From: an uncultured bacterium
GTDB lineage: Bacteria > Acidobacteriota > Thermoanaerobaculia > Multivoradales > JAHZIX01
DNA: 64,000 nucleotides
Direction: 5' to 3'
Assembly (NCBI GenBank): GCA_965368975.1
Contig: CBDUPA010000017.1
Coordinates: 64,001 to 128,000 of the forward strand
The translations under genes were made by a program, and so were the position numbers. The notes beneath the pieces are model-generated. The model was not told the DNA's origin and did not search any database. It saw only the letters and a program-made list of their open reading frames with translations. Positions 1 through 64,000 of this stretch are shown here, piece after piece; within the stretch, counting starts at the first letter, position 1; every line of letters begins with the position of its first letter.

Positions 1-1210
1 ACTCGGCCTCCTGAGACGCTTCCTGCGCGGACCCCTGGGCGCGCTGGTAGAGCACGCCCAGTCCGACAGTGCTGGCGGTCAGAGCCAGCAGGGCGAAGGC
101 CGCGACCAGCACGGCGGCACGGTTGCGGCGCACGAACTTGCCCACTTGGTAGAGGCGGCTGGGCGGCCCGACACTCACCGGCAGCGATCGCAAGTGCCGT
201 TTCAAGTCGGCGCTCAGGTGCGAGGCCGAGCCGTAGCGCCGGTCGCGGTCGCGGTGTACGGCTCGGCACAGGATCCAGTCGAGGTCACCATGCAACTTGC
301 GTTCGAGGGCGGCCGGTGTGGTCGAGCGGCTGGCGGCGAGGCGCTCGCGGTCCGGTCTGGGCAGCGCGGCGAACGTCGTGCAGGCACGCGGCAAGTCTTG
401 CTCGATGATCCTACGAATGACCCGCACCATGTTGCCTTGGTCTTGCTCGAGTGGCAGCACGCCGACGAGCAATTTGTACAGCATCATGCCGAGGGCGTAG
501 ACGTCGCTGCGAGTGTCCAGCGCTGCATCCAGCTCCTGTTCTGCATCGGCGGCGAGGATGGCTTCCGGGCTGAGGTAGAGGGGAGTACCCACGAGCCCCT
601 GGGTCAAGCCCTCGTTGTCGCTGAGCGGGGAGTCCAGGCCCTTGGCGATGCCGAAGTCGATGATCTTGGGCACCGCTTCGCCGTCGACCTCTTCGACCAG
701 GACATTGCCGGGTTTGAGGTCGCGGTGGATGATCGCCTTCTGGTGCGCGTGCTGGACCGCGTCACACACCTTGCGGAAGAGCTCCAGCCGCGTGTCGGTC
801 GGAAGCCGGTGCAGATCGCAGTAGTCGACGATCGAGGGGCCATCGATGTGCTCGAGGACCAGAAAGCTGTGTCCGTCCTCGGTGACGCCGGCACCATAGA
901 AGTGCGCGATCCCCGGGTGACTCATCCGGGCCAGAGCCTGGCACTCGGCCTGGAAGCGTTGCTCGCCGCGGGTCGTCTGGCGGCGGCGGTCGAGCAGCTT
1001 GAGGGCCACGCGACGCTGTACTGGACGTGTCTGCTCGGCCAGGTACACCGTGCCCATGCCACCGCTACCGAGGATCTCGACGATGCGATAGGGCCCGATC
1101 CGTCGCGGATGGTGCCCTTGCCACTGCACCTCGACCTCGCGACTGAAGTTGCCGGAGTCCGGGGTTGGGGGCGGAGCGGACCGATTGTCACGGGACTTGG
1201 GAGGTGCCAT
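1..1210 (-). CDS. Ser/Thr protein kinase (Hanks type) with transmembrane helix; runs off the window's left end
   Basis: Not in the ORF track because it is truncated. Translated by hand from ATG at 1210, which overlaps the upstream TAA as TAATG: MAPPKSRD...LGSGGMGTVY...VALK...HRDLKPGN...DFGIAK...GTPLYLSPE...DVYALG, then a hydrophobic AAVLVAAFALLAL segment. Confidence 0.92.
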   Translation of the reverse strand, partial: MAPPKSRDNRSAPPPTPDSGNFSREVEVQWQGHHPRRIGPYRIVEILGSGGMGTVYLAEQTRPVQRRVALKLLDRRRQTTRGEQRFQAECQALARMSHPGIAHFYGAGVTEDGHSFLVLEHIDGPSIVDYCDLHRLPTDTRLELFRKVCDAVQHAHQKAIIHRDLKPGNVLVEEVDGEAVPKIIDFGIAKGLDSPLSDNEGLTQGLVGTPLYLSPEAILAADAEQELDAALDTRSDVYALGMMLYKLLVGVLPLEQDQGNMVRVIRRIIEQDLPRACTTFAALPRPDRERLAASRSTTPAALERKLHGDLDWILCRAVHRDRDRRYGSASHLSADLKRHLRSLPVSVGPPSRLYQVGKFVRRNRAAVLVAAFALLALTASTVGLGVLYQRAQGSAQEASQEAE

Positions 1211-3486
1211 TACATCTTGGGGCGCTCGCGTCCCAGCTGCCAGAGGAGGTCTTCGTATTCGCTGAGGGTGGCGAGCCGCTCGGGGTGGTCTGGCGGCAAG
1301 CTGTCGCGCTGCGCCGCGAGGAGTCGTTCGTACACGTCCACGGCTTGCTCCCACTTTCGCGCTTGTGCGAGGACGAAAGCCAAGGCGTGCTCTACTGCCA
1401 GGGTGCGTGGATGCCTGGGGCCGAAGGCGTTGCTACGCGTTTGCAGGGCGGCGCGCAACAGGGGCTCGGCCTCATTGAAGCGTTGCTGGTTGATGTGCAG
1501 TGCGGCCAGGTTGAACTGGCTCTGGCTGGTCTTGACGTGGTTGGGGCCGAGCTGTGCCGAGCGGATGTCCAGCGAGCGCTGGCACGCTTCCAGCGCTTCC
1601 TCCGGTCGCTGCAGCCGTCCCAGCGCCTGGCAGGCCGCGGACAGTGCGTCACTGACCAGCAGGTGATCGGGACCATAGAGCTCGACTACCAAGTCACGCG
1701 CGCGCAGCAGGTGTCCGAGCGCCTCCTCTACTTCCCCCTGCGCGCCGCGCAGCGAACCCAGGCGCATCAGGTTGACCGCGTGGTAGCGTGGGTGGATCTC
1801 GGGGTGGAGGTCCTGGATTTGCAGCGCCTGCTGCAGGTAGTGCTCGGCCTGCTCCAGTTGGTTGCCGCTGCCGGTCAGCTCGACCAGTGTGCTCAGCGTT
1901 TCGACGACTTCGGGGTGCTCGTTGCCAAGCGCCTGGCGCTGTACTTCCAGAGCGCGCAACAAGAGTCGCTCGGCTTCTGGCTCCTGCCCTTGCCGGTAGC
2001 GCAGAGCCCCTAGGGCCCGCAGGACGGCGGCTTCCTGCGGACTGCCTTCGCCGTAGATGTTGCGCGACAGCGTGAGGGCCTCCTCGAGCATGGCGTCGGC
2101 CTCCTCGCTCAGCTGCAGCTGCGAGTAGGCACGGCCCATGGTCAGCAGCAGGCGCGCTCGGGCTTCCGGCTGATTCTCGAGCTGAAAGCGGATCTGCTCG
2201 GCACCGCGATCGAGCAGGCCGCGGATGGTGTCCCCTTGACGCCGAGCGGGGTCCGTCTGCCGGAGCAGGTCGTCGAGGAACGTCGAGACGGCTTCCGCGG
2301 TGGCAGCCTCGGCGCGCGCGCGCGCGGCTTCGGCGTTGGCGCGCTGGTTCTCACGCAAAATGCCGGCGGCGGCTGCGAGCAGCAGCAGCAAGACGAGCAC
2401 GGTGGCAGCGGTGGCCCAGCGGTGCCGGCGCAGCAGCTTGCCAAGGCGGTAGCGCAGGGATGGCGGACCGGCGAGGACGGGTTCGTCGCGTAGGTAGCGG
2501 CGCAGGTCGGCGGCCAAGTCGAGCGCCGACGAGTAGCGCTGCTCGCGATCAAGGTGGATCGCGCGGCTGATGATCCAGTCCAGGTCACCGTGTAGCCGCC
2601 GGCCCAGGGCTGCTGGCGACAATCCGCCGCGCAAGGACGCGAGCTCGACCTGCTGTTCTGGCGGCAGGCTGCTCAGCAAGCGGCTGGGAGCTGGGTGATG
2701 ACCGTTCAGAATCTTCTGCACCACGGTCACCATCTTGGTGCCCAGGTTCTCGAGCGGCTGCGCACCCACCAGCAGCTTGTAGAGCACCATGCCGAGGCCG
2801 TAGATGTCGACCCGCGTGTCCGGGACCATGTCCGCGCCCTCTGCCGCCAGGATCGTTTCCGGGCTGATGTAGAGCGGTGAACCCACCACGCCCTGGCTGC
2901 GTGTGGTGTCCGAAATGGGCTGGTCGAGGTGCTTGGCGATGCCGAAGTCGATGACCTTGGGCTGCGGTGCTGGGTCCGCTTCTTGCACCAAGATATTGGA
3001 CGGCTTCAGGTCGCGATGGATGAACGCCTTGTGGTGCGCATGCTGGACGGCCTCGCACACTTGGCAGAACAGTTCCAGCCGTGCCGCCAGTGGTAGTCGG
3101 TGCTGGTCGCAGTACTCGAGGATGTCGCAGCCGTCGATGTGCTCCATGACCAGGAAGCTTTGATCCTCCTGAGTCACACCCGCGGCATAGAGGTGGGCGA
3201 TGCCCGGGTGATTCATCTGGGCGAGCGCCTGGCACTCGGCCTGGAAACGCGACTCGGCGGGTGTTGCACGGAAGCGCTCGTCCAGCAGTTTGATGGCCAC
3301 GAGACGCTGGACCGGCTGCGTTTGCTCGCTCAGGTAGACAGTCCCGAAACCCCCAGTGCCCAGGACATCGAGAATGCGGTAATCACCGATCCATTCTGGG
3401 TGCCGTCCCCGCCACTGGATTGGCAGTTCGAGGCGGAAGTCGCCCGAAGCCGAAGTGGGGGCAGCTTTGCGAGGCCCAGCGATCAC
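1210..3486 (-). CDS. Ser/Thr protein kinase with transmembrane helix and C-terminal TPR repeats
   Basis: Motifs GTGGFGTVY, VAIK, HRDLKPSN, DFGIAK, SPE. TM segment WATAATVLVLLLLLAAAAGIL. TPR_12-like repeats (LGxxHPxV). Start placed at GTG 3486; the ORF is open to 3555. Confidence 0.93.
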   Translation of the reverse strand: MIAGPRKAAPTSASGDFRLELPIQWRGRHPEWIGDYRILDVLGTGGFGTVYLSEQTQPVQRLVAIKLLDERFRATPAESRFQAECQALAQMNHPGIAHLYAAGVTQEDQSFLVMEHIDGCDILEYCDQHRLPLAARLELFCQVCEAVQHAHHKAFIHRDLKPSNILVQEADPAPQPKVIDFGIAKHLDQPISDTTRSQGVVGSPLYISPETILAAEGADMVPDTRVDIYGLGMVLYKLLVGAQPLENLGTKMVTVVQKILNGHHPAPSRLLSSLPPEQQVELASLRGGLSPAALGRRLHGDLDWIISRAIHLDREQRYSSALDLAADLRRYLRDEPVLAGPPSLRYRLGKLLRRHRWATAATVLVLLLLLAAAAGILRENQRANAEAARARAEAATAEAVSTFLDDLLRQTDPARRQGDTIRGLLDRGAEQIRFQLENQPEARARLLLTMGRAYSQLQLSEEADAMLEEALTLSRNIYGEGSPQEAAVLRALGALRYRQGQEPEAERLLLRALEVQRQALGNEHPEVVETLSTLVELTGSGNQLEQAEHYLQQALQIQDLHPEIHPRYHAVNLMRLGSLRGAQGEVEEALGHLLRARDLVVELYGPDHLLVSDALSAACQALGRLQRPEEALEACQRSLDIRSAQLGPNHVKTSQSQFNLAALHINQQRFNEAEPLLRAALQTRSNAFGPRHPRTLAVEHALAFVLAQARKWEQAVDVYERLLAAQRDSLPPDHPERLATLSEYEDLLWQLGRERPKM

Positions 3487-3640
3487 TCGTTTTTCGTCCC
3501 GTGCGTAAATGATTGAAGATAAGTGAGGTATCGGAGCTTCTCCAACTATACACAAAATGCCACAGGCGCGAGGATGGCGGCTGTCGGTGTAGAATCATCG
3601 TGGTTCTTGGATCCACCGGCTCCGCCTCGACGACCTACCT

Positions 3641-6600
3641 GTGACTCAAAATTCGCGCACCCACCTGACCTCGCAGCAGCGCGCCCTGATGCGGCGCCTG
3701 CTCGCGCGCAAGGGCGTCGCCGCGCCAGCCGCCGATGCCCTGGCTGCCGGCGAGTTGGTGCCCCGCTCGCCGGAGGACGATCCGCCGCCGCTGTCGTTCG
3801 CCCAGCAGCGCATGTGGCTGCTCGACAGCCTGCAGCCGGGTAACCCCTTCTACAACATCCCCGACATCCTCTTCTTGGACGGCCCCCTGGAGCCGAGACG
3901 CTTGCACCGGGCCTTGCGCGGCGTGGTCGAGCGGCACGAGGTGCTGCGCACCGCCTATGCCTTGCCGCCCGACGCCGAGGCTACCGCGTCCGCGGCGTTG
4001 GGAGCATCTCCGGCAGCAGCAGCGCGGCCCCGCGAGCCCTGCCAGCTAGTACAAGCGCAGGTCGATCTGCCCTTGCCGCTGCTCGATCTGCGGGGTCTCG
4101 CCGCTGATCCCGAGCGACAGGCAGCCGAGGTCGAGCGCTTGGGTGAGGCCGAGGCGCGTCGCCCCTTACGCCTCGATCAGCCGCCGTCACTGCGCACCAC
4201 CCTGGTACGCTTGGAGCCGCACCGGCACGCCTTCTTCGTCGTGCTGCACCACATCGCCGCCGACGGCTGGTCGAAGTCGGTGCTGGCGGCCGAATTGGCC
4301 GCGCTCTACCGAGGGGCCGCCCTGCCACCCTTGCCGATCCAGTATGCCGACTTCGCGCTCTGGCAGCGGCGCTGGCTGGGGCAGGGCGAGCTGGAGCGGC
4401 AGCTGGCGTGGTGGCGCGGCCAGCTGGGCGAGGAGGCCGATGCCGGTGCCGTCACGGCGCTGGAACTGCCGACCGACCGTCCGCGGCCGCCCGAGTTCAG
4501 CCATCGTGGTGCCGGCCGGCCGCTGATCGTTCCGGCTGGACTGGTGAGTCGGCTTCGTGCTCTCGGCCGCGCGGGCACGGGTGACAAGGGCACTGGCCAG
4601 GGCTCCGGCGACGTGACTCTCTTCATGTTGCTGCTGGCCGGGCTGCAGGCGCTGTTGTACCGACTCTCGGGGCAGAGCGACATCGCCGTCGGTTCACCAG
4701 TGGCCAACCGCCGCCGCGCCGAACTGGAGGCGTTGATCGGGTTCTTTGCCAACACGCTGGTACTGCGCACCGACCTGCGCGGCGGTCCGTCGTTCCGGCA
4801 GCTACTGGAGCGCGTGCGGCACGTCACCCACGATGCCTTCGAGCACCAGGACCTGCCCTTCGAGCGCCTGGTCGAGGAGCTGCAGCCGGCGCGCGACCTC
4901 AGCCGTACGCCGCTGTTCCAGGTGTTGCTGGTGTTGCAGAACACGCCGCCGGCCAGTGCGATCGAGATGAGCGCCGAGGGAAGTCCGAGCGGTGAAGTCT
5001 CACCTGCAGGCGACGGTCCGCTGGTGCTGCAGCGTCGGCCGCTCGACACCGGCACCGCCAAATTCGATCTCACCGTCGACCTGGCATCTTCCGAGCCCGG
5101 TGCTGGGGACGTCGATGGAGCCCTGCTCGGCGGCATCGAGTACGCCACGGACCTGTTCGACGCCACCACCGTCGACCGCCTGGGCGCGCAGCTGGTGCGT
5201 CTACTGCAAGCCGCGGTGGCCCAGCCGGAGCATCCGATCTCGGCGCTGTCCCTGGTAACGCCGGCCGAGCGTCAGCAGTTGTGCGTCGAGTGGCAGCTGT
5301 TCGAGCGGGCAGGAAACGCGGCCGAGTCCACCAGCGACGTCTCGATCGCCGCGCCCGTGCTGCGCTGGGCCGCGCGCTCCCCAGACTTGATCGCCGTCAC
5401 GGCCGACCGGCATTTCCTCAGCTATGGCGAACTGGTGCGCCGCTCCGGGCACCTGGCGGCGGCGCTGCGGGCTCACGGGGTCGGCGTCGACGAGCAGGTG
5501 TGTATCGCGCAGGACCGCGTCTGCGGTTACCCGCTGGCGTTGCTCGGTGTGCTGCGCGCTGGGGCTGCTTGTGTGCCGCTTGACCTGACGTGGCCGGCGG
5601 CGCGGCACGAGATCCTGCTGGCCGAGGCCAAGCCACGGCTGGTCCTCGACGCGCCGACGCTGGCTCAACTTCTAGAAGAGGGGCTTCTAGAAGAGGGGCC
5701 TCTGCAGGGTCGTCTGCCGGCAGAGAGCGACCGGTTGGAGGCAGACGGGCCGCCATCGATCCAGGCCCTGGCCTACGTGCTCTACACCTCCGGCTCGACC
5801 GGCACGCCGAAGGGCGTGGCCATGCCGCATGGTCCTCTGCGCCACATGCTCGCCTGGCAGGTACGTGCCTCCGCCGCAGGTGCCAGCGCTGACACGGTAC
5901 GCTCTGAGCGCACGCTGCAATTCGCCTCGCCCGGCTTCGATGTCTCGTTCCAGGAGATCTTCTCGACCTGGTCCGCTGGCGGCACGCTGGTGATGGTGCG
6001 CGAAGCCGTGCGGCGCGACCCCGAAACGTTGCTCGACTTTCTCGCCGAGCGCCGGATCGGCCGGCTGTTCTTGCCCTTCGTAGCGCTGCAGGCGCTGGCG
6101 GAAGTGGCCGCGGCGCAGCGCGCGGGCCGCTGGCCAGCCTTGCGCGAAGTCATGGTCGCTGGCGAGCAACTGCGTGTCGGCCCAGCGCTGCGGACGTGGT
6201 TCGGCGACCTCCTGCGCGGCAAGCGGGCGGCTCGCCTGGCCAACCACTACGGCCCCACCGAGGCGCACGCGGTCAGTGCCGAGATCCTGCCGGCTGACGT
6301 CGAGACCTGGCCATCGCTGCCACTGGTCGGTCGGCCGGTGGCTGGGGCCGTGCTCTACGTGGTCGATCCGGACGCCGCCGTGCACGGCTGGCCCGGAGTG
6401 CTGTCGCCGATCGGTGTCCCGGGCGAGCTGTTGATCGGCGAAGTGACGGTTGGTGATGGCGCGCTGGCGCGCGGCTACCTCGACCGCCCGCGCTGGACCG
6501 CCGAACGCTTCGTGCCGGACGGAGCGGGGATCTTTGCGTGTGGCGCTGGGAAGTTACCGCATGGAGGCCGTCTCTATCGCAGCGGCGACCTGGCGCGCTA

Positions 6601-9600
6601 CCTGCCGGACGGGCGTCTCGAGTGCTTCGGCCGCCTGGACGCGCAGGTCAAGGTGCGCGGCTACCGTGTCGAGCCGGGCGAGGTCGAGACGGTGCTGGCG
6701 TCGCAGCCACAGGTGGTGCAGGCGGTGGTGGTGACCCGTCCCTCGGGGCGTGGAGTGCTGTTGGTGGCGTACGTCGTCATGGCGAAAGAGACGCCGACCG
6801 GGGAACCTCCTGCTTCTACCCGGGACCCCCATCTCGCGACCCTGCGCGACTCCCTGCGTGGCCAGCTGCCGGACTATATGGTGCCGGCGCACATCGTCGC
6901 CCTCGACGCGCTGCCCACCACCGGCAGCGGCAAGGTCGACCGCCGCGCGTTGCAGCGACTGAGCCTCGACGCCGTCACTGCCAACGCTGCTGCTGGCGGC
7001 GACGCCTCCGACGCGCCCTCGACGCCGGCCGAGATCCAGCTGGCCGAGATCTGGTGCGAGCTGCTGGGCGTGGCGCGGGTGGGGGTCGACGACGACTTCT
7101 TCGACCTGGGTGGGCACTCGCTGCTCGCCACCTGGCTGAGCGTGCGTGCGCGCGACGCCTTCGAGATCGAGCTGCCGGTGCGTGCCGTCTTCGAGCATCC
7201 ACGACTGGCCCAGCTGGCGGTCGAGATCGAGCGGCTGCGTCGTGACGGACAGGGCCTGAGTCCGCTGCCGCCGCTGCGTCCGCGCTCAGCCGCCACCCCG
7301 CCGGACGCGAGTCGTGGTCACCAGGATTGCCTCTACGAGGGGCCCGTCTCCTTCGCGCAGGAGCGCTTGTGGTTCCTGGAACAGCTGCGCGACGGCGACA
7401 CCGGCTACCGCCTGGCCAGCCGGCTACGCCTGCTCGGCGATCTCGACGCGCGGGCTCTGGCGACGGCGATCGACGGACTGGCCGCGCGCCACGAGACGCT
7501 GCGCACGGTGTTCGCCGATCACGACGGGGAGCCGATCCAGCGCGTGCTGCCGCCGCGCCGCGGAGCGCTGGCGCTGCCGTGCGTCGACCTCAGCGGCGTG
7601 GTGGATCGAGCGACCGAGACGCAGAGAACCAGCCTCCTCGGTCGCCTGACGGGTACCTTCCAGCGTCAACCCCTACCGCTCGACACGGGGCCGTTGCTGC
7701 GCCTGCTGCTGCTGCGCACTGGTGGTCGCGACGAGCACCTGCTGCTGTTCAATCTGCACCACATCATTTCCGACGGCTGGTCGATGAGCGTGATGTTCCG
7801 CGATGTCGGCGAGCTCTACGCCGCCGCCGTCGATGGCCGCGCGCCTCGGCTGCCGGTGCTCAGCGTGCAGTACGCCGACTTCGCCGCCTGGCAGCGCGGC
7901 TGGCTGGAGGGTGACCGTCTCGACGAGCAGCTGACCTACTGGCAGCAACGGCTGAGCGAACCGCGGCTTCCGCAGCCGCTGCGCCTGCCGCGCGACCGTC
8001 CGGTAGCGCCGGGGGCGGGACCGGGTCGTGGCGGCATGGTCACTGGCGCCCTGCCGCCGGAGCTGGCCCGGCAAGTCGAGACCTTCGCCCGCCGCCACGA
8101 TGTCACTCCCTTCATGGTGCTGCTGGCCGCCTTCGCCGTGCTGCTCGGACGCCTGGCCAACACCGACGACGTGCTCCTCGGCACGCCAGTCGCCAACCGT
8201 CGCTCGCGTGAGCTCGAGGGCCTGATCGGCTTTTTCATCAATCTGATCTCCCTGCGTCTCGAAGTGGCCCCTGCAACGACCTTCAAAGCCCTGCTCGCCC
8301 AGGTCCGGAGCGTCACCCTCGGTGCCTACGACCACCAGGACATCCCCTTCGAACGCCTGGTCGAGCTGGTGCAGCCGGACCGCCGCGATGGCGACGTACC
8401 GTTGGCGCAAGTTACCTTCCAGCTGCTCAACACGCCACGCGCCGAGGCTGCCGAACTGCCACGGCTGCGCATGGAGCAGCAGCCACTGGAAGTGCGCCGC
8501 GCCAAGCTCGACCTGGGACTGATGTTCGAAGGCCAGGGCGAGCACCTGGGCTGGCTGGCCGAGTACGACGCCGACCGCTTCGACCGCGCTTCCGTGGAGC
8601 ATTGGTTGGCGGCCTTCCAGGAGCTGCTGGCGTCGGCCCTGGCCGAGCCACGGCAGGTGGTCGACGACTTGCCAGCGCTCGACATCGTGCGTCGCCGCCA
8701 GCCCTCGGGCGTTGCCCCCGTGTTGCCATCGGCGCCGTCTCTCGTGCCGCCGATGGCACCCCCATCACTAGCACCCCCCGCCTTGGCCCCACCGTCCTTG
8801 GCGCCCCCAGAGCTGGCACCTCCCGAGCTGATCCCGCCGCCGGTCGCCAGTCCGCCGCCGCTGCACATGCCTGAAGAGCCCGAGACGCCCATCAAGCAGC
8901 CAGCCGAGGGGAACGACAGCGAGCCGGACGAGCCGCTGACCCTCTCGGATGCACCGATGTTGTTGCCCGCTGCCCGCAAGGCGCGCGGCGTGCCGCTGTC
9001 CTTCGCGCAGGAGCGACTGTGGTTCATCGACCGTCTCGAGCCCACGGCAGCGGCGGCCTACAACACGCCCGGGCGCATCTACCTCGAGGGCGTGGTGCAG
9101 CCGGCCGCCCTGCGGGTTGCCATCCACGCGCTGATCGCGCGGCACGAGAGCCTGCGCACCGTCTTCGTCGAGATCGAGGCACAGCCGCTCCAGCGTGTCG
9201 CGGCCGTGGCTTCGCCTCTGGGACAGCCACCGCTGCCGGTGGTCGATCTCGGCGGGTTGGCCGAGACGGATGGGGCCAAGCAAGCCGACGTCCTAACCGC
9301 CCGCGCCGCGACGCATCCCTTCGATCTCGCCCGCGGTCCGCTGCTGCAGATCTTCTTGCTGCGCTTGGCTGCAGGTCTTTCGGGAGAAAGTACGTCACCG
9401 CGCCACCAGCTCTACTTCAATCTGCACCACATCGTCACCGACGGCTGGTCGATGGAAATCTTGTTCCGCGAGATGGCGCGGCTCTACCAGGCTGCTGCCA
9501 CCGGGGGCACGGCCAGCCCGGCAAGCGGTCCTGCTCAGGTCCTCGCGCAAGAAGCCGGTCTGCCGCCGCTGCCGGTGCAGTATCCCGACTTCGCTGTCTG

Positions 9601-12600
9601 GCAGCGCGCCTGGCTCAGTGGCGATGAACTACAGCGGCAGATCGACTACTGGCGTCGCCAGCTGGCTGCCCGTGATGCCCAGGAAGGCAGTCCCCAGGAG
9701 GGCGGCGGTCTGGAGTGGACGCGGCTGCAGCTGCCCGAGGACCATCCGCCGCCGGCCGAGCCCCGCGCCGACCGCTGCGGGCGTCTGCCCGTGCGTCTAC
9801 CGCTGCCGCTGGTGCGCAGCCTCGACGGCTTCGCGCGCCGCCACGAGGCGACTCTGTTCATGACGCTGCTGGCCGGCTTCGCTCTGTTGCTGCACCGGCT
9901 CACCGGGCAACGGGATCTGACCGTCGGCACCCCGATCGCCAATCGCCGGCACGTCGACGTCGAGGGGCTGATCGGCTTCTTCGCCAACACGCTGGTATTG
10001 CGCGCCGATTTGACCGCCGGCACGGGCACGGGTTCTGGCGACCCAGGTTTTGGTCAGCTGGTCGACCGCCTGCGCCGCACCACGCTGGAAGCCTACGACC
10101 ACCAGGATCTGCCCTTCGCGCGCCTGGTCGAGGCACTGCAGCCGGAGCGGCAGCTGGGTCGCACACCGCTGTTCCAGGTCCTGTTCCAGTTGCACAAGGC
10201 ACAGCCGGTGACCGAGGCGCGCACGACCGAGGTGACGCTGGAACTCGAAACCCTCGACGCCGGCCTGGCCAAGTTCGACCTCGAATTGACCCTGAGCCAG
10301 ATCCAGGGACCGGTCGCCGGCACGCTGGTCTACAACGCTGACCGTTTCGACGCCACCACCGTGCGGCGCTGGATGGACGACTACCTGCGTCTGATGCGTG
10401 CAGCGGTGCGCGCCCCCGAACGGCCGGTGACCCGGCTCGACGTGCTGACCCCCAGCGCCAGCCAGCAGCTGGTGCGCGAGTGGGGAAGTGGTCCACTCAG
10501 CGACACATGGAGCGGCCCAGCGAGCCGCAACCAGCCGGAGCCTCTGCCCACCTTGCCGTGCCTCGTCTTCGAGCAAGCACGCCGCACGCCGCACGCGATC
10601 GCCGTCCAGGGTCGCCGGCACGCGCTCAGCTACGCCACGCTGACGGCGCGCGCCCGGCGGCTGGCGTCGGCGCTGCGACACACGCGCAACGACGAAGAGT
10701 CGATCATCGGGCTGTCGCTGCCTCGAGGTCCGCGTGCCTGCGTCGCGCTACTCGGCGTCCTCGATTCCGGCGCCGCCGTCTTGCCGATCGATCCGGCCTA
10801 TCCGCGGGAGCGCCGCGACCTGATGTTGCAGGACAGTGGCACCCGGCGAGTGCTCGATGGCGGCGCCGTCGACGAACTGCTCCAGCTGCCGGACGGCGCT
10901 GCAGAGCCCCAGGTGGCAACCCGAGCTTCCGTGCCCGAGCCGCACCCGCACCAGCTCTGCTACCTGCTGTACACGTCCGGCTCCACCGGCGTGCCCAAGG
11001 GCGTCGCCATGCGCCATGGCCTGATGGCGCAGGTGCTGGCCTGGGAACTGCGTCGCAATGCACCTGTGCCCCAGACCCCAGTACCCCAGACCCCAGTACC
11101 CCAGACCCCAGTACCCCAGACCTCTGTACCCCAGACGGGGCCGCACCGGACGCTCGCCTTCACACCGCTGTCCTTCGATGTTTCCTTCCAGGAGACCTTT
11201 GCCACCTGGGGTGCCGGCGGCACGCTGGTGCTGGTGGACGAAGACACCCGCCGTGATCCCCATTTGCTGCTGCGCCACCTTCTGCGGCAACGCGTGCAGC
11301 GCCTGTACCTGCCGTTCGTCGCCCTGCAGGCGCTGGCGGAAGCGTCCGCCGCGCCCGAGGCACCGCGGCCGGACGAGCTGGTCGAGCTGATCACCGCCGG
11401 TGAGCAACTGCGCATGACCCCGGCGCTCACCGCCTGGCTGCAGCGCCGACCCACGCTGCGCCTGCACAACCACTACGGGCCGACTGAGACCCACGCCATC
11501 AGTGCCTGGTCGCTCGGCCGCCGCCGCCCCGGGGAACTCGTCCGGGCACCAGCGCTGCCACCCATCGGTCGGCCGATCGACGGCGTGCGCGTCTACGTCG
11601 TCGACTCTCTGGCGCGTCCGCGTCCGATTGGCTGCGTCGGTGAGCTGTGGGCGGGTGCGGAGTTCGCGGACCACGGCTCGCCAGCGCGCGGCTACCACCG
11701 GCGCCCAGCCTTGACCGCCGCGCGCTTCGTGCCCGACCCGCTGATCCGCGAGCCGCACCGGCGGGGTGCGCGCGTCTACCGTACCGGCGATCTGGCGCGC
11801 TACCGGGCCGACGGTGAATTGGAGTTCTTGGGCCGTCGCGACACCCAGTTGAAAGTCCGCGGCTTCCGCGTCGAACCCGGTGAGGTCGAGGCGGCGCTCG
11901 AAGCGTTGGCCGGCGTCGGGCAAGCCGTGGTCGTCCCGCGTCAGGGAGCCGGGGGCGTGGCGCTGATCGCCTACGTCCTGGTTGCGGCAGAGCTCGTAGC
12001 TTCGGAGTCACCGCCCGACGCGGCCTCCCTGCGCGACACCCTACGTCGGCGTCTGCCGGACTACCTGGTACCGGCCGCTGTCCACGTCGTCGAGACGCTG
12101 CCCAAGACGCCCAGCGGCAAGGTCGATCGCCGGGCGCTGCGCCAGCGGGCGGCGGAACAGGAGGCCGTGGCGGTCGAGTTCGTGGCGCCGCACAGTGTCA
12201 CCGAAGAGCAGCTGGCGGCACTGTGGGCCGACCTCTTGCAGCGCCAGCAGGTCGGTGTGCGCGACCACTTCTTCGACATCGGCGGCCACTCGCTGCTCGC
12301 CACCACCCTGACCGCCCGCCTGCGCGATGTCTTTGGCGTCGAGGTGCCGGTGAAGGCCGTGTTCGAGCATCCGCACCTGGACGAACTGGCGGCCGAGATC
12401 GATCGCCTGCGCGCCACCGATTCCGCCCCCGTGCTGCCGCCCCTGGAGCCCGTGCCGCGCGACGCCCGTGGCTTGCCGCTCGAACCCTTGCCGGTGTCCT
12501 TCGCCCAGGAGCGCCTGTGGTTGACCGAGCGCCTGAGCGAAGACGCCGCCGGTGGCTACCGCCTGCCGGGCAAGCTGGAGTTGCTCGGTGACTTCCGGCC

Positions 12601-15600
12601 GCTGGCCATGGCGCGGGCGCTGCGCCGCCTGGTGTCGCGCCACGAAACGCTGCGCACCGTCTTCGCCGAAGTCGATGGTGCGCCCGTCCAGCGTCCGCTA
12701 CCGGCGCGGGAGGCACGCGTCGAGCTGCCCGTGGTCGACTTGAGTCGACTCGCCGCGACGACGGCTGCCGTCCTCGAATCCAGCCTGACGGCGCAGCTCA
12801 TGGCGCAGCCGATGCCGCTGGCCGAGGGGCCATTGTTGCGGGTGCTGCTGCTGCGCTTCGCGCCGTTCTCCCCGGAACCCACGGAGCTCCCGCAGCCTGC
12901 GCGTGCCAAGCACTTGCTGCTGTTCAACCTGCACCACATCGTTGCTGACGGCTGGTCCATGGGCATCTTGTTCCGCGAGGTATCGCAGTTCTATCGAGCC
13001 GAGGTCGAGGGTACTGCCGACGCCCTGGAGCTACCGCCGCTGCCCGTGCACTATGGTGACTTTGCCGTCTGGCAGCGGCAGTGGCTGAGCGGCGAGCGCC
13101 TGGACGCGCAGCTGAGCTGGTGGCGCCAGCACCTGGACGGCGCGCCGGCCGCCGTCGAGCTACCGGCCGATCGTCCACGGCCGCCGCGCGTCGGGCGCAG
13201 CGGCGCGCTCTCCGACCACCTGCCAGCGTCGCTCGAAGCCGGCCTGAGCCAGCTCGGCCGCCGCCACGGTGCCACCCTCTACATGGTGCTGCTGGCCGCT
13301 TTTTCGGCCCTGCTGCCGCGCCTCGGCAGCGGTCGCGACCTGGTCCTTGGTACGCCGGTCGCCAACCGTCGCCACCGTGGCCTGGAAGGCTTGATCGGCT
13401 TCTTCATCAACGTGCTGGCGGTGCGTTTACAGCCCGCACGGGACGTCGATTTCGCGACCTGGCTGCAGCAGGTGCGCCAGCTGACGCTCGACGTCTACGA
13501 CCACCAGGATCTCCCCTTCGAGCGACTGGTCGAAGCTCTGCAGCCCGCGCGCGAGCCCGGCCGTCCGTCGCTGGTGCAGGTCGTCTTCCAGTTGCAAAAC
13601 ACACCGCCGGCCGCTGCGGTCGAATTGCCCGGCTTGCAGCTGCGCATGCGCGGTGTCGAGCTGGAGCGGGCGAAGTTCGACTTCAGCCTGATGGCCGAGC
13701 GCGTGGGAGACGCGAGTGGCGGTGCGCCCGTGGTCTTGGTGGCGGATTACAACGCCGACCTCTTCGACGCCACCACGGTCCGTCGCTGGTTGCGGGCGTT
13801 CGAGGTCCTGCTCGAGGGAGCCATCGCCGCACCCGGGACACCGCTCGGTGCCCTGCCGGTGCTCGACGCCGTGGCACGCCAGCAGGCGTTGGTCGAGTGG
13901 AACGACGTCGAGGCCCCCTACGACCGCGACGCGACCTTGCCCGAGCTGTTCGCCGGCCAGGTCCGGCAGCGGCCGGACGCCATCGGCATCGTGTACGGCC
14001 GGCGGCACCTCGGCTACCGTGAGATCGCGCGCCGCGCCGGGCGCATCGCCGCGCTCCTGTCTCGACGCTGGGCGGGTCGCGCGGCTGCCGAGAACCGTGT
14101 CGCCGTCACCGGTCAGCGCTCCCCGGAGCTGGTGCTGGCCACTGTTGGCGTGACGCTGGCTGGCGGTGCCTACGTGCCGCTCGATCCGGACACCCCGGTC
14201 CATCGCCTGGCCTTCCAGCTGCACGATGCCGGTGCTGAGGTGCTGCTGGTCGATGCCGCGTCGCGCGATCACCTGGCGCAGGCGGTCGCGGCTGCGGCCG
14301 AGCTGGGGTCGACGGAGTCGCCGGCGACGGTCGAGCTGATGGATTTCGAAGCAGTGCTCGCGCAGGACGTCCCTTCCGCGGCACCTCGGGAGGCCTTGCA
14401 TCCGGACGATCTCCATCCGGAGAACCTGGTCAACATCTTCTACACCTCTGGTTCGACCGGCAAACCCAAGGGCGTCGCGGTCACGCACCGCGGCGTCGTG
14501 CGGCTGATCCAGGCCGGCGTCACGCCCACCGCTGGCTACCCGGGCTTCGGCGTCGAGCGGCGCGTGGCGCAGTCCGCCAACCCCGTCTTCGATCCCACCA
14601 CCTATGAGATCTGGGGCGCCCTGGTCCACGGTGGTTGTCTGGTCGAGGTGCCGAAGGCGCAGCTGCTGGCCCCCGAGACGCTGGGGGATTTCCTGCGTGC
14701 GCGGCGCATCGACGTCCAGTACCTCACGGTCGCCGTCGTCAGTCTGATCGCGCGCCAGGCACCGGACGCGCTGAACAGCGTCGACGTGCAGTTGCTCGGC
14801 GGCGAAGCGATCGCCCCGGCGCGCGTCGCCGAGATCCTCGACGCCGGTTCGCCGCGGCACCTGATCCACGTCTACGGGCCGACCGAGACCACCGCCTGGT
14901 GTAGCTACGAGGATCTGTGCAAGCTGCCCGTGCTGCCCTCGGGCGGCCGCGTGCCGTCCGGCCAGCCGACGCTCACCGTCGGTCGCGCGGTGCCCAACGA
15001 CACGATCTACTACCTCGATGGCCGCTTCCGTCCGGTGCCAACCGGCTGCCCGGGCGAGATCTGCGCCGGTGGAGATGGCGTGGTGCGTGGCTACCTCGGT
15101 CGCCCGGGCCGCACCGCCGAGGTCTTCATCCCCGATGCCCTGTCGGGTCGGCCGGGGGCTCGCCTCTACCGTACCGGTGATCTCGGCCGCTGGCGCGCCG
15201 ACGGCCGGCTCGAATTTCTCGGCCGTGTCGACTTCCAGGTCAAGATTCGCGGCCTGCGCATCGAGCCGGGAGAGATCGAAGCCGTCTTGCGACGCTACCC
15301 CGAAGTGCGCGACGCCGTCGTGCTGGTACTCGGCGAGGGCGACGAGCGTCAGCTCGGAGCTTGCGTGCTGACCCGGCCGGACGAGTCGCCCAGTTCCCTG
15401 CAAGTTCGAGACACACGAGACGAACCGCCCGAGATCTGGCCCAACGTCGGGGAGTACCAGATCTACGACGAATTGCTCTACTACGCCATGAGCCGCGACG
15501 TGCGGCGCAACCAGGCCTACCGGCAAGCGTTGCAACGCTTGCTGTCGGACGCCGCGTCACCCGGGCTCACCGTGCTCGACGTTGGCACCGGTCACGACGC

Positions 15601-18600
15601 TATCTGGGCCCGCTACGCCGCCGAGGCGGGAGCGGCGCACGTCTATGGCTTGGAGGTGCTGGAGGCGAGTGCCGCGGCGGCGCGTGAGGAAGTGCGGCGC
15701 GCCGGGCTCGACGACCGCATCACCATCCTGCATGGCGACGTCACCGACCCCACCTTCCGTCTGCCGCCACATCCGGACGGCCGTGAGCGCCGCGTCGACC
15801 TGATCGTCTCCAACCTGATCGGCACCATCGGCGGCTGCGAGGCGGCACCGGTGCTGCTCGGCCACGCGCGTCGCTTCCTGGCACCCGGCGGTCGCATGAT
15901 CCCGGCGCGCTGTCGGACGCGCCTGGCGGGCGTCACCTTGCCACCCGAACTCCAGGACGAGCCGCGCTTCACACCGCTGGCCGCCGACTTCGCGCGCCGC
16001 GTTTTCGACGCTGTCGGCCATCCCTTCGACGTGCGCCTCAATCTGCGTCACTTCCCGCCGAGCCTTCGTCTCACCGTGGCAGCAGGCCCCGACGGCGATG
16101 TGTTCGAAGACCTCGACTTCCGCGATCCGCACGGCCAGCCCGCCGCCACGCAGGGCGTCTTCAGCTCCCCGGTCTTCAGTTCCGAGTACGAACGCCGCCT
16201 GCACCTGCGCGTCGAGCTCCCGGAGCAGAGCGACGCCCGACTCGACGGCTTCCTGCTCTGGCTCGAACTGCAGACCGCAGCTCCCGCTACGCAGGCTCCG
16301 ACCGGCGGCGAGGCCCCGACTGGAGAAGCGAGCATCGTGCTCGAAACTCTCGATCCACCGTGCTCCTGGCTACCAGTCTACCTGCCGGTGTTCGAGCCGC
16401 CGCAGCGGGTGCGCACCGGCGACGAGATCGAGTTGACGGTCGAAGCACGGCTGGCCGCTGATGGTCTGCACCCGGACTACCACGTGCGCGGTTGGTTGCG
16501 GCGCGACCCTGCACAGGGCGGGGACGTCGAGATCGACTTCGAAAGTCCCTTCGTCGGCCCGGCCGTGCCTGCAGCCTCGGCCGCCGCGCACCCACCGTCC
16601 CGCCGTCCCGCGCTCTACCGGGCGCTGTTCGGCGACAGCGGTGAGCCACGCGTCGCCCAAACGGCCCAAGACGCCCTGCTCGCCGAGCTCCATGCGCACC
16701 TGCAGACCCAGCTGCCTGACTTCATGGTGCCCTCGCGCCTGCTCGCGCTCGACGCCTTGCCCCTGACGCCCAACGGCAAGGTCGATCGCGCCGAGCTGTC
16801 GCGCCGCCTGCTGCGCCAGGCGGCCGCCGGTGCCATCCGTGCTGGTGAGGCCGCCGAAGTCGTCACTTTCGACGGACCGCACGCCGAGACCGCTCGCACC
16901 ATCGCCACCGTCTGGCAGGACGTGCTCGGCCTCGAAAGTTCCGTCGGTCCAGAAGACCAGTTCTTCGCCCTCGGCGGCCACTCCCTGCTCGCCACCCGCG
17001 TCATCTCGCGCCTGCGCAAGACCTTCGAGCTCGACATCCCGCTACGCTGGATGTTCGAGTCGCCGACCCCTGCCGAGCTGGCACCACGCGTCGACGGTCT
17101 GCGTCCGGCTCCTGAAGCCGCCGTGCCGGCCGGAGACGCCGAACCGCCCTTGGTACCGGTGCCGCGCGACCAGCCTCTGCCGCTGTCCTACGCCCAGCAG
17201 CGCCTGTGGCTGGCTGACCAGTTGCAGCCCGGCGACATCGCCTACAACATGCCGTTGGGTGTTCGTCTGCGCAGCGAGAGTCCGGAGGGTGAGCTGGACA
17301 TCGCCGCCTTGTCCCACGCCCTCGACACCGTCGTCGCGCGCCACGAAGCCCTGCGCACCACCTTCCCCGTGGGGTCGGACGGCGAGCCCGTGCAGCACAT
17401 CGCCGGGCCGCGTCCCAGCCCGCTGCCGGTCGTCGACCTGAGCGCTCTGCCCGAAGAGGTCGCCCAGGCAGAGAGCGAACGCCTCGGTCTGGGCCACGCC
17501 CGCCACCGCTTCGACCTCGCGCGCGGTCCGCTCCTGGTCGCCGCCATTGTGCGCCAGCGCCGCGACGACCACGCGCTGTTGCTCAACCTGCACCACGTCA
17601 TCGCCGACGGCTGGTCGCTGGCTATCCTGGTACGCGAGCTCAGCGGTCTCTACCGAGCCCTCCTCGAGCCGGGGCAAGATCGCGTCGAATTGCCCGAGCT
17701 GGCGATCCAGTACGCCGACTTCGCCGTCTGGCAGCGTCGCTATCTTGCTGGAGACGGGCTCGACGGAGACAGGCTCGACGGAGACAGCCAAGACAAGGGT
17801 GCCCGCGAGCAGCTCCTCGACCACTGGCGCCAGGTCCTGGCAGGGGCACCCCCGGTGCTCGACCTGCCCAGCGACCGCCCGCGTCCCGAGGTGCGCAGCC
17901 TGCGCGGTGATCGGCGCGTGCGCGGTCATCAAGCCGAGCAGCGACAGCGTCTCGAAGCCCTCGCCCAGGCGCACCAGGGGACCCTCTTCATGGTTCTGCT
18001 TGCCGCTTTCAAAACCCTGCTCTACCGCCTCACCGGCCAGCACGACATCGTCGTCGGTACCGACATCGCCAACCGCAACCGGCCCGAGATCGAAGACCTG
18101 ATTGGCTTCTTCATCAACCACCCCGTCCTGCGCACCGACCTGGCCGGCAACCCCACCTTCGCCGAGCTGGTCGACCGCGTGCGCGCCGTTACCGTCGACG
18201 CCTACGCGCACCAGGACCTGCCCTTCGACCTGCTGGTCGAGGAGCTGCAACCCGAGCGTTCGCCGTCCGTCACGCCGCTGTTCCAGGTCCTCTTCGTGAT
18301 GCAGAATGCGCCCACCGGCGGCACGCCCGTCACCACCGGTCTGACGCTCGAAGCCATGCCCGGCGAGAGCCACAGTTCCAAGTATGATCTGGTAGTAGAG
18401 GCGCTCGAATTCGGTGACGGCCTGGCCCTCAGCTGGACCTTCCGCACCGACATCTTCGACGCCGCTACCGTCGAGCAGCTGGCCGAACGCTACGCCCTGC
18501 TGCTCGACCAGGTCGCCGCCGACCCCGACCGCCGCCTCGACGAGCTGAGCCTCGAAATCGAATCCGACAAGGAGCGCCGCGCCATGGAAGAACAACAACG

Positions 18601-19648
18601 CCGCAGCCTCACCAGCGGTCTGCGCCGCGGTCGCCGCAAGGCGGTCCAGCTGGACGCCGTCGACCCGATCAAGAGCCGCGTCCTCGACGGTGGCCCGACA
18701 CGGGCCCTGGTGCTCGAACCTGCCGTTCCCGATGTCGACCTGACCGGCTGGGCCGCCGCCCAGCGCGATCAGCTCGACCGTCATCTCGACGAGTATGGCG
18801 CCGTCCTGCTACGCGGCTTCCACGTGCGCGAAGTCGAAGAGTTCGAACGCTTCGCCGCCGCCGTCTGCGGAGAGCTCTACAGTGACTACGGCGACCTGCC
18901 CCACGATGCTGCCGAAGGTCAGGTCTACACCGCCACCCCGTACCCGCCGGACCAGCGCATCCTCTACCACAACGAGAGCTCGCAGATGGACAAGTGGCCG
19001 ATGCGCCAGATCTTCTGGTGCGCGCAGCCCTCCCTGGTCGGCGGCGAAACCCCGATCACCGATTGCCGCCAGGTCTACAAGAAGCTCGATCCCAAGATCC
19101 GCGCCGACTTCGCCCAGAAGGGCTTGATGTACGTGCGCAACTTCGTTCCGGGCGTCGATGTGCCGTGGCAGGAATTCTTCCGCAGCGAAGACCAGGCCAC
19201 CGTCGAAGCCCGCTGCCGCGCCGCCGGCATGGACGTCGAGTGGCTGGCCGATGGCGGTCTCAGAACCAAGCGTCAAGGCCCCGGCGTCGCGCGCCATCCA
19301 AGAACCGGCGAAGAGATCTTCTTCAACCAGATCCAGGCCCACCACATCGCCTGCCTGGAACCCGAAGTGCGCAAGAGCCTGCTAGAAATTACCTCCGAAG
19401 AAGGTCTACCGCGCAACGTCACCTTCGGTGATGGCACCCCGATCCCGGACGACGTGGTGCAGCAGATCGTCGAGCTGTACGACGAGCTGAGCCTCATCTC
19501 ACCCTGGCAACAAGGCGACGTGCTGGTCGTCGACAACATGCTCATGGCCCACGCTCGGAATACCTTCTCCGGGCCGCGCAAGATCTACGTCGCGATGGGG
19601 CGGATGGTGACCTTTGACGAGATCAAGGGGAATATGCCGGAGGGTTGA
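3641..19648 (+). CDS. Non-ribosomal peptide synthetase, C1-A1-T1-C2-(Pro-rich linker)-C3-A2-T2-C4-A3(methyltransferase-interrupted)-T3-C5-TauD/SyrP-like dioxygenase; no TE
   Basis: Five HHxxxDG condensation motifs, each preceded by S(F/Y)AQxR(L/M)W. Three YTSGSTGxPKG A3 motifs. Three GGHSLL thiolation motifs. VLDVGTG SAM motif inside A3. C-terminal HNE...DNMLMAHAR Fe(II)/2-oxoglutarate motif. Confidence 0.97.
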   Translation: MTQNSRTHLTSQQRALMRRLLARKGVAAPAADALAAGELVPRSPEDDPPPLSFAQQRMWLLDSLQPGNPFYNIPDILFLDGPLEPRRLHRALRGVVERHEVLRTAYALPPDAEATASAALGASPAAAARPREPCQLVQAQVDLPLPLLDLRGLAADPERQAAEVERLGEAEARRPLRLDQPPSLRTTLVRLEPHRHAFFVVLHHIAADGWSKSVLAAELAALYRGAALPPLPIQYADFALWQRRWLGQGELERQLAWWRGQLGEEADAGAVTALELPTDRPRPPEFSHRGAGRPLIVPAGLVSRLRALGRAGTGDKGTGQGSGDVTLFMLLLAGLQALLYRLSGQSDIAVGSPVANRRRAELEALIGFFANTLVLRTDLRGGPSFRQLLERVRHVTHDAFEHQDLPFERLVEELQPARDLSRTPLFQVLLVLQNTPPASAIEMSAEGSPSGEVSPAGDGPLVLQRRPLDTGTAKFDLTVDLASSEPGAGDVDGALLGGIEYATDLFDATTVDRLGAQLVRLLQAAVAQPEHPISALSLVTPAERQQLCVEWQLFERAGNAAESTSDVSIAAPVLRWAARSPDLIAVTADRHFLSYGELVRRSGHLAAALRAHGVGVDEQVCIAQDRVCGYPLALLGVLRAGAACVPLDLTWPAARHEILLAEAKPRLVLDAPTLAQLLEEGLLEEGPLQGRLPAESDRLEADGPPSIQALAYVLYTSGSTGTPKGVAMPHGPLRHMLAWQVRASAAGASADTVRSERTLQFASPGFDVSFQEIFSTWSAGGTLVMVREAVRRDPETLLDFLAERRIGRLFLPFVALQALAEVAAAQRAGRWPALREVMVAGEQLRVGPALRTWFGDLLRGKRAARLANHYGPTEAHAVSAEILPADVETWPSLPLVGRPVAGAVLYVVDPDAAVHGWPGVLSPIGVPGELLIGEVTVGDGALARGYLDRPRWTAERFVPDGAGIFACGAGKLPHGGRLYRSGDLARYLPDGRLECFGRLDAQVKVRGYRVEPGEVETVLASQPQVVQAVVVTRPSGRGVLLVAYVVMAKETPTGEPPASTRDPHLATLRDSLRGQLPDYMVPAHIVALDALPTTGSGKVDRRALQRLSLDAVTANAAAGGDASDAPSTPAEIQLAEIWCELLGVARVGVDDDFFDLGGHSLLATWLSVRARDAFEIELPVRAVFEHPRLAQLAVEIERLRRDGQGLSPLPPLRPRSAATPPDASRGHQDCLYEGPVSFAQERLWFLEQLRDGDTGYRLASRLRLLGDLDARALATAIDGLAARHETLRTVFADHDGEPIQRVLPPRRGALALPCVDLSGVVDRATETQRTSLLGRLTGTFQRQPLPLDTGPLLRLLLLRTGGRDEHLLLFNLHHIISDGWSMSVMFRDVGELYAAAVDGRAPRLPVLSVQYADFAAWQRGWLEGDRLDEQLTYWQQRLSEPRLPQPLRLPRDRPVAPGAGPGRGGMVTGALPPELARQVETFARRHDVTPFMVLLAAFAVLLGRLANTDDVLLGTPVANRRSRELEGLIGFFINLISLRLEVAPATTFKALLAQVRSVTLGAYDHQDIPFERLVELVQPDRRDGDVPLAQVTFQLLNTPRAEAAELPRLRMEQQPLEVRRAKLDLGLMFEGQGEHLGWLAEYDADRFDRASVEHWLAAFQELLASALAEPRQVVDDLPALDIVRRRQPSGVAPVLPSAPSLVPPMAPPSLAPPALAPPSLAPPELAPPELIPPPVASPPPLHMPEEPETPIKQPAEGNDSEPDEPLTLSDAPMLLPAARKARGVPLSFAQERLWFIDRLEPTAAAAYNTPGRIYLEGVVQPAALRVAIHALIARHESLRTVFVEIEAQPLQRVAAVASPLGQPPLPVVDLGGLAETDGAKQADVLTARAATHPFDLARGPLLQIFLLRLAAGLSGESTSPRHQLYFNLHHIVTDGWSMEILFREMARLYQAAATGGTASPASGPAQVLAQEAGLPPLPVQYPDFAVWQRAWLSGDELQRQIDYWRRQLAARDAQEGSPQEGGGLEWTRLQLPEDHPPPAEPRADRCGRLPVRLPLPLVRSLDGFARRHEATLFMTLLAGFALLLHRLTGQRDLTVGTPIANRRHVDVEGLIGFFANTLVLRADLTAGTGTGSGDPGFGQLVDRLRRTTLEAYDHQDLPFARLVEALQPERQLGRTPLFQVLFQLHKAQPVTEARTTEVTLELETLDAGLAKFDLELTLSQIQGPVAGTLVYNADRFDATTVRRWMDDYLRLMRAAVRAPERPVTRLDVLTPSASQQLVREWGSGPLSDTWSGPASRNQPEPLPTLPCLVFEQARRTPHAIAVQGRRHALSYATLTARARRLASALRHTRNDEESIIGLSLPRGPRACVALLGVLDSGAAVLPIDPAYPRERRDLMLQDSGTRRVLDGGAVDELLQLPDGAAEPQVATRASVPEPHPHQLCYLLYTSGSTGVPKGVAMRHGLMAQVLAWELRRNAPVPQTPVPQTPVPQTPVPQTSVPQTGPHRTLAFTPLSFDVSFQETFATWGAGGTLVLVDEDTRRDPHLLLRHLLRQRVQRLYLPFVALQALAEASAAPEAPRPDELVELITAGEQLRMTPALTAWLQRRPTLRLHNHYGPTETHAISAWSLGRRRPGELVRAPALPPIGRPIDGVRVYVVDSLARPRPIGCVGELWAGAEFADHGSPARGYHRRPALTAARFVPDPLIREPHRRGARVYRTGDLARYRADGELEFLGRRDTQLKVRGFRVEPGEVEAALEALAGVGQAVVVPRQGAGGVALIAYVLVAAELVASESPPDAASLRDTLRRRLPDYLVPAAVHVVETLPKTPSGKVDRRALRQRAAEQEAVAVEFVAPHSVTEEQLAALWADLLQRQQVGVRDHFFDIGGHSLLATTLTARLRDVFGVEVPVKAVFEHPHLDELAAEIDRLRATDSAPVLPPLEPVPRDARGLPLEPLPVSFAQERLWLTERLSEDAAGGYRLPGKLELLGDFRPLAMARALRRLVSRHETLRTVFAEVDGAPVQRPLPAREARVELPVVDLSRLAATTAAVLESSLTAQLMAQPMPLAEGPLLRVLLLRFAPFSPEPTELPQPARAKHLLLFNLHHIVADGWSMGILFREVSQFYRAEVEGTADALELPPLPVHYGDFAVWQRQWLSGERLDAQLSWWRQHLDGAPAAVELPADRPRPPRVGRSGALSDHLPASLEAGLSQLGRRHGATLYMVLLAAFSALLPRLGSGRDLVLGTPVANRRHRGLEGLIGFFINVLAVRLQPARDVDFATWLQQVRQLTLDVYDHQDLPFERLVEALQPAREPGRPSLVQVVFQLQNTPPAAAVELPGLQLRMRGVELERAKFDFSLMAERVGDASGGAPVVLVADYNADLFDATTVRRWLRAFEVLLEGAIAAPGTPLGALPVLDAVARQQALVEWNDVEAPYDRDATLPELFAGQVRQRPDAIGIVYGRRHLGYREIARRAGRIAALLSRRWAGRAAAENRVAVTGQRSPELVLATVGVTLAGGAYVPLDPDTPVHRLAFQLHDAGAEVLLVDAASRDHLAQAVAAAAELGSTESPATVELMDFEAVLAQDVPSAAPREALHPDDLHPENLVNIFYTSGSTGKPKGVAVTHRGVVRLIQAGVTPTAGYPGFGVERRVAQSANPVFDPTTYEIWGALVHGGCLVEVPKAQLLAPETLGDFLRARRIDVQYLTVAVVSLIARQAPDALNSVDVQLLGGEAIAPARVAEILDAGSPRHLIHVYGPTETTAWCSYEDLCKLPVLPSGGRVPSGQPTLTVGRAVPNDTIYYLDGRFRPVPTGCPGEICAGGDGVVRGYLGRPGRTAEVFIPDALSGRPGARLYRTGDLGRWRADGRLEFLGRVDFQVKIRGLRIEPGEIEAVLRRYPEVRDAVVLVLGEGDERQLGACVLTRPDESPSSLQVRDTRDEPPEIWPNVGEYQIYDELLYYAMSRDVRRNQAYRQALQRLLSDAASPGLTVLDVGTGHDAIWARYAAEAGAAHVYGLEVLEASAAAAREEVRRAGLDDRITILHGDVTDPTFRLPPHPDGRERRVDLIVSNLIGTIGGCEAAPVLLGHARRFLAPGGRMIPARCRTRLAGVTLPPELQDEPRFTPLAADFARRVFDAVGHPFDVRLNLRHFPPSLRLTVAAGPDGDVFEDLDFRDPHGQPAATQGVFSSPVFSSEYERRLHLRVELPEQSDARLDGFLLWLELQTAAPATQAPTGGEAPTGEASIVLETLDPPCSWLPVYLPVFEPPQRVRTGDEIELTVEARLAADGLHPDYHVRGWLRRDPAQGGDVEIDFESPFVGPAVPAASAAAHPPSRRPALYRALFGDSGEPRVAQTAQDALLAELHAHLQTQLPDFMVPSRLLALDALPLTPNGKVDRAELSRRLLRQAAAGAIRAGEAAEVVTFDGPHAETARTIATVWQDVLGLESSVGPEDQFFALGGHSLLATRVISRLRKTFELDIPLRWMFESPTPAELAPRVDGLRPAPEAAVPAGDAEPPLVPVPRDQPLPLSYAQQRLWLADQLQPGDIAYNMPLGVRLRSESPEGELDIAALSHALDTVVARHEALRTTFPVGSDGEPVQHIAGPRPSPLPVVDLSALPEEVAQAESERLGLGHARHRFDLARGPLLVAAIVRQRRDDHALLLNLHHVIADGWSLAILVRELSGLYRALLEPGQDRVELPELAIQYADFAVWQRRYLAGDGLDGDRLDGDSQDKGAREQLLDHWRQVLAGAPPVLDLPSDRPRPEVRSLRGDRRVRGHQAEQRQRLEALAQAHQGTLFMVLLAAFKTLLYRLTGQHDIVVGTDIANRNRPEIEDLIGFFINHPVLRTDLAGNPTFAELVDRVRAVTVDAYAHQDLPFDLLVEELQPERSPSVTPLFQVLFVMQNAPTGGTPVTTGLTLEAMPGESHSSKYDLVVEALEFGDGLALSWTFRTDIFDAATVEQLAERYALLLDQVAADPDRRLDELSLEIESDKERRAMEEQQRRSLTSGLRRGRRKAVQLDAVDPIKSRVLDGGPTRALVLEPAVPDVDLTGWAAAQRDQLDRHLDEYGAVLLRGFHVREVEEFERFAAAVCGELYSDYGDLPHDAAEGQVYTATPYPPDQRILYHNESSQMDKWPMRQIFWCAQPSLVGGETPITDCRQVYKKLDPKIRADFAQKGLMYVRNFVPGVDVPWQEFFRSEDQATVEARCRAAGMDVEWLADGGLRTKRQGPGVARHPRTGEEIFFNQIQAHHIACLEPEVRKSLLEITSEEGLPRNVTFGDGTPIPDDVVQQIVELYDELSLISPWQQGDVLVVDNMLMAHARNTFSGPRKIYVAMGRMVTFDEIKGNMPEG
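8756..8830 (+). repeat. Degenerate 15-bp tandem repeat x5 encoding APPxL in the C2-C3 linker of the NRPS
   Basis: gcacccccatcacta gcaccccccgccttg gccccaccgtccttg gcgcccccagagctg gcacctcccgagctg. Confidence 0.85.
11063..11137 (+). repeat. 15-bp tandem repeat x5 encoding (P/S)VPQT inside A domain 2
   Basis: ccagtaccccagacc is present three times exactly, plus two near-identical flanking copies. Confidence 0.95.
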
Positions 19649-19659
19649 GAGTTCGTGGA

Positions 19660-20472
19660 CTAGTGCTCCAGAGCTTCTCTTCCCGCTGCGCGAGTCTCGA
19701 GTTCTTTGGCTTGGGTTGGAAATCTGTATATCAGCACAATTTCTGTACGTCGGTTCAGTCTCCACTGCGCGGCCCCCTGATTGGCGGAGTCGAGTTCGGC
19801 ACGATCAAAACTGCGAAGCCGGTTCCGAGTCGAAGGGACGTACTCGCCGAAGCTAGTCGCTGACATCAGGCTCTGTGTCGGGTCGATTCCACTTTCTTGT
19901 TGAAGGAAGTGGAAGACAGAGAGAGCTCTCTCTGAAGCCAGGTGCAGATTTGAAGCGTATTTTGAAGTTGATCTCGGGTCTGCATGAGCCTGAATCTGTA
20001 TTTCTTCGATGTAGTCCAGACGAGGCTGGATCACTCTAGTGAGGAGGCGAAGCATTCGCTTGCTTGGGGTGAGAAGATGGTGTTCGTTCTCCTCGAACAG
20101 CAGGTGGTTCTCGAAGGAGAAGCGCTGCAATGTCAGGGAGTTGACGATTGTCACATCGGGTCTCGCAGTCTCGGCCGTTGCTAGAGTGAAGGTATCGGCG
20201 TTGCGAGCGTTCGTGAAGAGTTGGAGTTGTGTAGCAATAGCTATGGCCTGGATCAGCTCCAGTTGTCTCTCGTTGAGTAGGGCCAATCTACTCAATAGGC
20301 TGTCTTGCTCATCTACTACCGTGGAGGCAGATTCGGAGTTCGCCTCTAACGGTATTGGTGCTTGTGAACTGAAGGCCACCACCAGTAGGGCTAGGACTGC
20401 CACTAAGGACAGCATTAGATCGGTTCCAGGGCCGAATAGGTCTTCGTCAGGGGCTTGTCTTTCAAAGGACAT
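19660..20472 (-). CDS. ZorB/MotB-like protein: single TM helix with conserved Asp plus OmpA-like peptidoglycan-binding domain
   Basis: N-terminal GTDLMLSLVAVLALLVVAF (Asp in the TM). C-terminal IQIQAHAD...NLHLASERALSV...SFGEYVP...NRRTEIVL. The ATG directly follows the TAA of the upstream gene. Confidence 0.85.
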   Translation of the reverse strand: MSFERQAPDEDLFGPGTDLMLSLVAVLALLVVAFSSQAPIPLEANSESASTVVDEQDSLLSRLALLNERQLELIQAIAIATQLQLFTNARNADTFTLATAETARPDVTIVNSLTLQRFSFENHLLFEENEHHLLTPSKRMLRLLTRVIQPRLDYIEEIQIQAHADPRSTSKYASNLHLASERALSVFHFLQQESGIDPTQSLMSATSFGEYVPSTRNRLRSFDRAELDSANQGAAQWRLNRRTEIVLIYRFPTQAKELETRAAGREALEH

Positions 20473-22047
20473 TTAGCGCCTCCAAAGCCGAAGGGTTTTG
20501 CGTGAGAGTTTTCTAGCAATTTTTGATGCGAAGTTCAAGGTATTCACAAACATTTTCAGGAGCCGGCGCTCGATGGGTAGGTCCAGGATGCCATCCTGCA
20601 GTGAAGCCATGGCTTCGACCAATTGCTGATGAACCTGACTTGAATTTCTTTGCGTTGCCAATGTCGTCTGCAGGAGTTTCTGTAGAGTAGTATGCGTGGG
20701 TATCAAAGTGGTCGATGGATCGGCAAGAGTCGAAGTGCTTCGTGTCGCCTCAACGACCTCTAGCGTACTGGTCCACCGTGATTCGAGGCGACTGACAATT
20801 TCCGCTAGTTGTTCATATGATCCGGCGAGTGAAGTCTGTAGGATCTGGGTTTGCGCCAAGCTGTCGGAGCCAATTCGAGTAACAGTACTGACCATTCCTT
20901 CCATGTGAGATAGAGGTGTGAGCAGTTCGTTGAACTGTTGCAACAGAGCCTGCAGGTTCCTTTGCAAGTTCCCGACAAGGTTGCGGTTACTATTCTCAAG
21001 CGCGGTCTCCAGTCGCTGCGTGAGTCGCTCGGGTGAGAGCGTCTGGTAGATGTCTCTTAGCTCGGTCAGTAGCAGTTTCTGATCGTCTTGTACCTGGCCA
21101 AGGAACGAATCCAGATGCTCTCGAGCCTCTGCAAGATCGCCCATGCCCTGCTGTAGAGCGTTAGTCTGTGCAGCGATTCTATCGCTTTGATGAAGGATAC
21201 GATCGCTCACCTGGCGGACTGCGGTCTGTACTTCGTTCAGTTCGGCTAGATATGCATCGTTGTTGATACTGTTCCGTGCCATTGAAGTCAGGCCGACTGT
21301 AGCCTCTTCCATGCTGCGGAAATATTCCTGTTGGCGCTGCTGAACGATCAAAGCTAGAAGTTTCAATAAGATAGCTACTTCAATGCCAGCAATGCTCGTA
21401 CTGAAGGCAACCCCGAGATTGTTGAGAAGCCCCTGCAGATCTTCTGGATTTAGTTGTCTTCCGGCTGTCGGAGTGAGATGAGACAAAGCGAAGAGTAGTC
21501 CGACAAAAGTACCGAGGATGCCTACCTGAAGGGCGATACGCTGCAGACTTTGCAAGCGGGACAGACCAGCGAATGCGCCCTCACGGAATGGCTGCATAAG
21601 ACTAAAGGGGGGAGAGAACCGCCGATCCTTAGCCTCGCGTAGTATGTGTTCGAAGAGGCGCAAGATATCTATTTCTCTCTCGGGATTCTGAGGCAGATAG
21701 CGTGCCCCGAGGGCATCCAGCGATGGGCGCGAGAGCGCGCCACCTTCTATACGACGGAGGTCGCTGGCCGCATGCTCGTCAACGCGATCTGCGATCTCAA
21801 TGCTAACTATCAACATGGCCAAGATCTTGCTGGCTAGAATAACACCCCAGATGGCAAGACTATGAATAGCGATAGGTGGTAGCCACACGAGGTAGTTCTC
21901 TGTGACAAGAGCTAGGAAACCCAGGCAGAGGCCCACGGTCAGTATGATGCAAGACACCGTGAACAACCAGCGCTCTCGCAGCCAGAAGGCGGGAAAGCGA
22001 ATCACGTCCTTGGGAGCTTGCAGCGCGAAATCATGATTGCTCATCAT
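20473..22047 (-). CDS. ZorA-like MotA/TolQ/ExbB-family proton-channel protein with long helical cytoplasmic tail
   Basis: N-terminal hydrophobic helices, QVGILGTFVGL and LGVAFSTSIAG channel motifs, then about 290 aa of Leu/Gln-rich helical tail. The tail is a ZorA hallmark absent from MotA/ExbB. Confidence 0.82.
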   Translation of the reverse strand: MMSNHDFALQAPKDVIRFPAFWLRERWLFTVSCIILTVGLCLGFLALVTENYLVWLPPIAIHSLAIWGVILASKILAMLIVSIEIADRVDEHAASDLRRIEGGALSRPSLDALGARYLPQNPEREIDILRLFEHILREAKDRRFSPPFSLMQPFREGAFAGLSRLQSLQRIALQVGILGTFVGLLFALSHLTPTAGRQLNPEDLQGLLNNLGVAFSTSIAGIEVAILLKLLALIVQQRQQEYFRSMEEATVGLTSMARNSINNDAYLAELNEVQTAVRQVSDRILHQSDRIAAQTNALQQGMGDLAEAREHLDSFLGQVQDDQKLLLTELRDIYQTLSPERLTQRLETALENSNRNLVGNLQRNLQALLQQFNELLTPLSHMEGMVSTVTRIGSDSLAQTQILQTSLAGSYEQLAEIVSRLESRWTSTLEVVEATRSTSTLADPSTTLIPTHTTLQKLLQTTLATQRNSSQVHQQLVEAMASLQDGILDLPIERRLLKMFVNTLNFASKIARKLSRKTLRLWRR

Positions 22048-24322
22048 TGTCCTCGCTTCCTGTCGTCAGCTGCTTCTGGATAGGTGTCGTTCGGGGATTG
22101 AGAAGGGGGGTTAGATCCTGGAAGGCTGATAGTTCATCTGCGTCTTCAGGCTTTTCCTTGTCTCCTCGGAGGCGCAGAGGTCCAAAGTCAGGCTCACGAT
22201 GGAGAGACTCAGCCATTAGGCTGTCGATCCGAGTCTGGAGATCAAGCAACGTTGGATCATCGGCTGGTACTTCGGCATCCAGCAGCTCTCGCTTCTTCGT
22301 CTCAAGACGCTGGTACTCAGCTAGTCGATTCTGAGAGATTCCTTCGATCAAGTTTATGTCTGCGTTACTGGCAGACTTGAGGCGATTGGTATTAGTCAGC
22401 TTCTTCAGATGTTCCGCCGATGTTGAGTCGCGATTGACGACCAGTAGCTCGATCTCAAGACCGAAGGTTCTGGCCACAGGGCCCAGACTGCTAGCGAACA
22501 ATTCAACCAGTTGAGATTTTTGTTTCCACGTCCTGAAATGCAGGTATTGGGGGGGAAGTGTTGCGAGCCGTTCACGTAGGCCGGCGCCTAGAACTTCCTC
22601 AATAGCTTCTGTTTCTTTCTCAGGAGAGCCGTAGTTCTTTGATAAGAAAATGTGCCAGCCTTCTGATAGGACGCTTCGAACTTGATAGACAATGCGGTAG
22701 GTGACGTTCTCCGATGTTTCATCTAGATTGTGCGGTTCAACGGTGAGTTTGAAGCTGCGATGTCGTCGGCACAGTTCGGTGATGCGTTCTGTGATGCGAT
22801 CTTCCTGCATCCTGAAGACAATCTGGATGTCGTCGGCACTGACGCGTGTAGAAAGGCGCTGTACGATTTGCTGTTGGATCTCATCTGCCACAGACTGCGT
22901 CGCGCTGAGTTCTGGCATGTTGAAATGAAGATAGAATTGCTTAGGTGTGACAGAGTGAAGTGCCTGCTCCGCCCCTTCCTCTGCTTGTGTCCGAATCAGA
23001 TTCTTGATCTGGGCAGTGGGAGTGAGTAGGCGTTCAATTTTGCGAAGATCAGGGATACGGCCAGTCACGACTAATCCCATATTGACCGATACTCTGGGAT
23101 CGGACGTTGCATAGGACCGTGATGATTCGACCTTGAATCCATCGCGTTGAATGACAAGGGGTTCTAGGTCGGTAAGAACGACATGGTGTTTGATCGTGTA
23201 ACCGAGTGATTCCGCTCGATGCTTGACCGCAGTCTTGATTTGCTCAGCTAGCTCCGTAAAATCAAGCAGTAGGCCGACATAGGTCTTATCAAAAAGATGG
23301 TCTTGGATGACGCCTACAACTTCAGTGTTCCACCAGGCGTCGAGTGATTCAAAGCCGCTTCGCTCCCAGAGTCCCGAATTGCGCAGTCTTAGGCGGATGG
23401 TGTTGTGTACTGGGATCTTGGTCTTAGTACCTCGAATCGTGCACTCAACTGTGCGCTCGATCTCGAGAGTTCTTGCTTCAGGAGTAGGAGCGTCACTGTG
23501 GAGTTTCAGGTAGCTGACCTGACGGCCGTACTTGGCCAAGGTTCGATCTAGGCTCACTAGCACCTTGTCGCGGAGTCGTTCGGTACGTTCGAAGTGGAAT
23601 TCATGGAGCGTTACTGCTTGCTGGAAGAAGCGCTGGAGGGATTCTTTGACTCGAACCCCAAGCTTGTGTTCGTCCCTTCGAAGCAGTAACGCCTGCAGCT
23701 CCCCGTTCTGAGCAACATCAAGGGTTGTTGTGACCTCAAGACTCAGCGCGTCATCGTTGTCCATGACCCGAACTGAGAAGGCTTCGATCGTGAGATTGAT
23801 TGGTTTGAGCTCACCGCCAGCCGGGCGAATCTGGCACTGAGCCAGAAGCCCTGCTTCCTCAATAAGATGTGTGCACAGATCCTGTTCAAGATAGTCGCGC
23901 AGTTTTGAAAAACTCTCAGATGGCTCTGAGCTTCTTTGACTTCGTGCGCGATGTTGCTGCTCTAATCGACGTGCTACGAGTTTGTTCAGAGCCAGGAGGG
24001 TACTGTCATCGCTGGCAAGGCATTGAACAAGCGTGTTCTCTCTGTTGGGCGCGCACTCAAGGAATAGTTTAGCCTCTAGCTCCAACGATCGACCGTCGAG
24101 TCTCTTCAGAATGACCGCATCGGTAACGAGTTCGACTTGAGATTCTGTGGAAACTAAGTAGTACCGGACTTCTCGCCATGGCTGAAGGATTGGAGGCTTC
24201 GGGAGTACCCGACGGTGCCGAACGTCGAATATCAGGATCTTGCCTACGATGCTCGGGGAGCCCTTCCGCGAACGAGAGGGTACTCGGCGAATCAATGTGT
24301 CGAGAGGCTGGATACTGCTCAT
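22031..24322 (-). CDS. Hypothetical protein with about five tandem SPFH/band-7-like domains and a C-terminal coiled coil
   Basis: Start ATG at 24322 after GAGGGAG. Recurrent helix-Gly-strand endings: EAGLLAQCQI, KYGRQVSYLKL, SLGYTIKHHVV, RVSADDIQIVF, TFGLEIELLVV. The first three Gly codons are exactly 324 nt apart. Confidence 0.6.
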   Translation of the reverse strand: MSSIQPLDTLIRRVPSRSRKGSPSIVGKILIFDVRHRRVLPKPPILQPWREVRYYLVSTESQVELVTDAVILKRLDGRSLELEAKLFLECAPNRENTLVQCLASDDSTLLALNKLVARRLEQQHRARSQRSSEPSESFSKLRDYLEQDLCTHLIEEAGLLAQCQIRPAGGELKPINLTIEAFSVRVMDNDDALSLEVTTTLDVAQNGELQALLLRRDEHKLGVRVKESLQRFFQQAVTLHEFHFERTERLRDKVLVSLDRTLAKYGRQVSYLKLHSDAPTPEARTLEIERTVECTIRGTKTKIPVHNTIRLRLRNSGLWERSGFESLDAWWNTEVVGVIQDHLFDKTYVGLLLDFTELAEQIKTAVKHRAESLGYTIKHHVVLTDLEPLVIQRDGFKVESSRSYATSDPRVSVNMGLVVTGRIPDLRKIERLLTPTAQIKNLIRTQAEEGAEQALHSVTPKQFYLHFNMPELSATQSVADEIQQQIVQRLSTRVSADDIQIVFRMQEDRITERITELCRRHRSFKLTVEPHNLDETSENVTYRIVYQVRSVLSEGWHIFLSKNYGSPEKETEAIEEVLGAGLRERLATLPPQYLHFRTWKQKSQLVELFASSLGPVARTFGLEIELLVVNRDSTSAEHLKKLTNTNRLKSASNADINLIEGISQNRLAEYQRLETKKRELLDAEVPADDPTLLDLQTRIDSLMAESLHREPDFGPLRLRGDKEKPEDADELSAFQDLTPLLNPRTTPIQKQLTTGSEDNDEQS

Positions 24323-24333
24323 TTTATACTCCC

Positions 24334-27027
24334 TCAGTTGCTCGAGTCGCTTCTCGCACCTGGCATACAATCAAGACGGGCAGATTTGAGTTGCTGCTCT
24401 AAGGAGAGCGAATGGATTCTTAGAGCTCGGAGTACGAGTCGCTTCTCGGTTTGAGTTCGATCCATGCGCTGGAGTTCCGTGGTATATTGTTGCCGCTGAG
24501 TGCGCAAGCTTGCCAGGAGCAGTGCTTGCTGCTGATAGTCGGTGATAGCAAGTGTCTCGGTGAGGAGGCTACGAACGAGCGCACTGCTTTCGGGGTGGGC
24601 TTCTTCCTTCTGAGCGCCTTGTAGGGCGAAACACCAGCTTTCGAGCACCGATGCACGCATGTCCCAAGTTTGTTTTGTTGCATTTGCGCGTTGAATCTCG
24701 TTTGCTGGGGCGGGCGGCCCCAAAGCGTCCTCTTCGAGCAAACTCATGAACTGAAGAATTGCATCTGAAGTAGATGGATGAAAGAGCCAGCGAACGAGTC
24801 TCTTGGTGCGTTGATTGCACTGAGCGCTGTCCTGAGTTATGACACGTAGCAGGGGTTGATCTGGTGGCCAGGCTGGAGACAGCGCGGAGCTTTCTGAGAT
24901 AGTTACTTCCGAAGTATAGACTCCGATAATGATAAGGCTAAAGGTCGCTGACGCAGGTAGACTCTTGGCTTCATTCCGGGGGAGCCAGTCTGACAATTGC
25001 TCTAGCAGCTCTGCCGCGTGCTGCCCTGGCTGTAGCACTCGCATCGACAGAGATTCCATTGCTAGGTCTCTGGTCTCAGGAGGGCTCTCGTCAATGAGGC
25101 GCTTCATCCAGTACAGTGCCTTGAAACGAGAGTCGAAGCGTAAGCGATCGGCAACCTCCAGAACAAGATCCAGAGCACTGCTATGCGATTTGCGTTCAAG
25201 AAAGAACGCGAGTCCCCTGTCGATCGCACTAGTGAGTTGGTGATGTTCTAGCATGTCACGCAGGAGATCTGCGATTCGCTGGTATGTCTCGGAATCTGGC
25301 TCTCTATCTAGTTTGGTTTCCAGGTCTGCTTCGTGGGCGTTATGGGAAGTAAAGACCAAGTCGAATAGCCACGATGGTTCCAGACGTCCTGGATCTGCAA
25401 TTGACATTTGAATGAACAAACGGCTTACGCATCGCACCAGCTCTGGTGATGTTTCTGGAGCTAGAAGAGTATCTTTATCTATGACGGTTTGAAATACACT
25501 GTAGATACGGCTTGTATTGTTAGACCAGAGATGCTTGAGTAATTCTTGATGGTGCTTGGGACGCTTGAACTTGACGATGTGACGTCCGTCTTCAAGGCTC
25601 ATCACGTGAAGTTTACTGTGCCGTAAGTGGCCGTCCGGGTCCTTCTTCCAGAGCCTGAGGAGAGAGCACAAAGCTTCTTGCTGGGCAATCTTGAGCTTTC
25701 CCTTCTTGGTTGTTCTTGCTATCGAGACTTTAGCTACTTGTCTTCGATCGGAAAAGACGATGGTTAGAACTCGCAGGAAATCTGTCGGGTTTATTTCTCT
25801 GAACAGAGTACCCACAAACATCGCTGTTTTGTGCAGCTCAGAGCTTTCTTCAAAGAATTCGGCAATTGAGAATTCTCGTGCTGCTTCCTCGGTTTGGTGG
25901 CGTTGTCTCTCATCAAGTTCGTCTTCCAGCTTTCTAAGCCCCTGGCAGATGACCGCTCTCAGATCTCGATAGAAGTCAGTATCGCTTCGCGGCCACAATC
26001 CTTGCTGTCTCTGGGCCAGCAGGCGTTTCTCGATTGTGTCCACCCTGCGACCAAAGTGGTCTTCTAGTATGGGGCGAAGGAATGGAATTTCGATGTGGGG
26101 AAAGGGAAAGTCATCTTTACGGCGATAGAAAGAATTTGAGATGGAAGAATCTATTTGTAGCAGTATTGATAGTTGAAGTTCTTCGAATCTGTCTGTAAGG
26201 AAGTTCGCTTTATATGGGTGGGTCATGGCGGAGTCTAAGAAGGTGCTAGCGTCACGAATGTGTATCAGTAGGACTACAGAGTCGGAGTGCCCAATCTTCA
26301 ATTCTGTGAACTGATCCAGGGAATTAGATTTATCATGATGACTGGCCGCTTCGGCTCTGTTCCCGGAACTGTTGAGTTGTTGGTGCCTTGCTTCAGATTC
26401 AGGGCTAGGTTGGTAAAAGCGTTGCTCAGCATGCCTGAACGAAGGTGAGTCCATGATTGCTCTGGCGGCAGCCTCGTTAACATTGTTAGCTGCCCCTGTT
26501 ATTGCAAGTACTCGATGTTCCAGAAGCTCCTCTGCGCATCCTCTTAATAAGCGATTTCGTTGAACCGTCGGCAAGTGATGCATTTTTTTCGGAAGAGGGA
26601 TCGTGCGATCTGTCGGTTCATAGCTCTTGGATACAGGGAGTTCAAACCGCTGAACAGAGGCTATGAACTGTTGCTGAATGGATTGCTCGTTTCGACCGTC
26701 TGATCTGGGCTTGGCTACCGTCTTGTCGGAGTTGCTCTCCTCTTTGTCTGGTGAGGGAGCGGTTGCGATGTCTTCGATTGTTGGGCTTGTGTCGGGACCG
26801 TCGAGACTTCTTCGGCTTGATTCTTTTGAACTGGAAGGTTCTGACGGAGCAGACTTATCGCTGTTTGTCTTTGGTTCCCTATTCTTGATTTTCTCAGGAA
26901 GAGTTGCTTCGTTGGCCAGATCGTCCTCTCCCGTCTGCTTCTGATTTCCAAGCTCCGTTTCCTGAGCTGGATCATTATCCGGCTTGGCTGATGCGTGCTG
27001 CCCTTGGTGGTTCTGTGTTTTTGTCAT
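24334..27027 (-). CDS. Hypothetical 897-aa protein: disordered N-terminus, Q-rich motif, degenerate STAND-like P-loop region, alpha-helical repeat C-terminus
   Basis: ATG at 27027, 1 nt after the CHAT stop. About 110-aa S/E/D/K/P-rich N-terminus. RVLAITGAANNVNEAAARAI at the Walker A position, lacking GKT. VVLLIHIRD is Walker-B-like. The C-terminal half is Leu-rich and helical. Confidence 0.55.
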   Translation of the reverse strand: MTKTQNHQGQHASAKPDNDPAQETELGNQKQTGEDDLANEATLPEKIKNREPKTNSDKSAPSEPSSSKESSRRSLDGPDTSPTIEDIATAPSPDKEESNSDKTVAKPRSDGRNEQSIQQQFIASVQRFELPVSKSYEPTDRTIPLPKKMHHLPTVQRNRLLRGCAEELLEHRVLAITGAANNVNEAAARAIMDSPSFRHAEQRFYQPSPESEARHQQLNSSGNRAEAASHHDKSNSLDQFTELKIGHSDSVVLLIHIRDASTFLDSAMTHPYKANFLTDRFEELQLSILLQIDSSISNSFYRRKDDFPFPHIEIPFLRPILEDHFGRRVDTIEKRLLAQRQQGLWPRSDTDFYRDLRAVICQGLRKLEDELDERQRHQTEEAAREFSIAEFFEESSELHKTAMFVGTLFREINPTDFLRVLTIVFSDRRQVAKVSIARTTKKGKLKIAQQEALCSLLRLWKKDPDGHLRHSKLHVMSLEDGRHIVKFKRPKHHQELLKHLWSNNTSRIYSVFQTVIDKDTLLAPETSPELVRCVSRLFIQMSIADPGRLEPSWLFDLVFTSHNAHEADLETKLDREPDSETYQRIADLLRDMLEHHQLTSAIDRGLAFFLERKSHSSALDLVLEVADRLRFDSRFKALYWMKRLIDESPPETRDLAMESLSMRVLQPGQHAAELLEQLSDWLPRNEAKSLPASATFSLIIIGVYTSEVTISESSALSPAWPPDQPLLRVITQDSAQCNQRTKRLVRWLFHPSTSDAILQFMSLLEEDALGPPAPANEIQRANATKQTWDMRASVLESWCFALQGAQKEEAHPESSALVRSLLTETLAITDYQQQALLLASLRTQRQQYTTELQRMDRTQTEKRLVLRALRIHSLSLEQQLKSARLDCMPGARSDSSN

Positions 27028-27028
27028 G

Positions 27029-28288
27029 TCATGTCTTCTTCGGCGAGATGGCGTTGATGTCACCGAAATTCTGTCGGCTAGCTACAAACTGCTGTTGAAC
27101 GTGCGCATTTTCCATTGCTATGGAGAGTCCTGAACCTGCATCTGTCGCTTGTGTGAGAGTTGGAGTTTGTTTGCCTGGAGTCACTGAGTTCTTGCCATGC
27201 AGTGATCGTTCTGGCTTGGATCCGCGCTGAGGTGAACAGACTTGCCCCTCTTGGAGTCGCATGAACAGAACTGGATCGGTCCAGCGTGAAGAGTTCGGAT
27301 CATTCAAATAGAGACGATGCCGAGTCTCGTTCAAAGCCAAGTCGACATAGCCCGAATGGAGCAGTTGTTGGTAGAAGTGGCGAGGAAATTCCTCCGCAGT
27401 TTGAAAGGAGAGCGAGTCCTGCATCGATATGACAGCGGGTACTCCCTTCCGGACCAGTCGTCGCCCCAGCCCGGAGAAAGGGTTCGCGGCTGTAGCGACG
27501 CCTCCATGGCAGCTGAGGAGGTTGAGAAGCCGTAGATTCTGTGCGCCTAGGAATACCTCGGAGAAGAGATCTTCCTCGACAAAGTCACATGTTCGATCAG
27601 GAGATTCCATAACCATTGTTCCCTTCGCCGTACCCTGATGCAAGAAGCTGTGACCCACGAGGTGCAATATGTGCCATGGAGCAACGGTGAGGCGGTGCCT
27701 TAGGTGTTCCGCCGTCGCCGGAGGTTCGAGAAAGTCCCAGATTATCTGGCCACGAAAGGGGGTCAATACTTCATTCAGTTCACCCATCGTCGATTCGAGA
27801 TCGATCAAGGGCAGTCCGAACTGGTTGCTGTTCAGCGGAGCGACAATGGCTATGAGTAGTTTGGGCTTCCCGATAGCTGGTAATGCTGTATCTAGCCCAA
27901 TGGGTGCATACCTGGAGAAGGCGGTTCTGGGCGAGCGTGCGAGACTCAGCTCCGCATCGGGATCGTGCAGAGTCTCCCAGCGAAGGCTGTGCAGTTCTCT
28001 AGGTGTAGCGTGAGCCAGCGAGAGCTTGAATCTGATGCGGCTCTTGGCACTGTTCAGTGTCCGTCGATACAATGCTCGCATTGGGTCACCGGTTGGGAGT
28101 AACGCTTCAAACAGCCTAGAGCCATACTCGTGGGTCTGGTGGAGTTTGAGGTGTTTGAGTTCACCTACTAGTTCTGGTGACAAGCGAGGACGGCCTGAGG
28201 CTTTGCTGGACGGAGAACGTATCTGTCCCTGGTTCCGGTCCAGAATGTCAACTTCCAGGTCGATGAGCGAAGTTTCTGTCATGTGCAT
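27029..28288 (-). CDS. CHAT-domain (caspase-like, clan CD) protease with low-complexity C-terminal tail
   Basis: ELHSLRWETL, HILHLVGHS (catalytic His), LLNLLSCHGG (catalytic Cys), GVPAVISMQ, FYQQL, WTDPVLFMR. Confidence 0.88.
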   Translation of the reverse strand: MHMTETSLIDLEVDILDRNQGQIRSPSSKASGRPRLSPELVGELKHLKLHQTHEYGSRLFEALLPTGDPMRALYRRTLNSAKSRIRFKLSLAHATPRELHSLRWETLHDPDAELSLARSPRTAFSRYAPIGLDTALPAIGKPKLLIAIVAPLNSNQFGLPLIDLESTMGELNEVLTPFRGQIIWDFLEPPATAEHLRHRLTVAPWHILHLVGHSFLHQGTAKGTMVMESPDRTCDFVEEDLFSEVFLGAQNLRLLNLLSCHGGVATAANPFSGLGRRLVRKGVPAVISMQDSLSFQTAEEFPRHFYQQLLHSGYVDLALNETRHRLYLNDPNSSRWTDPVLFMRLQEGQVCSPQRGSKPERSLHGKNSVTPGKQTPTLTQATDAGSGLSIAMENAHVQQQFVASRQNFGDINAISPKKT

Positions 28289-28469
28289 TCTCTTTGCTGG
28301 AGCGGGGAACTCTTTGCTTCAGAGTGGACCTCTCAAGGTGGTGCGCGCTAGGGACATCCCTAGGATTCATGGATCTAGTACATGGACACTGGCGGGAGTT
28401 TTCTTGTTGCGAAAGGAATTCGGATCTCGGTGTAGCTTCCTGGAGCCGAACTCTTGGAAGCCGCACTAG

Positions 28470-28644
28470 GGTTCAGCCAGAACGAAGCCTGTTCACCCCG
28501 AGCCATGACGAGCCAGTGGTTCGACCGACTGGTTTCCCCGCCAGTCGCAGGATTCCGCCAGGAGGCCTTTCAGCGGCATGGTTGGGACTCTGGAGATCCG
28601 GACATATCATTGAGTTCTTGGGGGCAGGCGACTGGGAAGTCTGA
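28470..28644 (+). pseudogene. Decayed Phd/YefM-like antitoxin remnant
   Basis: Fragments in shifting frames read ...HDEPVVR/LVSPP...FSGMVGTLEI/GHIIEFLGAGDWEV*. This resembles the typical antitoxin C-terminus (PVARLVP...GxMxGTxxIxGDIIEP...WE). No intact start was found. Confidence 0.5.
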
Positions 28645-29053
28645 GCCGAGGAACCCACCGGACCGGATGTCTTCTGGACCCCATATCTGGCTGTGGTTCC
28701 TTGGGGGATCCCTGCGGCTGCCTAAAGGACTCACTACACTGATCCAGGAGAACAGTGATCAGTGCTGGCTTTCGCCCATCTCGATTTGGGAACTTGGAGT
28801 CTTGGTCGACCGAGGACGGCTGACGTTAGACACGAGCCAGGAGTCCTGGGGCCGAAGCTCCCTGGAGAAGCTACCTCTGCGCGAGGCACCGCTGACGCGC
28901 GACGTGGCGCTCGGGGTGCATTCCTTGCAGTTCGAGCATCGAGACCCGGCGGATCAGTTTCTGGCTGCGACCGCACACTGCCTGGACCTGACCTTACTGA
29001 CGGTCGATTCCCGGCTGACAGCGCTGACTTGGTTGTCGACCCGCTCGAAGTAG
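28641..29053 (+). pseudogene. PIN-domain (VapC/PilT-like) toxin with a -1 frameshift at the catalytic LLD(T)H motif
   Basis: ctt ctg gac cc cat atc tgg = LLD-(2 nt)-HIWLW. Downstream SPISIWEL, HRDPADQFLAATA and LLTVD are intact PIN motifs. Confidence 0.7.
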
Positions 29054-29088
29054 CTGAGAGCTGCGGCTACAAGGCAGGCGGCTGAACC

Positions 29089-29703
29089 CTACCCGTGGAC
29101 CGTCGGCGCCACCCCGCCCTTGGCGGAGAGATCCCGCTCCAGCTCCAACCACGACCGCCAGCGTACTTCCAGCTCGTCCGCCGGTAGTTCGCGCTGCGCT
29201 AGCTTGTAGAACATCTGCCAATGACGCTTCTCGGCCGGCCCGAGATCCAGGAGGAGGCGGGCGACTTCCTCGTCGCGGGATTGCAGGACGCGCAGCAGGC
29301 AGGTGAAGCGCTCGCAACTACGGGCCTCGATGAGAGCGCCGAGGCAGAGGCGGTCGACTTTGAGCCACTTCTGGTCGCTTGTTTCCAGGTGACGGCGGAG
29401 ACCCTGGACCCAGGGGTTGGCGCGCTTTCTCGACAGGGGCCAACCACGACGGCGGAGGATGGTCACGACGCGTCGGAGGTGAGACACTTCCTCGGCCGCC
29501 AGGGCCGACATGCGCTCGACGAGGTCTTCGTCGTTGGGATAGTGCCCGACCAGGGAGAGGCCGAAGACGGCCGCCTGTTGCTCACAGATCGCGTGGTCGG
29601 CGAGGAAAGTCGGCAGATCAGCGGCGGCCAGCTCGGCCCAGCGGCTGGGAGTGGTCGAGAGCAAGGGGAGTTCACGGGCCAGCTCTTCTTCCGTGGGGAT
29701 CAT
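29089..29703 (-). CDS. miaE: tRNA-(ms2io6A37) hydroxylase (ferritin-like di-iron)
   Basis: DHAICEQQAA, EEVSH, LIEARSCERF and EKRH motifs. AGGAGG precedes ATG 29703. Confidence 0.85.
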   Translation of the reverse strand: MIPTEEELARELPLLSTTPSRWAELAAADLPTFLADHAICEQQAAVFGLSLVGHYPNDEDLVERMSALAAEEVSHLRRVVTILRRRGWPLSRKRANPWVQGLRRHLETSDQKWLKVDRLCLGALIEARSCERFTCLLRVLQSRDEEVARLLLDLGPAEKRHWQMFYKLAQRELPADELEVRWRSWLELERDLSAKGGVAPTVHG

Positions 29704-29726
29704 GGACGCATCCTCCTGGTTTTCGC

Positions 29727-32294
29727 TCACCATGCCTGGCTGCAAGCTCCCCAACCTTCGGGCAACCACTCCTCCGATGCCTGTCCACCGATCGGGGATC
29801 CCGGCGGCGCTGGCAGGGCGGTCGGTGGAGCGACGGTGGCCGTGGGCAGGCGTTCGAAGAAGCGTTCGATGACGCCGGAGAGGGTGGCGCGGTGGGCTTC
29901 GTCCACGGCGCCGAAGGCAGCGACACGTCCCAGCCGCTCGAGAATCTCCGACAGCGCTTGCTCAGCGCGGGCGCGTACGGCGGGTGCGGCGGTGGCATCG
30001 TCAGCGAGGTGAATCAGGTGGTGCGTGGCAACGACCTGGATGGTACGTTGGATTTCCTGCAACCGTGGCGTCAAGGGGGCGTGCTGGTGACTTGAGCTGC
30101 TCTGGCCGTCGTCGTGCGCGCCGTCCGGGAAGAGGGTGTGCAGGAGTTCTTCGAGCACCTCCTCGAAGCCGGGTAGGTTGGCATCCCGGCGGTGGAAGTC
30201 GACCAGGCGGGCGGCCCGCTGCGGCTGCAAGAGTTCGTGGAGCGTCAGCTCCGTGGCTGTCGCGGCGGCGGCGAGCGGGTCGAAGACGGGGGTGGTGTGA
30301 CCGTTGAACAACTCTCGGTTCGGGTTGAAGTTGGCTGGGCGCGGTAGTAGCAGGGCCAGGACGTCATCGCTCAGGTCGAGTTCCACCGGGTCGAGCGTCC
30401 TGAGCAAGAGAGCGAGCGCGCGCCTCTGCTGGGCGGGGTCGACCGGCTTTGCGGGCGGCAGGTCGTCGCCGCGCAGGGTATAGCGGAAGTCGAGGCCACC
30501 CAGGGATTTGGCGGTAGCGGCGAGCTGATAGCGGTGGTGGAAGTAGACCGGAGCCAGCACTTCCTGCAGCAGCGACAGCGGCTGACCTTCGGCGATGCGA
30601 TCGGCGCCGAAGCGATCAAGAGCCAGGCGGCGTACCCGCAGCGCGTGTTCCAGCTCGGCGACGGTGTCGCTGCCGTTGTCCCATAGACTGCCGAGCGGAT
30701 GCGCGGCGTAGGCCGGGCGCGCGTCCTGGTCGGCGACGAAGAGCAGGCCGCGTTGCTGGTTCTCGGCCAGGATCTTGGCCAGGCCCGCTGCTTCGTCCTC
30801 GGAGTCGAAGGCGGTGTAGCTGTAGCGGACCGCCTGTACGTCCCAGGCACCGAGGCCGACGCCGTACGCCTCGGAGAGGTCGAAGTCGCCGTCCGCCGTG
30901 ATCTTGACCAGCGGTGCTGGGTAGTCGAGCACCGAGCCGCGACCGTAGGTGCTGGCGGCGAAGTTGTGGTCGAGGCCGAGCGCGTGGCCGACCTCGTGCG
31001 CGGCGAGCTGGCGGATGCGCGCCAGGGCGGCTTCGATCGGATCGTTGGGACCGCCTTGGCCGGTCGCATCGGCACCGACCAGACCTTCGAACAGCAGCCG
31101 ATCCTGACGTACGCGCAGTGAACCCAGGTTGACGTGGCCCTTGACCATCTCACCGGTGCGCGGGTCGACCACGCCGCCGCCGTACGACCAGCCGCGCGTC
31201 GAGCGATGCACCCACTGGATAACGTTGTAGCGCACGTCGAGCGGGTGGACGTCGGCGGGCAGCATCTCGACCCGGTAGCCGTTCGGGAAGCCCGCCGCCT
31301 TGAATGCCTCGGTCCACCAGCTGGCGCCCTCGAAGAGGGCCGAGCGCACCGGTTCCGGCGTGCCCGGGTCGAGGTAGAAGATGATCGGCTCGTCCTTGCT
31401 CAGCCGGTGACGGATCACCAGGCGCCGTTCGATCGAGTCGGCGAGCGGCGCGCTGTAGTCGCTGTAGCGCACATCCGAGGCGCCGCTGCGCGGGTGCCAC
31501 GCACGCGGTCGGAAGCCGTCGGCATCGGGCAGGCGCACGAAGCTGTGATGCTGCACCAGGGTGAAGCTGTTCGAGTCGGGCACCGTCTGCCGCACGTGGA
31601 CGCCCGGTTCGCCGCCTTGGAGGCCGTAGGTGAGCACCACGTCGAGTTCCAGGTTGTCGGGGAAGGCGAGCAGATGGTCGAAGTCGACCACGCTGCGGCC
31701 AGCGTCGAGCGCGTAGTTGCCGTGACCACCGGCCTTTAGTTTCCGGCTGATGCCATGGGCGTCGCGCAGCAGGAAGGAGGTTACGTCGACCAACAGCCTG
31801 CCATCCTCGGCACGCGCTTCGATTGGCCCGGCCCACAGCACCGATGGGGCGAACGACTCGCGCACCGCCTGCTGCTCGAGCGCGTTGTCGCTGCTGGCGC
31901 GGAAGCGCAGGTTGGGCTGCTCGATCAGCAGCTTGCCGCCGACGTGGCGCAGCCGCAGGATCACCGCCGAGCTGATCTGGCCGCGGTCGAAGCCCACGGG
32001 GTTCGAGCCAAGTCCGGCGACCAGCCCCTCGGCATAGAGGAGCTCCGCCACCTGGCCATCCTCGCCGGGCGCCGGTAGCTCGAAGAAGACCTTGCCGGCC
32101 TCGGCGTCGAGATGCATCGGGAACAGACCGTCGCGTAACTGCAGGCCGGCGATCCGCTGCTCGAAGGTTGGAGGATCGTCCTTCGCGGGAGCTTCCGGAG
32201 TGGCAGGTTGGCCCAGAAGCAGATTGGGGAAGATGAGGCAAAATGCGAGCAGGCAGAACACGCAGGTTTGGGGAAGGCGGGTCGTCGGCGTCAT
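29727..32294 (-). CDS. Secreted zinc-dependent metalloprotease (DUF5117/DUF4953, EcxA-like)
   Basis: Signal peptide, HEVGHALGLDHNF zinc motif, SVLDYP Met-turn-like motif, DPRTGE. Confidence 0.88.
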   Translation of the reverse strand: MTPTTRLPQTCVFCLLAFCLIFPNLLLGQPATPEAPAKDDPPTFEQRIAGLQLRDGLFPMHLDAEAGKVFFELPAPGEDGQVAELLYAEGLVAGLGSNPVGFDRGQISSAVILRLRHVGGKLLIEQPNLRFRASSDNALEQQAVRESFAPSVLWAGPIEARAEDGRLLVDVTSFLLRDAHGISRKLKAGGHGNYALDAGRSVVDFDHLLAFPDNLELDVVLTYGLQGGEPGVHVRQTVPDSNSFTLVQHHSFVRLPDADGFRPRAWHPRSGASDVRYSDYSAPLADSIERRLVIRHRLSKDEPIIFYLDPGTPEPVRSALFEGASWWTEAFKAAGFPNGYRVEMLPADVHPLDVRYNVIQWVHRSTRGWSYGGGVVDPRTGEMVKGHVNLGSLRVRQDRLLFEGLVGADATGQGGPNDPIEAALARIRQLAAHEVGHALGLDHNFAASTYGRGSVLDYPAPLVKITADGDFDLSEAYGVGLGAWDVQAVRYSYTAFDSEDEAAGLAKILAENQQRGLLFVADQDARPAYAAHPLGSLWDNGSDTVAELEHALRVRRLALDRFGADRIAEGQPLSLLQEVLAPVYFHHRYQLAATAKSLGGLDFRYTLRGDDLPPAKPVDPAQQRRALALLLRTLDPVELDLSDDVLALLLPRPANFNPNRELFNGHTTPVFDPLAAAATATELTLHELLQPQRAARLVDFHRRDANLPGFEEVLEELLHTLFPDGAHDDGQSSSSHQHAPLTPRLQEIQRTIQVVATHHLIHLADDATAAPAVRARAEQALSEILERLGRVAAFGAVDEAHRATLSGVIERFFERLPTATVAPPTALPAPPGSPIGGQASEEWLPEGWGACSQAW

Positions 32295-32524
32295 GACGGG
32301 ATCTCCTCCGAGGCTTCAAGTCTGGGCGCCACGCGGGATGGTGGCGGAAGGTCGAGAGCGGGATGCTATCGCATCTTGAGGCGGCTTAGTTTTCGGTGAA
32401 TATTTAAATTGAAATATCTGCATCCGGATCTTGACGATATCGATACTGGTTTGCGCGTTGAATGGCATGAAGACGCTGTGGCTGATGCCAACAGCAGAGA
32501 ACAACCAACCTTTGGAGACTCGAA

Positions 32525-33310
32525 ATGAGATCTATCTCGATGGGTGCGATGGCGATCCTGGTGGTCCTTCTTGCCGGGGCCTTGGCGCTTGCGGGCGCGA
32601 TGCCTGCCGGCGCCACTACGCTGCTGCGGATGAATGCGGGGAATCTGATGGACTCGGCGGAGCTGATCTTCGTCGGCGAAGTCCTGGACGTGAGCTCGGT
32701 GCCGGTTGCGGACGGCTCCTATGCCTTCACCTTTGTGACTTTCGACGTCAGCGAGACGCTGAAGGGAGAGATCGACGGGACGCAGTTGGCGCTGCGCTTC
32801 GATGGTGGTCAGGTCGGCGACCGGGTCATCGAGTACGAGGGCATGCCGACCTTCCAGCCTGGGCAGCAGGTACTGCTGTTCGTCGAGGGCAACGGCAAGG
32901 TCGGGTGCCCGGTTCTGGGCTGGTGGCAGGGGCGCCTCGACTTCGTGTCCGGTCCAGACAGCTCGGTGCTGGTGGATTCCTTCGGTGGAATTGTCACCGG
33001 AGTGGCGGATGGTGAATGGCTGCGAGTCGCTCCTGAGGAACTGCTGGAGCGTCAGCGTTCACCTCGGAGCGAGCCGAGCGTCGAAGTGCTTTGGACCGAC
33101 GGCGTGGAGATCGAAGCTCCGGCCGAGGACGCTGTGCGTCAGGCGCGCTTGGCGGATTCGGTGGAGGTGCTGGAGGCGCTGCGTACGCAGCTGCGCGCCC
33201 GCCGCACGGAGAAGAGCTTCCAGCGCGGCGTGCGGGTCGAGTCGGCATACACCGACGAGATTCCCGCGACCGTCGAGTTCCGACCCACGACCGCGCCGGT
33301 GGCGCAGTGA
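32525..33310 (+). CDS. Secreted hypothetical protein (ATT...AELIFVGEV family, often associated with matrixins)
   Basis: Signal peptide followed by ATTLLRMNAGNLMDSAELIFVGEV...GGQVG...GMPTFQPGQQVLLF. Confidence 0.7.
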   Translation: MRSISMGAMAILVVLLAGALALAGAMPAGATTLLRMNAGNLMDSAELIFVGEVLDVSSVPVADGSYAFTFVTFDVSETLKGEIDGTQLALRFDGGQVGDRVIEYEGMPTFQPGQQVLLFVEGNGKVGCPVLGWWQGRLDFVSGPDSSVLVDSFGGIVTGVADGEWLRVAPEELLERQRSPRSEPSVEVLWTDGVEIEAPAEDAVRQARLADSVEVLEALRTQLRARRTEKSFQRGVRVESAYTDEIPATVEFRPTTAPVAQ

Positions 33311-33339
33311 TGCTGGGTTTCCCAGCAAAGGAGTTAGCC

Positions 33340-34752
33340 ATGAAAGCTCGTATTCTGCCTCTGGCTCTCGTCATCACATTCGGTTTGGTTGTCGCCGCGC
33401 CGGTCCAGGCCTATGACTGGCCGACTTGCAGCGGCAACAAGAGAGTGTGGAATGACGGAGACAACATCACCTATCGTCCCTTTTCGGTTTCGTTCCCATC
33501 CGGATCTGGATCGCGCGCCGCGTTGGAAGCGGCTCGCTCAGCTTGGAACAGTGCTCCCAACACTGAATTCAATTTCAACTTCAGCTATCTCAGCAGCGGG
33601 TCGTCCGGCTGGACCAACGACCGTAATGAGATCCTCTATACCTCGGACTACAGCTGGGGCAACTGTGTTCTGGCAGTGGAACGTACGGACTACAAGAGCT
33701 GCATCTGGCCCTTCTGGGGAGGAAAAATCAAAGAATCGGATATCTACTTCAGGACTAATCCCGTCTGCGGAACTACATCGCTGTCCTGGAATACGTCGAC
33801 CACGCCGAATGATCCGACTTCTTTGGATACGAACATCAGCCTGGCACTCGTCGCGGTCCACGAGATGGGCCATTCGCTGGGCCTCAGCCACGAGGATGAC
33901 GTCGTGGCGACGATGAACTCCGTCTACCCGAACAGTGGCGTTGTCAGCAACAACAACTTGGTGCAGCCGCACGCCGATGATGTACTGGGTAATCGGGCCG
34001 GCTATGGAACCACGGGTTCCACGCGGGATCTGATCGCTAGCTTCTACCGCCGAACGACGGCCGGCAACTCGGGCTTCATTACTCCGCCTGGCACGGTGAA
34101 TCGCAATACACCGACCTCGGTGCAGTTCACCATCGCCAATCGAGGCAAGATCAACGAGACCTCGGTGGGCGTGAAGTTCTATCTTTCCACCGATCGCACG
34201 ATCACTTCTGCCGATCACCTAGTGGGCTCAGCGGGCTTTTCGATCAACGCTGGCACGACCTACACTGGTTCGGTCAGCTTGAACATCCCGTTCGGCACGA
34301 TTCCGTCCGGCAACTACCATTTCGGCTGGATCGTCGATCCGGAGAATTACATTGCAGAAGGTTCGTTCGAGAACAACAATGTGGCGAGTTTGCCTGCAAC
34401 GTTGTTCCTGTCCAACCTACAGCCGCCGAACGCCTGCTTCACCCTCAATACCACCTTTGGCGAAGCGCCCTTGTGGGTGAACGCCAATGCCTCGTGTAGC
34501 TCGGACGATGGCACCATCACTAGCTATACGTGGACCTGGGGAGACGGCACCACTGGTTCGGGCTCTTCGGTGTGGCATACGTACAACAACGCTGGCTACT
34601 ACACGGTCACGTTGACGGTGCGTGACAACAACAACCTGACGGACTCGACGACGAAGTTCGTTCAGGTGACTGCTCCGTGTGGACCGCTGGGGATCAGCGG
34701 CGAGGCGGGTTCCGACAAGCTCAAGGAGCCTTGTCTGATCCCATTCGAGTAG
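33340..34752 (+). CDS. Secreted matrixin (M10-like) metallopeptidase with CARDB-like and PKD domains
   Basis: AAGGAG RBS before ATG 33340. Signal peptide ends VQA. HEMGHSLGLSH plus ATM Met-turn. C-terminal SSDDGTITSYTWTWGDG...HTY...YTVTLTV is a PKD domain. Confidence 0.88.
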   Translation: MKARILPLALVITFGLVVAAPVQAYDWPTCSGNKRVWNDGDNITYRPFSVSFPSGSGSRAALEAARSAWNSAPNTEFNFNFSYLSSGSSGWTNDRNEILYTSDYSWGNCVLAVERTDYKSCIWPFWGGKIKESDIYFRTNPVCGTTSLSWNTSTTPNDPTSLDTNISLALVAVHEMGHSLGLSHEDDVVATMNSVYPNSGVVSNNNLVQPHADDVLGNRAGYGTTGSTRDLIASFYRRTTAGNSGFITPPGTVNRNTPTSVQFTIANRGKINETSVGVKFYLSTDRTITSADHLVGSAGFSINAGTTYTGSVSLNIPFGTIPSGNYHFGWIVDPENYIAEGSFENNNVASLPATLFLSNLQPPNACFTLNTTFGEAPLWVNANASCSSDDGTITSYTWTWGDGTTGSGSSVWHTYNNAGYYTVTLTVRDNNNLTDSTTKFVQVTAPCGPLGISGEAGSDKLKEPCLIPFE

Positions 34753-34759
34753 GCCCCCC

Positions 34760-34793
34760 GTGGCCCGGAGTCCTCGTGGTTCCGGGCCACTTT
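34760..34793 (+). terminator. Probable intrinsic terminator between convergent genes
   Basis: gtggcccgga-N11-tccgggccac followed by ttt. Confidence 0.6.
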
Positions 34794-34810
34794 GTGGAAT
34801 CTTGCAGGAT

Positions 34811-35956
34811 TCAAGCCCGGGTGGCTCTTGACTGCAGCGCCGCGATGCCGTACGCCGCCGCCATCAACACCAACAGTCCCGACGCGGCAGCATACGCCCC
34901 GGAGGTACCCCAACGCTCGATGATCGGGAAGCCGGCGATCGGTGAGACGAACTGCCCCAGGAAGATGGCGGTAGTCAAACCGCCGAGGACACGCCCGCGC
35001 AAGGAAGCCGGCGCGGCGGCGGTGGCCCACAGGTTGACGTTGGGGATGCACAGTCCCATGCCGACGCCCGCGACGGCGAGAGCGACGAGTACTGCCTGGT
35101 AGGTCTCGGCGGCGGCCAGCAAGCCATAGCCAGCGGCCATGAAGACGAAGGCGAAGGCGAAGAGGGCAGCGAAGTCGAAGCGTCGGCGCAGGCGGCCGTA
35201 GGCGAGGGAGCCGAAGGCCGAGACCAGCGTGAAGCCGGCCATCGCCAGGCCCGCGCGGCTGCTGCTCGGGATGCCGAGGTCGAGCAGGTGAAAGGGCAAC
35301 TGGACCGGCACTAGGTAGAAGACCACCATGCCCAGGAAGGCGACCAGGTAGAGAGAGCCGAGGAGGCGGCGGGGCAGAGCGGCGAGATCGTCGGCGCTGG
35401 TGGTCGAGGTGGTGAGGCGGCCGGGTTCGGTGATGAAGAGCAGCATCAAGGGCAGCAGGAGCAGAGAGAAGAGATAAATGCTGAACGGCACACGCCAGCC
35501 GATGTCAGCGAGGATGCCGCTCATCCCGAGGAAGGTGACGCCGCCCAGGCCGGTGAAGGCGCCTTGACGCCCCATCATCTCGGAACGTTGATCACCTTCG
35601 TAGTAGTCGCCGATCAGTGCCGTCACCGTCGTCAGCACGGTGCCGACCGCCACGCCCAGGAAGGCGCGGCTGACCAGCAGCCATGGCAACGAGCTGAGCA
35701 GCCCGCCACCGGCTCCGGCGATGCCGTAGAGCAGCGTCGCGGCGAGCAGCACACGCCGACGACCGTAGCGGTCGATCGCCCAGCCGGCGATCGGGGACCC
35801 CAGGGCGGTGAACAGCGCCGGGATCGTCAGCACCAGCTTGATCCAGATGTCGGACGCGTCGCTGTAGAAGGCGGCGATCTTGGGCAGCGCCGGCGCCAGC
35901 GCCGCGCCGGCCATGACGGTCAGAGTGCTGGCGAGCAGGAGGGTGAGTTGTTTCAA
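34811..35956 (-). CDS. MFS transporter
   Basis: About 12 hydrophobic helices. GWAIDRYGRRRV is MFS motif A. Confidence 0.9.
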   Translation of the reverse strand: MKQLTLLLASTLTVMAGAALAPALPKIAAFYSDASDIWIKLVLTIPALFTALGSPIAGWAIDRYGRRRVLLAATLLYGIAGAGGGLLSSLPWLLVSRAFLGVAVGTVLTTVTALIGDYYEGDQRSEMMGRQGAFTGLGGVTFLGMSGILADIGWRVPFSIYLFSLLLLPLMLLFITEPGRLTTSTTSADDLAALPRRLLGSLYLVAFLGMVVFYLVPVQLPFHLLDLGIPSSSRAGLAMAGFTLVSAFGSLAYGRLRRRFDFAALFAFAFVFMAAGYGLLAAAETYQAVLVALAVAGVGMGLCIPNVNLWATAAAPASLRGRVLGGLTTAIFLGQFVSPIAGFPIIERWGTSGAYAAASGLLVLMAAAYGIAALQSRATRA

Positions 35957-35961
35957 GGGAG

Positions 35962-36363
35962 TCAGGCGGTCCAGTCCTCGATTTCGAGTTCCGGTACACG
36001 GCTGAATTCGGAGGTGTTGTGGGTCACGAGAGTCTGGCCGTGGGCGCGAGCGATGGCCGCGATCATCAAGTCATTGGGGCCGATCAGCGTGCCGCTCTTG
36101 GAGAGGTGAGCCTTGATCGAGCCGTACTCGTCGGCGCTGGCTGGATCGAAAGGAAGGATTTCGAATCTGGATGTGAAGGTGCGGACCTTCTCGAGTGTGC
36201 GTGCCGGGATTTGACTCTTGTACGCACCGTAGAGCAACTCCGCGAGGACGACAGTGCGGAGGGTCACGTCCTCGGGGCGGACGAGTTCCAGGCGTTGACG
36301 AATCTGCTCAGAACGTCCGTTGAGGTAATAGATGCAGGTGTTTGTGTCGAGCAGGTAGGTCAC
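35962..36363 (-). CDS. vapC: VapC PIN-domain toxin
   Basis: GTG start, YLLDTNTCI, ELLYGA, IGPNDLMIAAIA, LVTHNTSEFSRVPEL. Confidence 0.9.
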   Translation of the reverse strand: MTYLLDTNTCIYYLNGRSEQIRQRLELVRPEDVTLRTVVLAELLYGAYKSQIPARTLEKVRTFTSRFEILPFDPASADEYGSIKAHLSKSGTLIGPNDLMIAAIARAHGQTLVTHNTSEFSRVPELEIEDWTA

Positions 36364-36590
36364 TGCAGGGACTCGCGTACCTCGAACGTTCCTTGATCGC
36401 CCCGCTCGATCGGAGTTTGAGCCAGACACCCGTAGGTGTTCGCAATGAAGGCCTGCCAAGTCTCATCACTCTGCCTCGCATGCCGGGTGAGCGCAGCCGG
36501 TTGCTCCAGCGCGACAATGATGCGGTACAGCACGGACAAGTCCTCGTCGCGCACCTTCTCGATCTCGGTCTTGAGTAGTTCTCGTGTCAC
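36360..36590 (-). CDS. Putative antitoxin (76 aa) upstream of vapC
   Basis: (M)TRELLKTEIEKV...FIANTYGCLAQTPIERGDQGTFEVRESLQ. Its stop overlaps the vapC start (GTGA). GGAGG lies upstream. Confidence 0.7.
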   Translation of the reverse strand: MTRELLKTEIEKVRDEDLSVLYRIIVALEQPAALTRHARQSDETWQAFIANTYGCLAQTPIERGDQGTFEVRESLQ

Positions 36591-36650
36591 GATTGCTGGA
36601 TCCTCCGTCTGGTCGCCGAGTTTACACCCTGACGGTACAATACCTACGCT

Positions 36651-39600
36651 ATGAACCGACACCTGCTTCTCACCACGACGCTCGCCTTGTTCCTTCTCAC
36701 CCCCTGTCTCCACGCCGAGATTCCGGCGCAGGCGCTGCAAGCGCGCAACCTGGGGTTGGCGCATCTGGAGAACGAACAGCCACAGAAGGCCGAAGAGGTC
36801 TACCGAGGGTTGATCGAACAGCTGCCGGGCGATCCGCTCGGCCATGCCAACCTGGCGATCGCGTTGCTGCGGCAGCAGAAGAACGAGGAAGCGTTGCAGC
36901 GTATCGACGCGGCCTTGAAGCTGGCGCCTGGACGCGCGGACCTGCTGACCATTCGCGGAGACGTGCTGCAGTGGTCGGGCGAGCCGCAGGAAGCCCTGAC
37001 CTTCTACCGCCAGGCTGCGACGGCGGCGCCGGAGGACCCGCAGATCCAGTACGCGCTGTACCGTCATGCGACGACGCTGGAAGGCGATACCGCGACCGCG
37101 GCGGCGCGGGAAGCGCTGGAGCGACTGGCGCGCCTGCGACCGGAGAACGTGGTCGTGCAACTGGCTCTGGGGCGGCAGGCGATCGAGAGCGGGGATCGGG
37201 CGGCGGCGTCGCGCGTCTACCTGCGGCTCGACGAGCTGATGTGGCAGAGCCCGATCGGCCAGAAGGCGATGGAGCGTGTCATGGCACCGCTACGGGACGG
37301 TGACCTCGCCAAGGCGCGCACGCCGGCGTTGCGTTTGGAGAACGTGCTCAAGGTGGCACCGATGTTCCGCGAGAGTCTGCGCGAGCTGAACGAGGGAATC
37401 CAGGGTGTGCCCGTCGATCGCTTCGTGGGTGAACCGCCGCCGACCGACTTCGGCTCGCCGGTGCCGGTGACCTTCCAGGGCCGGTACCTCGACACCGCCG
37501 CGACCCTCGGTCGGGGGCTCGATCGCGGTGATCTCGACGGCGATGGACAACCGGACGTGGTGTACCTGAGCGATGCGGGCCTGACGGTGCGCTTCTCGAT
37601 GCAGGAGGGCGGCGCCGCAGCCGACGGGAACTCTTGGAATGTGCCGATCGACGGTGCACAGCTCGACCTCGGCCTCAGCGGCGTGCGCGTCGTCGATCTT
37701 GACAATGATGGTCATCTCGACGTGCTGGTGTATGGCTTGGGTCAGCTGCGCTACTGGCGCGGTGACGGCAAGGGTGCCCTGGTCGACGCGACGTCCGAGT
37801 GGATTCCCTCCACGGCCCGCGGTGGCGAGGTGTTGGAAGTGTTCGACTTCGACATCGACGGCGACCTCGACCTGGTCTTGGCGTCCGAGGTGTCGCTGGC
37901 GCGAGGAACTCGCGAGGTTCGGCCGGTTCGTTTGCTGGTCAACAGCCTGCTGCCGCCCTTGACCCCTGCGCCTCCAGAAACCCTGCCTTTCCTGTCGTCC
38001 CAGCAGGGTTCCGTTCTCGACCTGCTGGTGCAGGACTTCGACCGTGACGGGGACCAGGATCTGGCGGTGGCTCATGCCGAGGGGGTTGCCTGGTTCGACA
38101 ACCTGCGTCAAGGCCGCTTCGCCGATCGCACGGCGGCCGCCGGTCTGGATGCGGCCGGCAACCGCAGCATCCGGACCTTGGCCGCGGGTGACCTGGACAA
38201 CGATGGCTACCCCGAGTTGATCGCTGCTGGTGAGCGTCTCGAGATCTGGCACAACGATCGCGAGGGTGTTTTCACGCCGGCTCGCATCACGGGGCTGGCG
38301 ACTGCGGAGCGTGGTCGCCTGACCGCCGTGACCGTCTTCGACGCCGACAACGACGGTCGTCTGGACCTGGCTGTCGGCGCTGTGCAAGGTGTCTCGATCT
38401 ACACACAGAAGGCCACTGCAGCGGCCGGTGGTTTCACCTTTGAAGCCAAAGACCTGGTCGGCCTGCCCGCCGCGCCGGTCTTTCGGCTCCGGGCCGCTGA
38501 CCTCGACGCCGATGGGGATCTCGACCTGCTCGCCGCCGGTGCCGGCGGGCTGGCCCGCTTGACCAACGACGGTGGCAATGCCAACCAGTGGTTGCAGGTG
38601 CGCCTGCGCGGCCTGGACCAGGGCAACTCGAAGAACAACTTGCTCGGCCTCGGCTCGATCATCGAGGTGCGCGTCGGCGCCGCCTACCAGTACCGCGAGG
38701 CCGGCAGCGACGTGACCCACTTCGGCCTTGGTCGCGGCCGGCCCGCCTACCTGCTGCGCGTCGTGTGGACCAATGGCGTGCCGCAGCAGCGCCTCGGCAC
38801 CTGGCAGGACCAGCGCATCGTCGAGGAACAGGTGCTCAAGGGCAGTTGCCCCTTTCTCTACGCCTGGGACGGCGAGCGCTTCGCCTTCGTCACCGACCTG
38901 CTGTGGGGCGCGCCGATTGGTTTGCCCGTCGCACCGGGACGCTGGGCGTCGGCCGATCCGTCCGAACTGGTGCGCGTCGACGGAGCGCGTCCGGACGAAC
39001 GGGGACGCTACCGCTTGCGCGTCACCGAGGAGCTGTGGGAGGCTGCCTTCTTCGATCACCTCCGCCTGTGGGTGGTCGACCACCCGGCCAGCGTCGAGGT
39101 GGCGAGCAATTTGCGCATCCGCCCCGGTGTCAGCGACGGTGAACGCGTGCTGGCGGCGCGCGACTTGCGTCCAGTTGCCCAGGCTTGGGACGGCAGCGGC
39201 CGCGACGTCACCGAGCTGGTGCGCGAGCGCGACGAGGTCTACGCCGACGGCTTCGAGGCCAGCGCCTACCAGGGCATCGCCCGCCGTCCGTGGACGTTCA
39301 CCTTCGAACTGGCCTCCGAAGGTGACGCCGTCCCGGCCGGTCCCGTCCGCCTGTGGCTCGACGGCTGGATCTTCCCCAGCGACGCCAGCCTCAACCTCGC
39401 CGTCGCCCAGCGGGACGACCGGGATTGGACGCCGCCGCGTCTCGAAGCCCTGACCGACGCCGGCTGGGTCGAGCTGATGCCGGCCTTTGGTCCCGACTCC
39501 TTCGGCTTCCCGGCCGGCAAGACGAAGACCTTGGTGGTGGACACGCCGCCGTTGCCCGCGGGCACAGGCCAGCTACGCCTGGTCACCACGCAGTGGTTGA

Positions 39601-40226
39601 GCTGGGATCAAGTCCGGTGGATGCCGCTGACTGCAGATCCTGTGGATATGGTGCCGCGTGTGCAAGCCCAGCTGCTTCCAGAAGTGGCCGACTCACGTTT
39701 CCGGGGTTTCTCGCGCCTCGTGCGTCAGGCTCCCAACGCACCGCACGTCTACGACTACCATGCCGTCTCGACGGAATCGCCGTGGTTGCCCTTCCCCGGC
39801 CGCTACAGCCGTCATGGCGACGTGCGCGAGTTGCTGGCGACCGCTGACGACCGCTCCGTGATCCTCGGTCCCGGCGACGAGATCGATCTGGTCTTCGATG
39901 CTTCGAATCTCGCATCGCCACCGTCCGGCTGGACGCGCACCGTCTTCCTCGAAAGCCATGGCTGGGACAAGGACGCCGACCGCAACACCGGAGAAGCCCA
40001 GCAGGTCGAGCCGCTGCCGTTCCGTGCCATGAGCGGGTATCCCTACGGTGCTGACGAGGGATTCCCTTCGACCCCCGAACTCGACGCGTATCGTCGAGAT
40101 TGGCTGACCCGCGTCGTCGAGCCGGTGCCAGGGATTGCGGCCAACGACTGGGATGTGGTGGCGAGCGAGTTGTCGGCAACGCCGGGAGAATCCGAAGCCC
40201 GTGAGGTTGCCGATGGCCAGCGGTAG
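36651..40226 (+). CDS. Secreted TPR + FG-GAP/VCBS repeat + ASPIC/UnbV (CRTAC1-family) protein
   Basis: Signal peptide, N-terminal TPRs, repeated DxDxDGxxD motifs, HFGLG...VVWTNG, KGSCPFLYAWDG. Confidence 0.88.
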   Translation: MNRHLLLTTTLALFLLTPCLHAEIPAQALQARNLGLAHLENEQPQKAEEVYRGLIEQLPGDPLGHANLAIALLRQQKNEEALQRIDAALKLAPGRADLLTIRGDVLQWSGEPQEALTFYRQAATAAPEDPQIQYALYRHATTLEGDTATAAAREALERLARLRPENVVVQLALGRQAIESGDRAAASRVYLRLDELMWQSPIGQKAMERVMAPLRDGDLAKARTPALRLENVLKVAPMFRESLRELNEGIQGVPVDRFVGEPPPTDFGSPVPVTFQGRYLDTAATLGRGLDRGDLDGDGQPDVVYLSDAGLTVRFSMQEGGAAADGNSWNVPIDGAQLDLGLSGVRVVDLDNDGHLDVLVYGLGQLRYWRGDGKGALVDATSEWIPSTARGGEVLEVFDFDIDGDLDLVLASEVSLARGTREVRPVRLLVNSLLPPLTPAPPETLPFLSSQQGSVLDLLVQDFDRDGDQDLAVAHAEGVAWFDNLRQGRFADRTAAAGLDAAGNRSIRTLAAGDLDNDGYPELIAAGERLEIWHNDREGVFTPARITGLATAERGRLTAVTVFDADNDGRLDLAVGAVQGVSIYTQKATAAAGGFTFEAKDLVGLPAAPVFRLRAADLDADGDLDLLAAGAGGLARLTNDGGNANQWLQVRLRGLDQGNSKNNLLGLGSIIEVRVGAAYQYREAGSDVTHFGLGRGRPAYLLRVVWTNGVPQQRLGTWQDQRIVEEQVLKGSCPFLYAWDGERFAFVTDLLWGAPIGLPVAPGRWASADPSELVRVDGARPDERGRYRLRVTEELWEAAFFDHLRLWVVDHPASVEVASNLRIRPGVSDGERVLAARDLRPVAQAWDGSGRDVTELVRERDEVYADGFEASAYQGIARRPWTFTFELASEGDAVPAGPVRLWLDGWIFPSDASLNLAVAQRDDRDWTPPRLEALTDAGWVELMPAFGPDSFGFPAGKTKTLVVDTPPLPAGTGQLRLVTTQWLSWDQVRWMPLTADPVDMVPRVQAQLLPEVADSRFRGFSRLVRQAPNAPHVYDYHAVSTESPWLPFPGRYSRHGDVRELLATADDRSVILGPGDEIDLVFDASNLASPPSGWTRTVFLESHGWDKDADRNTGEAQQVEPLPFRAMSGYPYGADEGFPSTPELDAYRRDWLTRVVEPVPGIAANDWDVVASELSATPGESEAREVADGQR

Positions 40227-40659
40227 GTCGAGCGACCGGGCCGGCAAGAAGGGGCCACCGCCGCCGCCCGACCCGGACAACGGCCGCTACCAGGGCCGCA
40301 GCATCGCCCGCCGCTTCGAATCACCGGACGGCTTCATCGTCCTGGTCGGCAAGAGCGCCAGCGACAACGATCTCCTGTCCCTCAAACTGGCGTCGCCCCG
40401 AGACTTCTGGCTGCACCTGGCCGGTGATTCCGGCTCTCACGTCGTCGTGCGCAATCCCGATGGCCTCGATCGGCTGCCCCGAGACACGGAGCGCTATGCC
40501 GCCGGTCTGGCCGCTGGCTATTCGAAAGCGCGCAAAGCCGGTAGAGTCTCCGTCCACCTGACCACCTGCGACCAGGTCAGCAAGCCAAGAGGCCTGCCGC
40601 CGGGCAAGGTCGTGCTCGGCCGCTACCGCAGCTTGCAGGTCGAGCCGCTGCGCGAATAG
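40213..40659 (+). CDS. NFACT RNA-binding (DUF814) domain protein
   Basis: VLVGKSASDNDLL, DFWLHLAGDSGSHVVV, AAGYSKA, VSKPRGLPPGKV. Confidence 0.85.
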   Translation: MASGRSSDRAGKKGPPPPPDPDNGRYQGRSIARRFESPDGFIVLVGKSASDNDLLSLKLASPRDFWLHLAGDSGSHVVVRNPDGLDRLPRDTERYAAGLAAGYSKARKAGRVSVHLTTCDQVSKPRGLPPGKVVLGRYRSLQVEPLRE

Positions 40660-40672
40660 GGTCAACACGAAT

Positions 40673-42100
40673 ATGCCTTTCCCTGAAGATCCCAGGTCGC
40701 CTGGCCACGAGTCGCCCGAGCCCGAGTTGCGCGTGCGAATCCGTCGGGAGCGTACCGTGATGGTGGCCGGGACGCAGGGTGGCGGTCGTTCGAAGCACCG
40801 AGTCTGGCGCCCCCTGGCTCTCGGGCTCTTGGTCGCCACCGCCCTGGCGTGCTTCATTGCCATCTGGGCGCTGCACGAGTTGAACCTGGTCGAAGCGGAA
40901 CTCGTGACGCTGGAAGAGCGGATGCCTGCCGAGCGTCCCGAGCGCCCCGACCGGATGCGGATGCAGCGTGTGACCTTCGCGGCGCTCCCCGGCTGGACCC
41001 AGGATGACGTCGCGGCGGCCTTGCCGGCAATGCAGCGCTCGTGCCGGGCGCTGTCGCGCCAGCCGTCCGAGCGCGAGGCGGCGCCGCAAGTGCTGGCAGG
41101 GACGCCGGAAGCGACCACGATCGCGGACTGGCGCCGTGCGTGCGATGGTGTCGACGGAGTGGTGCCCGATCCGCAAGCTGTGCGCGTCTTTCTGCAAGAG
41201 CGCTTCGAGCCCTGGGCGGTGGCAAACTGGTTGAAGCGCGAAGGCTTGTTCACCGGCTACTACGAGCCGTTGCTCGATGGTAGTCGCCAGCGTAGCCGCC
41301 GCTACTCGATTCCACTCTACCGGCCGCCCGGCGACATCATCTCGGTCGACCTGGGCGAGTTCCGCGACGAGTTCGAAGGTCGACGTATCGCGGGTCGCAT
41401 GTCCGGCGGACGCCTGCGGCCTTACCACGATCGCGCCGCCATCGATCGCGGCGCCCTTGCCGGACGCGGCCTGGAATTGCTGTGGCTCGACGATCCCGTT
41501 GACGCCTTCTTCTTGCACATTCAAGGTTCCGGACGCGTACGCATGGCGGGCGGAGGCATGACGCGTGTCGGCTATGCGGGGCAGAACGGGCACGCCTACT
41601 TCGCTATCGGCCGCGAGCTGATCGCGCGTGGTGCCCTGACGCCGAAGACAGTGTCGATGCAGTCGATCCGGGCCTGGCTCGAAGCGAATCCGGAAGCCGG
41701 CGCCGAAGTGATGCGGCAGAACGCCAGCTATGTTTTCTTCCGTCGTCTGAATGTCGGTGCCGACGAAGGCCCGATGGGGGCGCAGGGCGTGCCGCTGACG
41801 CCGGGTCGCTCGCTGGCTGTCGACCGCCGCTACTTCCCGATGGGAGCGCCGATGTGGCTCGACGCCAGTGCCCCCGCCCTCGACGCGCAAGCTCCCGACG
41901 AGCCGCTACAGCGGCTCATGGTGGCGCAGGATACCGGTGGCGCTATCCGTGGTCCGGTGCGCGGGGACGTCTACTGGGGATCGGGGGACGAGGCGGGGGA
42001 GCGGGCGGGGCGGATGAAGAACCCGGGGCGGCTGTGGGTGCTCTTGCCGCGGCGTCCGTCGAGTAGTTCGGCGTCGCCGACTTCCGAGGGCTTGCGGTAA
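40673..42100 (+). CDS. mltA: Membrane-bound lytic murein transglycosylase A
   Basis: GLFTGYYEP, FFLHIQGSG, NASYVFF, SLAVD, AQDTGGAIRG...DVYWG (3D domain). Confidence 0.93.
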   Translation: MPFPEDPRSPGHESPEPELRVRIRRERTVMVAGTQGGGRSKHRVWRPLALGLLVATALACFIAIWALHELNLVEAELVTLEERMPAERPERPDRMRMQRVTFAALPGWTQDDVAAALPAMQRSCRALSRQPSEREAAPQVLAGTPEATTIADWRRACDGVDGVVPDPQAVRVFLQERFEPWAVANWLKREGLFTGYYEPLLDGSRQRSRRYSIPLYRPPGDIISVDLGEFRDEFEGRRIAGRMSGGRLRPYHDRAAIDRGALAGRGLELLWLDDPVDAFFLHIQGSGRVRMAGGGMTRVGYAGQNGHAYFAIGRELIARGALTPKTVSMQSIRAWLEANPEAGAEVMRQNASYVFFRRLNVGADEGPMGAQGVPLTPGRSLAVDRRYFPMGAPMWLDASAPALDAQAPDEPLQRLMVAQDTGGAIRGPVRGDVYWGSGDEAGERAGRMKNPGRLWVLLPRRPSSSSASPTSEGLR

Positions 42101-42149
42101 ACCGGCCGTCATCGAGCCTGGGACTGTCGCGGCAACTCGCACGTGTCGA

Positions 42150-42179
42150 TCCGCCTACTCGATCGATCGAGTAGGCGGA
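42150..42179. repeat. Perfect 30-bp palindrome between convergent genes (terminator- or REP-like)
   Basis: tccgcctactcgatc|gatcgagtaggcgga. Confidence 0.8.
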
Positions 42180-42256
42180 CTGACCAGACAGAGCCGCGCA
42201 TTCATTACCGCGTCAGATCGCGGGTGGGCGCGCTGAACTCTCGGAGAGACCGGGTC

Positions 42257-42718
42257 TCAGTTGACGGTGACGATCGCGACGAAGGAGGAGATCCCTGGGT
42301 CGGTCGGCATCTTCTGTCCGGCGACACACTCGTACTGCAGCGTGCGGAAGGCCGTGATCGCGTAGATGCCCGGAGTCGCTGGAGCCTTGAGCGCGATGTT
42401 GGAACTTCCCGAGGAAGGGTTCAATCCGCTGTACAGGCATTCGCCTTCTTCGCCGGCGAAGCCGACGTAGAGCTGATGAATGCAGGCTGGGCAGCTAGAT
42501 GCCTGTTCGCCGGTCCAGTCGAACGAGATCTTGATCGGCGTGCCCGGGGCGACCTCACCGGAGGCGTGGAGGTTGATGTTCGTGATCTGGAAGTGAGGAG
42601 CTTCAGCTTTGCACATGGCCTCGGTGGTGACGCAAGCGGATGCCGGGGCGGTGGCGCCCAGCAGCAGGACCAAGGACAAGCTAACAGCCAGGATGATAGG
42701 CGTCGAGTTGCGATACAT
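42257..42718 (-). CDS. Small secreted Cys-rich beta-sandwich-like hypothetical protein
   Basis: GGAG RBS, signal peptide ending ASA, six Cys including SCPAC. Confidence 0.7.
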   Translation of the reverse strand: MYRNSTPIILAVSLSLVLLLGATAPASACVTTEAMCKAEAPHFQITNINLHASGEVAPGTPIKISFDWTGEQASSCPACIHQLYVGFAGEEGECLYSGLNPSSGSSNIALKAPATPGIYAITAFRTLQYECVAGQKMPTDPGISSFVAIVTVN

Positions 42719-43089
42719 GGGATCTCCAGTCGTTTAGGCAGACCGGAAGCAGCTCCGGGTCAGGGAGAGGAAGGGTTCCGGTCTCATCTGGTGAGTGTGA
42801 CCAGCTGTTGATCGAGCAGTTCGAACAACTTCTTTGTGCTGGAGGTTTTCCTGTGTCGACAGGATACAGCAACGGCCGAGCCAATGCTCGCCTTCAACCG
42901 GATTGCGGGAGTCCGGCGACGGACCGAGCAGCTGAGAGCATCGGGCATCAGTCGGTAGTTCCAGGTCCGACTTCCGGGGCCACCGGGTGCCTGCAGGGCA
43001 GGGCTCGGTAGCGCTGCCGGGGTCTTGCTGCTTTGATTCCGGGGAGGCCTGAGATATCGTAAGGGTTCTATAGCAAGAACCCGACAGGC

Positions 43090-43869
43090 ATGTTAGAAAA
43101 GATCAATCTCGAATTGGCGCTCCGCAAGAGCGAATACAAGGCCCGCTTGTCGGTATTGCAGGGACGGCTGCACCAGCTGCAGCGTGCCTGCCACAAGGCG
43201 GAGTTGGCGACGGTCGTGGTCTTCGAGGGGTGGGATGCCGCCGGCAAGGGAACCGCGATCCGCAAGCTCACCGAGAAGCTCGAGCCGCGCGCCTGCGAGG
43301 TGGTGGCCGTTCAGGCACCGCGGACCGATGAACAGCACCTCCCGTGGTTGTGGCGTTTCTGGCAGTTGCTGCCAAACTGGGGGCACATGGCTGTTCTGGA
43401 CCGCAGCTGGTACGGACGGGTCTTGATCGAACGGGTCGAAGAACTCATCTCCGAGAAGCTGTGTCAGCAAGCGTTCCAAGACATCGTGCGCTTCGAGCGC
43501 ACCCTAGCCGATGACCGCTACGTGATCGTCAAGTTCTTCTTGCACATCGACCAGAAGGAGCAGAAGAGGCGGCTCAAAGCCTGTGAGGGTGACCCTCTGC
43601 GCAGCTGGATGGTCGAGCCAGAGGATTGGCATCGCCATGGCCGCTACGACGACTATCTGATCGCCACCGAGGAAATGCTCGAGCGGACCGAGACCGAGTG
43701 GGGACCTTGGACCATCGTGGAAAGCACCGATGGACGCTGGGCACGGATCAAGATCTTCGAGACCCTCATCCAGCGCATGGAGAAGGCCCTCGAGGACCAG
43801 GGGGAGTCGCTGCCCGAGGCGCTTCCGGAACGCGAGTCCGACGACCCTGACGACCCGGAAGATAGTTGA
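43090..43869 (+). CDS. ppk2: Polyphosphate kinase 2 family protein
   Basis: FEGWDAAGKG Walker A, WRFW, DRSWYGRVLIERVE, KFFLHI. Confidence 0.9.
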   Translation: MLEKINLELALRKSEYKARLSVLQGRLHQLQRACHKAELATVVVFEGWDAAGKGTAIRKLTEKLEPRACEVVAVQAPRTDEQHLPWLWRFWQLLPNWGHMAVLDRSWYGRVLIERVEELISEKLCQQAFQDIVRFERTLADDRYVIVKFFLHIDQKEQKRRLKACEGDPLRSWMVEPEDWHRHGRYDDYLIATEEMLERTETEWGPWTIVESTDGRWARIKIFETLIQRMEKALEDQGESLPEALPERESDDPDDPEDS

Positions 43870-43886
43870 TCCGGGGGAGAGTGCCG

Positions 43887-44654
43887 ATGCTCGAGACGAT
43901 CGATCTCAACCAGCAGCTGGACAAGAAGGAGTACAAGCGCCTGCGCTTGCACTACCAGGTCCGCCTACGCGAGCTCACGCGCCAGCTCTACCAGCAACGG
44001 CGGTCGCTGGTTCTGGTCTTCGAAGGGTGGGATGCTGCTGGTAAGGGCGGTGCGATCCGCAGGCTGACCGGTAAGCTGGATCCCCGCGGCTATCGCGTCT
44101 TCCAGATCGCGGCCCCGCACGGTCAGGACCGGACCCACCACTACCTGTGGCGCTTCTGGCGCCGCCTGTGTTCGCCACGGGACAAGCAGGTGCTGCTCTT
44201 TGACCGCAGTTGGTACGGCCGGGTCCTGGTGGAGCGCGTCGAGGGCTTCGCGACCGAGGCCGAGTGGCAGCGTGCCTACCGCGAGATCAACGACTTCGAG
44301 CGCCAGCTGGTGCACCACGGCATGCTGCTGGCCAAGTTCTGGTTCCACATCGACAAGGACGAGCAGCAACGTCGCTTCGAGGCGCGGGCGGAGACGCCGC
44401 ACAAGATCTGGAAGTTGACCGAGGAAGATTGGCGCAACCGTGCCAAGTGGGACCTGTATGCGGGGGCGGTCGAAGACATGCTGGTCAAGACCAGCACTCT
44501 GAAGGCGCCCTGGACCGTGGTCGAGGCCAATAACAAATATTTCGCCCGCATCAAGTGCCTGCGCACCGTCACCGAGCTACTGGAAGCGGGTCTGCAGTCA
44601 GAGGGTGTCGCGGACCCACCAGCATCCAAGGACAAAAAGAAAAAGAAGAAGTAA
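43887..44654 (+). CDS. ppk2: Polyphosphate kinase 2 family protein (second copy)
   Basis: FEGWDAAGKGG, FDRSWYGRVLVERVEGF, WKLTEEDWRNR. Poly-Lys tail. Confidence 0.92.
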   Translation: MLETIDLNQQLDKKEYKRLRLHYQVRLRELTRQLYQQRRSLVLVFEGWDAAGKGGAIRRLTGKLDPRGYRVFQIAAPHGQDRTHHYLWRFWRRLCSPRDKQVLLFDRSWYGRVLVERVEGFATEAEWQRAYREINDFERQLVHHGMLLAKFWFHIDKDEQQRRFEARAETPHKIWKLTEEDWRNRAKWDLYAGAVEDMLVKTSTLKAPWTVVEANNKYFARIKCLRTVTELLEAGLQSEGVADPPASKDKKKKKK

Positions 44655-44687
44655 GGCCTCTTGGCCGCTGGCGGGTCGAACGGGACC

Positions 44688-45179
44688 TCACTCGTGGTCT
44701 CGGTCCGTCTCTGGGACTTTGACGATGGTCACCGGGATCGGCGAGAGTTGCACTGCTTTCTCCGCCTTCGAGCCCAGCAAGAGCCTGGACATCCCGGTGC
44801 GACCCGCGCTACCCATGACGATCAGCTGAGCGTCGACCTCCGCCGCCACTTCCAGGATCCGCGTGACCGGTAGGCCGATGACCAGGCGGTGAGGCACTTC
44901 GGCGAGAAGTTTTGGGTGGAGCTTGCGCATGTGTTGCAGGAAGCTCGCCATCATCTCAGCTGCGGTCTCCTCGACTCTGCGCAGATGCTGCTTGCGCTTC
45001 TTCGAATGCTGATAGTACCCGGGGGCCGACTCGGGATCGTGCACGACGTGAAGTGCCAGCAAGGGCGCCTCGAAACGCTGCGCGGTGCGGGCTGCCCACA
45101 GTAGAGCGCTCTCCGAGAACGGAGAGAAGTCGACCGCTACCAGGACGGGGCGGCTACGTCGGGCCGGCTTCTTGGCCAT
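44688..45179 (-). CDS. Universal stress protein (UspA family)
   Basis: VLVAVDFSPFS, LIVMGSAGRTG, LLGSKAEKAV...PVTIV. Confidence 0.9.
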   Translation of the reverse strand: MAKKPARRSRPVLVAVDFSPFSESALLWAARTAQRFEAPLLALHVVHDPESAPGYYQHSKKRKQHLRRVEETAAEMMASFLQHMRKLHPKLLAEVPHRLVIGLPVTRILEVAAEVDAQLIVMGSAGRTGMSRLLLGSKAEKAVQLSPIPVTIVKVPETDRDHE

Positions 45180-46911
45180 GTTTGTCGTCTCCCTCTGCAG
45201 CTGGTTGCTGCGCGCCGGCTGGCTGTTGACGGGTGTCGGAGGGCGGTGGGCTCTCCTGCGCGACCAAGCGGGCGATGCGCTTGGAGAAATAGTAGATTCG
45301 CTTCAAGGCTTCGACCAATTCCGTCTCGATGCGGAAGGCGGCCAGCCGGTGAGGAGCGCGGGCTGAAAGACGCGCCATCAGATGGTTTTCGGCTTCCTCG
45401 GCCAGGCGGTCGATTTCCGGTTTGGCGTCGAGGACTTTGCGCGCGATGTCCATGTCTTCGGAGGCCGCCGCCAGGGTCGCCTGCTCTACCGCCCACTGGG
45501 CCTTGTCGTGCAGGCCGCGCAGCACCTCGCGGGTGGACGGGCTGATCTCCACGTTTCTCGACAGGCGAATTCTGCCGGCGTCGACCAGATTGGTCTCGAT
45601 TATGTCGCCGATGTTCTCGAAGTAATTGGCCACCGCTAGCCGTCGCGACAAGAGCTGCGATTGCACCTCCGTCAGGTTCTCGACCGACAGCCGTCCCAGG
45701 TAGGTGACCAGGGCTCCATGCAGTCGATCCACCTCCTCGTCCATGTGTCGCAGGTCCCGCAGGTCCGCCTCGCTGCCGGTCAGCACGGGATCGATCGCTT
45801 CGCGCACCATGGCCAGTGCGGCCGCTCCGATGCGTCCCAACTCCATGCGCACGAGATCCAGCGCCAGGGCGGGGGTGTGTACCAGGATCGTGTCGAGGTA
45901 TCGGCGGATCGGTGCCTCTTCGTCGCCGAGCTTGCGGTCCGGGACCAGCCACTCGACGAAGCGTGCGATAACGGGTGTGAAGCCGATGAACAGAGCGGTA
46001 TTCGCGACATTGAAGACGGTGTGGGCATTGGCGACCTGCCGTGGTGTCTCGGCCTTCAGCGCGGCGAGACCTTCCATGCCCTGTGCCACGGGTGAGACCC
46101 AGCGGATGAGCTCCGCGAGCTGGTCGACGAAGCCGATCCAGAGCAGCACCCCTGCGGTGTTGAACAGGACGTGGACCATGGCGGCACGCACAGCCTCACG
46201 CGGCTTGCCGATCGAGGCCAGGAGCGCGGTGATGCAGGTGCCGATGTTGGCGCCGAACACCAGGGCGATTCCGGCTTCGAGCGTCAAGAAGCCTTGGCTG
46301 GCGAGCACGATGATGACGCCGGTCGTGGCGGACGAACTCTGGATCAGGGCGGTGAACGCGGCGCTGAAGAGCACCGCGACGACCGGGCTGTCCAAGTTCT
46401 GCATGGCGTGGATGAAGGGCTCGTAGCTGCGCAAGGGACTGGTCGCGTCCTTCATCAGTTCCATGCCGAAAAAGATCAGTCCCAGACCCATCAGGAGGGC
46501 GCCCCAGCTCTTGACCTTGGGTGACTTGGGGACGAAGGCCAGGAAGAAACCCGCCGCCACCAGAGCCAAGGAATAACGGGTGACCTTGAAGGCGATGATC
46601 TGAGCGGTGATCGTGGTGCCGATCCCCGCTCCCATGATGACGCCGATGGACTGGGACAGCGACAGCAGGCCGGCCGAGATGAAGCCGACGACCAGCACGG
46701 TGGTCACCGAAGAGCTTTGGATCGTGGCGGTGATGGCGGCACCGGTCAGCACGCCCTTGAAGCGGTTGCTGGTCATGCGGCCCAGCAGATCCTTCATCCG
46801 CTCACCCGCGATCAGCTTCAGGGAGTCGGTCATCTTCTCCATGCCGTAGAGGAACAGAGCCAGGCCGCCGAGAAGGCCCATGACAAGTGCACCGAACTCC
46901 AACTCCGCCAT
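45154..46911 (-). CDS. Na+/phosphate cotransporter with C-terminal PhoU-like domains
   Basis: GGLALFLYGM, IQSSSVTT and IQSSSATT repeats, GANIGT, ANAHTVFN, ENIGDII. Confidence 0.92.
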   Translation of the reverse strand: MAELEFGALVMGLLGGLALFLYGMEKMTDSLKLIAGERMKDLLGRMTSNRFKGVLTGAAITATIQSSSVTTVLVVGFISAGLLSLSQSIGVIMGAGIGTTITAQIIAFKVTRYSLALVAAGFFLAFVPKSPKVKSWGALLMGLGLIFFGMELMKDATSPLRSYEPFIHAMQNLDSPVVAVLFSAAFTALIQSSSATTGVIIVLASQGFLTLEAGIALVFGANIGTCITALLASIGKPREAVRAAMVHVLFNTAGVLLWIGFVDQLAELIRWVSPVAQGMEGLAALKAETPRQVANAHTVFNVANTALFIGFTPVIARFVEWLVPDRKLGDEEAPIRRYLDTILVHTPALALDLVRMELGRIGAAALAMVREAIDPVLTGSEADLRDLRHMDEEVDRLHGALVTYLGRLSVENLTEVQSQLLSRRLAVANYFENIGDIIETNLVDAGRIRLSRNVEISPSTREVLRGLHDKAQWAVEQATLAAASEDMDIARKVLDAKPEIDRLAEEAENHLMARLSARAPHRLAAFRIETELVEALKRIYYFSKRIARLVAQESPPPSDTRQQPAGAQQPAAEGDDKHGQEAGPT

Positions 46912-47039
46912 TCGCTCACTCCTGTTGCGGTCATTGCTCGTGCGTAGAGTCCACGGGGATTCTGTCACACGAACATCGGCAGCAGATCGCCGCTGCAGCG
47001 CGGCAGGACGTCGGTGAAGGGTGACAGAATATCCGAACT

Positions 47040-50000
47040 ATGAAGGATCGAGGTATCTTGCCGCGTGTTCTGAGCTTCTTCACTCTCGCGATCTTGACCC
47101 TGGCCACGGCTCGACTTGCCGAGAGCCAGGAGCCCAAACCTACCGTGCCGGCCAGCGACTACGGGCGCTGGGAAACGCTCGGGGCGCCGCTTCTCTCACC
47201 CGCGGGTACCGCCGTAGCCTGGGAGGTGCACCGGGTCGACGGTGGGCGGGATCTGCATGTGCGCCGCCTGGGCTTCGACGAAGCGTGGACGGACGAGACC
47301 TGGACGGTCTCTTGGGGTGAAGACGCCGTCTTCTCCGAGCAAGGGCGCTTCGCGGCCTGGCGGGTGACGCCGTCCAAGAGCGAGACGGAAGCGCTGGAAA
47401 AAGAGGGCAAGCCGGTCCGGGACCGGGGGGAGCTTCTCGACCTGACGACTGGCGAGCGCCGCGACCTGGGAGAGGTGGCGGCTTTCGAATTCGATGCTAC
47501 CGGTGGGTACCTGGCCGTGCAGGGCTCTGCGAGCGAGAAGGGCGCATCGATTGATCTGCACGTCTATGACCTCGCGGTCGGCACCAAGGTCGTCTTTGGC
47601 AACGTCGACGCCTTCGTCTGGCACGAGGAGCAAGCGCTGCTCGCGTTCAGCGTGCGCGGTGATGGCGAGCGCGGCAACGCCCTGCAAGTGTGGGTGCCGG
47701 CGTCGGGACGCTTGGTCGCGCTGGCTCACTCGGATTCGAAGTACCGGCAGCTCACCTGGCACGAGAGCGCGGACGATCTGGCCGTGCTGCGCTCGCCGGC
47801 AGCGTCGGAGGACGGTGATGAGAAGGACGAAGACGCCGTCGACACCACGGCTTACGAGCTGCTGGTGTGGCAGGGCGTGGCGGCAGTTGAAGCGCCCCAG
47901 CGGCCGGAGGCCCGCCGTCTGCAGTCTGCCGAGATGCCCGTGATCTTCGATGCCGGTGAGGCGATCTATGCCCCGGCCGCCGAAGCGAACGCCCCGAGCT
48001 ACTATCTGACCGCCGATCGCGAGCTCGGTTGGTCGCCGGACGGGCGGCGTTTGTCGTTGGGACTGCGCGAGCGCACGGCACCCGTGGATGAGGGGTCCGG
48101 CGAGGACGAAGCTGGCGGCGATGACGAGGCCAGCAGCGATGAAGAGGCCGGCAGCGACGAAAAGCAAGCCAAGACAGACCAGGGCGACGACAAGCTGGCC
48201 GGCGTCCAGATCTGGCACAGCGGGGACGTCCGCGTGGTGCCGCGCCAGCAGGTGATGGCCGAGCGCGACCGCGAACGTACGCTGCTCGCCGTCTGGGACC
48301 TCGACACCGACCGCGTCGTACGTGTGAGCCGCGACCTACAGCACGAAGCGGAAGTGCTCGAGAGCTGGACCCACGCCGCCGAGACCGACGAAACACCCTA
48401 CGCCTGGGGCACCATGTTCGGGCGTCCTTACCGCGATGTCTGGATCGTCGACCTGGCCACCGGCTCGCGTCAGCTGAGCTTGGAGAAGGTGCGCTACACC
48501 TGGCCCAGCATCGGCGGTCGCTACGTCCTGTGGTTCGACGGCGCCGACTACTGGACACTGGAAGTGGCCAGCGGCGAGCGCACCTGCATTACCACGGGCG
48601 TTGGCGTCGGTGAGGAGAAAGCACGCTTCGCCGACGTCGATCGCGACCTGCCGAACGATGGCCTGGAACCACCCTTCGGTGTCGGGGGCTGGCTGCAGGA
48701 CGACCAAGCGGTGCTGCTCTACGACGAGTTCGACGTCTGGCGCGTCGCCCCGGATGGCTCGTCGGCCGAGCTTCTGACGGCCCTCGCTGCAGAGACGGCC
48801 CTCGCTGCAGAGACGGTCCTCGCTGCAGAGACGGCCCTCGCTGCAGAGAAGGGTGCTGAAGAGACGATCGTCCACCGCTTGTGGGACCTGGACGAGGACG
48901 AAGACGCCTTCGATCCCGACCACCTCACCTTCCGCCTGCGTCACGAGTGGACCGAGCAGCGCGGCATTGCGCGCTGGACGCCCGAGCAGGGCTACCAGCG
49001 TCTACGGCTGGAGGATGCCAACCTGCGCGACCTGCAGCAGGCCCGACAGGGCGATGGGGCGCAGTTGGAGGAGACCTACCTGGTGCGACGCGAGTCGCGG
49101 ACTCAGCCGCCTCACCTTCTGCTCACCGACGCCGACTTGAACGCCGTGCAGGTCCTGGCCGTGACGAACCCCTTCCTCGACGACTACGCCTGGACGCAGG
49201 CCGAGCTGGTCGAGTATCGCAACGCCGAGGGTGAACGCTTGCACGGTGTTCTGCTGTACCCAGCGAACCACGAGGCCGGCATGCGCTACCCGATGATCGT
49301 CTATGGCTACGAGATCCTGTCGCCGACCCTGCACAGCTGGGAGCCGCCGAGCGAGAAAGACGTCTACAACTTCACGACCTGGACCCAGCGCGGCTACTTC
49401 GTGCTCTTGCCGGATGTCGTCTTCCGAGCTGGGGATCCGGGCGTCAGCCTGGCCGAGACCCTGCGCGCCGCCATCGCCACCGTCGCCGATCGTGGGCTCA
49501 TCGACCCGGCCAAGGTCGGTTTCGTCGGCCACTCCTGGGGTGGCTACAGCGCCGCCTACCTGGGCGCCCGCACCCACCTCTTCGCCGCCACCGTCGCGGG
49601 CGCGCCGCTGACCGACTTCGTCAGTTTCATGGGCCAGATCCACTACGGTCCGGGAATCCCCGAAGTCGACCATTGGGAAACCGGCCAGGCGCGCATGGTG
49701 GTCCCTTACTGGGACGACATGGAAGGCCACGAGCGCAACTCCCCCCTCCACGGCGTGCACGAGATGACCACCCCGATCCTGATGATGCACGGCGACTCCG
49801 ACAGCGTCGTCGAGTTCTTCCAGTCGAGCGTCTTCTACAACTTCGCTCGCCGTGCCGGCAAGCAGATGGTGCTGCTGGTCTACGAAGGCGAGGACCACGG
49901 TCTGCGTCGCGAAGAAAACCAGGTCGACTACCACCGTCGCATCCTGGAGTGGTTCGACCACTACCTGAAGGGAGAACCCGCGCCCGCGTGGATCACCGAG

Positions 50001-50123
50001 GGCGTCGGGTGGTTGGATCACGAAGAGGAGAAGCGCAGGCTGTCGGGGGCTTCCGAGGCGGAGCCGGCTGCTGAGCCGGAGTCGGAAGAAGCGGAGTCAG
50101 ACGCCGTTGACGACGGAAGGTAA
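47040..50123 (+). CDS. Secreted S9 family (prolyl oligopeptidase/acylaminoacyl) peptidase
   Basis: Signal peptide, GHSWGGY nucleophile motif, HGDSDSVV, GEDHGL. Confidence 0.92.
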   Translation: MKDRGILPRVLSFFTLAILTLATARLAESQEPKPTVPASDYGRWETLGAPLLSPAGTAVAWEVHRVDGGRDLHVRRLGFDEAWTDETWTVSWGEDAVFSEQGRFAAWRVTPSKSETEALEKEGKPVRDRGELLDLTTGERRDLGEVAAFEFDATGGYLAVQGSASEKGASIDLHVYDLAVGTKVVFGNVDAFVWHEEQALLAFSVRGDGERGNALQVWVPASGRLVALAHSDSKYRQLTWHESADDLAVLRSPAASEDGDEKDEDAVDTTAYELLVWQGVAAVEAPQRPEARRLQSAEMPVIFDAGEAIYAPAAEANAPSYYLTADRELGWSPDGRRLSLGLRERTAPVDEGSGEDEAGGDDEASSDEEAGSDEKQAKTDQGDDKLAGVQIWHSGDVRVVPRQQVMAERDRERTLLAVWDLDTDRVVRVSRDLQHEAEVLESWTHAAETDETPYAWGTMFGRPYRDVWIVDLATGSRQLSLEKVRYTWPSIGGRYVLWFDGADYWTLEVASGERTCITTGVGVGEEKARFADVDRDLPNDGLEPPFGVGGWLQDDQAVLLYDEFDVWRVAPDGSSAELLTALAAETALAAETVLAAETALAAEKGAEETIVHRLWDLDEDEDAFDPDHLTFRLRHEWTEQRGIARWTPEQGYQRLRLEDANLRDLQQARQGDGAQLEETYLVRRESRTQPPHLLLTDADLNAVQVLAVTNPFLDDYAWTQAELVEYRNAEGERLHGVLLYPANHEAGMRYPMIVYGYEILSPTLHSWEPPSEKDVYNFTTWTQRGYFVLLPDVVFRAGDPGVSLAETLRAAIATVADRGLIDPAKVGFVGHSWGGYSAAYLGARTHLFAATVAGAPLTDFVSFMGQIHYGPGIPEVDHWETGQARMVVPYWDDMEGHERNSPLHGVHEMTTPILMMHGDSDSVVEFFQSSVFYNFARRAGKQMVLLVYEGEDHGLRREENQVDYHRRILEWFDHYLKGEPAPAWITEGVGWLDHEEEKRRLSGASEAEPAAEPESEEAESDAVDDGR
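48777..48848 (+). repeat. 18-bp tandem repeat x4 encoding T(A/V)LAAE inside the S9 peptidase
   Basis: acggccctcgctgcagag x4, one copy with a single substitution. Confidence 0.95.
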
Positions 50124-50132
50124 GTAGGTTTC

Positions 50133-50171
50133 ACCTTGAAAATTGGGAGTGGCTTTCCCAATTTTCAAGGT
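50133..50171. terminator. AT-rich 16-bp perfect stem-loop between convergent genes
   Basis: accttgaaaattggga-gtggctt-tcccaattttcaaggt. Confidence 0.65.
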
Positions 50172-50191
50172 AGAGACGTGCGCACGTCCGT

Positions 50192-50298
50192 GTAGGGCAC
50201 TCCCATGTGGCGGCCCTGCGGCGTAGCCGCATCCGGATCTCCCAACCCCCGCGCCGGCCCAACCCCCGCCCAGGGTAGGCACACGGGCCTACCCCTAC
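50192..50298. repeat. Inverted pair of GTAG-type REP-like elements (REPIN-like)
   Basis: Forward gtagggcactcccatgtggcggccct at 50192. Reverse-strand gtaggggtaggcccgtgtgcctaccc at 50298-50273. Each is GTAG followed by an imperfect hairpin. Confidence 0.65.
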
Positions 50299-50306
50299 CC
50301 TGAGTC

Positions 50307-53300
50307 TCACGGTGATGGGCTGGCTGGGGTCGATGCCGGTTCCGCCCGCCCCCAACGCCGGAACAGCACCGGCACTACGACCAGATTCAAGAACGTCGAT
50401 GTCAGCAAACCGCCCAAAATGACCTCGGCCATCGGGCTCTGGATCTCATTCCCCGCCTCATGACGCGCCAGGATCAGGGGAATCAACGCCAGGCCGGCGG
50501 TGAGGGCGGTCATGAGGATGGGGGCTAGTCGTTCTAGCGAGCCGCGACGGACGGCTTCCTGCAAGGTGCAGCCTTCGTCACGCATCAGGTGCTGGTAATG
50601 CGTGATCAGCAGCACGCCGTTGCGGGCGGCGATGCCGAAGAGGGTGACGAAGCCGACGAGGGTGGCGATGGAGAGGACGCCGCTGCCCAGGCGGACGGCG
50701 GCCAGGCCTCCGATCAAGGCGAGGGGCAGGTTGACCAGGACGATCAGGGTGGAGCGGACGTCGCGGAAGGCGAGGTAGAGCAGGCCGTACATGCCGCCCA
50801 GGATGAGGACGCTGAGGATGGCCAGGGTGCGGACGCTGCGGGCGGCTTCTTCGAACTGGCCGGCGAAGGTGACGCGGTAGCCGTCGGGTAGTTCGACGCG
50901 CTCGGCTACGGTGTCGCGCGCGGTTTCGACGATGCCGGCCAGGTCGGTGCCGGCGACGTTGGCGGTGACCATGTTCAGGCGCTCGCCGTCTTCGCGCCGC
51001 AGCATGCCGGGGCCGAGGTCGACGCGGACGTCGGCGACGGTGTCGAGACGCAGCTGGGTGCCGTCGTCGGTGAGCACCGGCAGGGCGCCGATGCGGCGGC
51101 GGTCGCTGGTGAGGTGGGCGGGGTAGCGGACGGTGATCGGGACGGCGATCTGGCTGTCGATGATCTCGCCGGCGTGGGTGCCCTGGAACGCGGCTTCGAC
51201 GGTGCGCGACAGTAGGGCGGCGTCGAGGCCGTGCAGGGCCAGGGCGGGGCGGTCGAAGTCGAAGACCAGCTGCGGCACGCTGGCCTGTTCCTGGTTCGAC
51301 AGGTCGACGATGCCGTCGACGTCTTCGAGCACTTCTTCGATCTGCCCGGCCAGGCGGCGCAGCTGGCCCGTGTCGGGGCCGTAGATCTTGACCGCCAAGC
51401 TGGTGCGGCTGCCGGAGATCATGTGGTCGATGCGGTGGCTGATCGGCTGGCCGAACTCGACCTCGACGCCCGGCACCACGGCCACGGCGTCGCGCAGGGC
51501 GGCGAGCAGTTCGTCCTTGTCGCGGCCTGCGCGCAGCACGACTTCCAGCTCGGAGCGGTTGATGCCCTGGATGTGTTCGTCGCGCTCGGCGCGACCGGTG
51601 CGCCGGCTGGTCGAGACGACCTCGGGGAAGTCGAGCAGGATGGCTTCGACCTGGGCGCCGAGGGCGTTGCTGTCGTCGAGCGAGATGCCGGGTGGCGCGG
51701 TGACGCCGATGGTCAGCGAACCTTCGTTGAAGGGCGGCAGGAACGAGCGGCCGAGGCCGGGCACCAGGGCGACCGCCGAGATCAACAGCAGCAGGGCCAG
51801 CACGATCACCAGGCGCGTGCGCGGCAGGGCCCAGTCGAGGGTCGGTTCGTAGAGCCGGCGCAGGGAGCGCAGCAGCCAGGGCTCGACGTCGTCCTTGGTC
51901 TCGCTCTGACCCGCCTCGCCGGCTCGGGTGATGCGGCGCAGCAAGACCAGGCACAGGGCGGGCGTGACGGTGACGGCGACCAGGAGCGAGGCCAGCAGGG
52001 CCGAGATGTAGGCCAGGCCGAGCGGACGCAGCAAGCGGCCTTCGACACCGGGTAGGAAGAAGAGCGGCAGCAGCACCAGGATCAGGATCAGGGTGGCGAA
52101 GAGGATGGCGCGGCGGACTTCGCGCGAGGCTTCGAACACGACCTGCAGGGCTGGTCGCTGCTCGGTCGCCGGTTTCAGGCGCTCTCCGCGCAGGCGTCGC
52201 AACACGTTCTCGACGTCGATGATGGCGTCGTCCACCAGCACGCCGATGGCGATCGTCAGGCCGCCGAGGGTCATGGTGTTGAGCGTGCCGCCGGCCGCGG
52301 TGACCGCCAGTACGCCGCCGACCAGGGACAGCGGGATGGCGAGTGCGGAGATCAGCGTGGTGCGCACGTTGCCCAGGAAGAGGAAGAGCACGATCACCAC
52401 CAGCACGGCGCCATCGCGCAGCGCGTGTGAGACGTTGGTGATGGCGGCGTGGATGAAGTCGCTCTGGCGGAAGGTCTCGCTCTCGACGCGGATGGTGTCG
52501 CCCAAGCTGGCTTGCAGGTCGGCGAGGGTGCGGTCGAGCTCGCGCGTGATCTCGAGGGTGTTGGCGCCGAGCTGCTTCTGGACCGACAGCACGACCGCCG
52601 GGTTGCCTGAGAAGGCGGCGGTGCCGCGTCGGGGTACCGGGCCGAGGGCGACGCGGGCGACGTCGCCGATGCGGACCGGGACGCCGCCCCGCACGGCGAC
52701 GATCGCCTGTTCCAGGTCCTCGACGGTGCGCGCGCGTCCTTCACCGCGCACCAGGTATTCGTTGCCCGCCTCGACGTGGAAGCCGGCGGCGGCGCTGCGG
52801 CTGGCGCGCTCAGCGGCGTCGATCACGGCGTCCAGCCCGACGCCGCGCTCGCTCAGGCTCGAGGGGTCGATCTCGATCTGGAACTGCCGCGCCTCGCCGC
52901 CGATCGGCACCACCTGGGAGATGCCGGGGATCGACAGCAGCCGGCGACGCACGGTGACGTCGGCGACGGTGCGCAGGTCGAGGGGCGAGACGACCTCGGA
53001 GGTCAGCGCGACGAAGGTGATCTCGCCCATGATCGAGCTGATCGGACCGAGCTGGGGCGGCGGCACGCTGGCGGGTAGTTCGACGCGGCCGAGGCGCTCG
53101 GCGAGCGTCTGGCGGGCGCGGTAGATGTCGGTGCCGGGGGCGAACTCGGCCCACAGTACGGCGATGCCGGCGCCGGACACCGAGCGCACGCGGTCGAGAT
53201 CCGGTGCGCCGATGACCGCGGCCTCGATCGGCCTGGCCACCAGGGCTTCGACCTCGCCCGGTACCAGGCCCGGCGACTCGGCGATGATGGTGACGGTGGG

Positions 53301-53432
53301 CACGGACAGGTCCGGCAGCACGTCCACCGGCATGCGCGCGGCCCACAGGCCGCCCAGTACCAGGATGAGCGCGGCCAGGCCGAGCAGGAAGCGGCGATGC
53401 TGCAGAGACAGGCGGATCAGGTGGTCGAGCAT
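50307..53432 (-). CDS. Heavy-metal efflux RND permease (CusA/CzcA family)
   Basis: MPVDVLPDL, NTMTLGGLTIAIGVLVDDAIIDVEN, FLPPFNEG, ERLAPILMTAL. Confidence 0.93.
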   Translation of the reverse strand: MLDHLIRLSLQHRRFLLGLAALILVLGGLWAARMPVDVLPDLSVPTVTIIAESPGLVPGEVEALVARPIEAAVIGAPDLDRVRSVSGAGIAVLWAEFAPGTDIYRARQTLAERLGRVELPASVPPPQLGPISSIMGEITFVALTSEVVSPLDLRTVADVTVRRRLLSIPGISQVVPIGGEARQFQIEIDPSSLSERGVGLDAVIDAAERASRSAAAGFHVEAGNEYLVRGEGRARTVEDLEQAIVAVRGGVPVRIGDVARVALGPVPRRGTAAFSGNPAVVLSVQKQLGANTLEITRELDRTLADLQASLGDTIRVESETFRQSDFIHAAITNVSHALRDGAVLVVIVLFLFLGNVRTTLISALAIPLSLVGGVLAVTAAGGTLNTMTLGGLTIAIGVLVDDAIIDVENVLRRLRGERLKPATEQRPALQVVFEASREVRRAILFATLILILVLLPLFFLPGVEGRLLRPLGLAYISALLASLLVAVTVTPALCLVLLRRITRAGEAGQSETKDDVEPWLLRSLRRLYEPTLDWALPRTRLVIVLALLLLISAVALVPGLGRSFLPPFNEGSLTIGVTAPPGISLDDSNALGAQVEAILLDFPEVVSTSRRTGRAERDEHIQGINRSELEVVLRAGRDKDELLAALRDAVAVVPGVEVEFGQPISHRIDHMISGSRTSLAVKIYGPDTGQLRRLAGQIEEVLEDVDGIVDLSNQEQASVPQLVFDFDRPALALHGLDAALLSRTVEAAFQGTHAGEIIDSQIAVPITVRYPAHLTSDRRRIGALPVLTDDGTQLRLDTVADVRVDLGPGMLRREDGERLNMVTANVAGTDLAGIVETARDTVAERVELPDGYRVTFAGQFEEAARSVRTLAILSVLILGGMYGLLYLAFRDVRSTLIVLVNLPLALIGGLAAVRLGSGVLSIATLVGFVTLFGIAARNGVLLITHYQHLMRDEGCTLQEAVRRGSLERLAPILMTALTAGLALIPLILARHEAGNEIQSPMAEVILGGLLTSTFLNLVVVPVLFRRWGRAEPASTPASPSP

Positions 53433-53448
53433 GAGTTCTCCAGGCCGC

Positions 53449-55230
53449 TCAGTGCACGTGTCCGTGACCGCCGCCACCGCTCTCCATCAGCGCGGCGCGT
53501 CGAATGCCGGAGCCCCCCACGGTGACCACGCGTTCGCCCGCGTCGACGCCGGAGATCAGCAGCTGGTTGCCCTGGCGCGCCAGCACCGTCACTTCGCGAC
53601 GTTCGAAGGTCTCGCCGTCGAGTTGCACATAGACCACGTCGACACCCGCGTCGTCGACCAGGGTGGTGCCCGGTACCAGGATGCCCGGTACCAGGATGCC
53701 GAGTGCTGTCGAGTCTTCCGAGTCAGCCGGTAGCAGTACCTCGGCTTCGGCGCGCACGCCGGGGAGCAGTCCCGGCGGCGGCGCGACGATCTCGAAGACG
53801 GCGCCGACGGTGCCGCTGCGCGCGTCGACTTCCGGGTGCAGCGTGACCAGCCGGACCGGGTTGTCGCTGTCGCTCGATGGCGTCAGCTCCAGCGCGCGCT
53901 CGCTACCCGCCGGTCGCAGGAGCAAGCCGTGCTGCTCGCTCGCTTGCTGACTGGTCTGCTGACTGGCCTGCCGCCGCGCCTGCAGCCGCGCGGCGTCCTG
54001 GGGTTGCAGGCGTACCTCCACCCACACCGGGCCGCGCGCCACCAGGCGTGCCAGCGTCGTGCCGGCGGCGACGGTCTCACCGGGCGACACTTGGACACTG
54101 GCGACGCGGGCGTCGAAGGGGGCGCGCAGCACCACGCCAGCGCTCCCGGTGCCGCCGCGCCGGGCCGCTTGCTCGGCGCGCAGGTCCTTCTGCCGCGCTT
54201 GCAGCTCGGCTTCTAGCGTCACTACGCGCGTGCGGGCTTCGTCGACTTCACGCTCGCTGACGGCTTCCAGTTCGAGCAACTGTTCGAGGCGGCCGAGCTG
54301 GGCCCTGGCCGTCTCGAGCTGGGCGCTCAGGCCGGTGATCTCACCTTCCAGAGCGGCGGGCGTCTTGGCGTCGGTGCGCCGGGGCACGAGGGCGAAGAGC
54401 ACTTGTCGACGGTCGACCTCGGCGCCGGTGTACGGCCAGCTGTGGCTTCGACCGGGCAAGCTCAGGGCACCGTCGACCGGTGCCGTCAGCACCACCTCGC
54501 CGCCGGCTGGAGGCATCACCCGCGCCGGTCCGTGGATGCTGTCGGCCAGCGTCCCAGGCTGTGCCCAGGCGGTGGCGAAGGCGGTTTGCCACTGCTGCTC
54601 CTTCAGGAAGGAGGCGTCGTCCGTGCCTTCAGGGGCGAAGGGCGTGCTGACCAGGGTTCCCGGTGCGTCCTCGCTGCCGACGGTCACTCGGCCCGCGTCG
54701 ATCAGTTCTTCGCCCGGTTCGGCGGTGACGCGGAAGAACAGCTGGTAGGCGCCCTGGGTGCGCGGCGCGAGGTCGATGTCGAAGATGCCCGCCCGCAGCG
54801 CCTGAGTCTGCGTGAACGTCGGGGCCGACGGTCCTGGCTCGATCGCTCCCACGGGCGCAAGAATCGCCTCGACGCGCCCTTCCAGGAGCGGCGCGAAGCT
54901 ATCGAGGATGGTCACGTGGGTGTGGGAGCGTGAAGTGTCACCGGCGACCAACGGATCGGCCTCGGCAAAGATCTCGTACCGCTCGCCGAAGGCCGTGACG
55001 GCCCAGCTGTCACCGTCGCCGTGGTCATGGTCGCCTTCCTCATGACTGTGCTCATCATCGTCATGCCCATCCTCAGCAGGACTGTGCCCGTGATCGTCGG
55101 TCTCCTCACCGTGGTGGTGGTCGTCCTCACCATGCTCGTGGTCGTGCTGGCCGCAAGCCGGTAGCAGGAGCAGGATCGTAGCGAAGAGGAGCGAGCAGAA
55201 CTGTCGAGCCAGCGCGTGTTGGTGCGTCAT
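53449..55230 (-). CDS. RND periplasmic adaptor (membrane fusion) lipoprotein with His/Asp-rich N-terminus
   Basis: LLLLPAC lipobox, HDHEHGEDDHHHG... tract, FLKEQQW, C-terminal GERVVTVG...GHGHVH. Confidence 0.88.
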   Translation of the reverse strand: MTHQHALARQFCSLLFATILLLLPACGQHDHEHGEDDHHHGEETDDHGHSPAEDGHDDDEHSHEEGDHDHGDGDSWAVTAFGERYEIFAEADPLVAGDTSRSHTHVTILDSFAPLLEGRVEAILAPVGAIEPGPSAPTFTQTQALRAGIFDIDLAPRTQGAYQLFFRVTAEPGEELIDAGRVTVGSEDAPGTLVSTPFAPEGTDDASFLKEQQWQTAFATAWAQPGTLADSIHGPARVMPPAGGEVVLTAPVDGALSLPGRSHSWPYTGAEVDRRQVLFALVPRRTDAKTPAALEGEITGLSAQLETARAQLGRLEQLLELEAVSEREVDEARTRVVTLEAELQARQKDLRAEQAARRGGTGSAGVVLRAPFDARVASVQVSPGETVAAGTTLARLVARGPVWVEVRLQPQDAARLQARRQASQQTSQQASEQHGLLLRPAGSERALELTPSSDSDNPVRLVTLHPEVDARSGTVGAVFEIVAPPPGLLPGVRAEAEVLLPADSEDSTALGILVPGILVPGTTLVDDAGVDVVYVQLDGETFERREVTVLARQGNQLLISGVDAGERVVTVGGSGIRRAALMESGGGGHGHVH

Positions 55231-55289
55231 GGCCCAAAGGATAGACGGAACCAGCGGTAAATCAAGCCCGTCTCGCGATGCACCAATGG

Positions 55290-56168
55290 CTACCGGCGCT
55301 CTCTGGCGAGCGGTCGCGTCAGGCAGGTCGGGCCGCCGCCACCGTGGACGCAGATCTCCGCGCCCTCGAACGTGTGCACCTCGGCTCCCGCCGCTTCCAG
55401 CCGCCGCCGCGTCACCGGGTTGCCGGCCGGCAGCACGCACACGCGTGGTGCCATCGCCAGGCAGTTGCAGCCCTGGGATTCGAACTCTTCATCCGGCACC
55501 TCCACCAGGCCGATGCCGCGCGCCAGCAGCGCTTCGCGGAAGGGGATGGGCATCAATGGCGAGTAGACCAGCGCCAGGTCCGGCGCGATGGGGCTGTAGA
55601 TCGACATCAGGTGGAAGACGTCCGCCGGCCCTTTCCAATGCGGCAGCGGCACCACCACGAGCTCGTCGATCGAGTCGCCCAGCAACTCGCGTAGTTGGCG
55701 GATGCCTTCGTCGTTGGTGCGGTAGCCGCGTCCCACCGCCAATGTGCGCTCATCGATCCAGGCGACGTCACCGCCTTCCAGGCGACCCTCGCCGGAGATG
55801 GCGCCGAGGATCGGCACGCCGAGGGCTTCCAGGGCTCGACCGTGCAACTCCGGTTCGTCACGACGCGCGTCCTTGCCCATCGAGCACAGGATCACGCCGC
55901 GCTCGCAGACGATGGCGGCGTCGCGAGCGTAGAGGGCGTCCAGGGTGAGGTCGGCATCCGGAGGCAGCCAGTGGATTTCAGCGCCCAGGTCTTGCAGCAA
56001 TGCCGCGAAGCGCTCGTACTCGTCGACGGCGCGCGTGAAGTCGGGGGCGGCCAGGTAGTTCAGTTCCCGCCACTGGCGGTCGATCTGCGCTTGGTCGACG
56101 AAGGCGTCGCGCACGTGGCGCAGCGCCACCGCGTGCAGCCGGCCGGTGTCGCTCTGCAGGGTGTGCAT
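55290..56168 (-). CDS. Amidinotransferase / dimethylarginine dimethylaminohydrolase / arginine deiminase-family (pentein) enzyme
   Basis: YARDAA, LEGGD, GYRTN, FHLMS, GGGGPTCLT (catalytic Cys). Confidence 0.85.
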   Translation of the reverse strand: MHTLQSDTGRLHAVALRHVRDAFVDQAQIDRQWRELNYLAAPDFTRAVDEYERFAALLQDLGAEIHWLPPDADLTLDALYARDAAIVCERGVILCSMGKDARRDEPELHGRALEALGVPILGAISGEGRLEGGDVAWIDERTLAVGRGYRTNDEGIRQLRELLGDSIDELVVVPLPHWKGPADVFHLMSIYSPIAPDLALVYSPLMPIPFREALLARGIGLVEVPDEEFESQGCNCLAMAPRVCVLPAGNPVTRRRLEAAGAEVHTFEGAEICVHGGGGPTCLTRPLARERR

Positions 56169-56172
56169 CGTG

Positions 56173-56751
56173 TCAGCTCGCCTTCGACGCGTCGCCCAGC
56201 AGCAGGATCTCGCACGGTTCGGCGCCGTCGTTGCGGTACTCGGTGGTGGTCTGCGGGCCGTAGGTGATGGTGTCGCCGGCGTGGAGCAGGTGCGTCTCGC
56301 CACCGCGCTGGCCGCCGCGCTGTAAGGTCAGGGTTCCCGACAGCACCGTCACCAGCTCGACGACGCCTGGGCGGTTGGCGTCGAGCTCGCCGGAACTCTG
56401 GCCCGGCGGCAGCGAGTACCAGGCGATCTCGAGGTGGTTGCCGAGCAGCTCCGGCGCCAGGCCATAACGCACGACGCCCGAGTCGGGATCGATCAAGCGG
56501 CGGCGCTCGTCGGCGCGGACGACGCTGACCGACCGGATCGGTGCTTCCTCCAGCAGGTCGGTGAGCGTGCAGCCGAGGGCGCGTGCGATCTGGTAGGCGA
56601 GCTTGACCGTCGGGTTCTTCACCGCGCGCTCGACTTCCGACAGCATCGTCGCGCTGACGCCGCTGGACTGGGCGAGGGCGTCGAGGCTCAAGCCCAGCGC
56701 CTGGCGGCGGCGGCGGATGTTGGGGCCGATGTCTCCTGCGGGGTCTGCCAT
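56173..56751 (-). CDS. XRE-family HTH regulator with cupin domain
   Basis: IRRRRQALGLSLDALAQSSGVSATMLSEVER...NPT HTH, then a cupin ELVTVLSG...LHAGD. Confidence 0.9.
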   Translation of the reverse strand: MADPAGDIGPNIRRRRQALGLSLDALAQSSGVSATMLSEVERAVKNPTVKLAYQIARALGCTLTDLLEEAPIRSVSVVRADERRRLIDPDSGVVRYGLAPELLGNHLEIAWYSLPPGQSSGELDANRPGVVELVTVLSGTLTLQRGGQRGGETHLLHAGDTITYGPQTTTEYRNDGAEPCEILLLGDASKAS

Positions 56752-56787
56752 CAGGCTGTCTTCTCCTGCGCGTCGGTCTCCTCTGGG

Positions 56788-58392
56788 TCATCCCAGGCAA
56801 CCGGTGGTCCACGCTCCGTCGACCAAGCGTAGCAGGCGGTCCGGGTTGGCGTCGCGCAATTCTTCCGGTAGCACCGCGACGGGAGCGTCTTGGTAGGCCA
56901 CGGGACGCAGGAAGCGCGCGATCGCGGTGCCGCCGACGGACGTGCTCTGGGGCGCCGTGGTGGCGGGATACGGACCGCCGTGCACCATGGCGTCGCACAC
57001 CTCGACGCCGGTGGGGAAGCCGTTGAACACCAGGCGTCCGACCCGCTGCGTCAGGGTGTCGAGGAGGTCCTGGTGGTTGCGTAGCTCGTCGCCCTCGTGG
57101 AGCACCGTCGCTGTCAGCTGACCGGGCACGGCGCGCGCCACCTCGACCAGCTCCGCGTCGCTGGCGCAGCGCACGATGAGCGTCACCGGACCGAAGACTT
57201 CCTCGCGCAGGGTCTCGTTGCCAATGAAAACCGAGGCGCTGGTGAGCAGGGCTGCCGAGCGGGCTTCTGCACCCTCCGCTTCCTGCTTACCCTGTACGAG
57301 CCAGGACACTCCCGGCTGCTCGCCCATGCGCACCAGGCCGTTTCGATAGGCGCTGGCGATGCCCCCGTGCAGCATGACGCCGGGCGCGGCTTGTCGCAGC
57401 TGCTCGCCGAGTACCTGCACGAAACGGTCGGTCGCGGCAGCGTCGCGCACCACCACGACGCCCGGGTTGGTGCAGAACTGACCGCACCCCAGGGTCACCG
57501 AGGCGGCCAGCCCGGCCGCCAGGGCGTCGCCGCGCGCGGCCAGGGCGTCGGGTAGCAGAAAGACCGGGTTGATCGAGCCCATCTCGGCGTAGACCGGGAT
57601 CGGTTCCGGGCGGGCCGCGGCCAGGTCGAAGAGCGCGCGACCGCCGCGCAGCGAGCCGGTGAAGCCGACGGCGCGCAGGCCGGGGTGTTGCACTAGGGCG
57701 ACACCGACCTCGTGTCCGGCGCCGTGCAGCAACGAGAACACGCCCTCCGGAAGCTCGCACGCCGCCACGGCGCGGGCGATCGCTTCGCCCAGCAACTCGC
57801 TGGTGCCGGGGTGCGCCGGATGTCCCTTGACCACCACCGGGCAGCCGGCCGCCAGCGCCGACGCCGTGTCGCCGCCCGCGACCGAGAAGGCGAGCGGGAA
57901 GTTGCTGGCACCGAAGACGGCGACGGGGCCGAGGGCACGCTGGATGCGCCGCACGTCAGGCTTGGGGATCGGCGCCCGCTCGGGGTCGGCCCGGTCGATG
58001 CGGGCGTCGAGCCAGGAGCCTTCCCGGACCAGCGCCGCGAAGGCGCGCAGCTGCCCGACGGTGCGTCCGCGCTCGCCCGCGCAGCGGCCCGGTGGCAAGG
58101 CGGTTTCCTGGTGCATGCGATCGAGCAGGGTGTCGCCCAGCGCCTCGATCTCGTCCGCGATGCGCTCCAACAAGGCGGCTCGGTGGAATCGTCCACGCTG
58201 TTCGAACTCCGGATGGGCGTCCAGAGCGAGCGCGACGGCGCGGTCGATCTCGCTGGCGGTGGCGTCGGTGTAGGTGGGTTCCAGCGGCGTGCCGCCAATG
58301 CAGTCGACGCCAGCGGGGTCGATGCCGGTGAAGGTCGACGTCCCCTCCGCCACGCGCGCCGTGCCCAGGATGTGCTGTCCGTGCAAGTTCAT
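56788..58392 (-). CDS. Alpha-ketoglutaric semialdehyde dehydrogenase (NADP+ aldehyde dehydrogenase, LhpG-like)
   Basis: VFGASNFPLAFSVAGGDTASALAAGCPVVVKGHPAHP, FTGS, EMGSINP, GQFCTNPG, HGGPYPAT. Confidence 0.9.
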   Translation of the reverse strand: MNLHGQHILGTARVAEGTSTFTGIDPAGVDCIGGTPLEPTYTDATASEIDRAVALALDAHPEFEQRGRFHRAALLERIADEIEALGDTLLDRMHQETALPPGRCAGERGRTVGQLRAFAALVREGSWLDARIDRADPERAPIPKPDVRRIQRALGPVAVFGASNFPLAFSVAGGDTASALAAGCPVVVKGHPAHPGTSELLGEAIARAVAACELPEGVFSLLHGAGHEVGVALVQHPGLRAVGFTGSLRGGRALFDLAAARPEPIPVYAEMGSINPVFLLPDALAARGDALAAGLAASVTLGCGQFCTNPGVVVVRDAAATDRFVQVLGEQLRQAAPGVMLHGGIASAYRNGLVRMGEQPGVSWLVQGKQEAEGAEARSAALLTSASVFIGNETLREEVFGPVTLIVRCASDAELVEVARAVPGQLTATVLHEGDELRNHQDLLDTLTQRVGRLVFNGFPTGVEVCDAMVHGGPYPATTAPQSTSVGGTAIARFLRPVAYQDAPVAVLPEELRDANPDRLLRLVDGAWTTGCLG

Positions 58393-58438
58393 ATCGTTCC
58401 TCGCGTCGAGTCTTCGGTTCGTGGTGCTGTCATGGTCA

Positions 58439-59398
58439 TCAGGCCGCCAATCTCGGGCGACGTTCGAGGTGGTCCCGGACCAGCCGTAGCGCGTGCTCGC
58501 GCAGCTCGCCGCGCACCGGTTGACGCGGCAGGCGCACGGTTTCCGAGCCCATGCCGACCTCGGCCTGCACCAGCTTGATCAGCTGCACGAACTCGGGAAC
58601 CACGTCCAGGCGCAGCAGCGGCAGGAACCAGCGATAGAGCGCGAAAGCACGGGCCACGTCCCCTTGCCGCGCCGCCTCGAACAGCTCGACGCTCTCGGCC
58701 GGCAGGGCATTGACGAGCCCCGCGACCCAGCCGGAGGCGCCGGCTTGCACGCCCTCGACCAACATATCGTCGAGGCCGACGAAGACCCGCAGGCGATCGC
58801 CCACCAGTGCCTTGACCGCCGTCACCCGCCGCGCGTCGCCGCTCGACTCCTTGGTCGCGTGCAGGTTGGCGTGCTTGTCGGCGAAGGCGGCGATGCGCTC
58901 GGGAGTGACGTCCAGGCCGTAGGCGATCGGATTGTTGTAGAGCATGCAAGAGAGATTCGTGGCCTCGAAGACGGCGTCGAAGTGAGCTTCCATCTCGTGC
59001 CAGGGACCCTTGTGCACATAGGGTGGCAGCACCATCAGGCCGCGACAGCCGATGTCGCGGGCGTTGCGCGCCAGGCGCCTGGCCTCGCTGGTGCTGAGGG
59101 CGCTGATCGCCGAGATCACCGGCACGCGCTCGCCGACCGCCTCGACCAGCGTGCGCAGCACCCCGCACTTCTCGGCGAAGTCCAGCGTCGCGCCCTCGCC
59201 CAGCGAGCCCAGGCCGATGATGCCGGTGCAACCGTGGTCGACCAGCCAGCGGGCGTGGTGGGCGAGGAAAGTGTGGTCGACCTGACTCCGGTGGTCTTGA
59301 TCGGGCTCAGTAAATGGTGTCGTGATCGCGGGCATGACGCCCGTCCAGTTCATGTCCGTATTGTTCGTATCTGCGTTGTTCGTATCTGGCTTGCTCAT
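58439..59398 (-). CDS. DapA-family enzyme, probable delta1-pyrroline-4-hydroxy-2-carboxylate deaminase (LhpC-like)
   Basis: WTGVMPAITTPF, GSLGE, MLYNNPIAY, KESSGD. Operon context supports the call. Confidence 0.85.
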   Translation of the reverse strand: MSKPDTNNADTNNTDMNWTGVMPAITTPFTEPDQDHRSQVDHTFLAHHARWLVDHGCTGIIGLGSLGEGATLDFAEKCGVLRTLVEAVGERVPVISAISALSTSEARRLARNARDIGCRGLMVLPPYVHKGPWHEMEAHFDAVFEATNLSCMLYNNPIAYGLDVTPERIAAFADKHANLHATKESSGDARRVTAVKALVGDRLRVFVGLDDMLVEGVQAGASGWVAGLVNALPAESVELFEAARQGDVARAFALYRWFLPLLRLDVVPEFVQLIKLVQAEVGMGSETVRLPRQPVRGELREHALRLVRDHLERRPRLAA

Positions 59399-60795
59399 GG
59401 TGGGGTCTCCGCGGGAGAGGTGTGCGACCAGGCCTCGGCCAGCTGACCGAGGGTGATCGGATGAAGCGGTGGTCGGTCGCGATTGCACATCGCGCCGTGT
59501 GGGTTCGTGGAAGAGGAGCCGTGAAGGAAGGAGAAGGCGCCAGCGCACAGGCGTCCCTGGCAGGCGCCCATGCCGCAGCGCGTGAGTAGTTTGGCCGCGC
59601 GCGGGTCGTCCAGGTCGCGCAGCTGTTCCCAGGTCACGTCCTCGCAGCGACAGACGACGCTCGCTGGCGTCGTCATGTGGCGCAGCTCGGGTCGCAGGCG
59701 GAAGGCGTGTTCCAGTTCACTGGCGAAGCCGCGCGCGCGGTCTCGGCGCCGGTAGAGGCCGGCAGGAAGGCGCTCGGCGTGTCCCAGGAGATCCGCGGCG
59801 GCATGACGTCCGGCGATCTCACCTTCGAGCAGAGCCTTGTCGACGCCACCGATTCCCGTCGATTCGCCGGCGCAGAACACTTCGGGGACGCTGGTGCGCT
59901 GCTCGGCGTCGACCCAGACGCTTCGCGCGCCGGAGTCTCGTAGGCGGCAGCCGAGCAGCGACGCGAGCCGTACTTCCGGCAGCAGGCCGAAGCCTGTGGC
60001 CACGCGATCGACGTTGTAGTTAGCGGAGTTCTGGCTCTCGGAGCCGCCAATGCTGACGCGCAGCGGAGCCGCCGAGCTGTCCGAAGCGTCCTCGACGCCG
60101 GTCGGCCAGCTGCCGTAGCGGCGGGGAATGCCGAGCAAGCGCGCCTGCAAGCCGGCGAGCTGAACCAACTTGGCAGGGTACCGGATCAGCGACAGGGCGA
60201 AGCGGGCGAGCCGCTTCCGGGACGCTTGCTCGACGATCGCCACGATCCGCGCGCCGCGCCGTCGCAGGGAGTCGGCCACGGCCAGCAGCAAGGGGCCGCT
60301 GCCCGCGATCAAGATGCGCTGCCCCGACACGTCGAGACCGCCCTTGACCAGGGCCTGCAAGCCACCGACGGCGGTCACGCGTGGGTGGGTGCTGCCGGGG
60401 AAGGGCAGGTACCGTTCCTGGGCGCCCGTCGCCAGGATGAGACGCTGTGCCTGCAGCCGCAGCGGTGACGCTGCTGCGTGGATGGGAGTGCCGTGGATGG
60501 AAGCGCTGTGGATGGGGGTCGCGATCAGCGTCGTCGCGTCGAGCGCGTCGACGATCGAGAGTCCCGGCAACCACCGCACGCCGGCCGCCTGAGCGCGCTC
60601 CAGCCAAGGGCGCGCCGCGCGCGCTGCTTGCCCCAGGTCGGGGCGCCAGATCTGCCCGCCCCGGCTCGGCTGCTGGTCGACCAGGGCCACGCGCAGTCCG
60701 CTGCTCGCTCGCGCTCCGGCTTCCGCGGCGTGCACCGCCGCCGCCAGGCCCGCCGGGCCGGCACCGACCACCAAGACGTCGACGTCATGCGTCAT
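59395..60795 (-). CDS. FAD-dependent oxidoreductase, D-hydroxyproline dehydrogenase alpha-type subunit (LhpF-like)
   Basis: VVGAGPAG, LILATGAQERYLPFPG, VCRCEDV, TRCGMGACQGRLC. Confidence 0.85.
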   Translation of the reverse strand: MTHDVDVLVVGAGPAGLAAAVHAAEAGARASSGLRVALVDQQPSRGGQIWRPDLGQAARAARPWLERAQAAGVRWLPGLSIVDALDATTLIATPIHSASIHGTPIHAAASPLRLQAQRLILATGAQERYLPFPGSTHPRVTAVGGLQALVKGGLDVSGQRILIAGSGPLLLAVADSLRRRGARIVAIVEQASRKRLARFALSLIRYPAKLVQLAGLQARLLGIPRRYGSWPTGVEDASDSSAAPLRVSIGGSESQNSANYNVDRVATGFGLLPEVRLASLLGCRLRDSGARSVWVDAEQRTSVPEVFCAGESTGIGGVDKALLEGEIAGRHAAADLLGHAERLPAGLYRRRDRARGFASELEHAFRLRPELRHMTTPASVVCRCEDVTWEQLRDLDDPRAAKLLTRCGMGACQGRLCAGAFSFLHGSSSTNPHGAMCNRDRPPLHPITLGQLAEAWSHTSPAETPP

Positions 60796-61030
60796 CGGTA
60801 CGGATCTCCATGCCGGCTGTGCACAGGCGCAAGCAGGCACGCTGGCCGCGCTCGCTGTCGATGGTCACGCGACAGCCTTGGCACACACCCATGGCGCACC
60901 AGGTCGAGATGGAACTGCCCGTCGTTAGACGACCAGCGAGCAGCGCCGCCACCGTCGTGCCGCTCGTGACCTCGTGGGGCGCGCCGTCGAGCTGGACGGT
61001 CATCTTTGAGTGAGGCGGCGCATCAAGCAT
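60785..61030 (-). CDS. (2Fe-2S) small subunit of the dehydrogenase (LhpE-like)
   Basis: TTVAALL...CAMGVCQGCRVTID...RAC...GMEI. Overlaps both neighbouring genes. Confidence 0.82.
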   Translation of the reverse strand: MLDAPPHSKMTVQLDGAPHEVTSGTTVAALLAGRLTTGSSISTWCAMGVCQGCRVTIDSERGQRACLRLCTAGMEIRTDDA

Positions 61031-62228
61031 GGGCGACCTCCCGCATCGGGAGCGCGGCGGGTGGCAGGAAGGGAGTCGCGTCGATGCCCGGTGTGCGTCC
61101 CAGGATGTGGTCGCGTAGCAGTTCACCCGTGACCAGCGCGGTGGTGATGCCCAGACCCTCGTGGCCGGCCGCCAGCAGGATCGACGGATGGCCGGGGAGT
61201 GGGCCGATCAAGGGAAGCTTGCCGGCACCGAAGATCGCGGGGCGCAGTCCGGTCCACACGCGCAGCGCCCTGGCCTGCGCGAGCGCGGGCACGAAGCGCA
61301 GCGCGCGCCGGAGCATGTCGGCGACCAGTCTGCGGTCAACAGGGTGGCGGTCGACGGCGTGGTCGTCGATGGCACAGGAACTGGCGTCGTCGTACTGGCG
61401 CGACGAGCCGACCAGGGCCTGGCCATCGGGGCGCGGTTGCAGATTGAAGGCGACCGACCGCGCCGCGTCCCCGTGGACGCTCTTCTGGTAGCCGAGCTCG
61501 ACCAGCTGGTGGTGGCAGAAGGGTTCGCCGCCACCGTCGGTTACGACCAGATGTCCTTTGCGCGGGAGCAGCTCGGCCGCGATCGGCTCCGGCAGCAGTC
61601 GCAAGGCCTGGAGACCGGCGGCGCAGAGGAGCCACGGGGCGTGGACCCGGCCACCGTCACGCAAGTGGATAGCATCTGCTTCGATGCTCGTGACCTCGAC
61701 GCCGAAGCACAGCCGAGCCCCGGCGTCGCGTGCCTGTTCGAGCAACCAGCGCGTCGCGGCGGGTGGATAAACGATTGCGTCGTGCGGCACGCGCAGGCCG
61801 CCCGCCAGGTCGTCGGCGAGCCGGGGTTCCAGGCGGAAGAGTTCCCGCGCCGGCACGCGCTCCGCCATCACGCCGGCAGCGCGCAGGATGCGCTGCTTGT
61901 GATCGGCCAGGGCCAGTTCGTCTTCTGTTTCGGCGAGCCACAGCGTGCCCGAAGTCGACCACTGGGAGTCCGCCGGCAAGTCCGGCGCCAGCTGCCGCCA
62001 CAACTCCCGGCCGTAGCTGGTGAGTGCGAGCAGGTGCGGATCGTCCTCGACCACCAAGAGGTGTCCCATCCCCGCGCCGGTGGCGCCGGGAAAGCAGCCG
62101 AGCGCGGGCGCCGCGTCCAGCACGGTGACGCGCAGGCCCGCCCGGCTCAGCTGCCAGGCGCACGCCGCGCCGACGATGCCGGCGCCGACGATCAGCACGT
62201 CCGCTTCCGCCGTGTCCGGCCGCTTCAT
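61023..62228 (-). CDS. D-amino-acid dehydrogenase family protein, D-hydroxyproline dehydrogenase catalytic subunit (LhpB-like)
   Basis: IVGAGIVG, ATGAGMGHL, PRKGHL, ELGY, FNLQPR, WTGLRP, GHEGLGITTA. Confidence 0.87.
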   Translation of the reverse strand: MKRPDTAEADVLIVGAGIVGAACAWQLSRAGLRVTVLDAAPALGCFPGATGAGMGHLLVVEDDPHLLALTSYGRELWRQLAPDLPADSQWSTSGTLWLAETEDELALADHKQRILRAAGVMAERVPARELFRLEPRLADDLAGGLRVPHDAIVYPPAATRWLLEQARDAGARLCFGVEVTSIEADAIHLRDGGRVHAPWLLCAAGLQALRLLPEPIAAELLPRKGHLVVTDGGGEPFCHHQLVELGYQKSVHGDAARSVAFNLQPRPDGQALVGSSRQYDDASSCAIDDHAVDRHPVDRRLVADMLRRALRFVPALAQARALRVWTGLRPAIFGAGKLPLIGPLPGHPSILLAAGHEGLGITTALVTGELLRDHILGRTPGIDATPFLPPAALPMREVAHA

Positions 62229-63283
62229 GCGCTCCTCCGCGTCAAGGGGTCGTCCGCTTCCACTACCACGCGCGCCTCGCCGGTCAGGTAGGCGCGGCCG
62301 TTGATCGTCGGGATGATGCGGTCGTCAGGTCCTGGGCGGTAAGAGGCCTCGAAGGACGTGCCGATACAGCTCTCCTGGCGCCAGAGTTCGCCAGCGCCCA
62401 ACCGTCCGTCCGCGGCCAGGCAAGCCAGATTGGCGCTGGTCCCGGTGCCGCATGGCGAGCGATCGTGGGTGCCGCTCGGACACAGCACGTAGTTGCGCTG
62501 CTGGAAGTCGCTGCACGAGGCGCGACCGGTGACGTAGATGTGGTCGATCTCGGGATGACCCTGGCGCTGCAGGGCTCGACGCACGTCGGTGGCGAAGCCG
62601 CGCAACCGATCCAGCTCGTAGGGGCCGATGCTATCCATCGGGTCGGCGGTGAGGAAGAACCAGTTGCCGCCGTAGGCGATGTCGCCACGGATCACCCCGT
62701 GGTGCTCGGTACCGACCTCGAAGCCCTGACGCTCGCGAAAGCTCGCCACGTTTTCGATCGACACCGAGCCGTCGATCTCGAGCGTCGCGTGGACGGTGCC
62801 GGCCGGTGTCTCGATCGGGTACCGACCCTGTGCCAGCCCCGCCACCCGCGCCAGCGTGTGCACCAGGCCGATCGTCGCGTGCACGCACATGTCGAGGTAG
62901 CCGGCACTGTTGAAGAACACCACCTGCAGCAGCGCCACCGCGTCGACCGGCTCGCCGATCACCACGCCCACGGACGCCTGCTGTCCCCAGGGCTCGCTGA
63001 CCAGCAACACGCGCAGCTCGTCGAAGTCGCGTGCCATGCGTCGCTGCCGCTGACGCGCATCGCCGCCACCCAGATCCGGCAGTCCAGAGAGCACGAAGCG
63101 CGTCGGCTCCCCGGCGGTGTGAGAGTCGAGAACGTGCAGGGCATGTTGCGACGCTTTAGCGAATGTCGCTTGCCTCGTGCCGAGGGCTGCCTGCAGCCTT
63201 GCCCAATGATTCTTGGGCTCCTGCAGCTCTTGCAGCTCCCGCAGAGGGGATTGAGAGGATCGATCGAAGTCCACTGCCGTCAT
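62225..63283 (-). CDS. Proline racemase family protein, probable 4-hydroxyproline 2-epimerase (LhpA-like)
   Basis: DSHTAGEPTR, MCVH (normally MCGH), YGGNWF, DRSPCGTGTSA. The start codon is uncertain. Confidence 0.85.
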   Translation of the reverse strand: MTAVDFDRSSQSPLRELQELQEPKNHWARLQAALGTRQATFAKASQHALHVLDSHTAGEPTRFVLSGLPDLGGGDARQRQRRMARDFDELRVLLVSEPWGQQASVGVVIGEPVDAVALLQVVFFNSAGYLDMCVHATIGLVHTLARVAGLAQGRYPIETPAGTVHATLEIDGSVSIENVASFRERQGFEVGTEHHGVIRGDIAYGGNWFFLTADPMDSIGPYELDRLRGFATDVRRALQRQGHPEIDHIYVTGRASCSDFQQRNYVLCPSGTHDRSPCGTGTSANLACLAADGRLGAGELWRQESCIGTSFEASYRPGPDDRIIPTINGRAYLTGEARVVVEADDPLTRRSA

Positions 63284-63289
63284 AGCAGC

Positions 63290-63333
63290 GTATTGATAGC
63301 AAGCGTACGCGGCGATTGTCAACGCTATAGCGT
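63290..63333 (-). promoter_or_regulatory. Putative sigma70 promoter and operator for the catabolic operon
   Basis: Minus-strand TTGACA at 63322-63317, then TG-C-TATCAA 18 nt downstream. A 12-bp palindrome acgctatagcgt (63322-63333) abuts the -35. The element tagc(a)agcgta is repeated. Confidence 0.45.
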
Positions 63334-63507
63334 ATGAATCTGTGAGTGTTCACCCTGGTTTCGGGGGCGGTGACCGAGCTGTGAAGCAGGAGATTGTGAC
63401 GCAGAGAGGATGCGCGCCCCTCGACTACCAGGTACAGCTGATATCTTTGCAGTTCGTCGATGTGCGGTGGGCGGTAGACCCGTGACTCGGACCTAGCGAG
63501 GGAGACG

Positions 63508-64000
63508 ATGGCCAAGAAGAAGGATCAGGGTGGTGTCTTTGGATGGTTTCTCAGCTCGGAGGTCGCCGGTAGCGCGGTGCTGCTCACCTGCGCGATCGCG
63601 GCGCTGGTCTGGGCCAACTCGCCGTGGGCCGACGTCTACCAGGAACTGATCCACACCTACTTGGGGGTCTCGATCGGAGACGTCAGCTTCAAGCTGTCGC
63701 TCGAGCATTGGGTCGGCGATGGCCTGATGGTGATCTTCTTCTTCGTCGTGGGGTTGGAGATCAAGCGCGAAGTCGTGCTGGGAGAGCTGTCGGAATGGCG
63801 CAACGCGGTGTTGCCGGCGAGTGCCGCCGCCGGGGGCATGTTGGTGCCGGCGCTGTTCTACTACGCACTCAATGCCGGTGGTCCCGGCGCCAGTGGTTGG
63901 GGCGTACCGATGGCCACCGACATCGCCTTCGCACTTGGCATCCTGGCGCTGTTCGGAGACAAGGTGCCGATCGGGCTCAAGGTCTTTCTCACCGCCCTGG
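63508..64000 (+). CDS. nhaA: Na+/H+ antiporter NhaA (runs off the right end)
   Basis: Translated by hand from ATG 63508 after GAGGGAG: [56 protein letters not shown]. Confidence 0.93.

Follow-up and report, generated by a model that had tools for sequence, protein, structure and literature searches.

A five-gene cassette with a variable effector, a STAND-like protein, a multi-SPFH protein and a ZorAB-like pair as a candidate bacterial conflict system

Zorya systems of types I–III are built on ZorAB: ZorA belongs to the MotA family and extends a long helical tail into the cytoplasm (projecting ~70 nm in EcZorA), whereas ZorB has one transmembrane helix with a conserved Asp, and a domain that binds peptidoglycan. 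Soluble partner proteins are encoded in the same operon (ZorC/ZorD, ZorE or ZorF/ZorG); type I attacks phage DNA by a nuclease. In BASS pairs, e.g., Bab/Agp of E. coli, an effector and an NLR-like protein are encoded by adjacent genes, and the C-terminal motif of the former, short and rich in G, N and Q, recurs at the N-terminus of the latter; CHAT and TIR effectors have already been recorded for such pairs (10.1101/2020.01.06.895854; 10.1101/2024.11.07.622273). The iSTAND ternary systems (MoxR-vWA-iSTAND; Kaur, Burroughs, Iyer, and Aravind, 2020; PMC7159879) contain, as described in the main text of that paper, an inactive STAND protein bearing N-terminal TIR, caspase-like, trypsin-like or EAD adaptors, feature membrane-proximal peptidoglycan-associating modules (OmpA, PEGA), and are enriched in multicellular Gram-negative lineages; in the same main text MotA, TolQ and ExbB are absent, and SPFH/Band7 is named solely as a scaffold domain of vWA proteins.

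In the window (the whole 64,000-nt stretch of DNA analysed here) the ORF lists contain five tightly packed minus-strand ORFs at 19660-28288, in the order W1-W2-W3-W4-W5. This cassette resembles Zorya at its input end and NLR amyloid-signalling pairs at its output end, and seems to be a bacterial system for immunity or cell suicide of a kind not yet described; with a probability of about 0.7, we regard it as a horizontally acquired five-gene conflict system with three layers, most likely serving anti-phage defence or regulated cell death. With ATG starts, W1 and W2 are separated by 1 nt, W2 and W3 by 11 nt, W3 and W4 overlap by 17 nt, suggesting translational coupling, and W4 directly abuts W5. 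The cassette is enclosed in a low-GC block (19650..28900, unstranded, GC 0.49–0.57, surroundings ~0.70), with 0.49–0.54 per 1-kb bin at 20–28 kb and 0.67–0.71 in both flanks. Thus the ORF lists and the composition profile reproduce what the earlier note on this DNA had reported, namely five same-strand genes with these coordinates and junctions in a ~50% GC block inside ~70% GC DNA. The cassette is most likely horizontally acquired; neither tRNA genes within the window nor direct repeats of note flanking the block were found.

W4 (20473..22047, minus strand, 524 aa) is a ZorA-like channel subunit of the MotA/ExbB family, matching Pfam MotA_ExbB (6.2e-7, 29.6 bits, cut-off 22.9) and eleven PADLOC ZorA models (best 6.2e-8), with only ZorA chains as solved relatives in the PDB. 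Its NCBIfam matches are likewise ZorA models alone, all far under the cut-off (33 vs 250 bits), which points to a distinct ZorAB-like clade. Hydrophobic segments are confined to residues 26–87 and 170–237 and followed by a helical tail of ~285 aa; the family-invariant T180 and S218 align with the filter residues Thr147 and Ser184 of EcZorA, whose roles, as well as that of the ZorB Asp, are taken from PMC11946911. Two canonical MotA_ExbB genes (115.7 and 114.4 bits, compared to 32.7 bits for W4) lie elsewhere in the genome, hence W4 is an extra, divergent copy. W5 (19660..20472, minus strand, 270 aa) is a ZorB/MotB-like subunit with a C-terminal peptidoglycan-binding domain (Pfam OmpA, 1.7e-10, 41.6 bits, cut-off 27.2) and matches to six PADLOC ZorB models (best 1.9e-10); W5 alone retrieved no solved structure at E<=0.01. 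Its single hydrophobic segment (residues 12–44) carries Asp18 within the N-terminal transmembrane helix, in a GPG[TS]DL motif kept in 18/18 aligned W5-family sequences; this residue is the equivalent of ZorB Asp26. The earlier note was therefore right about a MotA/TolQ-type channel with a long helical tail and a partner with an Asp-bearing transmembrane segment and an OmpA domain, and also about the absence of ZorC, ZorD and ZorE, as PADLOC found none of them, nor ZorF or ZorG. The pair is nearest to ZorA/ZorB rather than to MotAB, ExbBD or TolQR, so the proposed ZorAB motor stands as ZorA/B-like, but outright identity does not, given 33 vs 250 bits.

Further copies of the cassette occur in Acidobacteriota, Gemmatimonadota, Bacteroidota, one Gammaproteobacterium, a myxobacterium (genome G444, gene order CHAT-W2-W3-W4-W5) and soil metagenomes, hence the gene set is conserved together across several phyla. 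Still, the family is rare: two overlapping Myxococcota samples (60 relatives; 400 genomes of the phylum) yielded three non-self genomes and one weak match, and other Acidobacteriota none (0/399). Among 17 close W4 relatives (E<=5e-22), taken from 80 loci returned, W3 is directly upstream of W4 in all 16 assessable loci, although one copy is fragmented and another survives only as a remnant of 163 aa; W2 is found in 15 of these 16 loci, and W5 in 17 of 17. In 32 metagenome loci collected with W3 as the seed, W2 directly precedes W3 in 24/24 assessable loci, including those lacking W4 and W5; W4 follows W3 in 17 of 30 assessable loci and is absent in 13, which makes the motor non-essential to the core, while W5 comes after W4 in 13/13. 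W2-W3 without W4/W5 is also found in two myxobacterial genomes. The place of W4/W5 may be taken by a PEGA-kinase/FHA module, ARC6-like IMS plus VanY, DUF4384, or a CHAT-TIR-SAVED protein. W2-W3 thus forms the constant core, which the ZorAB-like pair often accompanies as a replaceable module; this finding is new.

These distributions bear on the reading of the cassette as a fourth Zorya type, with ZorAB as the defining core and the CHAT protein, W2 and W3 as type-specific soluble partners that the ZorA tail would recruit in the manner of ZorC/ZorD. It agrees with the proximity of W4/W5 to ZorA/ZorB in every library, the retention of key motor residues, the presence of W3 beside every close W4 relative that has upstream sequence, the overlap or abutment of W3 and W4 in nearly all loci, and the description, in PMC11946911, of known Zorya types varying in soluble partners alone. 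However, scores are far under the curated ZorA cut-offs, and W2-W3 occurs with other modules in the 13 metagenome loci and two myxobacterial genomes lacking W4/W5, which argues that a W2-W3 system has taken in the motor as one of its modules and not the converse; we consider a fourth Zorya type unlikely. The partners also set the cassette apart from Zorya: a multi-SPFH protein, a STAND-like protein that is dead, and an effector that may be a protease, TIR, trypsin or nucleosidase. Its expected output is proteolysis or attack on NAD or nucleotides, probably abortive, rather than the nuclease attack on phage DNA known from type I. The tail differs as well, at ~285 aa in W4 compared to one projecting ~70 nm in EcZorA. 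No named system or paper matched, in line with the earlier note's claim that no such system had been described, and the five-gene system is described nowhere in the papers searched.

W1 (27029..28288, minus strand, 419 aa) is a CHAT (caspase-like) protease, as previously proposed, with strong similarity to Pfam CHAT (7.6e-23, 81.8 bits, cut-off 24), a match to the PADLOC SAVED_CHAT model (3.7e-9), and an intact His/Cys dyad, His213 and Cys260 being invariant in an alignment of 8 sequences (A7). Across loci the gene directly 5' of W2 encodes CHAT, Peptidase_C14 (caspase), TIR_2, Trypsin_2 or PNP_UDP_1 nucleosidase, the latter accompanied in one case by an EAD11 protein. All these are immune or cell-death enzyme types, and the gene preceding W2 is a variable effector slot, also a new finding. 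The protease of the earlier note is therefore just one occupant of this slot.

W2 (24334..27027, minus strand, 897 aa) begins with a disordered N-terminus bearing a motif, which is followed by a P-loop-like domain that lacks Walker A and by an alpha-solenoid. Its AF2 model is of moderate quality (pLDDT 72.1, built from 17 sequences), and Foldseek retrieves EfAvs5 SIR2-STAND (1.4e-3) plus ARM/HEAT and AAA+/ORC proteins, the best matches being near E 1e-3 with generic ARM/HEAT and AAA+ proteins among them; the Atlas match is an nSTAND3 cluster at 0.94. The Walker A pattern GxxxxGK[ST] is found in 0/17 family members. Together these results uphold the degenerate STAND-like protein of the earlier note, and on the predicted structure W2 is a catalytically dead NLR-like protein with a STAND-like fold. 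No family member matched Pfam at E<=0.01 (0/17), a result that bears on iSTAND or nSTAND membership only in so far as that Pfam copy includes such models; neither W2 nor W3 is covered by a PADLOC model. Complex prediction for W2 (residues 100–520) with W1 gave a score of 0.38, compared to 0.00 for the best of three controls, with at least 25% of contacts shared between runs and partner pLDDT of at least 73. The mark used is reached by 58/80 solved complexes and 2/110 mismatched pairs, and since scores up to 0.60 come from just 7 of these 80 complexes but from both mismatches that passed, the prediction lends weak support to a W1–W2 contact.

A further new feature, judged by sequence similarity, is a locus-specific motif common to the effector C-terminus and the W2 N-terminus, as in NLR amyloid-signalling pairs. 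In the window, residues 397–408 of W1 (VQQQFVASRQNF, 27065..27100, minus strand) match residues 117–128 of the 897-aa form of W2 (IQQQFIASVQRF, 26644..26679, minus strand), 43 residues before the conserved core, with 8/12 residues and 20/36 bases identical; when the W1 tail was shuffled 5000 times, 27 shuffles reached this score, and for the true tail the cognate W2 ranks first among 17. In the W2 model this 12-residue match is a helix of low confidence rather than a strand. The mean score of 17 cognate tail/head pairs from genomes is 41.4, compared to 27.4 (sd 6.9) for non-cognate ones, and of 14 pairs from a separate metagenome set, 67.1 vs 30.9; each cognate sum was reached in 0/20000 permutations, related loci among the pairs being not independent. 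The cognate W2 ranks first in 9/17 genome and 7/14 metagenome loci, while L005, L113 and L105 have no match by this scoring. The matching W2 segment ends 31–63 residues ahead of the core in 13 of 15 aligned loci; the other two, L004 and L005, have their best local match at a different place, 114–123 residues ahead. Many cassette motifs are, as in BASS pairs, rich in G, N and Q. Unlike BASS motifs, trypsin-type loci share a ~57-residue segment rich in charged residues. In L098 the two segments are identical at 56/57 aa and 167/171 nt. The cassette also differs from BASS pairs in a receptor lacking Walker A and in the multi-SPFH gene always coming next, usually followed by the ZorAB-like pair, and from iSTAND systems in having neither a MoxR ATPase nor a vWA protein, and no Pfam match for W2.

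W3 (22031..24322, minus strand, 763 aa) is a soluble multi-SPFH protein, modeled (AF2 pLDDT 87.8) as about five beta/alpha (SPFH) modules and a long C-terminal helix (residues 635–706). Foldseek retrieves prohibitin (1.8e-4), then stomatin, HflK/C, erlin, flotillin and MVP; on single SPFH domains the TM-scores are 0.69–0.75, and PDB entries 7wi3 and 9cz2 are among the matches. Atlas points to SPFH as well, and the family comprises 491 representatives at E<=1e-3. As no hydrophobic segment is present, only the multi-SPFH part of the earlier "membrane-scaffold" assignment stands. W3 would rather work from the cytoplasmic side, possibly at the tail of W4. It shares the SPFH fold and long C-terminal helix with two assemblies around membrane machines, FliL, which rings MotAB stators, and HflK/C, which forms cages around the FtsH protease. 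Its gene is linked to those of a MotAB-type stator and a protease, both known kinds of SPFH clients (PMC6426602; PMC8794807). Unlike them, it has about five tandem modules per chain and no transmembrane anchor. No solved SPFH protein among the matches has this architecture, the nearest in layout being the major vault protein, which is built of repeats and has a single SPFH-like shoulder.

In the signalling order that we infer, together with its contacts and trigger, W4 and W5 would form a proton-driven, peptidoglycan-anchored ZorA5B2-type motor, probably sensing envelope perturbation, and the signal would travel along the cytoplasmic helical tail of W4. In the middle layer, W3 is probably a ring or cage joining this tail to W2, the NLR/STAND-like protein whose nucleotide-binding loop appears lost. 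Upon assembly of W2, its N-terminal motif may recruit or template the upstream effector, here W1, and proximity would switch on the CHAT protease, leading to cleavage of cell targets.

Such a cassette would plausibly act in defence, but its motor might instead report envelope or peptidoglycan damage of any origin, the cassette serving regulated cell death or envelope surveillance in multicellular development or in conflicts between kin. Most hosts belong to social or filamentous lineages (myxobacteria, Parabeggiatoa, Saprospiraceae), the effectors and the EAD11 adaptor match conflict systems tied to multicellular prokaryotes by Kaur et al. (PMC7159879), and the replacement modules are peptidoglycan-related (VanY, PEGA, ARC6-like IMS). 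Neighborhoods show no clear defence islands: 105 flanking ORFs from 17 loci belong to heterogeneous Pfam families, housekeeping genes among them, with single-ORF PADLOC matches only, mostly to generic kinase or sigma-54 activator models. On the contrary, the same effector types and motif-pair logic operate in proven anti-phage systems (10.1101/2024.11.07.622273), ZorAB has so far been reported from phage defence only (PMC11946911), and the low-GC island and patchy distribution suit a mobile defence gene set. We consider this explanation somewhat less probable still than a fourth Zorya type. Very improbable is an adjacency of two unrelated units, a W1-W2 effector/NLR-like pair and a housekeeping envelope or stator-scaffold unit W3-W4-W5 like FliL-MotAB, which would suit the ringing of MotAB stators by FliL (PMC6426602; PMC8794807) and W3-W4 coupling tighter than the W2-W3 spacing in some loci, but conflicts with W2 directly 5' of W3 in 24/24 metagenome and 15/16 genome loci even without W4/W5, the two canonical MotA_ExbB genes, the non-flagellated myxobacteria among hosts, and the anchorless W3, unlike FliL.

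Both core genes have alternative starts upstream of the ATG, a GTG at 27063 extending W2 to 909 aa and a TTG at 24370 extending W3 to 779 aa.

The cassette consists of five minus-strand genes, which encode a CHAT protease (W1, 28288..27029, 419 aa), a putatively inactive STAND-like protein (W2, 27027..24334, 897 aa counted from ATG), a predicted multi-SPFH protein (W3, 24322..22031, 763 aa counted from ATG), a ZorA-like protein (W4, 22047..20473, 524 aa) and a ZorB-like protein (W5, 20472..19660, 270 aa). W1 and W2 are separated by 1 nt and W2 and W3 by 11 nt, W3 overlaps W4 by 17 nt, and W4 directly abuts W5. Between 20 and 28 kb every 1-kb bin has a GC content of 0.49–0.54, compared to 0.67–0.71 on both sides, so that both the ORF coordinates and the GC profile agree with the earlier description of tightly joined same-strand genes in a low-GC block.

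W4 has hydrophobic segments only at residues 26–87 and 170–237, followed by a tail of about 285 residues. It matches the Pfam family MotA_ExbB with 29.6 bits (cut-off 22.9; 32.7 bits in the whole-genome search). Eleven ZorA models of PADLOC match it with 16–30 bits, far under their curated cut-offs, and three NCBIfam ZorA models are also far below cut-off, at 33 bits for ZorA_3 (cut-off 250), 29 for ZorA_4 (500) and 25.8 for ZorA1 (750), while the NCBIfam models of MotA, TolQ and ExbB give no match at E ≤ 0.1. Among all solved structures, the sole MotA-superfamily chains matched by the single sequence (E ≤ 0.01) and by a 10-sequence profile (E ≤ 1) are of the ZorA type, namely the entries of the Zorya motor subunit EcZorA (8qyd, 8qyh, 8qyk, 8qyy) and the chains 8vvn and 8vvi, deposited as "MotA/TolQ/ExbB proton channel domain-containing protein", which we take to be ZorA. 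By these comparisons W4 is closer to ZorA than to MotA, PomA, ExbB or TolQ, which speaks against a grouping with MotAB or ExbB/TolQ. Moreover, T180 and S218 of W4 align with Thr147 and Ser184 of EcZorA and are both invariant in an alignment of ten W4 relatives; the two EcZorA residues form the ion-selectivity filter in the account given in part of Hu et al. (PMC11946911). Coiled-coil proteins are among the matches of the tail, and W4 can be aligned with EcZorA as far as chain residue 397.

W5 has one TM segment, with Asp18 in a GPG[TS]DL motif retained in 18/18 relatives, and an OmpA domain (Pfam, 41.6 bits), and is matched by six PADLOC ZorB models. Housekeeping service of the pair in a Tol, Exb or Agl system is rejected on account of two canonical MotA_ExbB genes (about 115 bits each) elsewhere in the host genome, together with the swappable death effectors of the cassette. 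The host genome is 7.1 Mb long and 99% complete and, judged by its context, may be one of an order of myxobacteria-like genomes. As the two canonical genes lie elsewhere, W4/W5 is a divergent ZorAB-like pair rather than a housekeeping stator. The ZorAB motor proposed in the earlier note is therefore retained in part: ZorA is the nearest relative, and the filter residues and Asp18 are kept, but the scores far below the curated ZorA cut-offs speak against a plain assignment. As to the known Zorya partners (ZorC/ZorD, ZorE, ZorF/ZorG), PADLOC places no Zor model on W1, W2 or W3, which bears out the claimed absence of ZorC, ZorD and ZorE.

Roughly every second member of the W5 family is short (approximately 200 aa; L009, L011–L017, L019, L020 and L025 among the related loci). 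In the short homologues the GPGTDL helix is kept, but the C-terminal domain is reduced and gives no Pfam OmpA match, and thus wall anchoring may differ between W5 subgroups.

W1 matches Pfam CHAT with 81.8 bits, and His213 and Cys260 are invariant in eight relatives; with this dyad intact, its identification as a CHAT protease is confirmed. W3 of the window has no Pfam, PADLOC or NCBIfam match, and its homologue from a second myxobacterial genome (G444) reaches only 18.5 bits with Band_7 (cut-off 23.6) in Pfam scans made protein by protein rather than family-wide. When W3 or the W2 alignment served as query, word-index protein searches found nothing beyond proteins of the window itself. The W3 family is nonetheless sizeable, counting 491 representatives with a threshold of E ≤ 1e-3, or 163 with E ≤ 1e-30. 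In the AlphaFold model of W3, built from 80 relatives and confident (pLDDT 87.8), a beta/alpha module is repeated approximately five times, and residues 635–706 form a long helix. Foldseek matches it to prohibitin, stomatin, HflK/C, erlin and flotillin (E from 1.8e-4 to 5e-3), as well as to the major vault protein, with target-normalised TM-scores of 0.69–0.75 for single SPFH domains, and the Atlas features agree with SPFH. These matches identify the SPFH alpha/beta fold, and the long helix corresponds to the oligomerising helix at the C-terminus of such proteins. No hydrophobic segment is found in W3, hence no membrane anchor is seen: of the multi-SPFH membrane-scaffold protein suggested earlier, the multi-SPFH part stands and the membrane part finds no support. 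In two loci, a Gemmatimonadales genome (L017, 6018–9947) and a metagenome contig (L093, 1986–5888), the W3 gene encodes about 1300 aa, and in the former it is formed by two tandem W3 copies in a single frame.

The model of W2 is of moderate quality (AF2, pLDDT 72.1), with a disordered N-terminus (1–137), a beta/alpha region (142–315), a helical region, strands in hairpins (429–487) and a solenoid (490–887). Foldseek matches are weak: a catenin-beta-like protein comes first (9.8e-4), the SIR2-STAND protein EfAvs5 follows with 630 aligned columns at E 1.4e-3, and there are further weak matches to ARM/HEAT proteins, karyopherins, ORC/Cdc6, PCH-2 and Clp. The Atlas places W2 in an nSTAND3 cluster at 0.94, a cluster of which only 14% of members bear that family. 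Among 17 W2 proteins, none has a Pfam match and none contains the Walker A motif GxxxxGK[ST], and in most of them the loop following strand 1 reads C-x-[DE]. Given the weak STAND fold matches, the nSTAND3 cluster and the lack of Walker A in 17 of 17, we consider W2, with moderate confidence, to be an inactive STAND-like protein, in line with the degenerate STAND-like protein first proposed. The iSTAND ternary systems (Kaur et al. 2020) differ in having MoxR AAA+ and vWA partners, both missing from the five scanned genes of the cassette; the sole trace is a weak, below-cut-off VWA_2 match (E 1.6e-4) in an ORF flanking the G444 cassette.

Sampling started from W3 gave strong matches in two of 60 relatives (G010 and G038, of one genus), one strong (G444) and one weak match among 400 genomes of the phylum, and none in 399 other Acidobacteriota; this W3-centred sampling shows rarity and is no measure of co-occurrence. 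G444 has the complete order CHAT–W2–W3–W4–W5, W4 being 35% identical across 390 residues. G010 and G038 have a caspase, W2 and W3, followed by a TPR protein, another caspase, a protein of unknown type and one with DUF4384, and they lack W4/W5.

A scan started from W4 (one genome per species) returned 80 loci, and the counts given here rest on the 17 strong ones (E ≤ 5e-22), leaving out the 63 weaker loci (L027–L089). The hosts of the strong loci are Acidobacteriota, Gemmatimonadales, three Bacteroidota lineages and Parabeggiatoa. W3 lies directly upstream of W4 in all 16 assessable genome loci (one as a remnant, one fragmented). Of 16 loci, 15 contain W2, and W5 occurs in each of the 17. The remnant is a 163-aa piece of W3 beside an intact W4–W5 pair in a Thermoanaerobaculia genome (L011), and in a Blastocatellia genome (L014) both W2 and W3 are split into several fragments; these cases reflect either decay or long-read frameshift errors.

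Thirty-two metagenome loci were found via 23 W3 proteins that have PERFYMRF in common, while the genomes were found via the W4 alignment, and hence the metagenome sample is skewed to one W3 subgroup. In this sample W2 is located ahead of W3 in 24 of 24 assessable loci, W4 is next after W3 in 17 of 30, with W5 behind W4 in 13 of 13. In both genome and metagenome loci the W3–W4 overlap is usually 4 nt. The place of W4 is taken in some metagenome loci by a PEGA-domain protein kinase and an FHA protein, in others by an ARC6-like IMS protein and a VanY peptidase or by small unknown proteins, and once (L115, 3148–5031) by a CHAT-TIR-SAVED protein, a sensor-effector type known in cyclic-nucleotide signalling systems. 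As W2 precedes W3 throughout, while W4 follows in 17 of 30 loci, W2–W3 is the constant core, and the ZorAB-like pair is its commonest, yet replaceable, envelope module. The gene set is thus kept together beyond the window, recurring in G444, the 17 genome loci and metagenomes.

The gene ahead of W2 differs among loci, as judged by Pfam. This effector slot is occupied by CHAT in the window, in G444, in eight genome loci, on the opposite strand in one of them, and in seven distinct metagenome loci; by Peptidase_C14 in G010 (its sister G038 is outside the scan); by Trypsin_2 in eight loci; by TIR_2 in two; by PNP_UDP_1 in two, with an EAD11 protein added in one; and by proteins without a Pfam family in two more. 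Swappable enzymes of these types are treated as a mark of conflict systems in part of a published survey (PMC7159879). A second, larger CHAT protein is encoded right after W5 in L009, L012, L112 and L114, and in G444, where it has pentapeptide repeats; because it adjoins W5, some cassettes may have two proteases.

The effector and W2 are linked by a matched motif. In 13 of 15 aligned loci a W2 segment ending 31–63 residues before the conserved core is similar to the C-terminal end of the effector, and the motif sequence is locus-specific. In the window, W1 397–408 (VQQQFVASRQNF) corresponds to W2 117–128 (IQQQFIASVQRF), with eight of 12 residues but only 20 of 36 bases identical, a score reached by 27 of 5000 shuffles. 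For 17 genome loci the mean score of cognate pairs is 41.4 vs 27.4 for non-cognate ones, and for 14 independent metagenome loci 67.1 vs 30.9, the observed sum being reached in 0 of 20000 permutations in each set, although both sets contain related loci, which are therefore not independent, and some loci have no match. The cognate partner ranks first in nine of 17 and seven of 14 rows, respectively. In L098 the tail of the trypsin-type effector (2468–2647) and the W2 head (2723–2896) are identical in 56 of 57 residues and 167 of 171 bases, and this 171-nt identity points to a recent duplication or gene conversion between the adjoining genes.

G, N and Q abound in many of the tail and head motifs, as they do in amyloid signalling motifs. 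The W2 motif region is modelled with pLDDT of only 27–41. In bacterial NLR amyloid-signalling pairs, two neighbouring genes encode an effector with the motif in its C-terminus and a receptor with it in its N-terminus, and the cassette mirrors this arrangement. The trypsin-type loci depart from the pattern of bacterial amyloid signalling motifs (BASS), having a long shared segment rich in charged residues instead of a short G/N/Q-rich motif. CHAT and TIR effectors are noted for such NLR pairs in part of one report (10.1101/2020.01.06.895854), and one pair is shown to defend against phage in part of another (10.1101/2024.11.07.622273). Complex prediction for W2 (100–520) with W1 lends weak support, with a score of 0.38 compared to 0.00 for the best of three controls; 58 of 80 solved complexes attained this mark, as did two of 110 mismatches, and scores up to 0.60 comprise only seven of the 80 solved complexes and both passing mismatches. 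The runs show at least 25% contact agreement, with partner pLDDT of at least 73.

No match to an already named system was found, as anticipated, in PADLOC-DB 2.0, which has no model for W2 or W3, or in the literature searched. Full-text searches on Zorya and CHAT, on ZorA and SPFH, on Zorya and amyloid signalling, and on SPFH together with either anti-phage or MotAB retrieved no description of such a system. The Zorya modularity paper mentions no type IV, caspase or protease partner, the main texts of two Aravind-laboratory papers do not mention MotA, TolQ, ExbB or Zorya (supplements to Kaur et al. 2020 and to the BASS papers might list the gene set), and neighbours of this kind are not dealt with in the MotAB evolution paper. 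We classify the cassette as a Zorya-like input with an NLR-motif output and an SPFH link.

In the mechanism that we consider most likely, W4/W5 would act as a ZorAB-type, proton-driven, wall-anchored sensor for envelope damage, the W4 tail would engage the W3 assembly, W3 would govern the assembly of W2, the N-terminal motif of W2 would gather or template the CHAT protease, and W1 would be activated by proximity. This scheme joins the observed folds, residues, gene order, effector slot and motif matching through contacts, an order of events and a trigger that we infer by analogy with Zorya, SPFH cages and rings, and NLR signalling. In its full form, to which we assign a probability of roughly one in four, it would be a new immune signalling chain: a stator-type motor senses mechanical or peptidoglycan damage and acts through its tail on a cytoplasmic five-fold SPFH cage, from which an NTPase-dead NLR is released or assembled, so that its N-terminal motif templates, in a prion-like manner, the corresponding tail of an exchangeable death enzyme. 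If so, it would be the first link from a rotary motor to amyloid-type signalling, and NLR-like hubs could be driven by an external motor in place of their own nucleotide cycle.

The cassette family is rare. Zorya is widespread, and its outputs are, to our knowledge, understood so far as nuclease-type only; the cassette would make the ZorAB motor a general envelope sensor pluggable into different outputs by death enzymes, among them nucleosidases, TIR domains and proteases of the caspase-like or trypsin-like type. It also suggests that a STAND/NLR-like hub free of a nucleotide switch may be controlled by a motor and an SPFH scaffold. For SPFH proteins, about whose roles in bacteria little is understood, it supplies a defined set of genetic partners. 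The matched motifs would carry the logic of NLR amyloid signalling to Gram-negative soil phyla and to a new receptor type, and add a trypsin-like peptidase and a PNP nucleosidase to the effectors. The parts are of clonable size, with clear sites for point mutants (W5 D18, W4 T180/S218, W1 C260) and for motif swaps.

The surroundings give no clear signal of defence islands in any of the neighbourhoods (105 flanking ORFs examined). There is no tRNA anywhere in the window, no integration-site repeat at the edges of the low-GC block, and no sign of a mobile element (tRNA, flanking direct repeats, excess of promoters or terminators) at the island edges. On the right, the cassette is followed by a PIN-domain ORF (28454–29053, plus strand, Pfam 2.3e-5) divergent from W1, a MiaE-like gene and a Met-zincin gene. 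The PIN-domain ORF is overlapped from upstream by an ORF (28294–28644) that belongs to no Pfam family, and the two may form a toxin-antitoxin (vapBC) pair. On the left, a large ORF on the plus strand (3641–19648), encoding a 5335-aa non-ribosomal peptide synthetase with PP-binding, Condensation and TauD dioxygenase domains in its last 1000 residues, stops only 12 nt short of the cassette. Further flanking genes encode a Ser/Thr kinase fused to TPR repeats (1210–3555, minus strand), the DUF5117/DUF4953 Met-zincin (29727–32294, minus strand), a matrixin with CARDB and PKD domains (33091–34752, plus strand) and a TPR/FG-GAP protein (36651–40226, plus strand), types typical of large social soil bacteria.

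Follow-up and report, generated by a model that had tools for sequence, protein, structure and literature searches.

The SPFH5 gene and its operon

What could a protein that appears to consist of several SPFH domains, and that carries no membrane anchor, do between a protease gene and a stator gene pair? We addressed this question for SPFH5, which is encoded in the 64,000-nucleotide stretch of DNA analysed here (the window) within a five-gene operon:

19650..28700, unstranded: low-GC island with the five-gene operon (GC about 0.52 versus about 0.70 in the flanks, from composition profiles)
27029..28288, minus strand: CHAT (caspase-like) protease, 419 aa (PF12770, E 7.6e-23)
24334..27063, minus strand: BIG, 909 aa (disordered residues 1–149, AAA+/STAND-like alpha/beta region, helical lid, winged-helix-like part, alpha-solenoid)
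22031..24322, minus strand: SPFH5 gene (P0001), open reading frame of 763 aa (491 representative homologues)
20473..22047, minus strand: ZorA-like MotA/ExbB-family stator subunit, 524 aa (PF01618, 6.2e-7; PADLOC ZorA2, 6.2e-8)
19660..20472, minus strand: ZorB-like MotB/OmpA-family subunit, 270 aa (PF00691, 1.7e-10; PADLOC ZorB1, 1.9e-10)

A previous sequence-only reading had described the SPFH5 open reading frame and named the neighbouring CHAT protease, ZorA-like and ZorB-like genes, all of which are present. The start codon of SPFH5 is the ATG at 24322, with a GAGGGAG Shine-Dalgarno sequence 6 nt upstream, and its Met is the N-terminus in 99 of 111 aligned homologues. A TTG at 24370 was rejected as the start, because the Shine-Dalgarno sequence and the homologue N-termini point to the ATG. 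SPFH5 of the window had no Pfam match. As that reading had stated, no TM helix was found (highest 19-residue Kyte-Doolittle mean, 1.09); a signal peptide was not found either, and SPFH5 should therefore be cytoplasmic.

The zorA-like gene starts within the end of the SPFH5 gene, the two sharing 17 nt. The five-gene order is repeated in G397 and a Holophagales MAG, and the operon of the window contains neither a MoxR nor a vWA gene. The flanks of the window carry NRPS and metalloprotease genes, with no obvious defence island.

SPFH5 is predicted to contain five SPFH cores

The earlier proposal was that SPFH5 comprises about five tandem SPFH domains followed by a coiled coil. Our division of the protein is as follows (all on the minus strand):

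23813..24190: unit 1, residues 45–170, ending in the conserved Gly158 and a strand (hhalign to unit 2 over 90 columns)
23486..23812: unit 2, residues 171–279, SPFH core with VIA-align matches
23165..23485: unit 3, residues 280–386, SPFH core with VIA-align matches
22799..23164: unit 4, residues 387–508, longer, SPFH-like, E-E-H-H-E, without the conserved Gly (hhalign to unit 2 over 87 columns)
22424..22798: unit 5, residues 509–633, SPFH-like, ending in the invariant Gly621 (hhalign to unit 2 over 95 columns)
22202..22423: coiled coil, residues 634–707 (helices 635–682 and 690–707 by DSSP of the model)
22034..22201: acidic C-terminal tail, residues 708–763, of low confidence (pLDDT down to 38–59)

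The repeats are invisible to plain sequence comparison, as a self-BLAST of SPFH5 gave zero internal matches at E ≤ 100. When unit sub-alignments were compared by hhalign, unit 2 matched units 1, 3, 4 and 5 with probabilities of 92.4, 91.5, 85.7 and 84.3%, respectively (87–95 columns), compared with at most 2.2% for the controls (coiled coil and N-terminus). The glycine spacing noted earlier was borne out: the steps from Gly158 to Gly266 and from there to Gly374 are each exactly 108 residues, and another 247 lead to Gly621. These glycines are kept in 108, 110, 111 and 111 rows, respectively, of the 111-homologue alignment, while unit 4 has no equivalent. The median unit spacings in that alignment are 109, 109, 124 and 123, the first two ranging from 103 to 122; a period of about 109 is thus a trait of the family, and the exact 108/108 the value of the window member.

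The AlphaFold2 (AF2) model of SPFH5 (pLDDT 90.4, pTM 0.68) contains five E-E-H-H-E units followed by the two helices, and all seven Foldseek matches in the PDB at E ≤ 1e-3 were SPFH proteins, so that structure prediction and fold search, the check suggested with the earlier proposal, returned both internal repeats and an SPFH fold. Superposition of units 2 and 3 on solved SPFH cores using VIA-align gave Z scores of 12–14.8 over 103–108 residues (rmsd 2.2–2.8). For unit 2, the matches included Pyrococcus horikoshii stomatin (8gn9, Z 12.3, rmsd 2.6, 103 aa), flotillin (9l3g, Z 12.3) and FliL (6ahq, Z 8.9); for unit 3, prohibitin (8rrh_A, Z 14.8, rmsd 2.2, 104 aa), mouse stomatin (4fvg, Z 12.4), HflK/C (7vhq_E, Z 11.9) and the shoulder of MVP (Z 10.0). 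The matched regions of PHB1 (67–174) and erlin (64–176) contain the residues assigned to SPFH2 in the available sections of 10.1101/2025.04.21.649849. These fold matches, the profile comparisons and the Band_7 hits in relatives described below support, as the predicted architecture, five SPFH-core (SPFH2-type) domains in tandem, then a coiled coil and a flexible tail; units 2 and 3 are assigned by direct superposition, and units 1, 4 and 5 by the whole-chain model and profile comparison.

Predicted side-by-side self-association

We folded four copies of SPFH5 residues 509–720 (unit 5 and the coiled coil), a 212-residue fragment with an alignment of our own making, and obtained a score of 0.62, compared with 0.00 for the best control. 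Of 30 proteins solved as one-chain pairs, 20 reached the mark used for self-association; of 23 solved as single chains, 1 did. Contacts agreed by at least 71% between runs, with partner pLDDT of at least 76, and one copy contacted two neighbours through two different faces; unit 5 supplies both predicted lateral interfaces, and the start of the helix (635–652) lies in the predicted subunit interface. This result supports side-by-side self-association as in cage-forming SPFH proteins, although it may stem from the model's memory of, or resemblance to, SPFH rings of known structure. For solved cages, SPFH2–SPFH2 and CC1 contacts between lateral neighbours are described in the available part of 10.1101/2025.04.21.649849.

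A modular family with variable partners

The SPFH5 family comprises 491 representative clusters and belongs to no family of Pfam, NCBIfam or PADLOC. Of 40 relatives scanned, 13 had a Band_7 (PF01145) match at E ≤ 0.01, which exceeded the gathering score in nine; the best stretch fell in units 1 to 5 in 2, 4, 2, 4 and 1 relatives, respectively, the unit 5 match being in P0060. The unit count changes by whole units, with five in 127 of 151 proteins and 6–11 in the others. One relative (P0071) is fused to a vWA domain, and another (L061) naturally carries a CHAT domain at the C-terminal end of SPFH5; the sister of L061 in the tree has a separate trypsin-like protease instead. The L061 fusion points to a physical link between SPFH5 and the protease, and would be compatible with SPFH5 being either a scaffold or a substrate.

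The gene context was tallied over 33 distinct loci, with assessable loci per gene as denominators. All metagenome loci were drawn via the motif PERFYMRF, which occurs in 29 of 111 aligned relatives, and therefore the tally covers part of the family. BIG was upstream of SPFH5 in 23/23 loci, and a protease gene was upstream of BIG in 16/17 (9 CHAT and 7 trypsin-like). A ZorA/ZorB-like stator followed SPFH5 in 17/28 loci; the other 11 lacked ZorA, and loci without the stator had other envelope modules, namely ARC6-IMS with VanY or a PEGA Ser/Thr kinase with FHA. The constant partners of SPFH5 are a STAND-like protein of about 900 aa and a protease. The 11 loci lacking ZorA rule it out as an obligatory client of SPFH5, so that the cage around the ZorA ring suggested in the sequence-only reading is not supported in that form, and no mechanism hinging on the tail of ZorA can be general. 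Modules are interchanged between close relatives, and CHAT-TPR, TCAD7-CHAT, SAVED-CHAT and vWA genes lie nearby at several loci. The 909-aa BIG partner, the family size and this modularity had been overlooked in the sequence-only reading.

In the phylum to which the window belongs, 2 of 401 genomes had a full-length SPFH5 match and five more had only weak partial ones; in another phylum, 1 of 400 had a full-length match. The operon appears to be accessory, mobile, sporadic and horizontally moving, since it lies on a low-GC island and full-length matches are scarce.

Partner proteins

BIG has no Pfam, PADLOC or NCBIfam family, and no PADLOC model matched SPFH5 or BIG. The AF2 model of BIG is of moderate confidence (pLDDT 74); Foldseek matched it to SAMD9 (1e-5), Avs4 (1.6e-4), Avs5 (8e-4) and Avs3 (1.3e-3), and VIA alignment of residues 151–327 gave Z scores of about 8–10 overall (ClpA/ClpC/NSF, 9–10; Avs5, 9.3–9.5). 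A Walker A/P-loop (GK[ST]) was absent from all 17 full-length BIG sequences aligned. By its fold alone, BIG is assigned as a putative inactive STAND-like (AAA+-fold) protein. It resembles Avs/STAND NTPases in its NTPase-like alpha/beta region, helical lid, winged-helix-like part and helical-repeat sensor, but lacks Walker A and a fused effector domain, the protease being a separate gene.

The CHAT dyad, His (GHS) and Cys (SCHG), was kept in 10/10 sequences (the window and nine relatives), and the catalytic residues of the trypsin-like proteases in 7/7. The sole NCBIfam match of the CHAT protein was HetF, a cyanobacterial division protein, at 31.8 bits against a cut-off of 1200. The ZorA-like protein has hydrophobic segments at 26–87, 170–193 and 210–237 and ends in a cytoplasmic part of about 275 aa; its NCBIfam ZorA_3 match (3e-8) reached 33 bits, far under the cut-off of 250. 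The ZorB-like protein has a single TM segment at 12–44, with an Asp in 'GTDLML' before it.

Comparison with known systems

Canonical SPFH/Band-7 proteins (stomatin, prohibitin, flotillin, HflK/C, erlin and QmcA; PF01145) share with SPFH5 an alpha/beta core, a long helix after the last domain, lateral self-association (predicted for SPFH5) and a link to proteases. However, they contain one SPFH1+SPFH2 pair per chain, compared with five to eleven cores in the SPFH5 family; SPFH5 has no N-terminal TM segment or membrane hairpin, and the proteases of the canonical proteins are FtsH, m-AAA or NfeD rather than CHAT or trypsin-like enzymes. MVP is likewise soluble and anchor-less, with tandem domains, an SPFH-like shoulder (residues 519–644, Z 9.3–10.0 on unit 3) and a long cap helix, but the repeated domains of MVP are of a non-SPFH kind, and the match was confined to the shoulder. 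A sequence relation between SPFH5 and MVP was not found, and the MVP_shoulder clusters among language-model neighbours (0.85–0.86) serve as leads only.

As in Zorya I–III, the window encodes a MotA/ExbB protein whose cytoplasmic C-terminal part is long, then a MotB/OmpA protein, in an operon with soluble cytoplasmic partners, the arrangement given in 10.1101/2023.12.18.572097; PADLOC ZorA and ZorB models are the best matches of the two. In the available text of 10.1101/2023.12.18.572097, ZorAB acts as a rotary motor that binds peptidoglycan and whose cytoplasmic tail signals to soluble effectors, and E. coli ZorA has 729 aa, compared with 524 for the ZorA-like protein. Zorya types carry ZorC/D, ZorE or ZorF/G, whereas the operon contains none of ZorC, D, E, F or G, and its soluble partners have no PADLOC match; its output is predicted proteolysis rather than the nuclease/helicase of type I, and its ZorAB module is replaceable within the family. 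The parts list is also common to the iSTAND/VMAP 'ternary' systems (Kaur, Burroughs, Iyer, Aravind 2020, PMC7159879), for which the accessible text lists, as components of conflict systems in prokaryotes, Band7-like 'superstructure-forming' domains, inactive STANDs, caspase-/trypsin-like peptidases and TM-linked peptidoglycan modules with OmpA or PEGA. The vWA fusion of P0071 and the TCAD7-CHAT and vWA genes adjoining some loci extend this likeness, but BIG has no Pfam STAND match and the operon has no MoxR/vWA; within that accessible text there is no MotA/ZorA module ('MotA' 0 times) and no five-fold tandem Band7 protein. No description of the SPFH5 operon was found in the papers searched.

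Scaffold, substrate or maintenance factor

We considered the possibility that SPFH5 is a protease substrate or pro-effector rather than a scaffold, being cut, for example, in the tail or between units to give a product that would attack the membrane or ZorAB and stop the infected cell. Gasdermin operons are a model for such logic, in which a protease cuts its neighbour, and the NfeD/STOPP protease cleaves the archaeal stomatin with which it shares an operon. Two unrelated protease families sharing one operon slot are typical of cases where the protease need only cleave a neighbouring protein, and the retained catalytic residues and the floppy tail after the coiled coil fit as well. However, SPFH5 has no hydrophobic or amphipathic segment for membrane insertion, its tail is weakly conserved family-wide (a PDFGP motif is confined to the nearest relatives), the L061 fusion is easier to reconcile with tethering than with release of a product, and the disordered 149-residue N-terminus of BIG is an equally good candidate substrate. 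We consider this role unlikely.

It is rather improbable that the operon is an accessory module for envelope or cell-division maintenance instead of immunity, with SPFH5 organizing a protease and a peptidoglycan-linked machine for wall remodelling or quality control. SPFH proteins are classical regulators of membrane proteases, all the alternative third modules are linked to the envelope or peptidoglycan (the ZorB OmpA domain, ARC6-like IMS with VanY carboxypeptidase, PEGA kinase), and HetF is the sole NCBIfam match of the CHAT protein. Against such a role are the very sporadic distribution, the low-GC island, the module swaps among close relatives and the STAND-like fold of BIG, whose best matches include the immune proteins Avs and SAMD9; the nearby CHAT-TPR, TCAD7-CHAT, SAVED-CHAT and vWA genes are typical of conflict systems rather than of housekeeping.

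FliL, a single-domain, single-TM periplasmic ring that tunes MotAB activity, has an SPFH-like fold (7sgn_E, Z 9.4; 6ahq_C, Z 8.9) and a gene beside a MotAB-type stator. That SPFH5 similarly rings ZorA5B2 in the membrane or periplasm to tune the stator is very hard to credit, despite its position directly 5' of zorA, given its expected cytoplasmic location, its five domains against one in FliL, the loci without ZorA and the higher scores of canonical SPFH proteins.

Our preferred reading, to which we give even odds, is that SPFH5 acts as a scaffold of several SPFH tiers, holding or regulating a protease in a Zorya-like, modular, most likely anti-phage conflict system. HflK/C and prohibitin cages gate the FtsH and m-AAA proteases. 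In an SPFH5 scaffold, subunits would pack laterally through their SPFH domains and the first coiled-coil helix, and the five tiers of each subunit would form a tall ring- or tube-like wall, its height set by the unit number (5 to 11 in relatives). The effector would be the interchangeable CHAT or trypsin-like protease, and the inactive STAND-like BIG a sensor or adaptor. Input would come from an envelope-spanning, peptidoglycan-linked module, here the ZorA/ZorB ion-driven stator and elsewhere ARC6-IMS with VanY or the PEGA Ser/Thr kinase with FHA. The ZorAB-like motor would sense an envelope disturbance, the cytoplasmic SPFH5/BIG assembly would receive the signal, and this assembly would free or activate its bound protease. 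Against a role in defence stand the NRPS and metalloprotease genes in the flanks of the window and the lack of PADLOC matches to SPFH5 and BIG. The kinds of parts and their sporadic distribution suggest such a role, and the operon is probably a bacterial conflict or anti-phage system of a new kind.

The SPFH5 gene and its operon

The gene for the 763-aa protein SPFH5 lies inside an island (~19650–28700) with a GC content of about 0.52, compared with about 0.70 in the flanks. The island consists of five minus-strand genes that are close-packed or overlapping:

Genes of the SPFH5 operon (window positions, strand, product)
19660–20472, minus, ZorB-like MotB/OmpA protein (PF00691, 1.7e-10)
20473–22047, minus, ZorA-like MotA/ExbB protein (PF01618, 6.2e-7)
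22031–24322, minus, SPFH5, open frame of 763 codons
24334–27063, minus, BIG, a 909-aa protein without a match to a known family
27029–28288, minus, CHAT protease (PF12770, 7.6e-23)

The SPFH5 start codon is the ATG at 24322, with a GAGGGAG Shine–Dalgarno sequence 6 nt upstream, immediately past the stop codon of the preceding gene. The same Met start is common to 99 of 111 aligned homologues, where the motif M-S-Q-T-Y-P-L-D-x-V-I-R-R is conserved.

At the high-coordinate edge of the island, a 199-aa ORF on the opposite strand (28454–29053, plus strand) contains a PIN domain (PF01850, 2.3e-5) and may be a toxin–antitoxin remnant at the island border. At the opposite edge, one ORF (3641–19648, plus strand) encodes a 5,335-aa non-ribosomal peptide synthetase, in which several condensation, adenylation and carrier modules can be recognized by eye. 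It stops 12 nt short of the island, and its GC content is already lower (0.61–0.65) in the last ~700 nt. The flanking regions 29089–32294 (minus strand) and 33091–34752 (plus strand) encode a MiaE-like tRNA hydroxylase (1.5e-36), a Met-zincin DUF4953/DUF5117 protein (1.5e-59) and a matrixin-CARDB-PKD secreted protease; none of these genes is defence-related.

SPFH5 is a chain of five SPFH-fold units

A sequence-only reading of this DNA had proposed that SPFH5 is built from tandem SPFH-like domains, on the basis of three repeat glycines 108 codons apart and two further units spanning 247 codons. The three glycines are residues 158, 266 and 374, at an exact spacing of 108, and Gly621 lies 247 residues past Gly374. 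In the alignment of 111 homologues, the glycine at the end of the unit was kept in 108 (first unit, U1), 110 (U2), 111 (U3) and 111 (U5) rows, and the equivalent position of U4 was occupied by Glu, Asp or Ser. The median spacings were 109, 109, 124 and 123 residues. The period of about 109 residues is thus a property of the family; the exact 108/108 is the value of the window member, within a family range of 103–122.

Searches of Pfam, PADLOC and NCBIfam with SPFH5 returned no match (for Pfam, none even at E ≤ 1), a search of PDB sequences with the family profile gave no relevant match (the best, at E 0.21, was a kinesin coiled coil), and self-BLAST detected no internal repeat at E ≤ 100. The divergence of the repeats is beyond the reach of pairwise sequence comparison, and profile methods were used instead. 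Comparing sub-alignments of the units by hhalign, we found that U2 matched U1 (92.4%), U3 (91.5%), U4 (85.7%) and U5 (84.3%) over 87–95 columns, with all controls (the coiled coil or residues 1–44) at ≤2.2%. As a single sequence, SPFH5 falls below the Pfam Band_7 model (PF01145, gathering score 23.6 bits). Among 40 relatives scanned, 13 matched this model at E ≤ 0.01 and 9 at ≥23.6 bits, the best being P0032 (34.9 bits), and the best-matching stretch fell in U1 (2 proteins), U2 (4), U3 (2), U4 (4) or U5 (1).

The AlphaFold2 model of SPFH5, built on the 111-homologue alignment (mean pLDDT 90.4, pTM 0.68), shows five strand–strand–helices–strand units at residues 45–170, 171–279, 280–386, 387–508 and 509–633. 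A Foldseek search of the PDB at E ≤ 1e-3 returned seven matches, all of them SPFH proteins (prohibitin, stomatin), and HflK/C, erlin and flotillin ranked just below that level. In VIA-align superpositions, U3 matched prohibitin 8rrh_A (Z 14.8, rmsd 2.2 Å, 104 residues), mouse stomatin (Z 12.4) and HflK/C (Z 11.9), and U2 matched archaeal stomatin 8gn9 (Z 12.3, rmsd 2.6, 103 aa) and flotillin (Z 12.3). An alpha/beta SPFH core was thus found in U2 and U3 by superposition, and U1, U4 and U5 are linked to it by their hhalign matches to U2. The SPFH2 sub-domain residues, as assigned in the available text of 10.1101/2025.04.21.649849, fall inside the matched stretches of PHB1 (67–174) and erlin (64–176), and on this basis the repeating unit corresponds to an SPFH2-type core. 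The predicted folds, the hhalign comparisons and the Band_7 matches in relatives confirm that the tandem repeats are real and well supported and that the structural call was correct; SPFH5 is best described as a divergent SPFH-fold family with multiple domains per chain.

The coiled coil that had been noted past the repeats was recovered as helices 635–682 and 690–707, directly past the last SPFH domain and followed by a low-confidence tail, and its profile was detected in 107 of 127 five-unit relatives. The absence of a TM helix was likewise borne out: the maximum 19-residue Kyte–Doolittle mean in SPFH5 is 1.09, nothing reaches 1.6, and no membrane anchor, whether TM helix or hairpin, was found at the N-terminus. 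On the same measure, ZorA and ZorB of the operon reach 2.3–2.5, with clear TM segments. The motif 'PDFGP' was considered as a conserved site of cleavage or docking at the C-terminus and rejected, because it is restricted to the nearest relatives.

The SPFH5 family is large but rare in sampled genomes

When 1.84 billion representative sequences were searched exhaustively, 491 relatives (clusters at 50% identity) were found at E ≤ 1e-3, 163 of them at E ≤ 1e-30; most of the 491 are 720–800 aa long and alignable end to end; a word-indexed search with the single protein or the 111-row profile found only the query. Five units were counted in 127 of 151 proteins and 6 to 11 in the others. The differences are whole units, with the extra ones arising as copies of U2–U3, U3 or U1–U2. 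Among P0123, P0108, P0006, P0003, P0032 and P0058 are members with 8–11 units, reached via repeated U2–U3 insertions, and two head-to-tail double proteins (U1–U5 and coiled coil, then U2/3–U5 and coiled coil). A further relative, P0071, is an SPFH5–vWA fusion. At its N-terminus, P0132 is extended by 560 aa, with a weak HATPase_c_4 match.

Of the genomes sampled, 2 of 401 from the phylum of the window had a full-length match (5 more gave weak partial matches only), as did 1 of 400 from the phylum of a Holophagales MAG; the family is rare among sampled genomes. The family motif had no match in the collection of viral contigs, nor did tblastn find one in the collection of 72,556 plasmids. A related-locus search with the family alignment A4 returned no relative, and one with the single protein P0151 returned one locus.

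Conserved neighbourhood of SPFH5

The five-gene order of the window is repeated in G397, a genome from the same class, and in the Holophagales MAG, which belongs to another phylum. A scan of metagenome contigs with the family motif gave 51 loci, comprising 32 with a family member and 19 chance matches; after duplicates (L036 = L009, L015 = L035) were dropped and the window, L008 and L009 were added, 33 distinct loci were available. The tallies below cover part of the family, since every metagenome locus was found by this one motif, which is present in 29 of 111 aligned relatives.

BIG was located upstream of SPFH5 in every one of the 23 loci whose sequence extends 700 nt or more in that direction. 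Just upstream of BIG, a protease gene was present in 16 of the 17 loci reaching far enough (9 CHAT, 7 trypsin-like), and none was detected in L024. The sequence extends 900 nt or more downstream of SPFH5 in 28 loci, and ZorA was found there in 17 of them; the other 11 are as follows:

Genes found downstream of SPFH5 in the 11 of 28 loci without ZorA (number of loci)
ARC6-like IMS-domain protein and VanY D-Ala-D-Ala carboxypeptidase (2)
Small protein of no recognised family, with VanY/ARC6-like genes nearby in 2/3 (3)
CHAT-SAVED protein (1)
PEGA-domain Ser/Thr kinase and FHA protein (1)
SPFH5–CHAT fusion, then OmpA-like ORF (1)
Nothing recognised (3)

In L020 (1019–8402) and L052 (1408–8921), the order is trypsin-like protease, BIG, SPFH5, a ~315-aa protein with an ARC6-like IMS domain at its C-terminus, and VanY, so that an envelope module of IMS protein and VanY substitutes for ZorAB. 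In L022 (142–3055, minus strand), whose SPFH5 is the nearest relative of the window protein in the tree, a Ser/Thr protein kinase (PEGA/CarboxypepD_reg domains) and an FHA-domain protein stand in the place of ZorAB. The 1,314-aa protein of L061 (1310–5251, minus strand) is a complete five-unit SPFH5 (residues 15–788) fused to a C-terminal CHAT domain (PF12770, 1.2e-24 at 1114–1289), and an OmpA-like ORF lies directly downstream with no ZorA in between. In the maximum-likelihood tree, the trypsin/non-ZorAB loci formed one clade (100/100). Proteases are nevertheless swapped over short distances, because L019, a locus with trypsin and ZorAB, is a close sister of the fused-CHAT locus L061.

Two further observations concern individual loci. 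The trypsin-like protease of L042 (4061–5308, plus strand) has a long coiled-coil C-terminus, the last ~45 residues of which match the end of U5 (profile positions 593–636, domain E 2e-4); judging from this similarity, the tail could dock into the SPFH array. Further large CHAT proteins (TPR-CHAT, pentapeptide-CHAT and TCAD7-CHAT), as well as vWA-domain genes, adjoin the operon in L009 (31–7857), L032 (11959–15854), L039 (1118–3028 and 13976–17245) and L035 (14593–17718), which suggests that SPFH5 loci cluster with other caspase-like conflict systems.

Partner proteins encoded in the operon

The catalytic residues of both protease types are conserved (His and Cys in 10/10 CHAT sequences; His, Asp and Ser in 7/7 trypsin-like proteins), and the sole PADLOC match of the operon CHAT protein was SAVED_CHAT. 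The ZorA-like protein matched ZorA2 (6.2e-8) and ZorA1 (1.9e-6) of PADLOC over residues 171–483, with 33 bits against NCBIfam ZorA_3 (cut-off 250). The ZorB-like protein matched ZorB1 of PADLOC (1.9e-10) and has the features of ZorB, namely a TM segment (12–44) with a conserved Asp (in 'GTDLML') and an OmpA-like peptidoglycan-binding domain.

BIG and 17 of its relatives matched no family in Pfam or NCBIfam, and the BIG profile found nothing relevant among PDB sequences. In its model (pLDDT 74), residues 1–149 are disordered and are followed by an alpha/beta domain (about 150–330), a helical lid, a winged-helix-like part and an alpha-solenoid (502–899), an order that agrees with the STAND layout of an AAA+/STAND alpha/beta domain, lid, winged helix and repeat sensor. 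The best Foldseek matches of BIG were SAMD9 (1e-5), Avs4 (1.6e-4) and Avs5 (8e-4), then Avs3 and NLRP9, and those of the alpha-solenoid were ARM/HEAT proteins. By VIA-align, residues 151–327 matched the AAA+ domains of ClpA, ClpC and NSF (Z 9–10), Avs5 (Z 9.3–9.5), SAMD9 (8.2), NRC3 (7.9) and CED-4 (7.4), with values of 8–10 for 151–327/390 being only moderately above background. The Walker A motif GxxxxGK[ST] is absent past strand 185–190 in the window protein and aligned relatives, which fits an inactive STAND form; nSTAND3 was a language-model lead only (0.94). We conclude with moderate confidence that BIG is an inactive STAND-like protein.

Predicted self-association of SPFH5 and its possible role

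When four copies of SPFH5 509–720 (U5 and coiled coil) were predicted together, the score was 0.62, compared with 0.00 for the best control, with contact agreement between runs of at least 71% and partner pLDDT of at least 76; the mark was reached by 20/30 proteins whose solved structures are pairs of one chain and by 1/23 with single-chain structures. One copy meets two neighbours via two different faces, one consisting of the sheet and helix start (515–523, 543–547, 595–602, 625–652) and the other helical (529–539, 561–589, 615–620). This predicted arrangement equals the open-ended side-by-side packing of SPFH rings in the available text of 10.1101/2025.04.21.649849. Self-association of the fragment is supported by prediction, and the result may be due to likeness to, or memory of, solved SPFH rings.

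We propose that SPFH5 would assemble in the cytoplasm into a tall wall or ring of several tiers, a platform that may hold or gate the operon protease together with BIG, with input from an envelope-spanning, peptidoglycan-linked module. The SPFH5–CHAT fusion, the SPFH5–vWA fusion of P0071 and the classical SPFH–protease partnerships fit such a scaffold or gate role. The sequence-only reading suggested that SPFH5 could cage or scaffold the pentameric ZorA ring or be the protease substrate. This functional proposal is partly plausible, but it placed the wrong partner at the centre, as ZorA is absent after SPFH5 in 11 of 28 loci. As rival explanations, SPFH5 could be a substrate of the operon protease, or the operon could have a non-immune role in envelope maintenance. 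A FliL-like periplasmic stator ring is contradicted, because SPFH5 has no TM or signal segment and some loci lack ZorA.

The scaffold might also be imagined as a free-standing cytoplasmic SPFH cage or tube that locks in the protease and BIG and is opened mechanically by the rotating ZorAB tail upon phage breach, which we consider unlikely. Such a cage would be the vault's equivalent in prokaryotes; the number of SPFH tiers (5–11) would determine how tall it is, and it would enclose a caspase-like or trypsin-like protease as well as the inactive STAND adaptor. If true, this would constitute a new defence principle, in which a rotary motor drives the release of a compartmentalised protease.

Comparison with known systems

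SPFH proteins are known as single-module, membrane-anchored cage builders. SPFH5 resembles an SPFH scaffold but is devoid of the membrane anchor, a defining feature of the classical SPFH/Band_7 family. Weaker VIA-align matches were to FliL (Z 8.9–9.4) and MVP; membership in the latter seems doubtful, since its shoulder (519–644) was the part that aligned (Z 9.3–10.0), and the matches listed, taken up by those of U2 and U3, included no MVP repeat domain. The ZorAB-like pair makes the operon similar to Zorya, but a PADLOC scan of CHAT, BIG and SPFH5 matched none of the type-specific ZorC/ZorD, ZorE and ZorF/ZorG.

Kaur et al. (2020; PMC7159879) describe, in the available text, conflict systems whose themes are inactive STAND, peptidases of the caspase-like or trypsin-like kind, OmpA/PEGA modules and superstructure domains that are Band7-like. 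The parts list of the SPFH5 operon matches these themes, although the MoxR–vWA core of those systems is missing from it, and the available text mentions neither a MotA/ZorA module nor a five-fold Band7 protein. In the literature searched on SPFH, Zorya, CHAT, STAND and conflict systems, we found no description of the SPFH5 protein or operon; there, 'tandem SPFH' means SPFH1+SPFH2 only, and no soluble protein with five to eleven SPFH cores in one chain was found. The SPFH5 operon is a variation on SPFH scaffolds and on Zorya-like and STAND–protease conflict systems; its architecture is unusual, and the family to which it belongs is large and unannotated. Since this family of 491 clusters has no model in Pfam, PADLOC or NCBIfam, the whole operon class is invisible to defence-system finders. 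A soluble chain of five to eleven cores would extend the range of possible SPFH assemblies. The operon links three active fields, namely Zorya motors, STAND immune sensors and SPFH–protease gating, and the module swaps, the protease fusion and the variants in unit number are natural 'experiments' that make this link directly testable.
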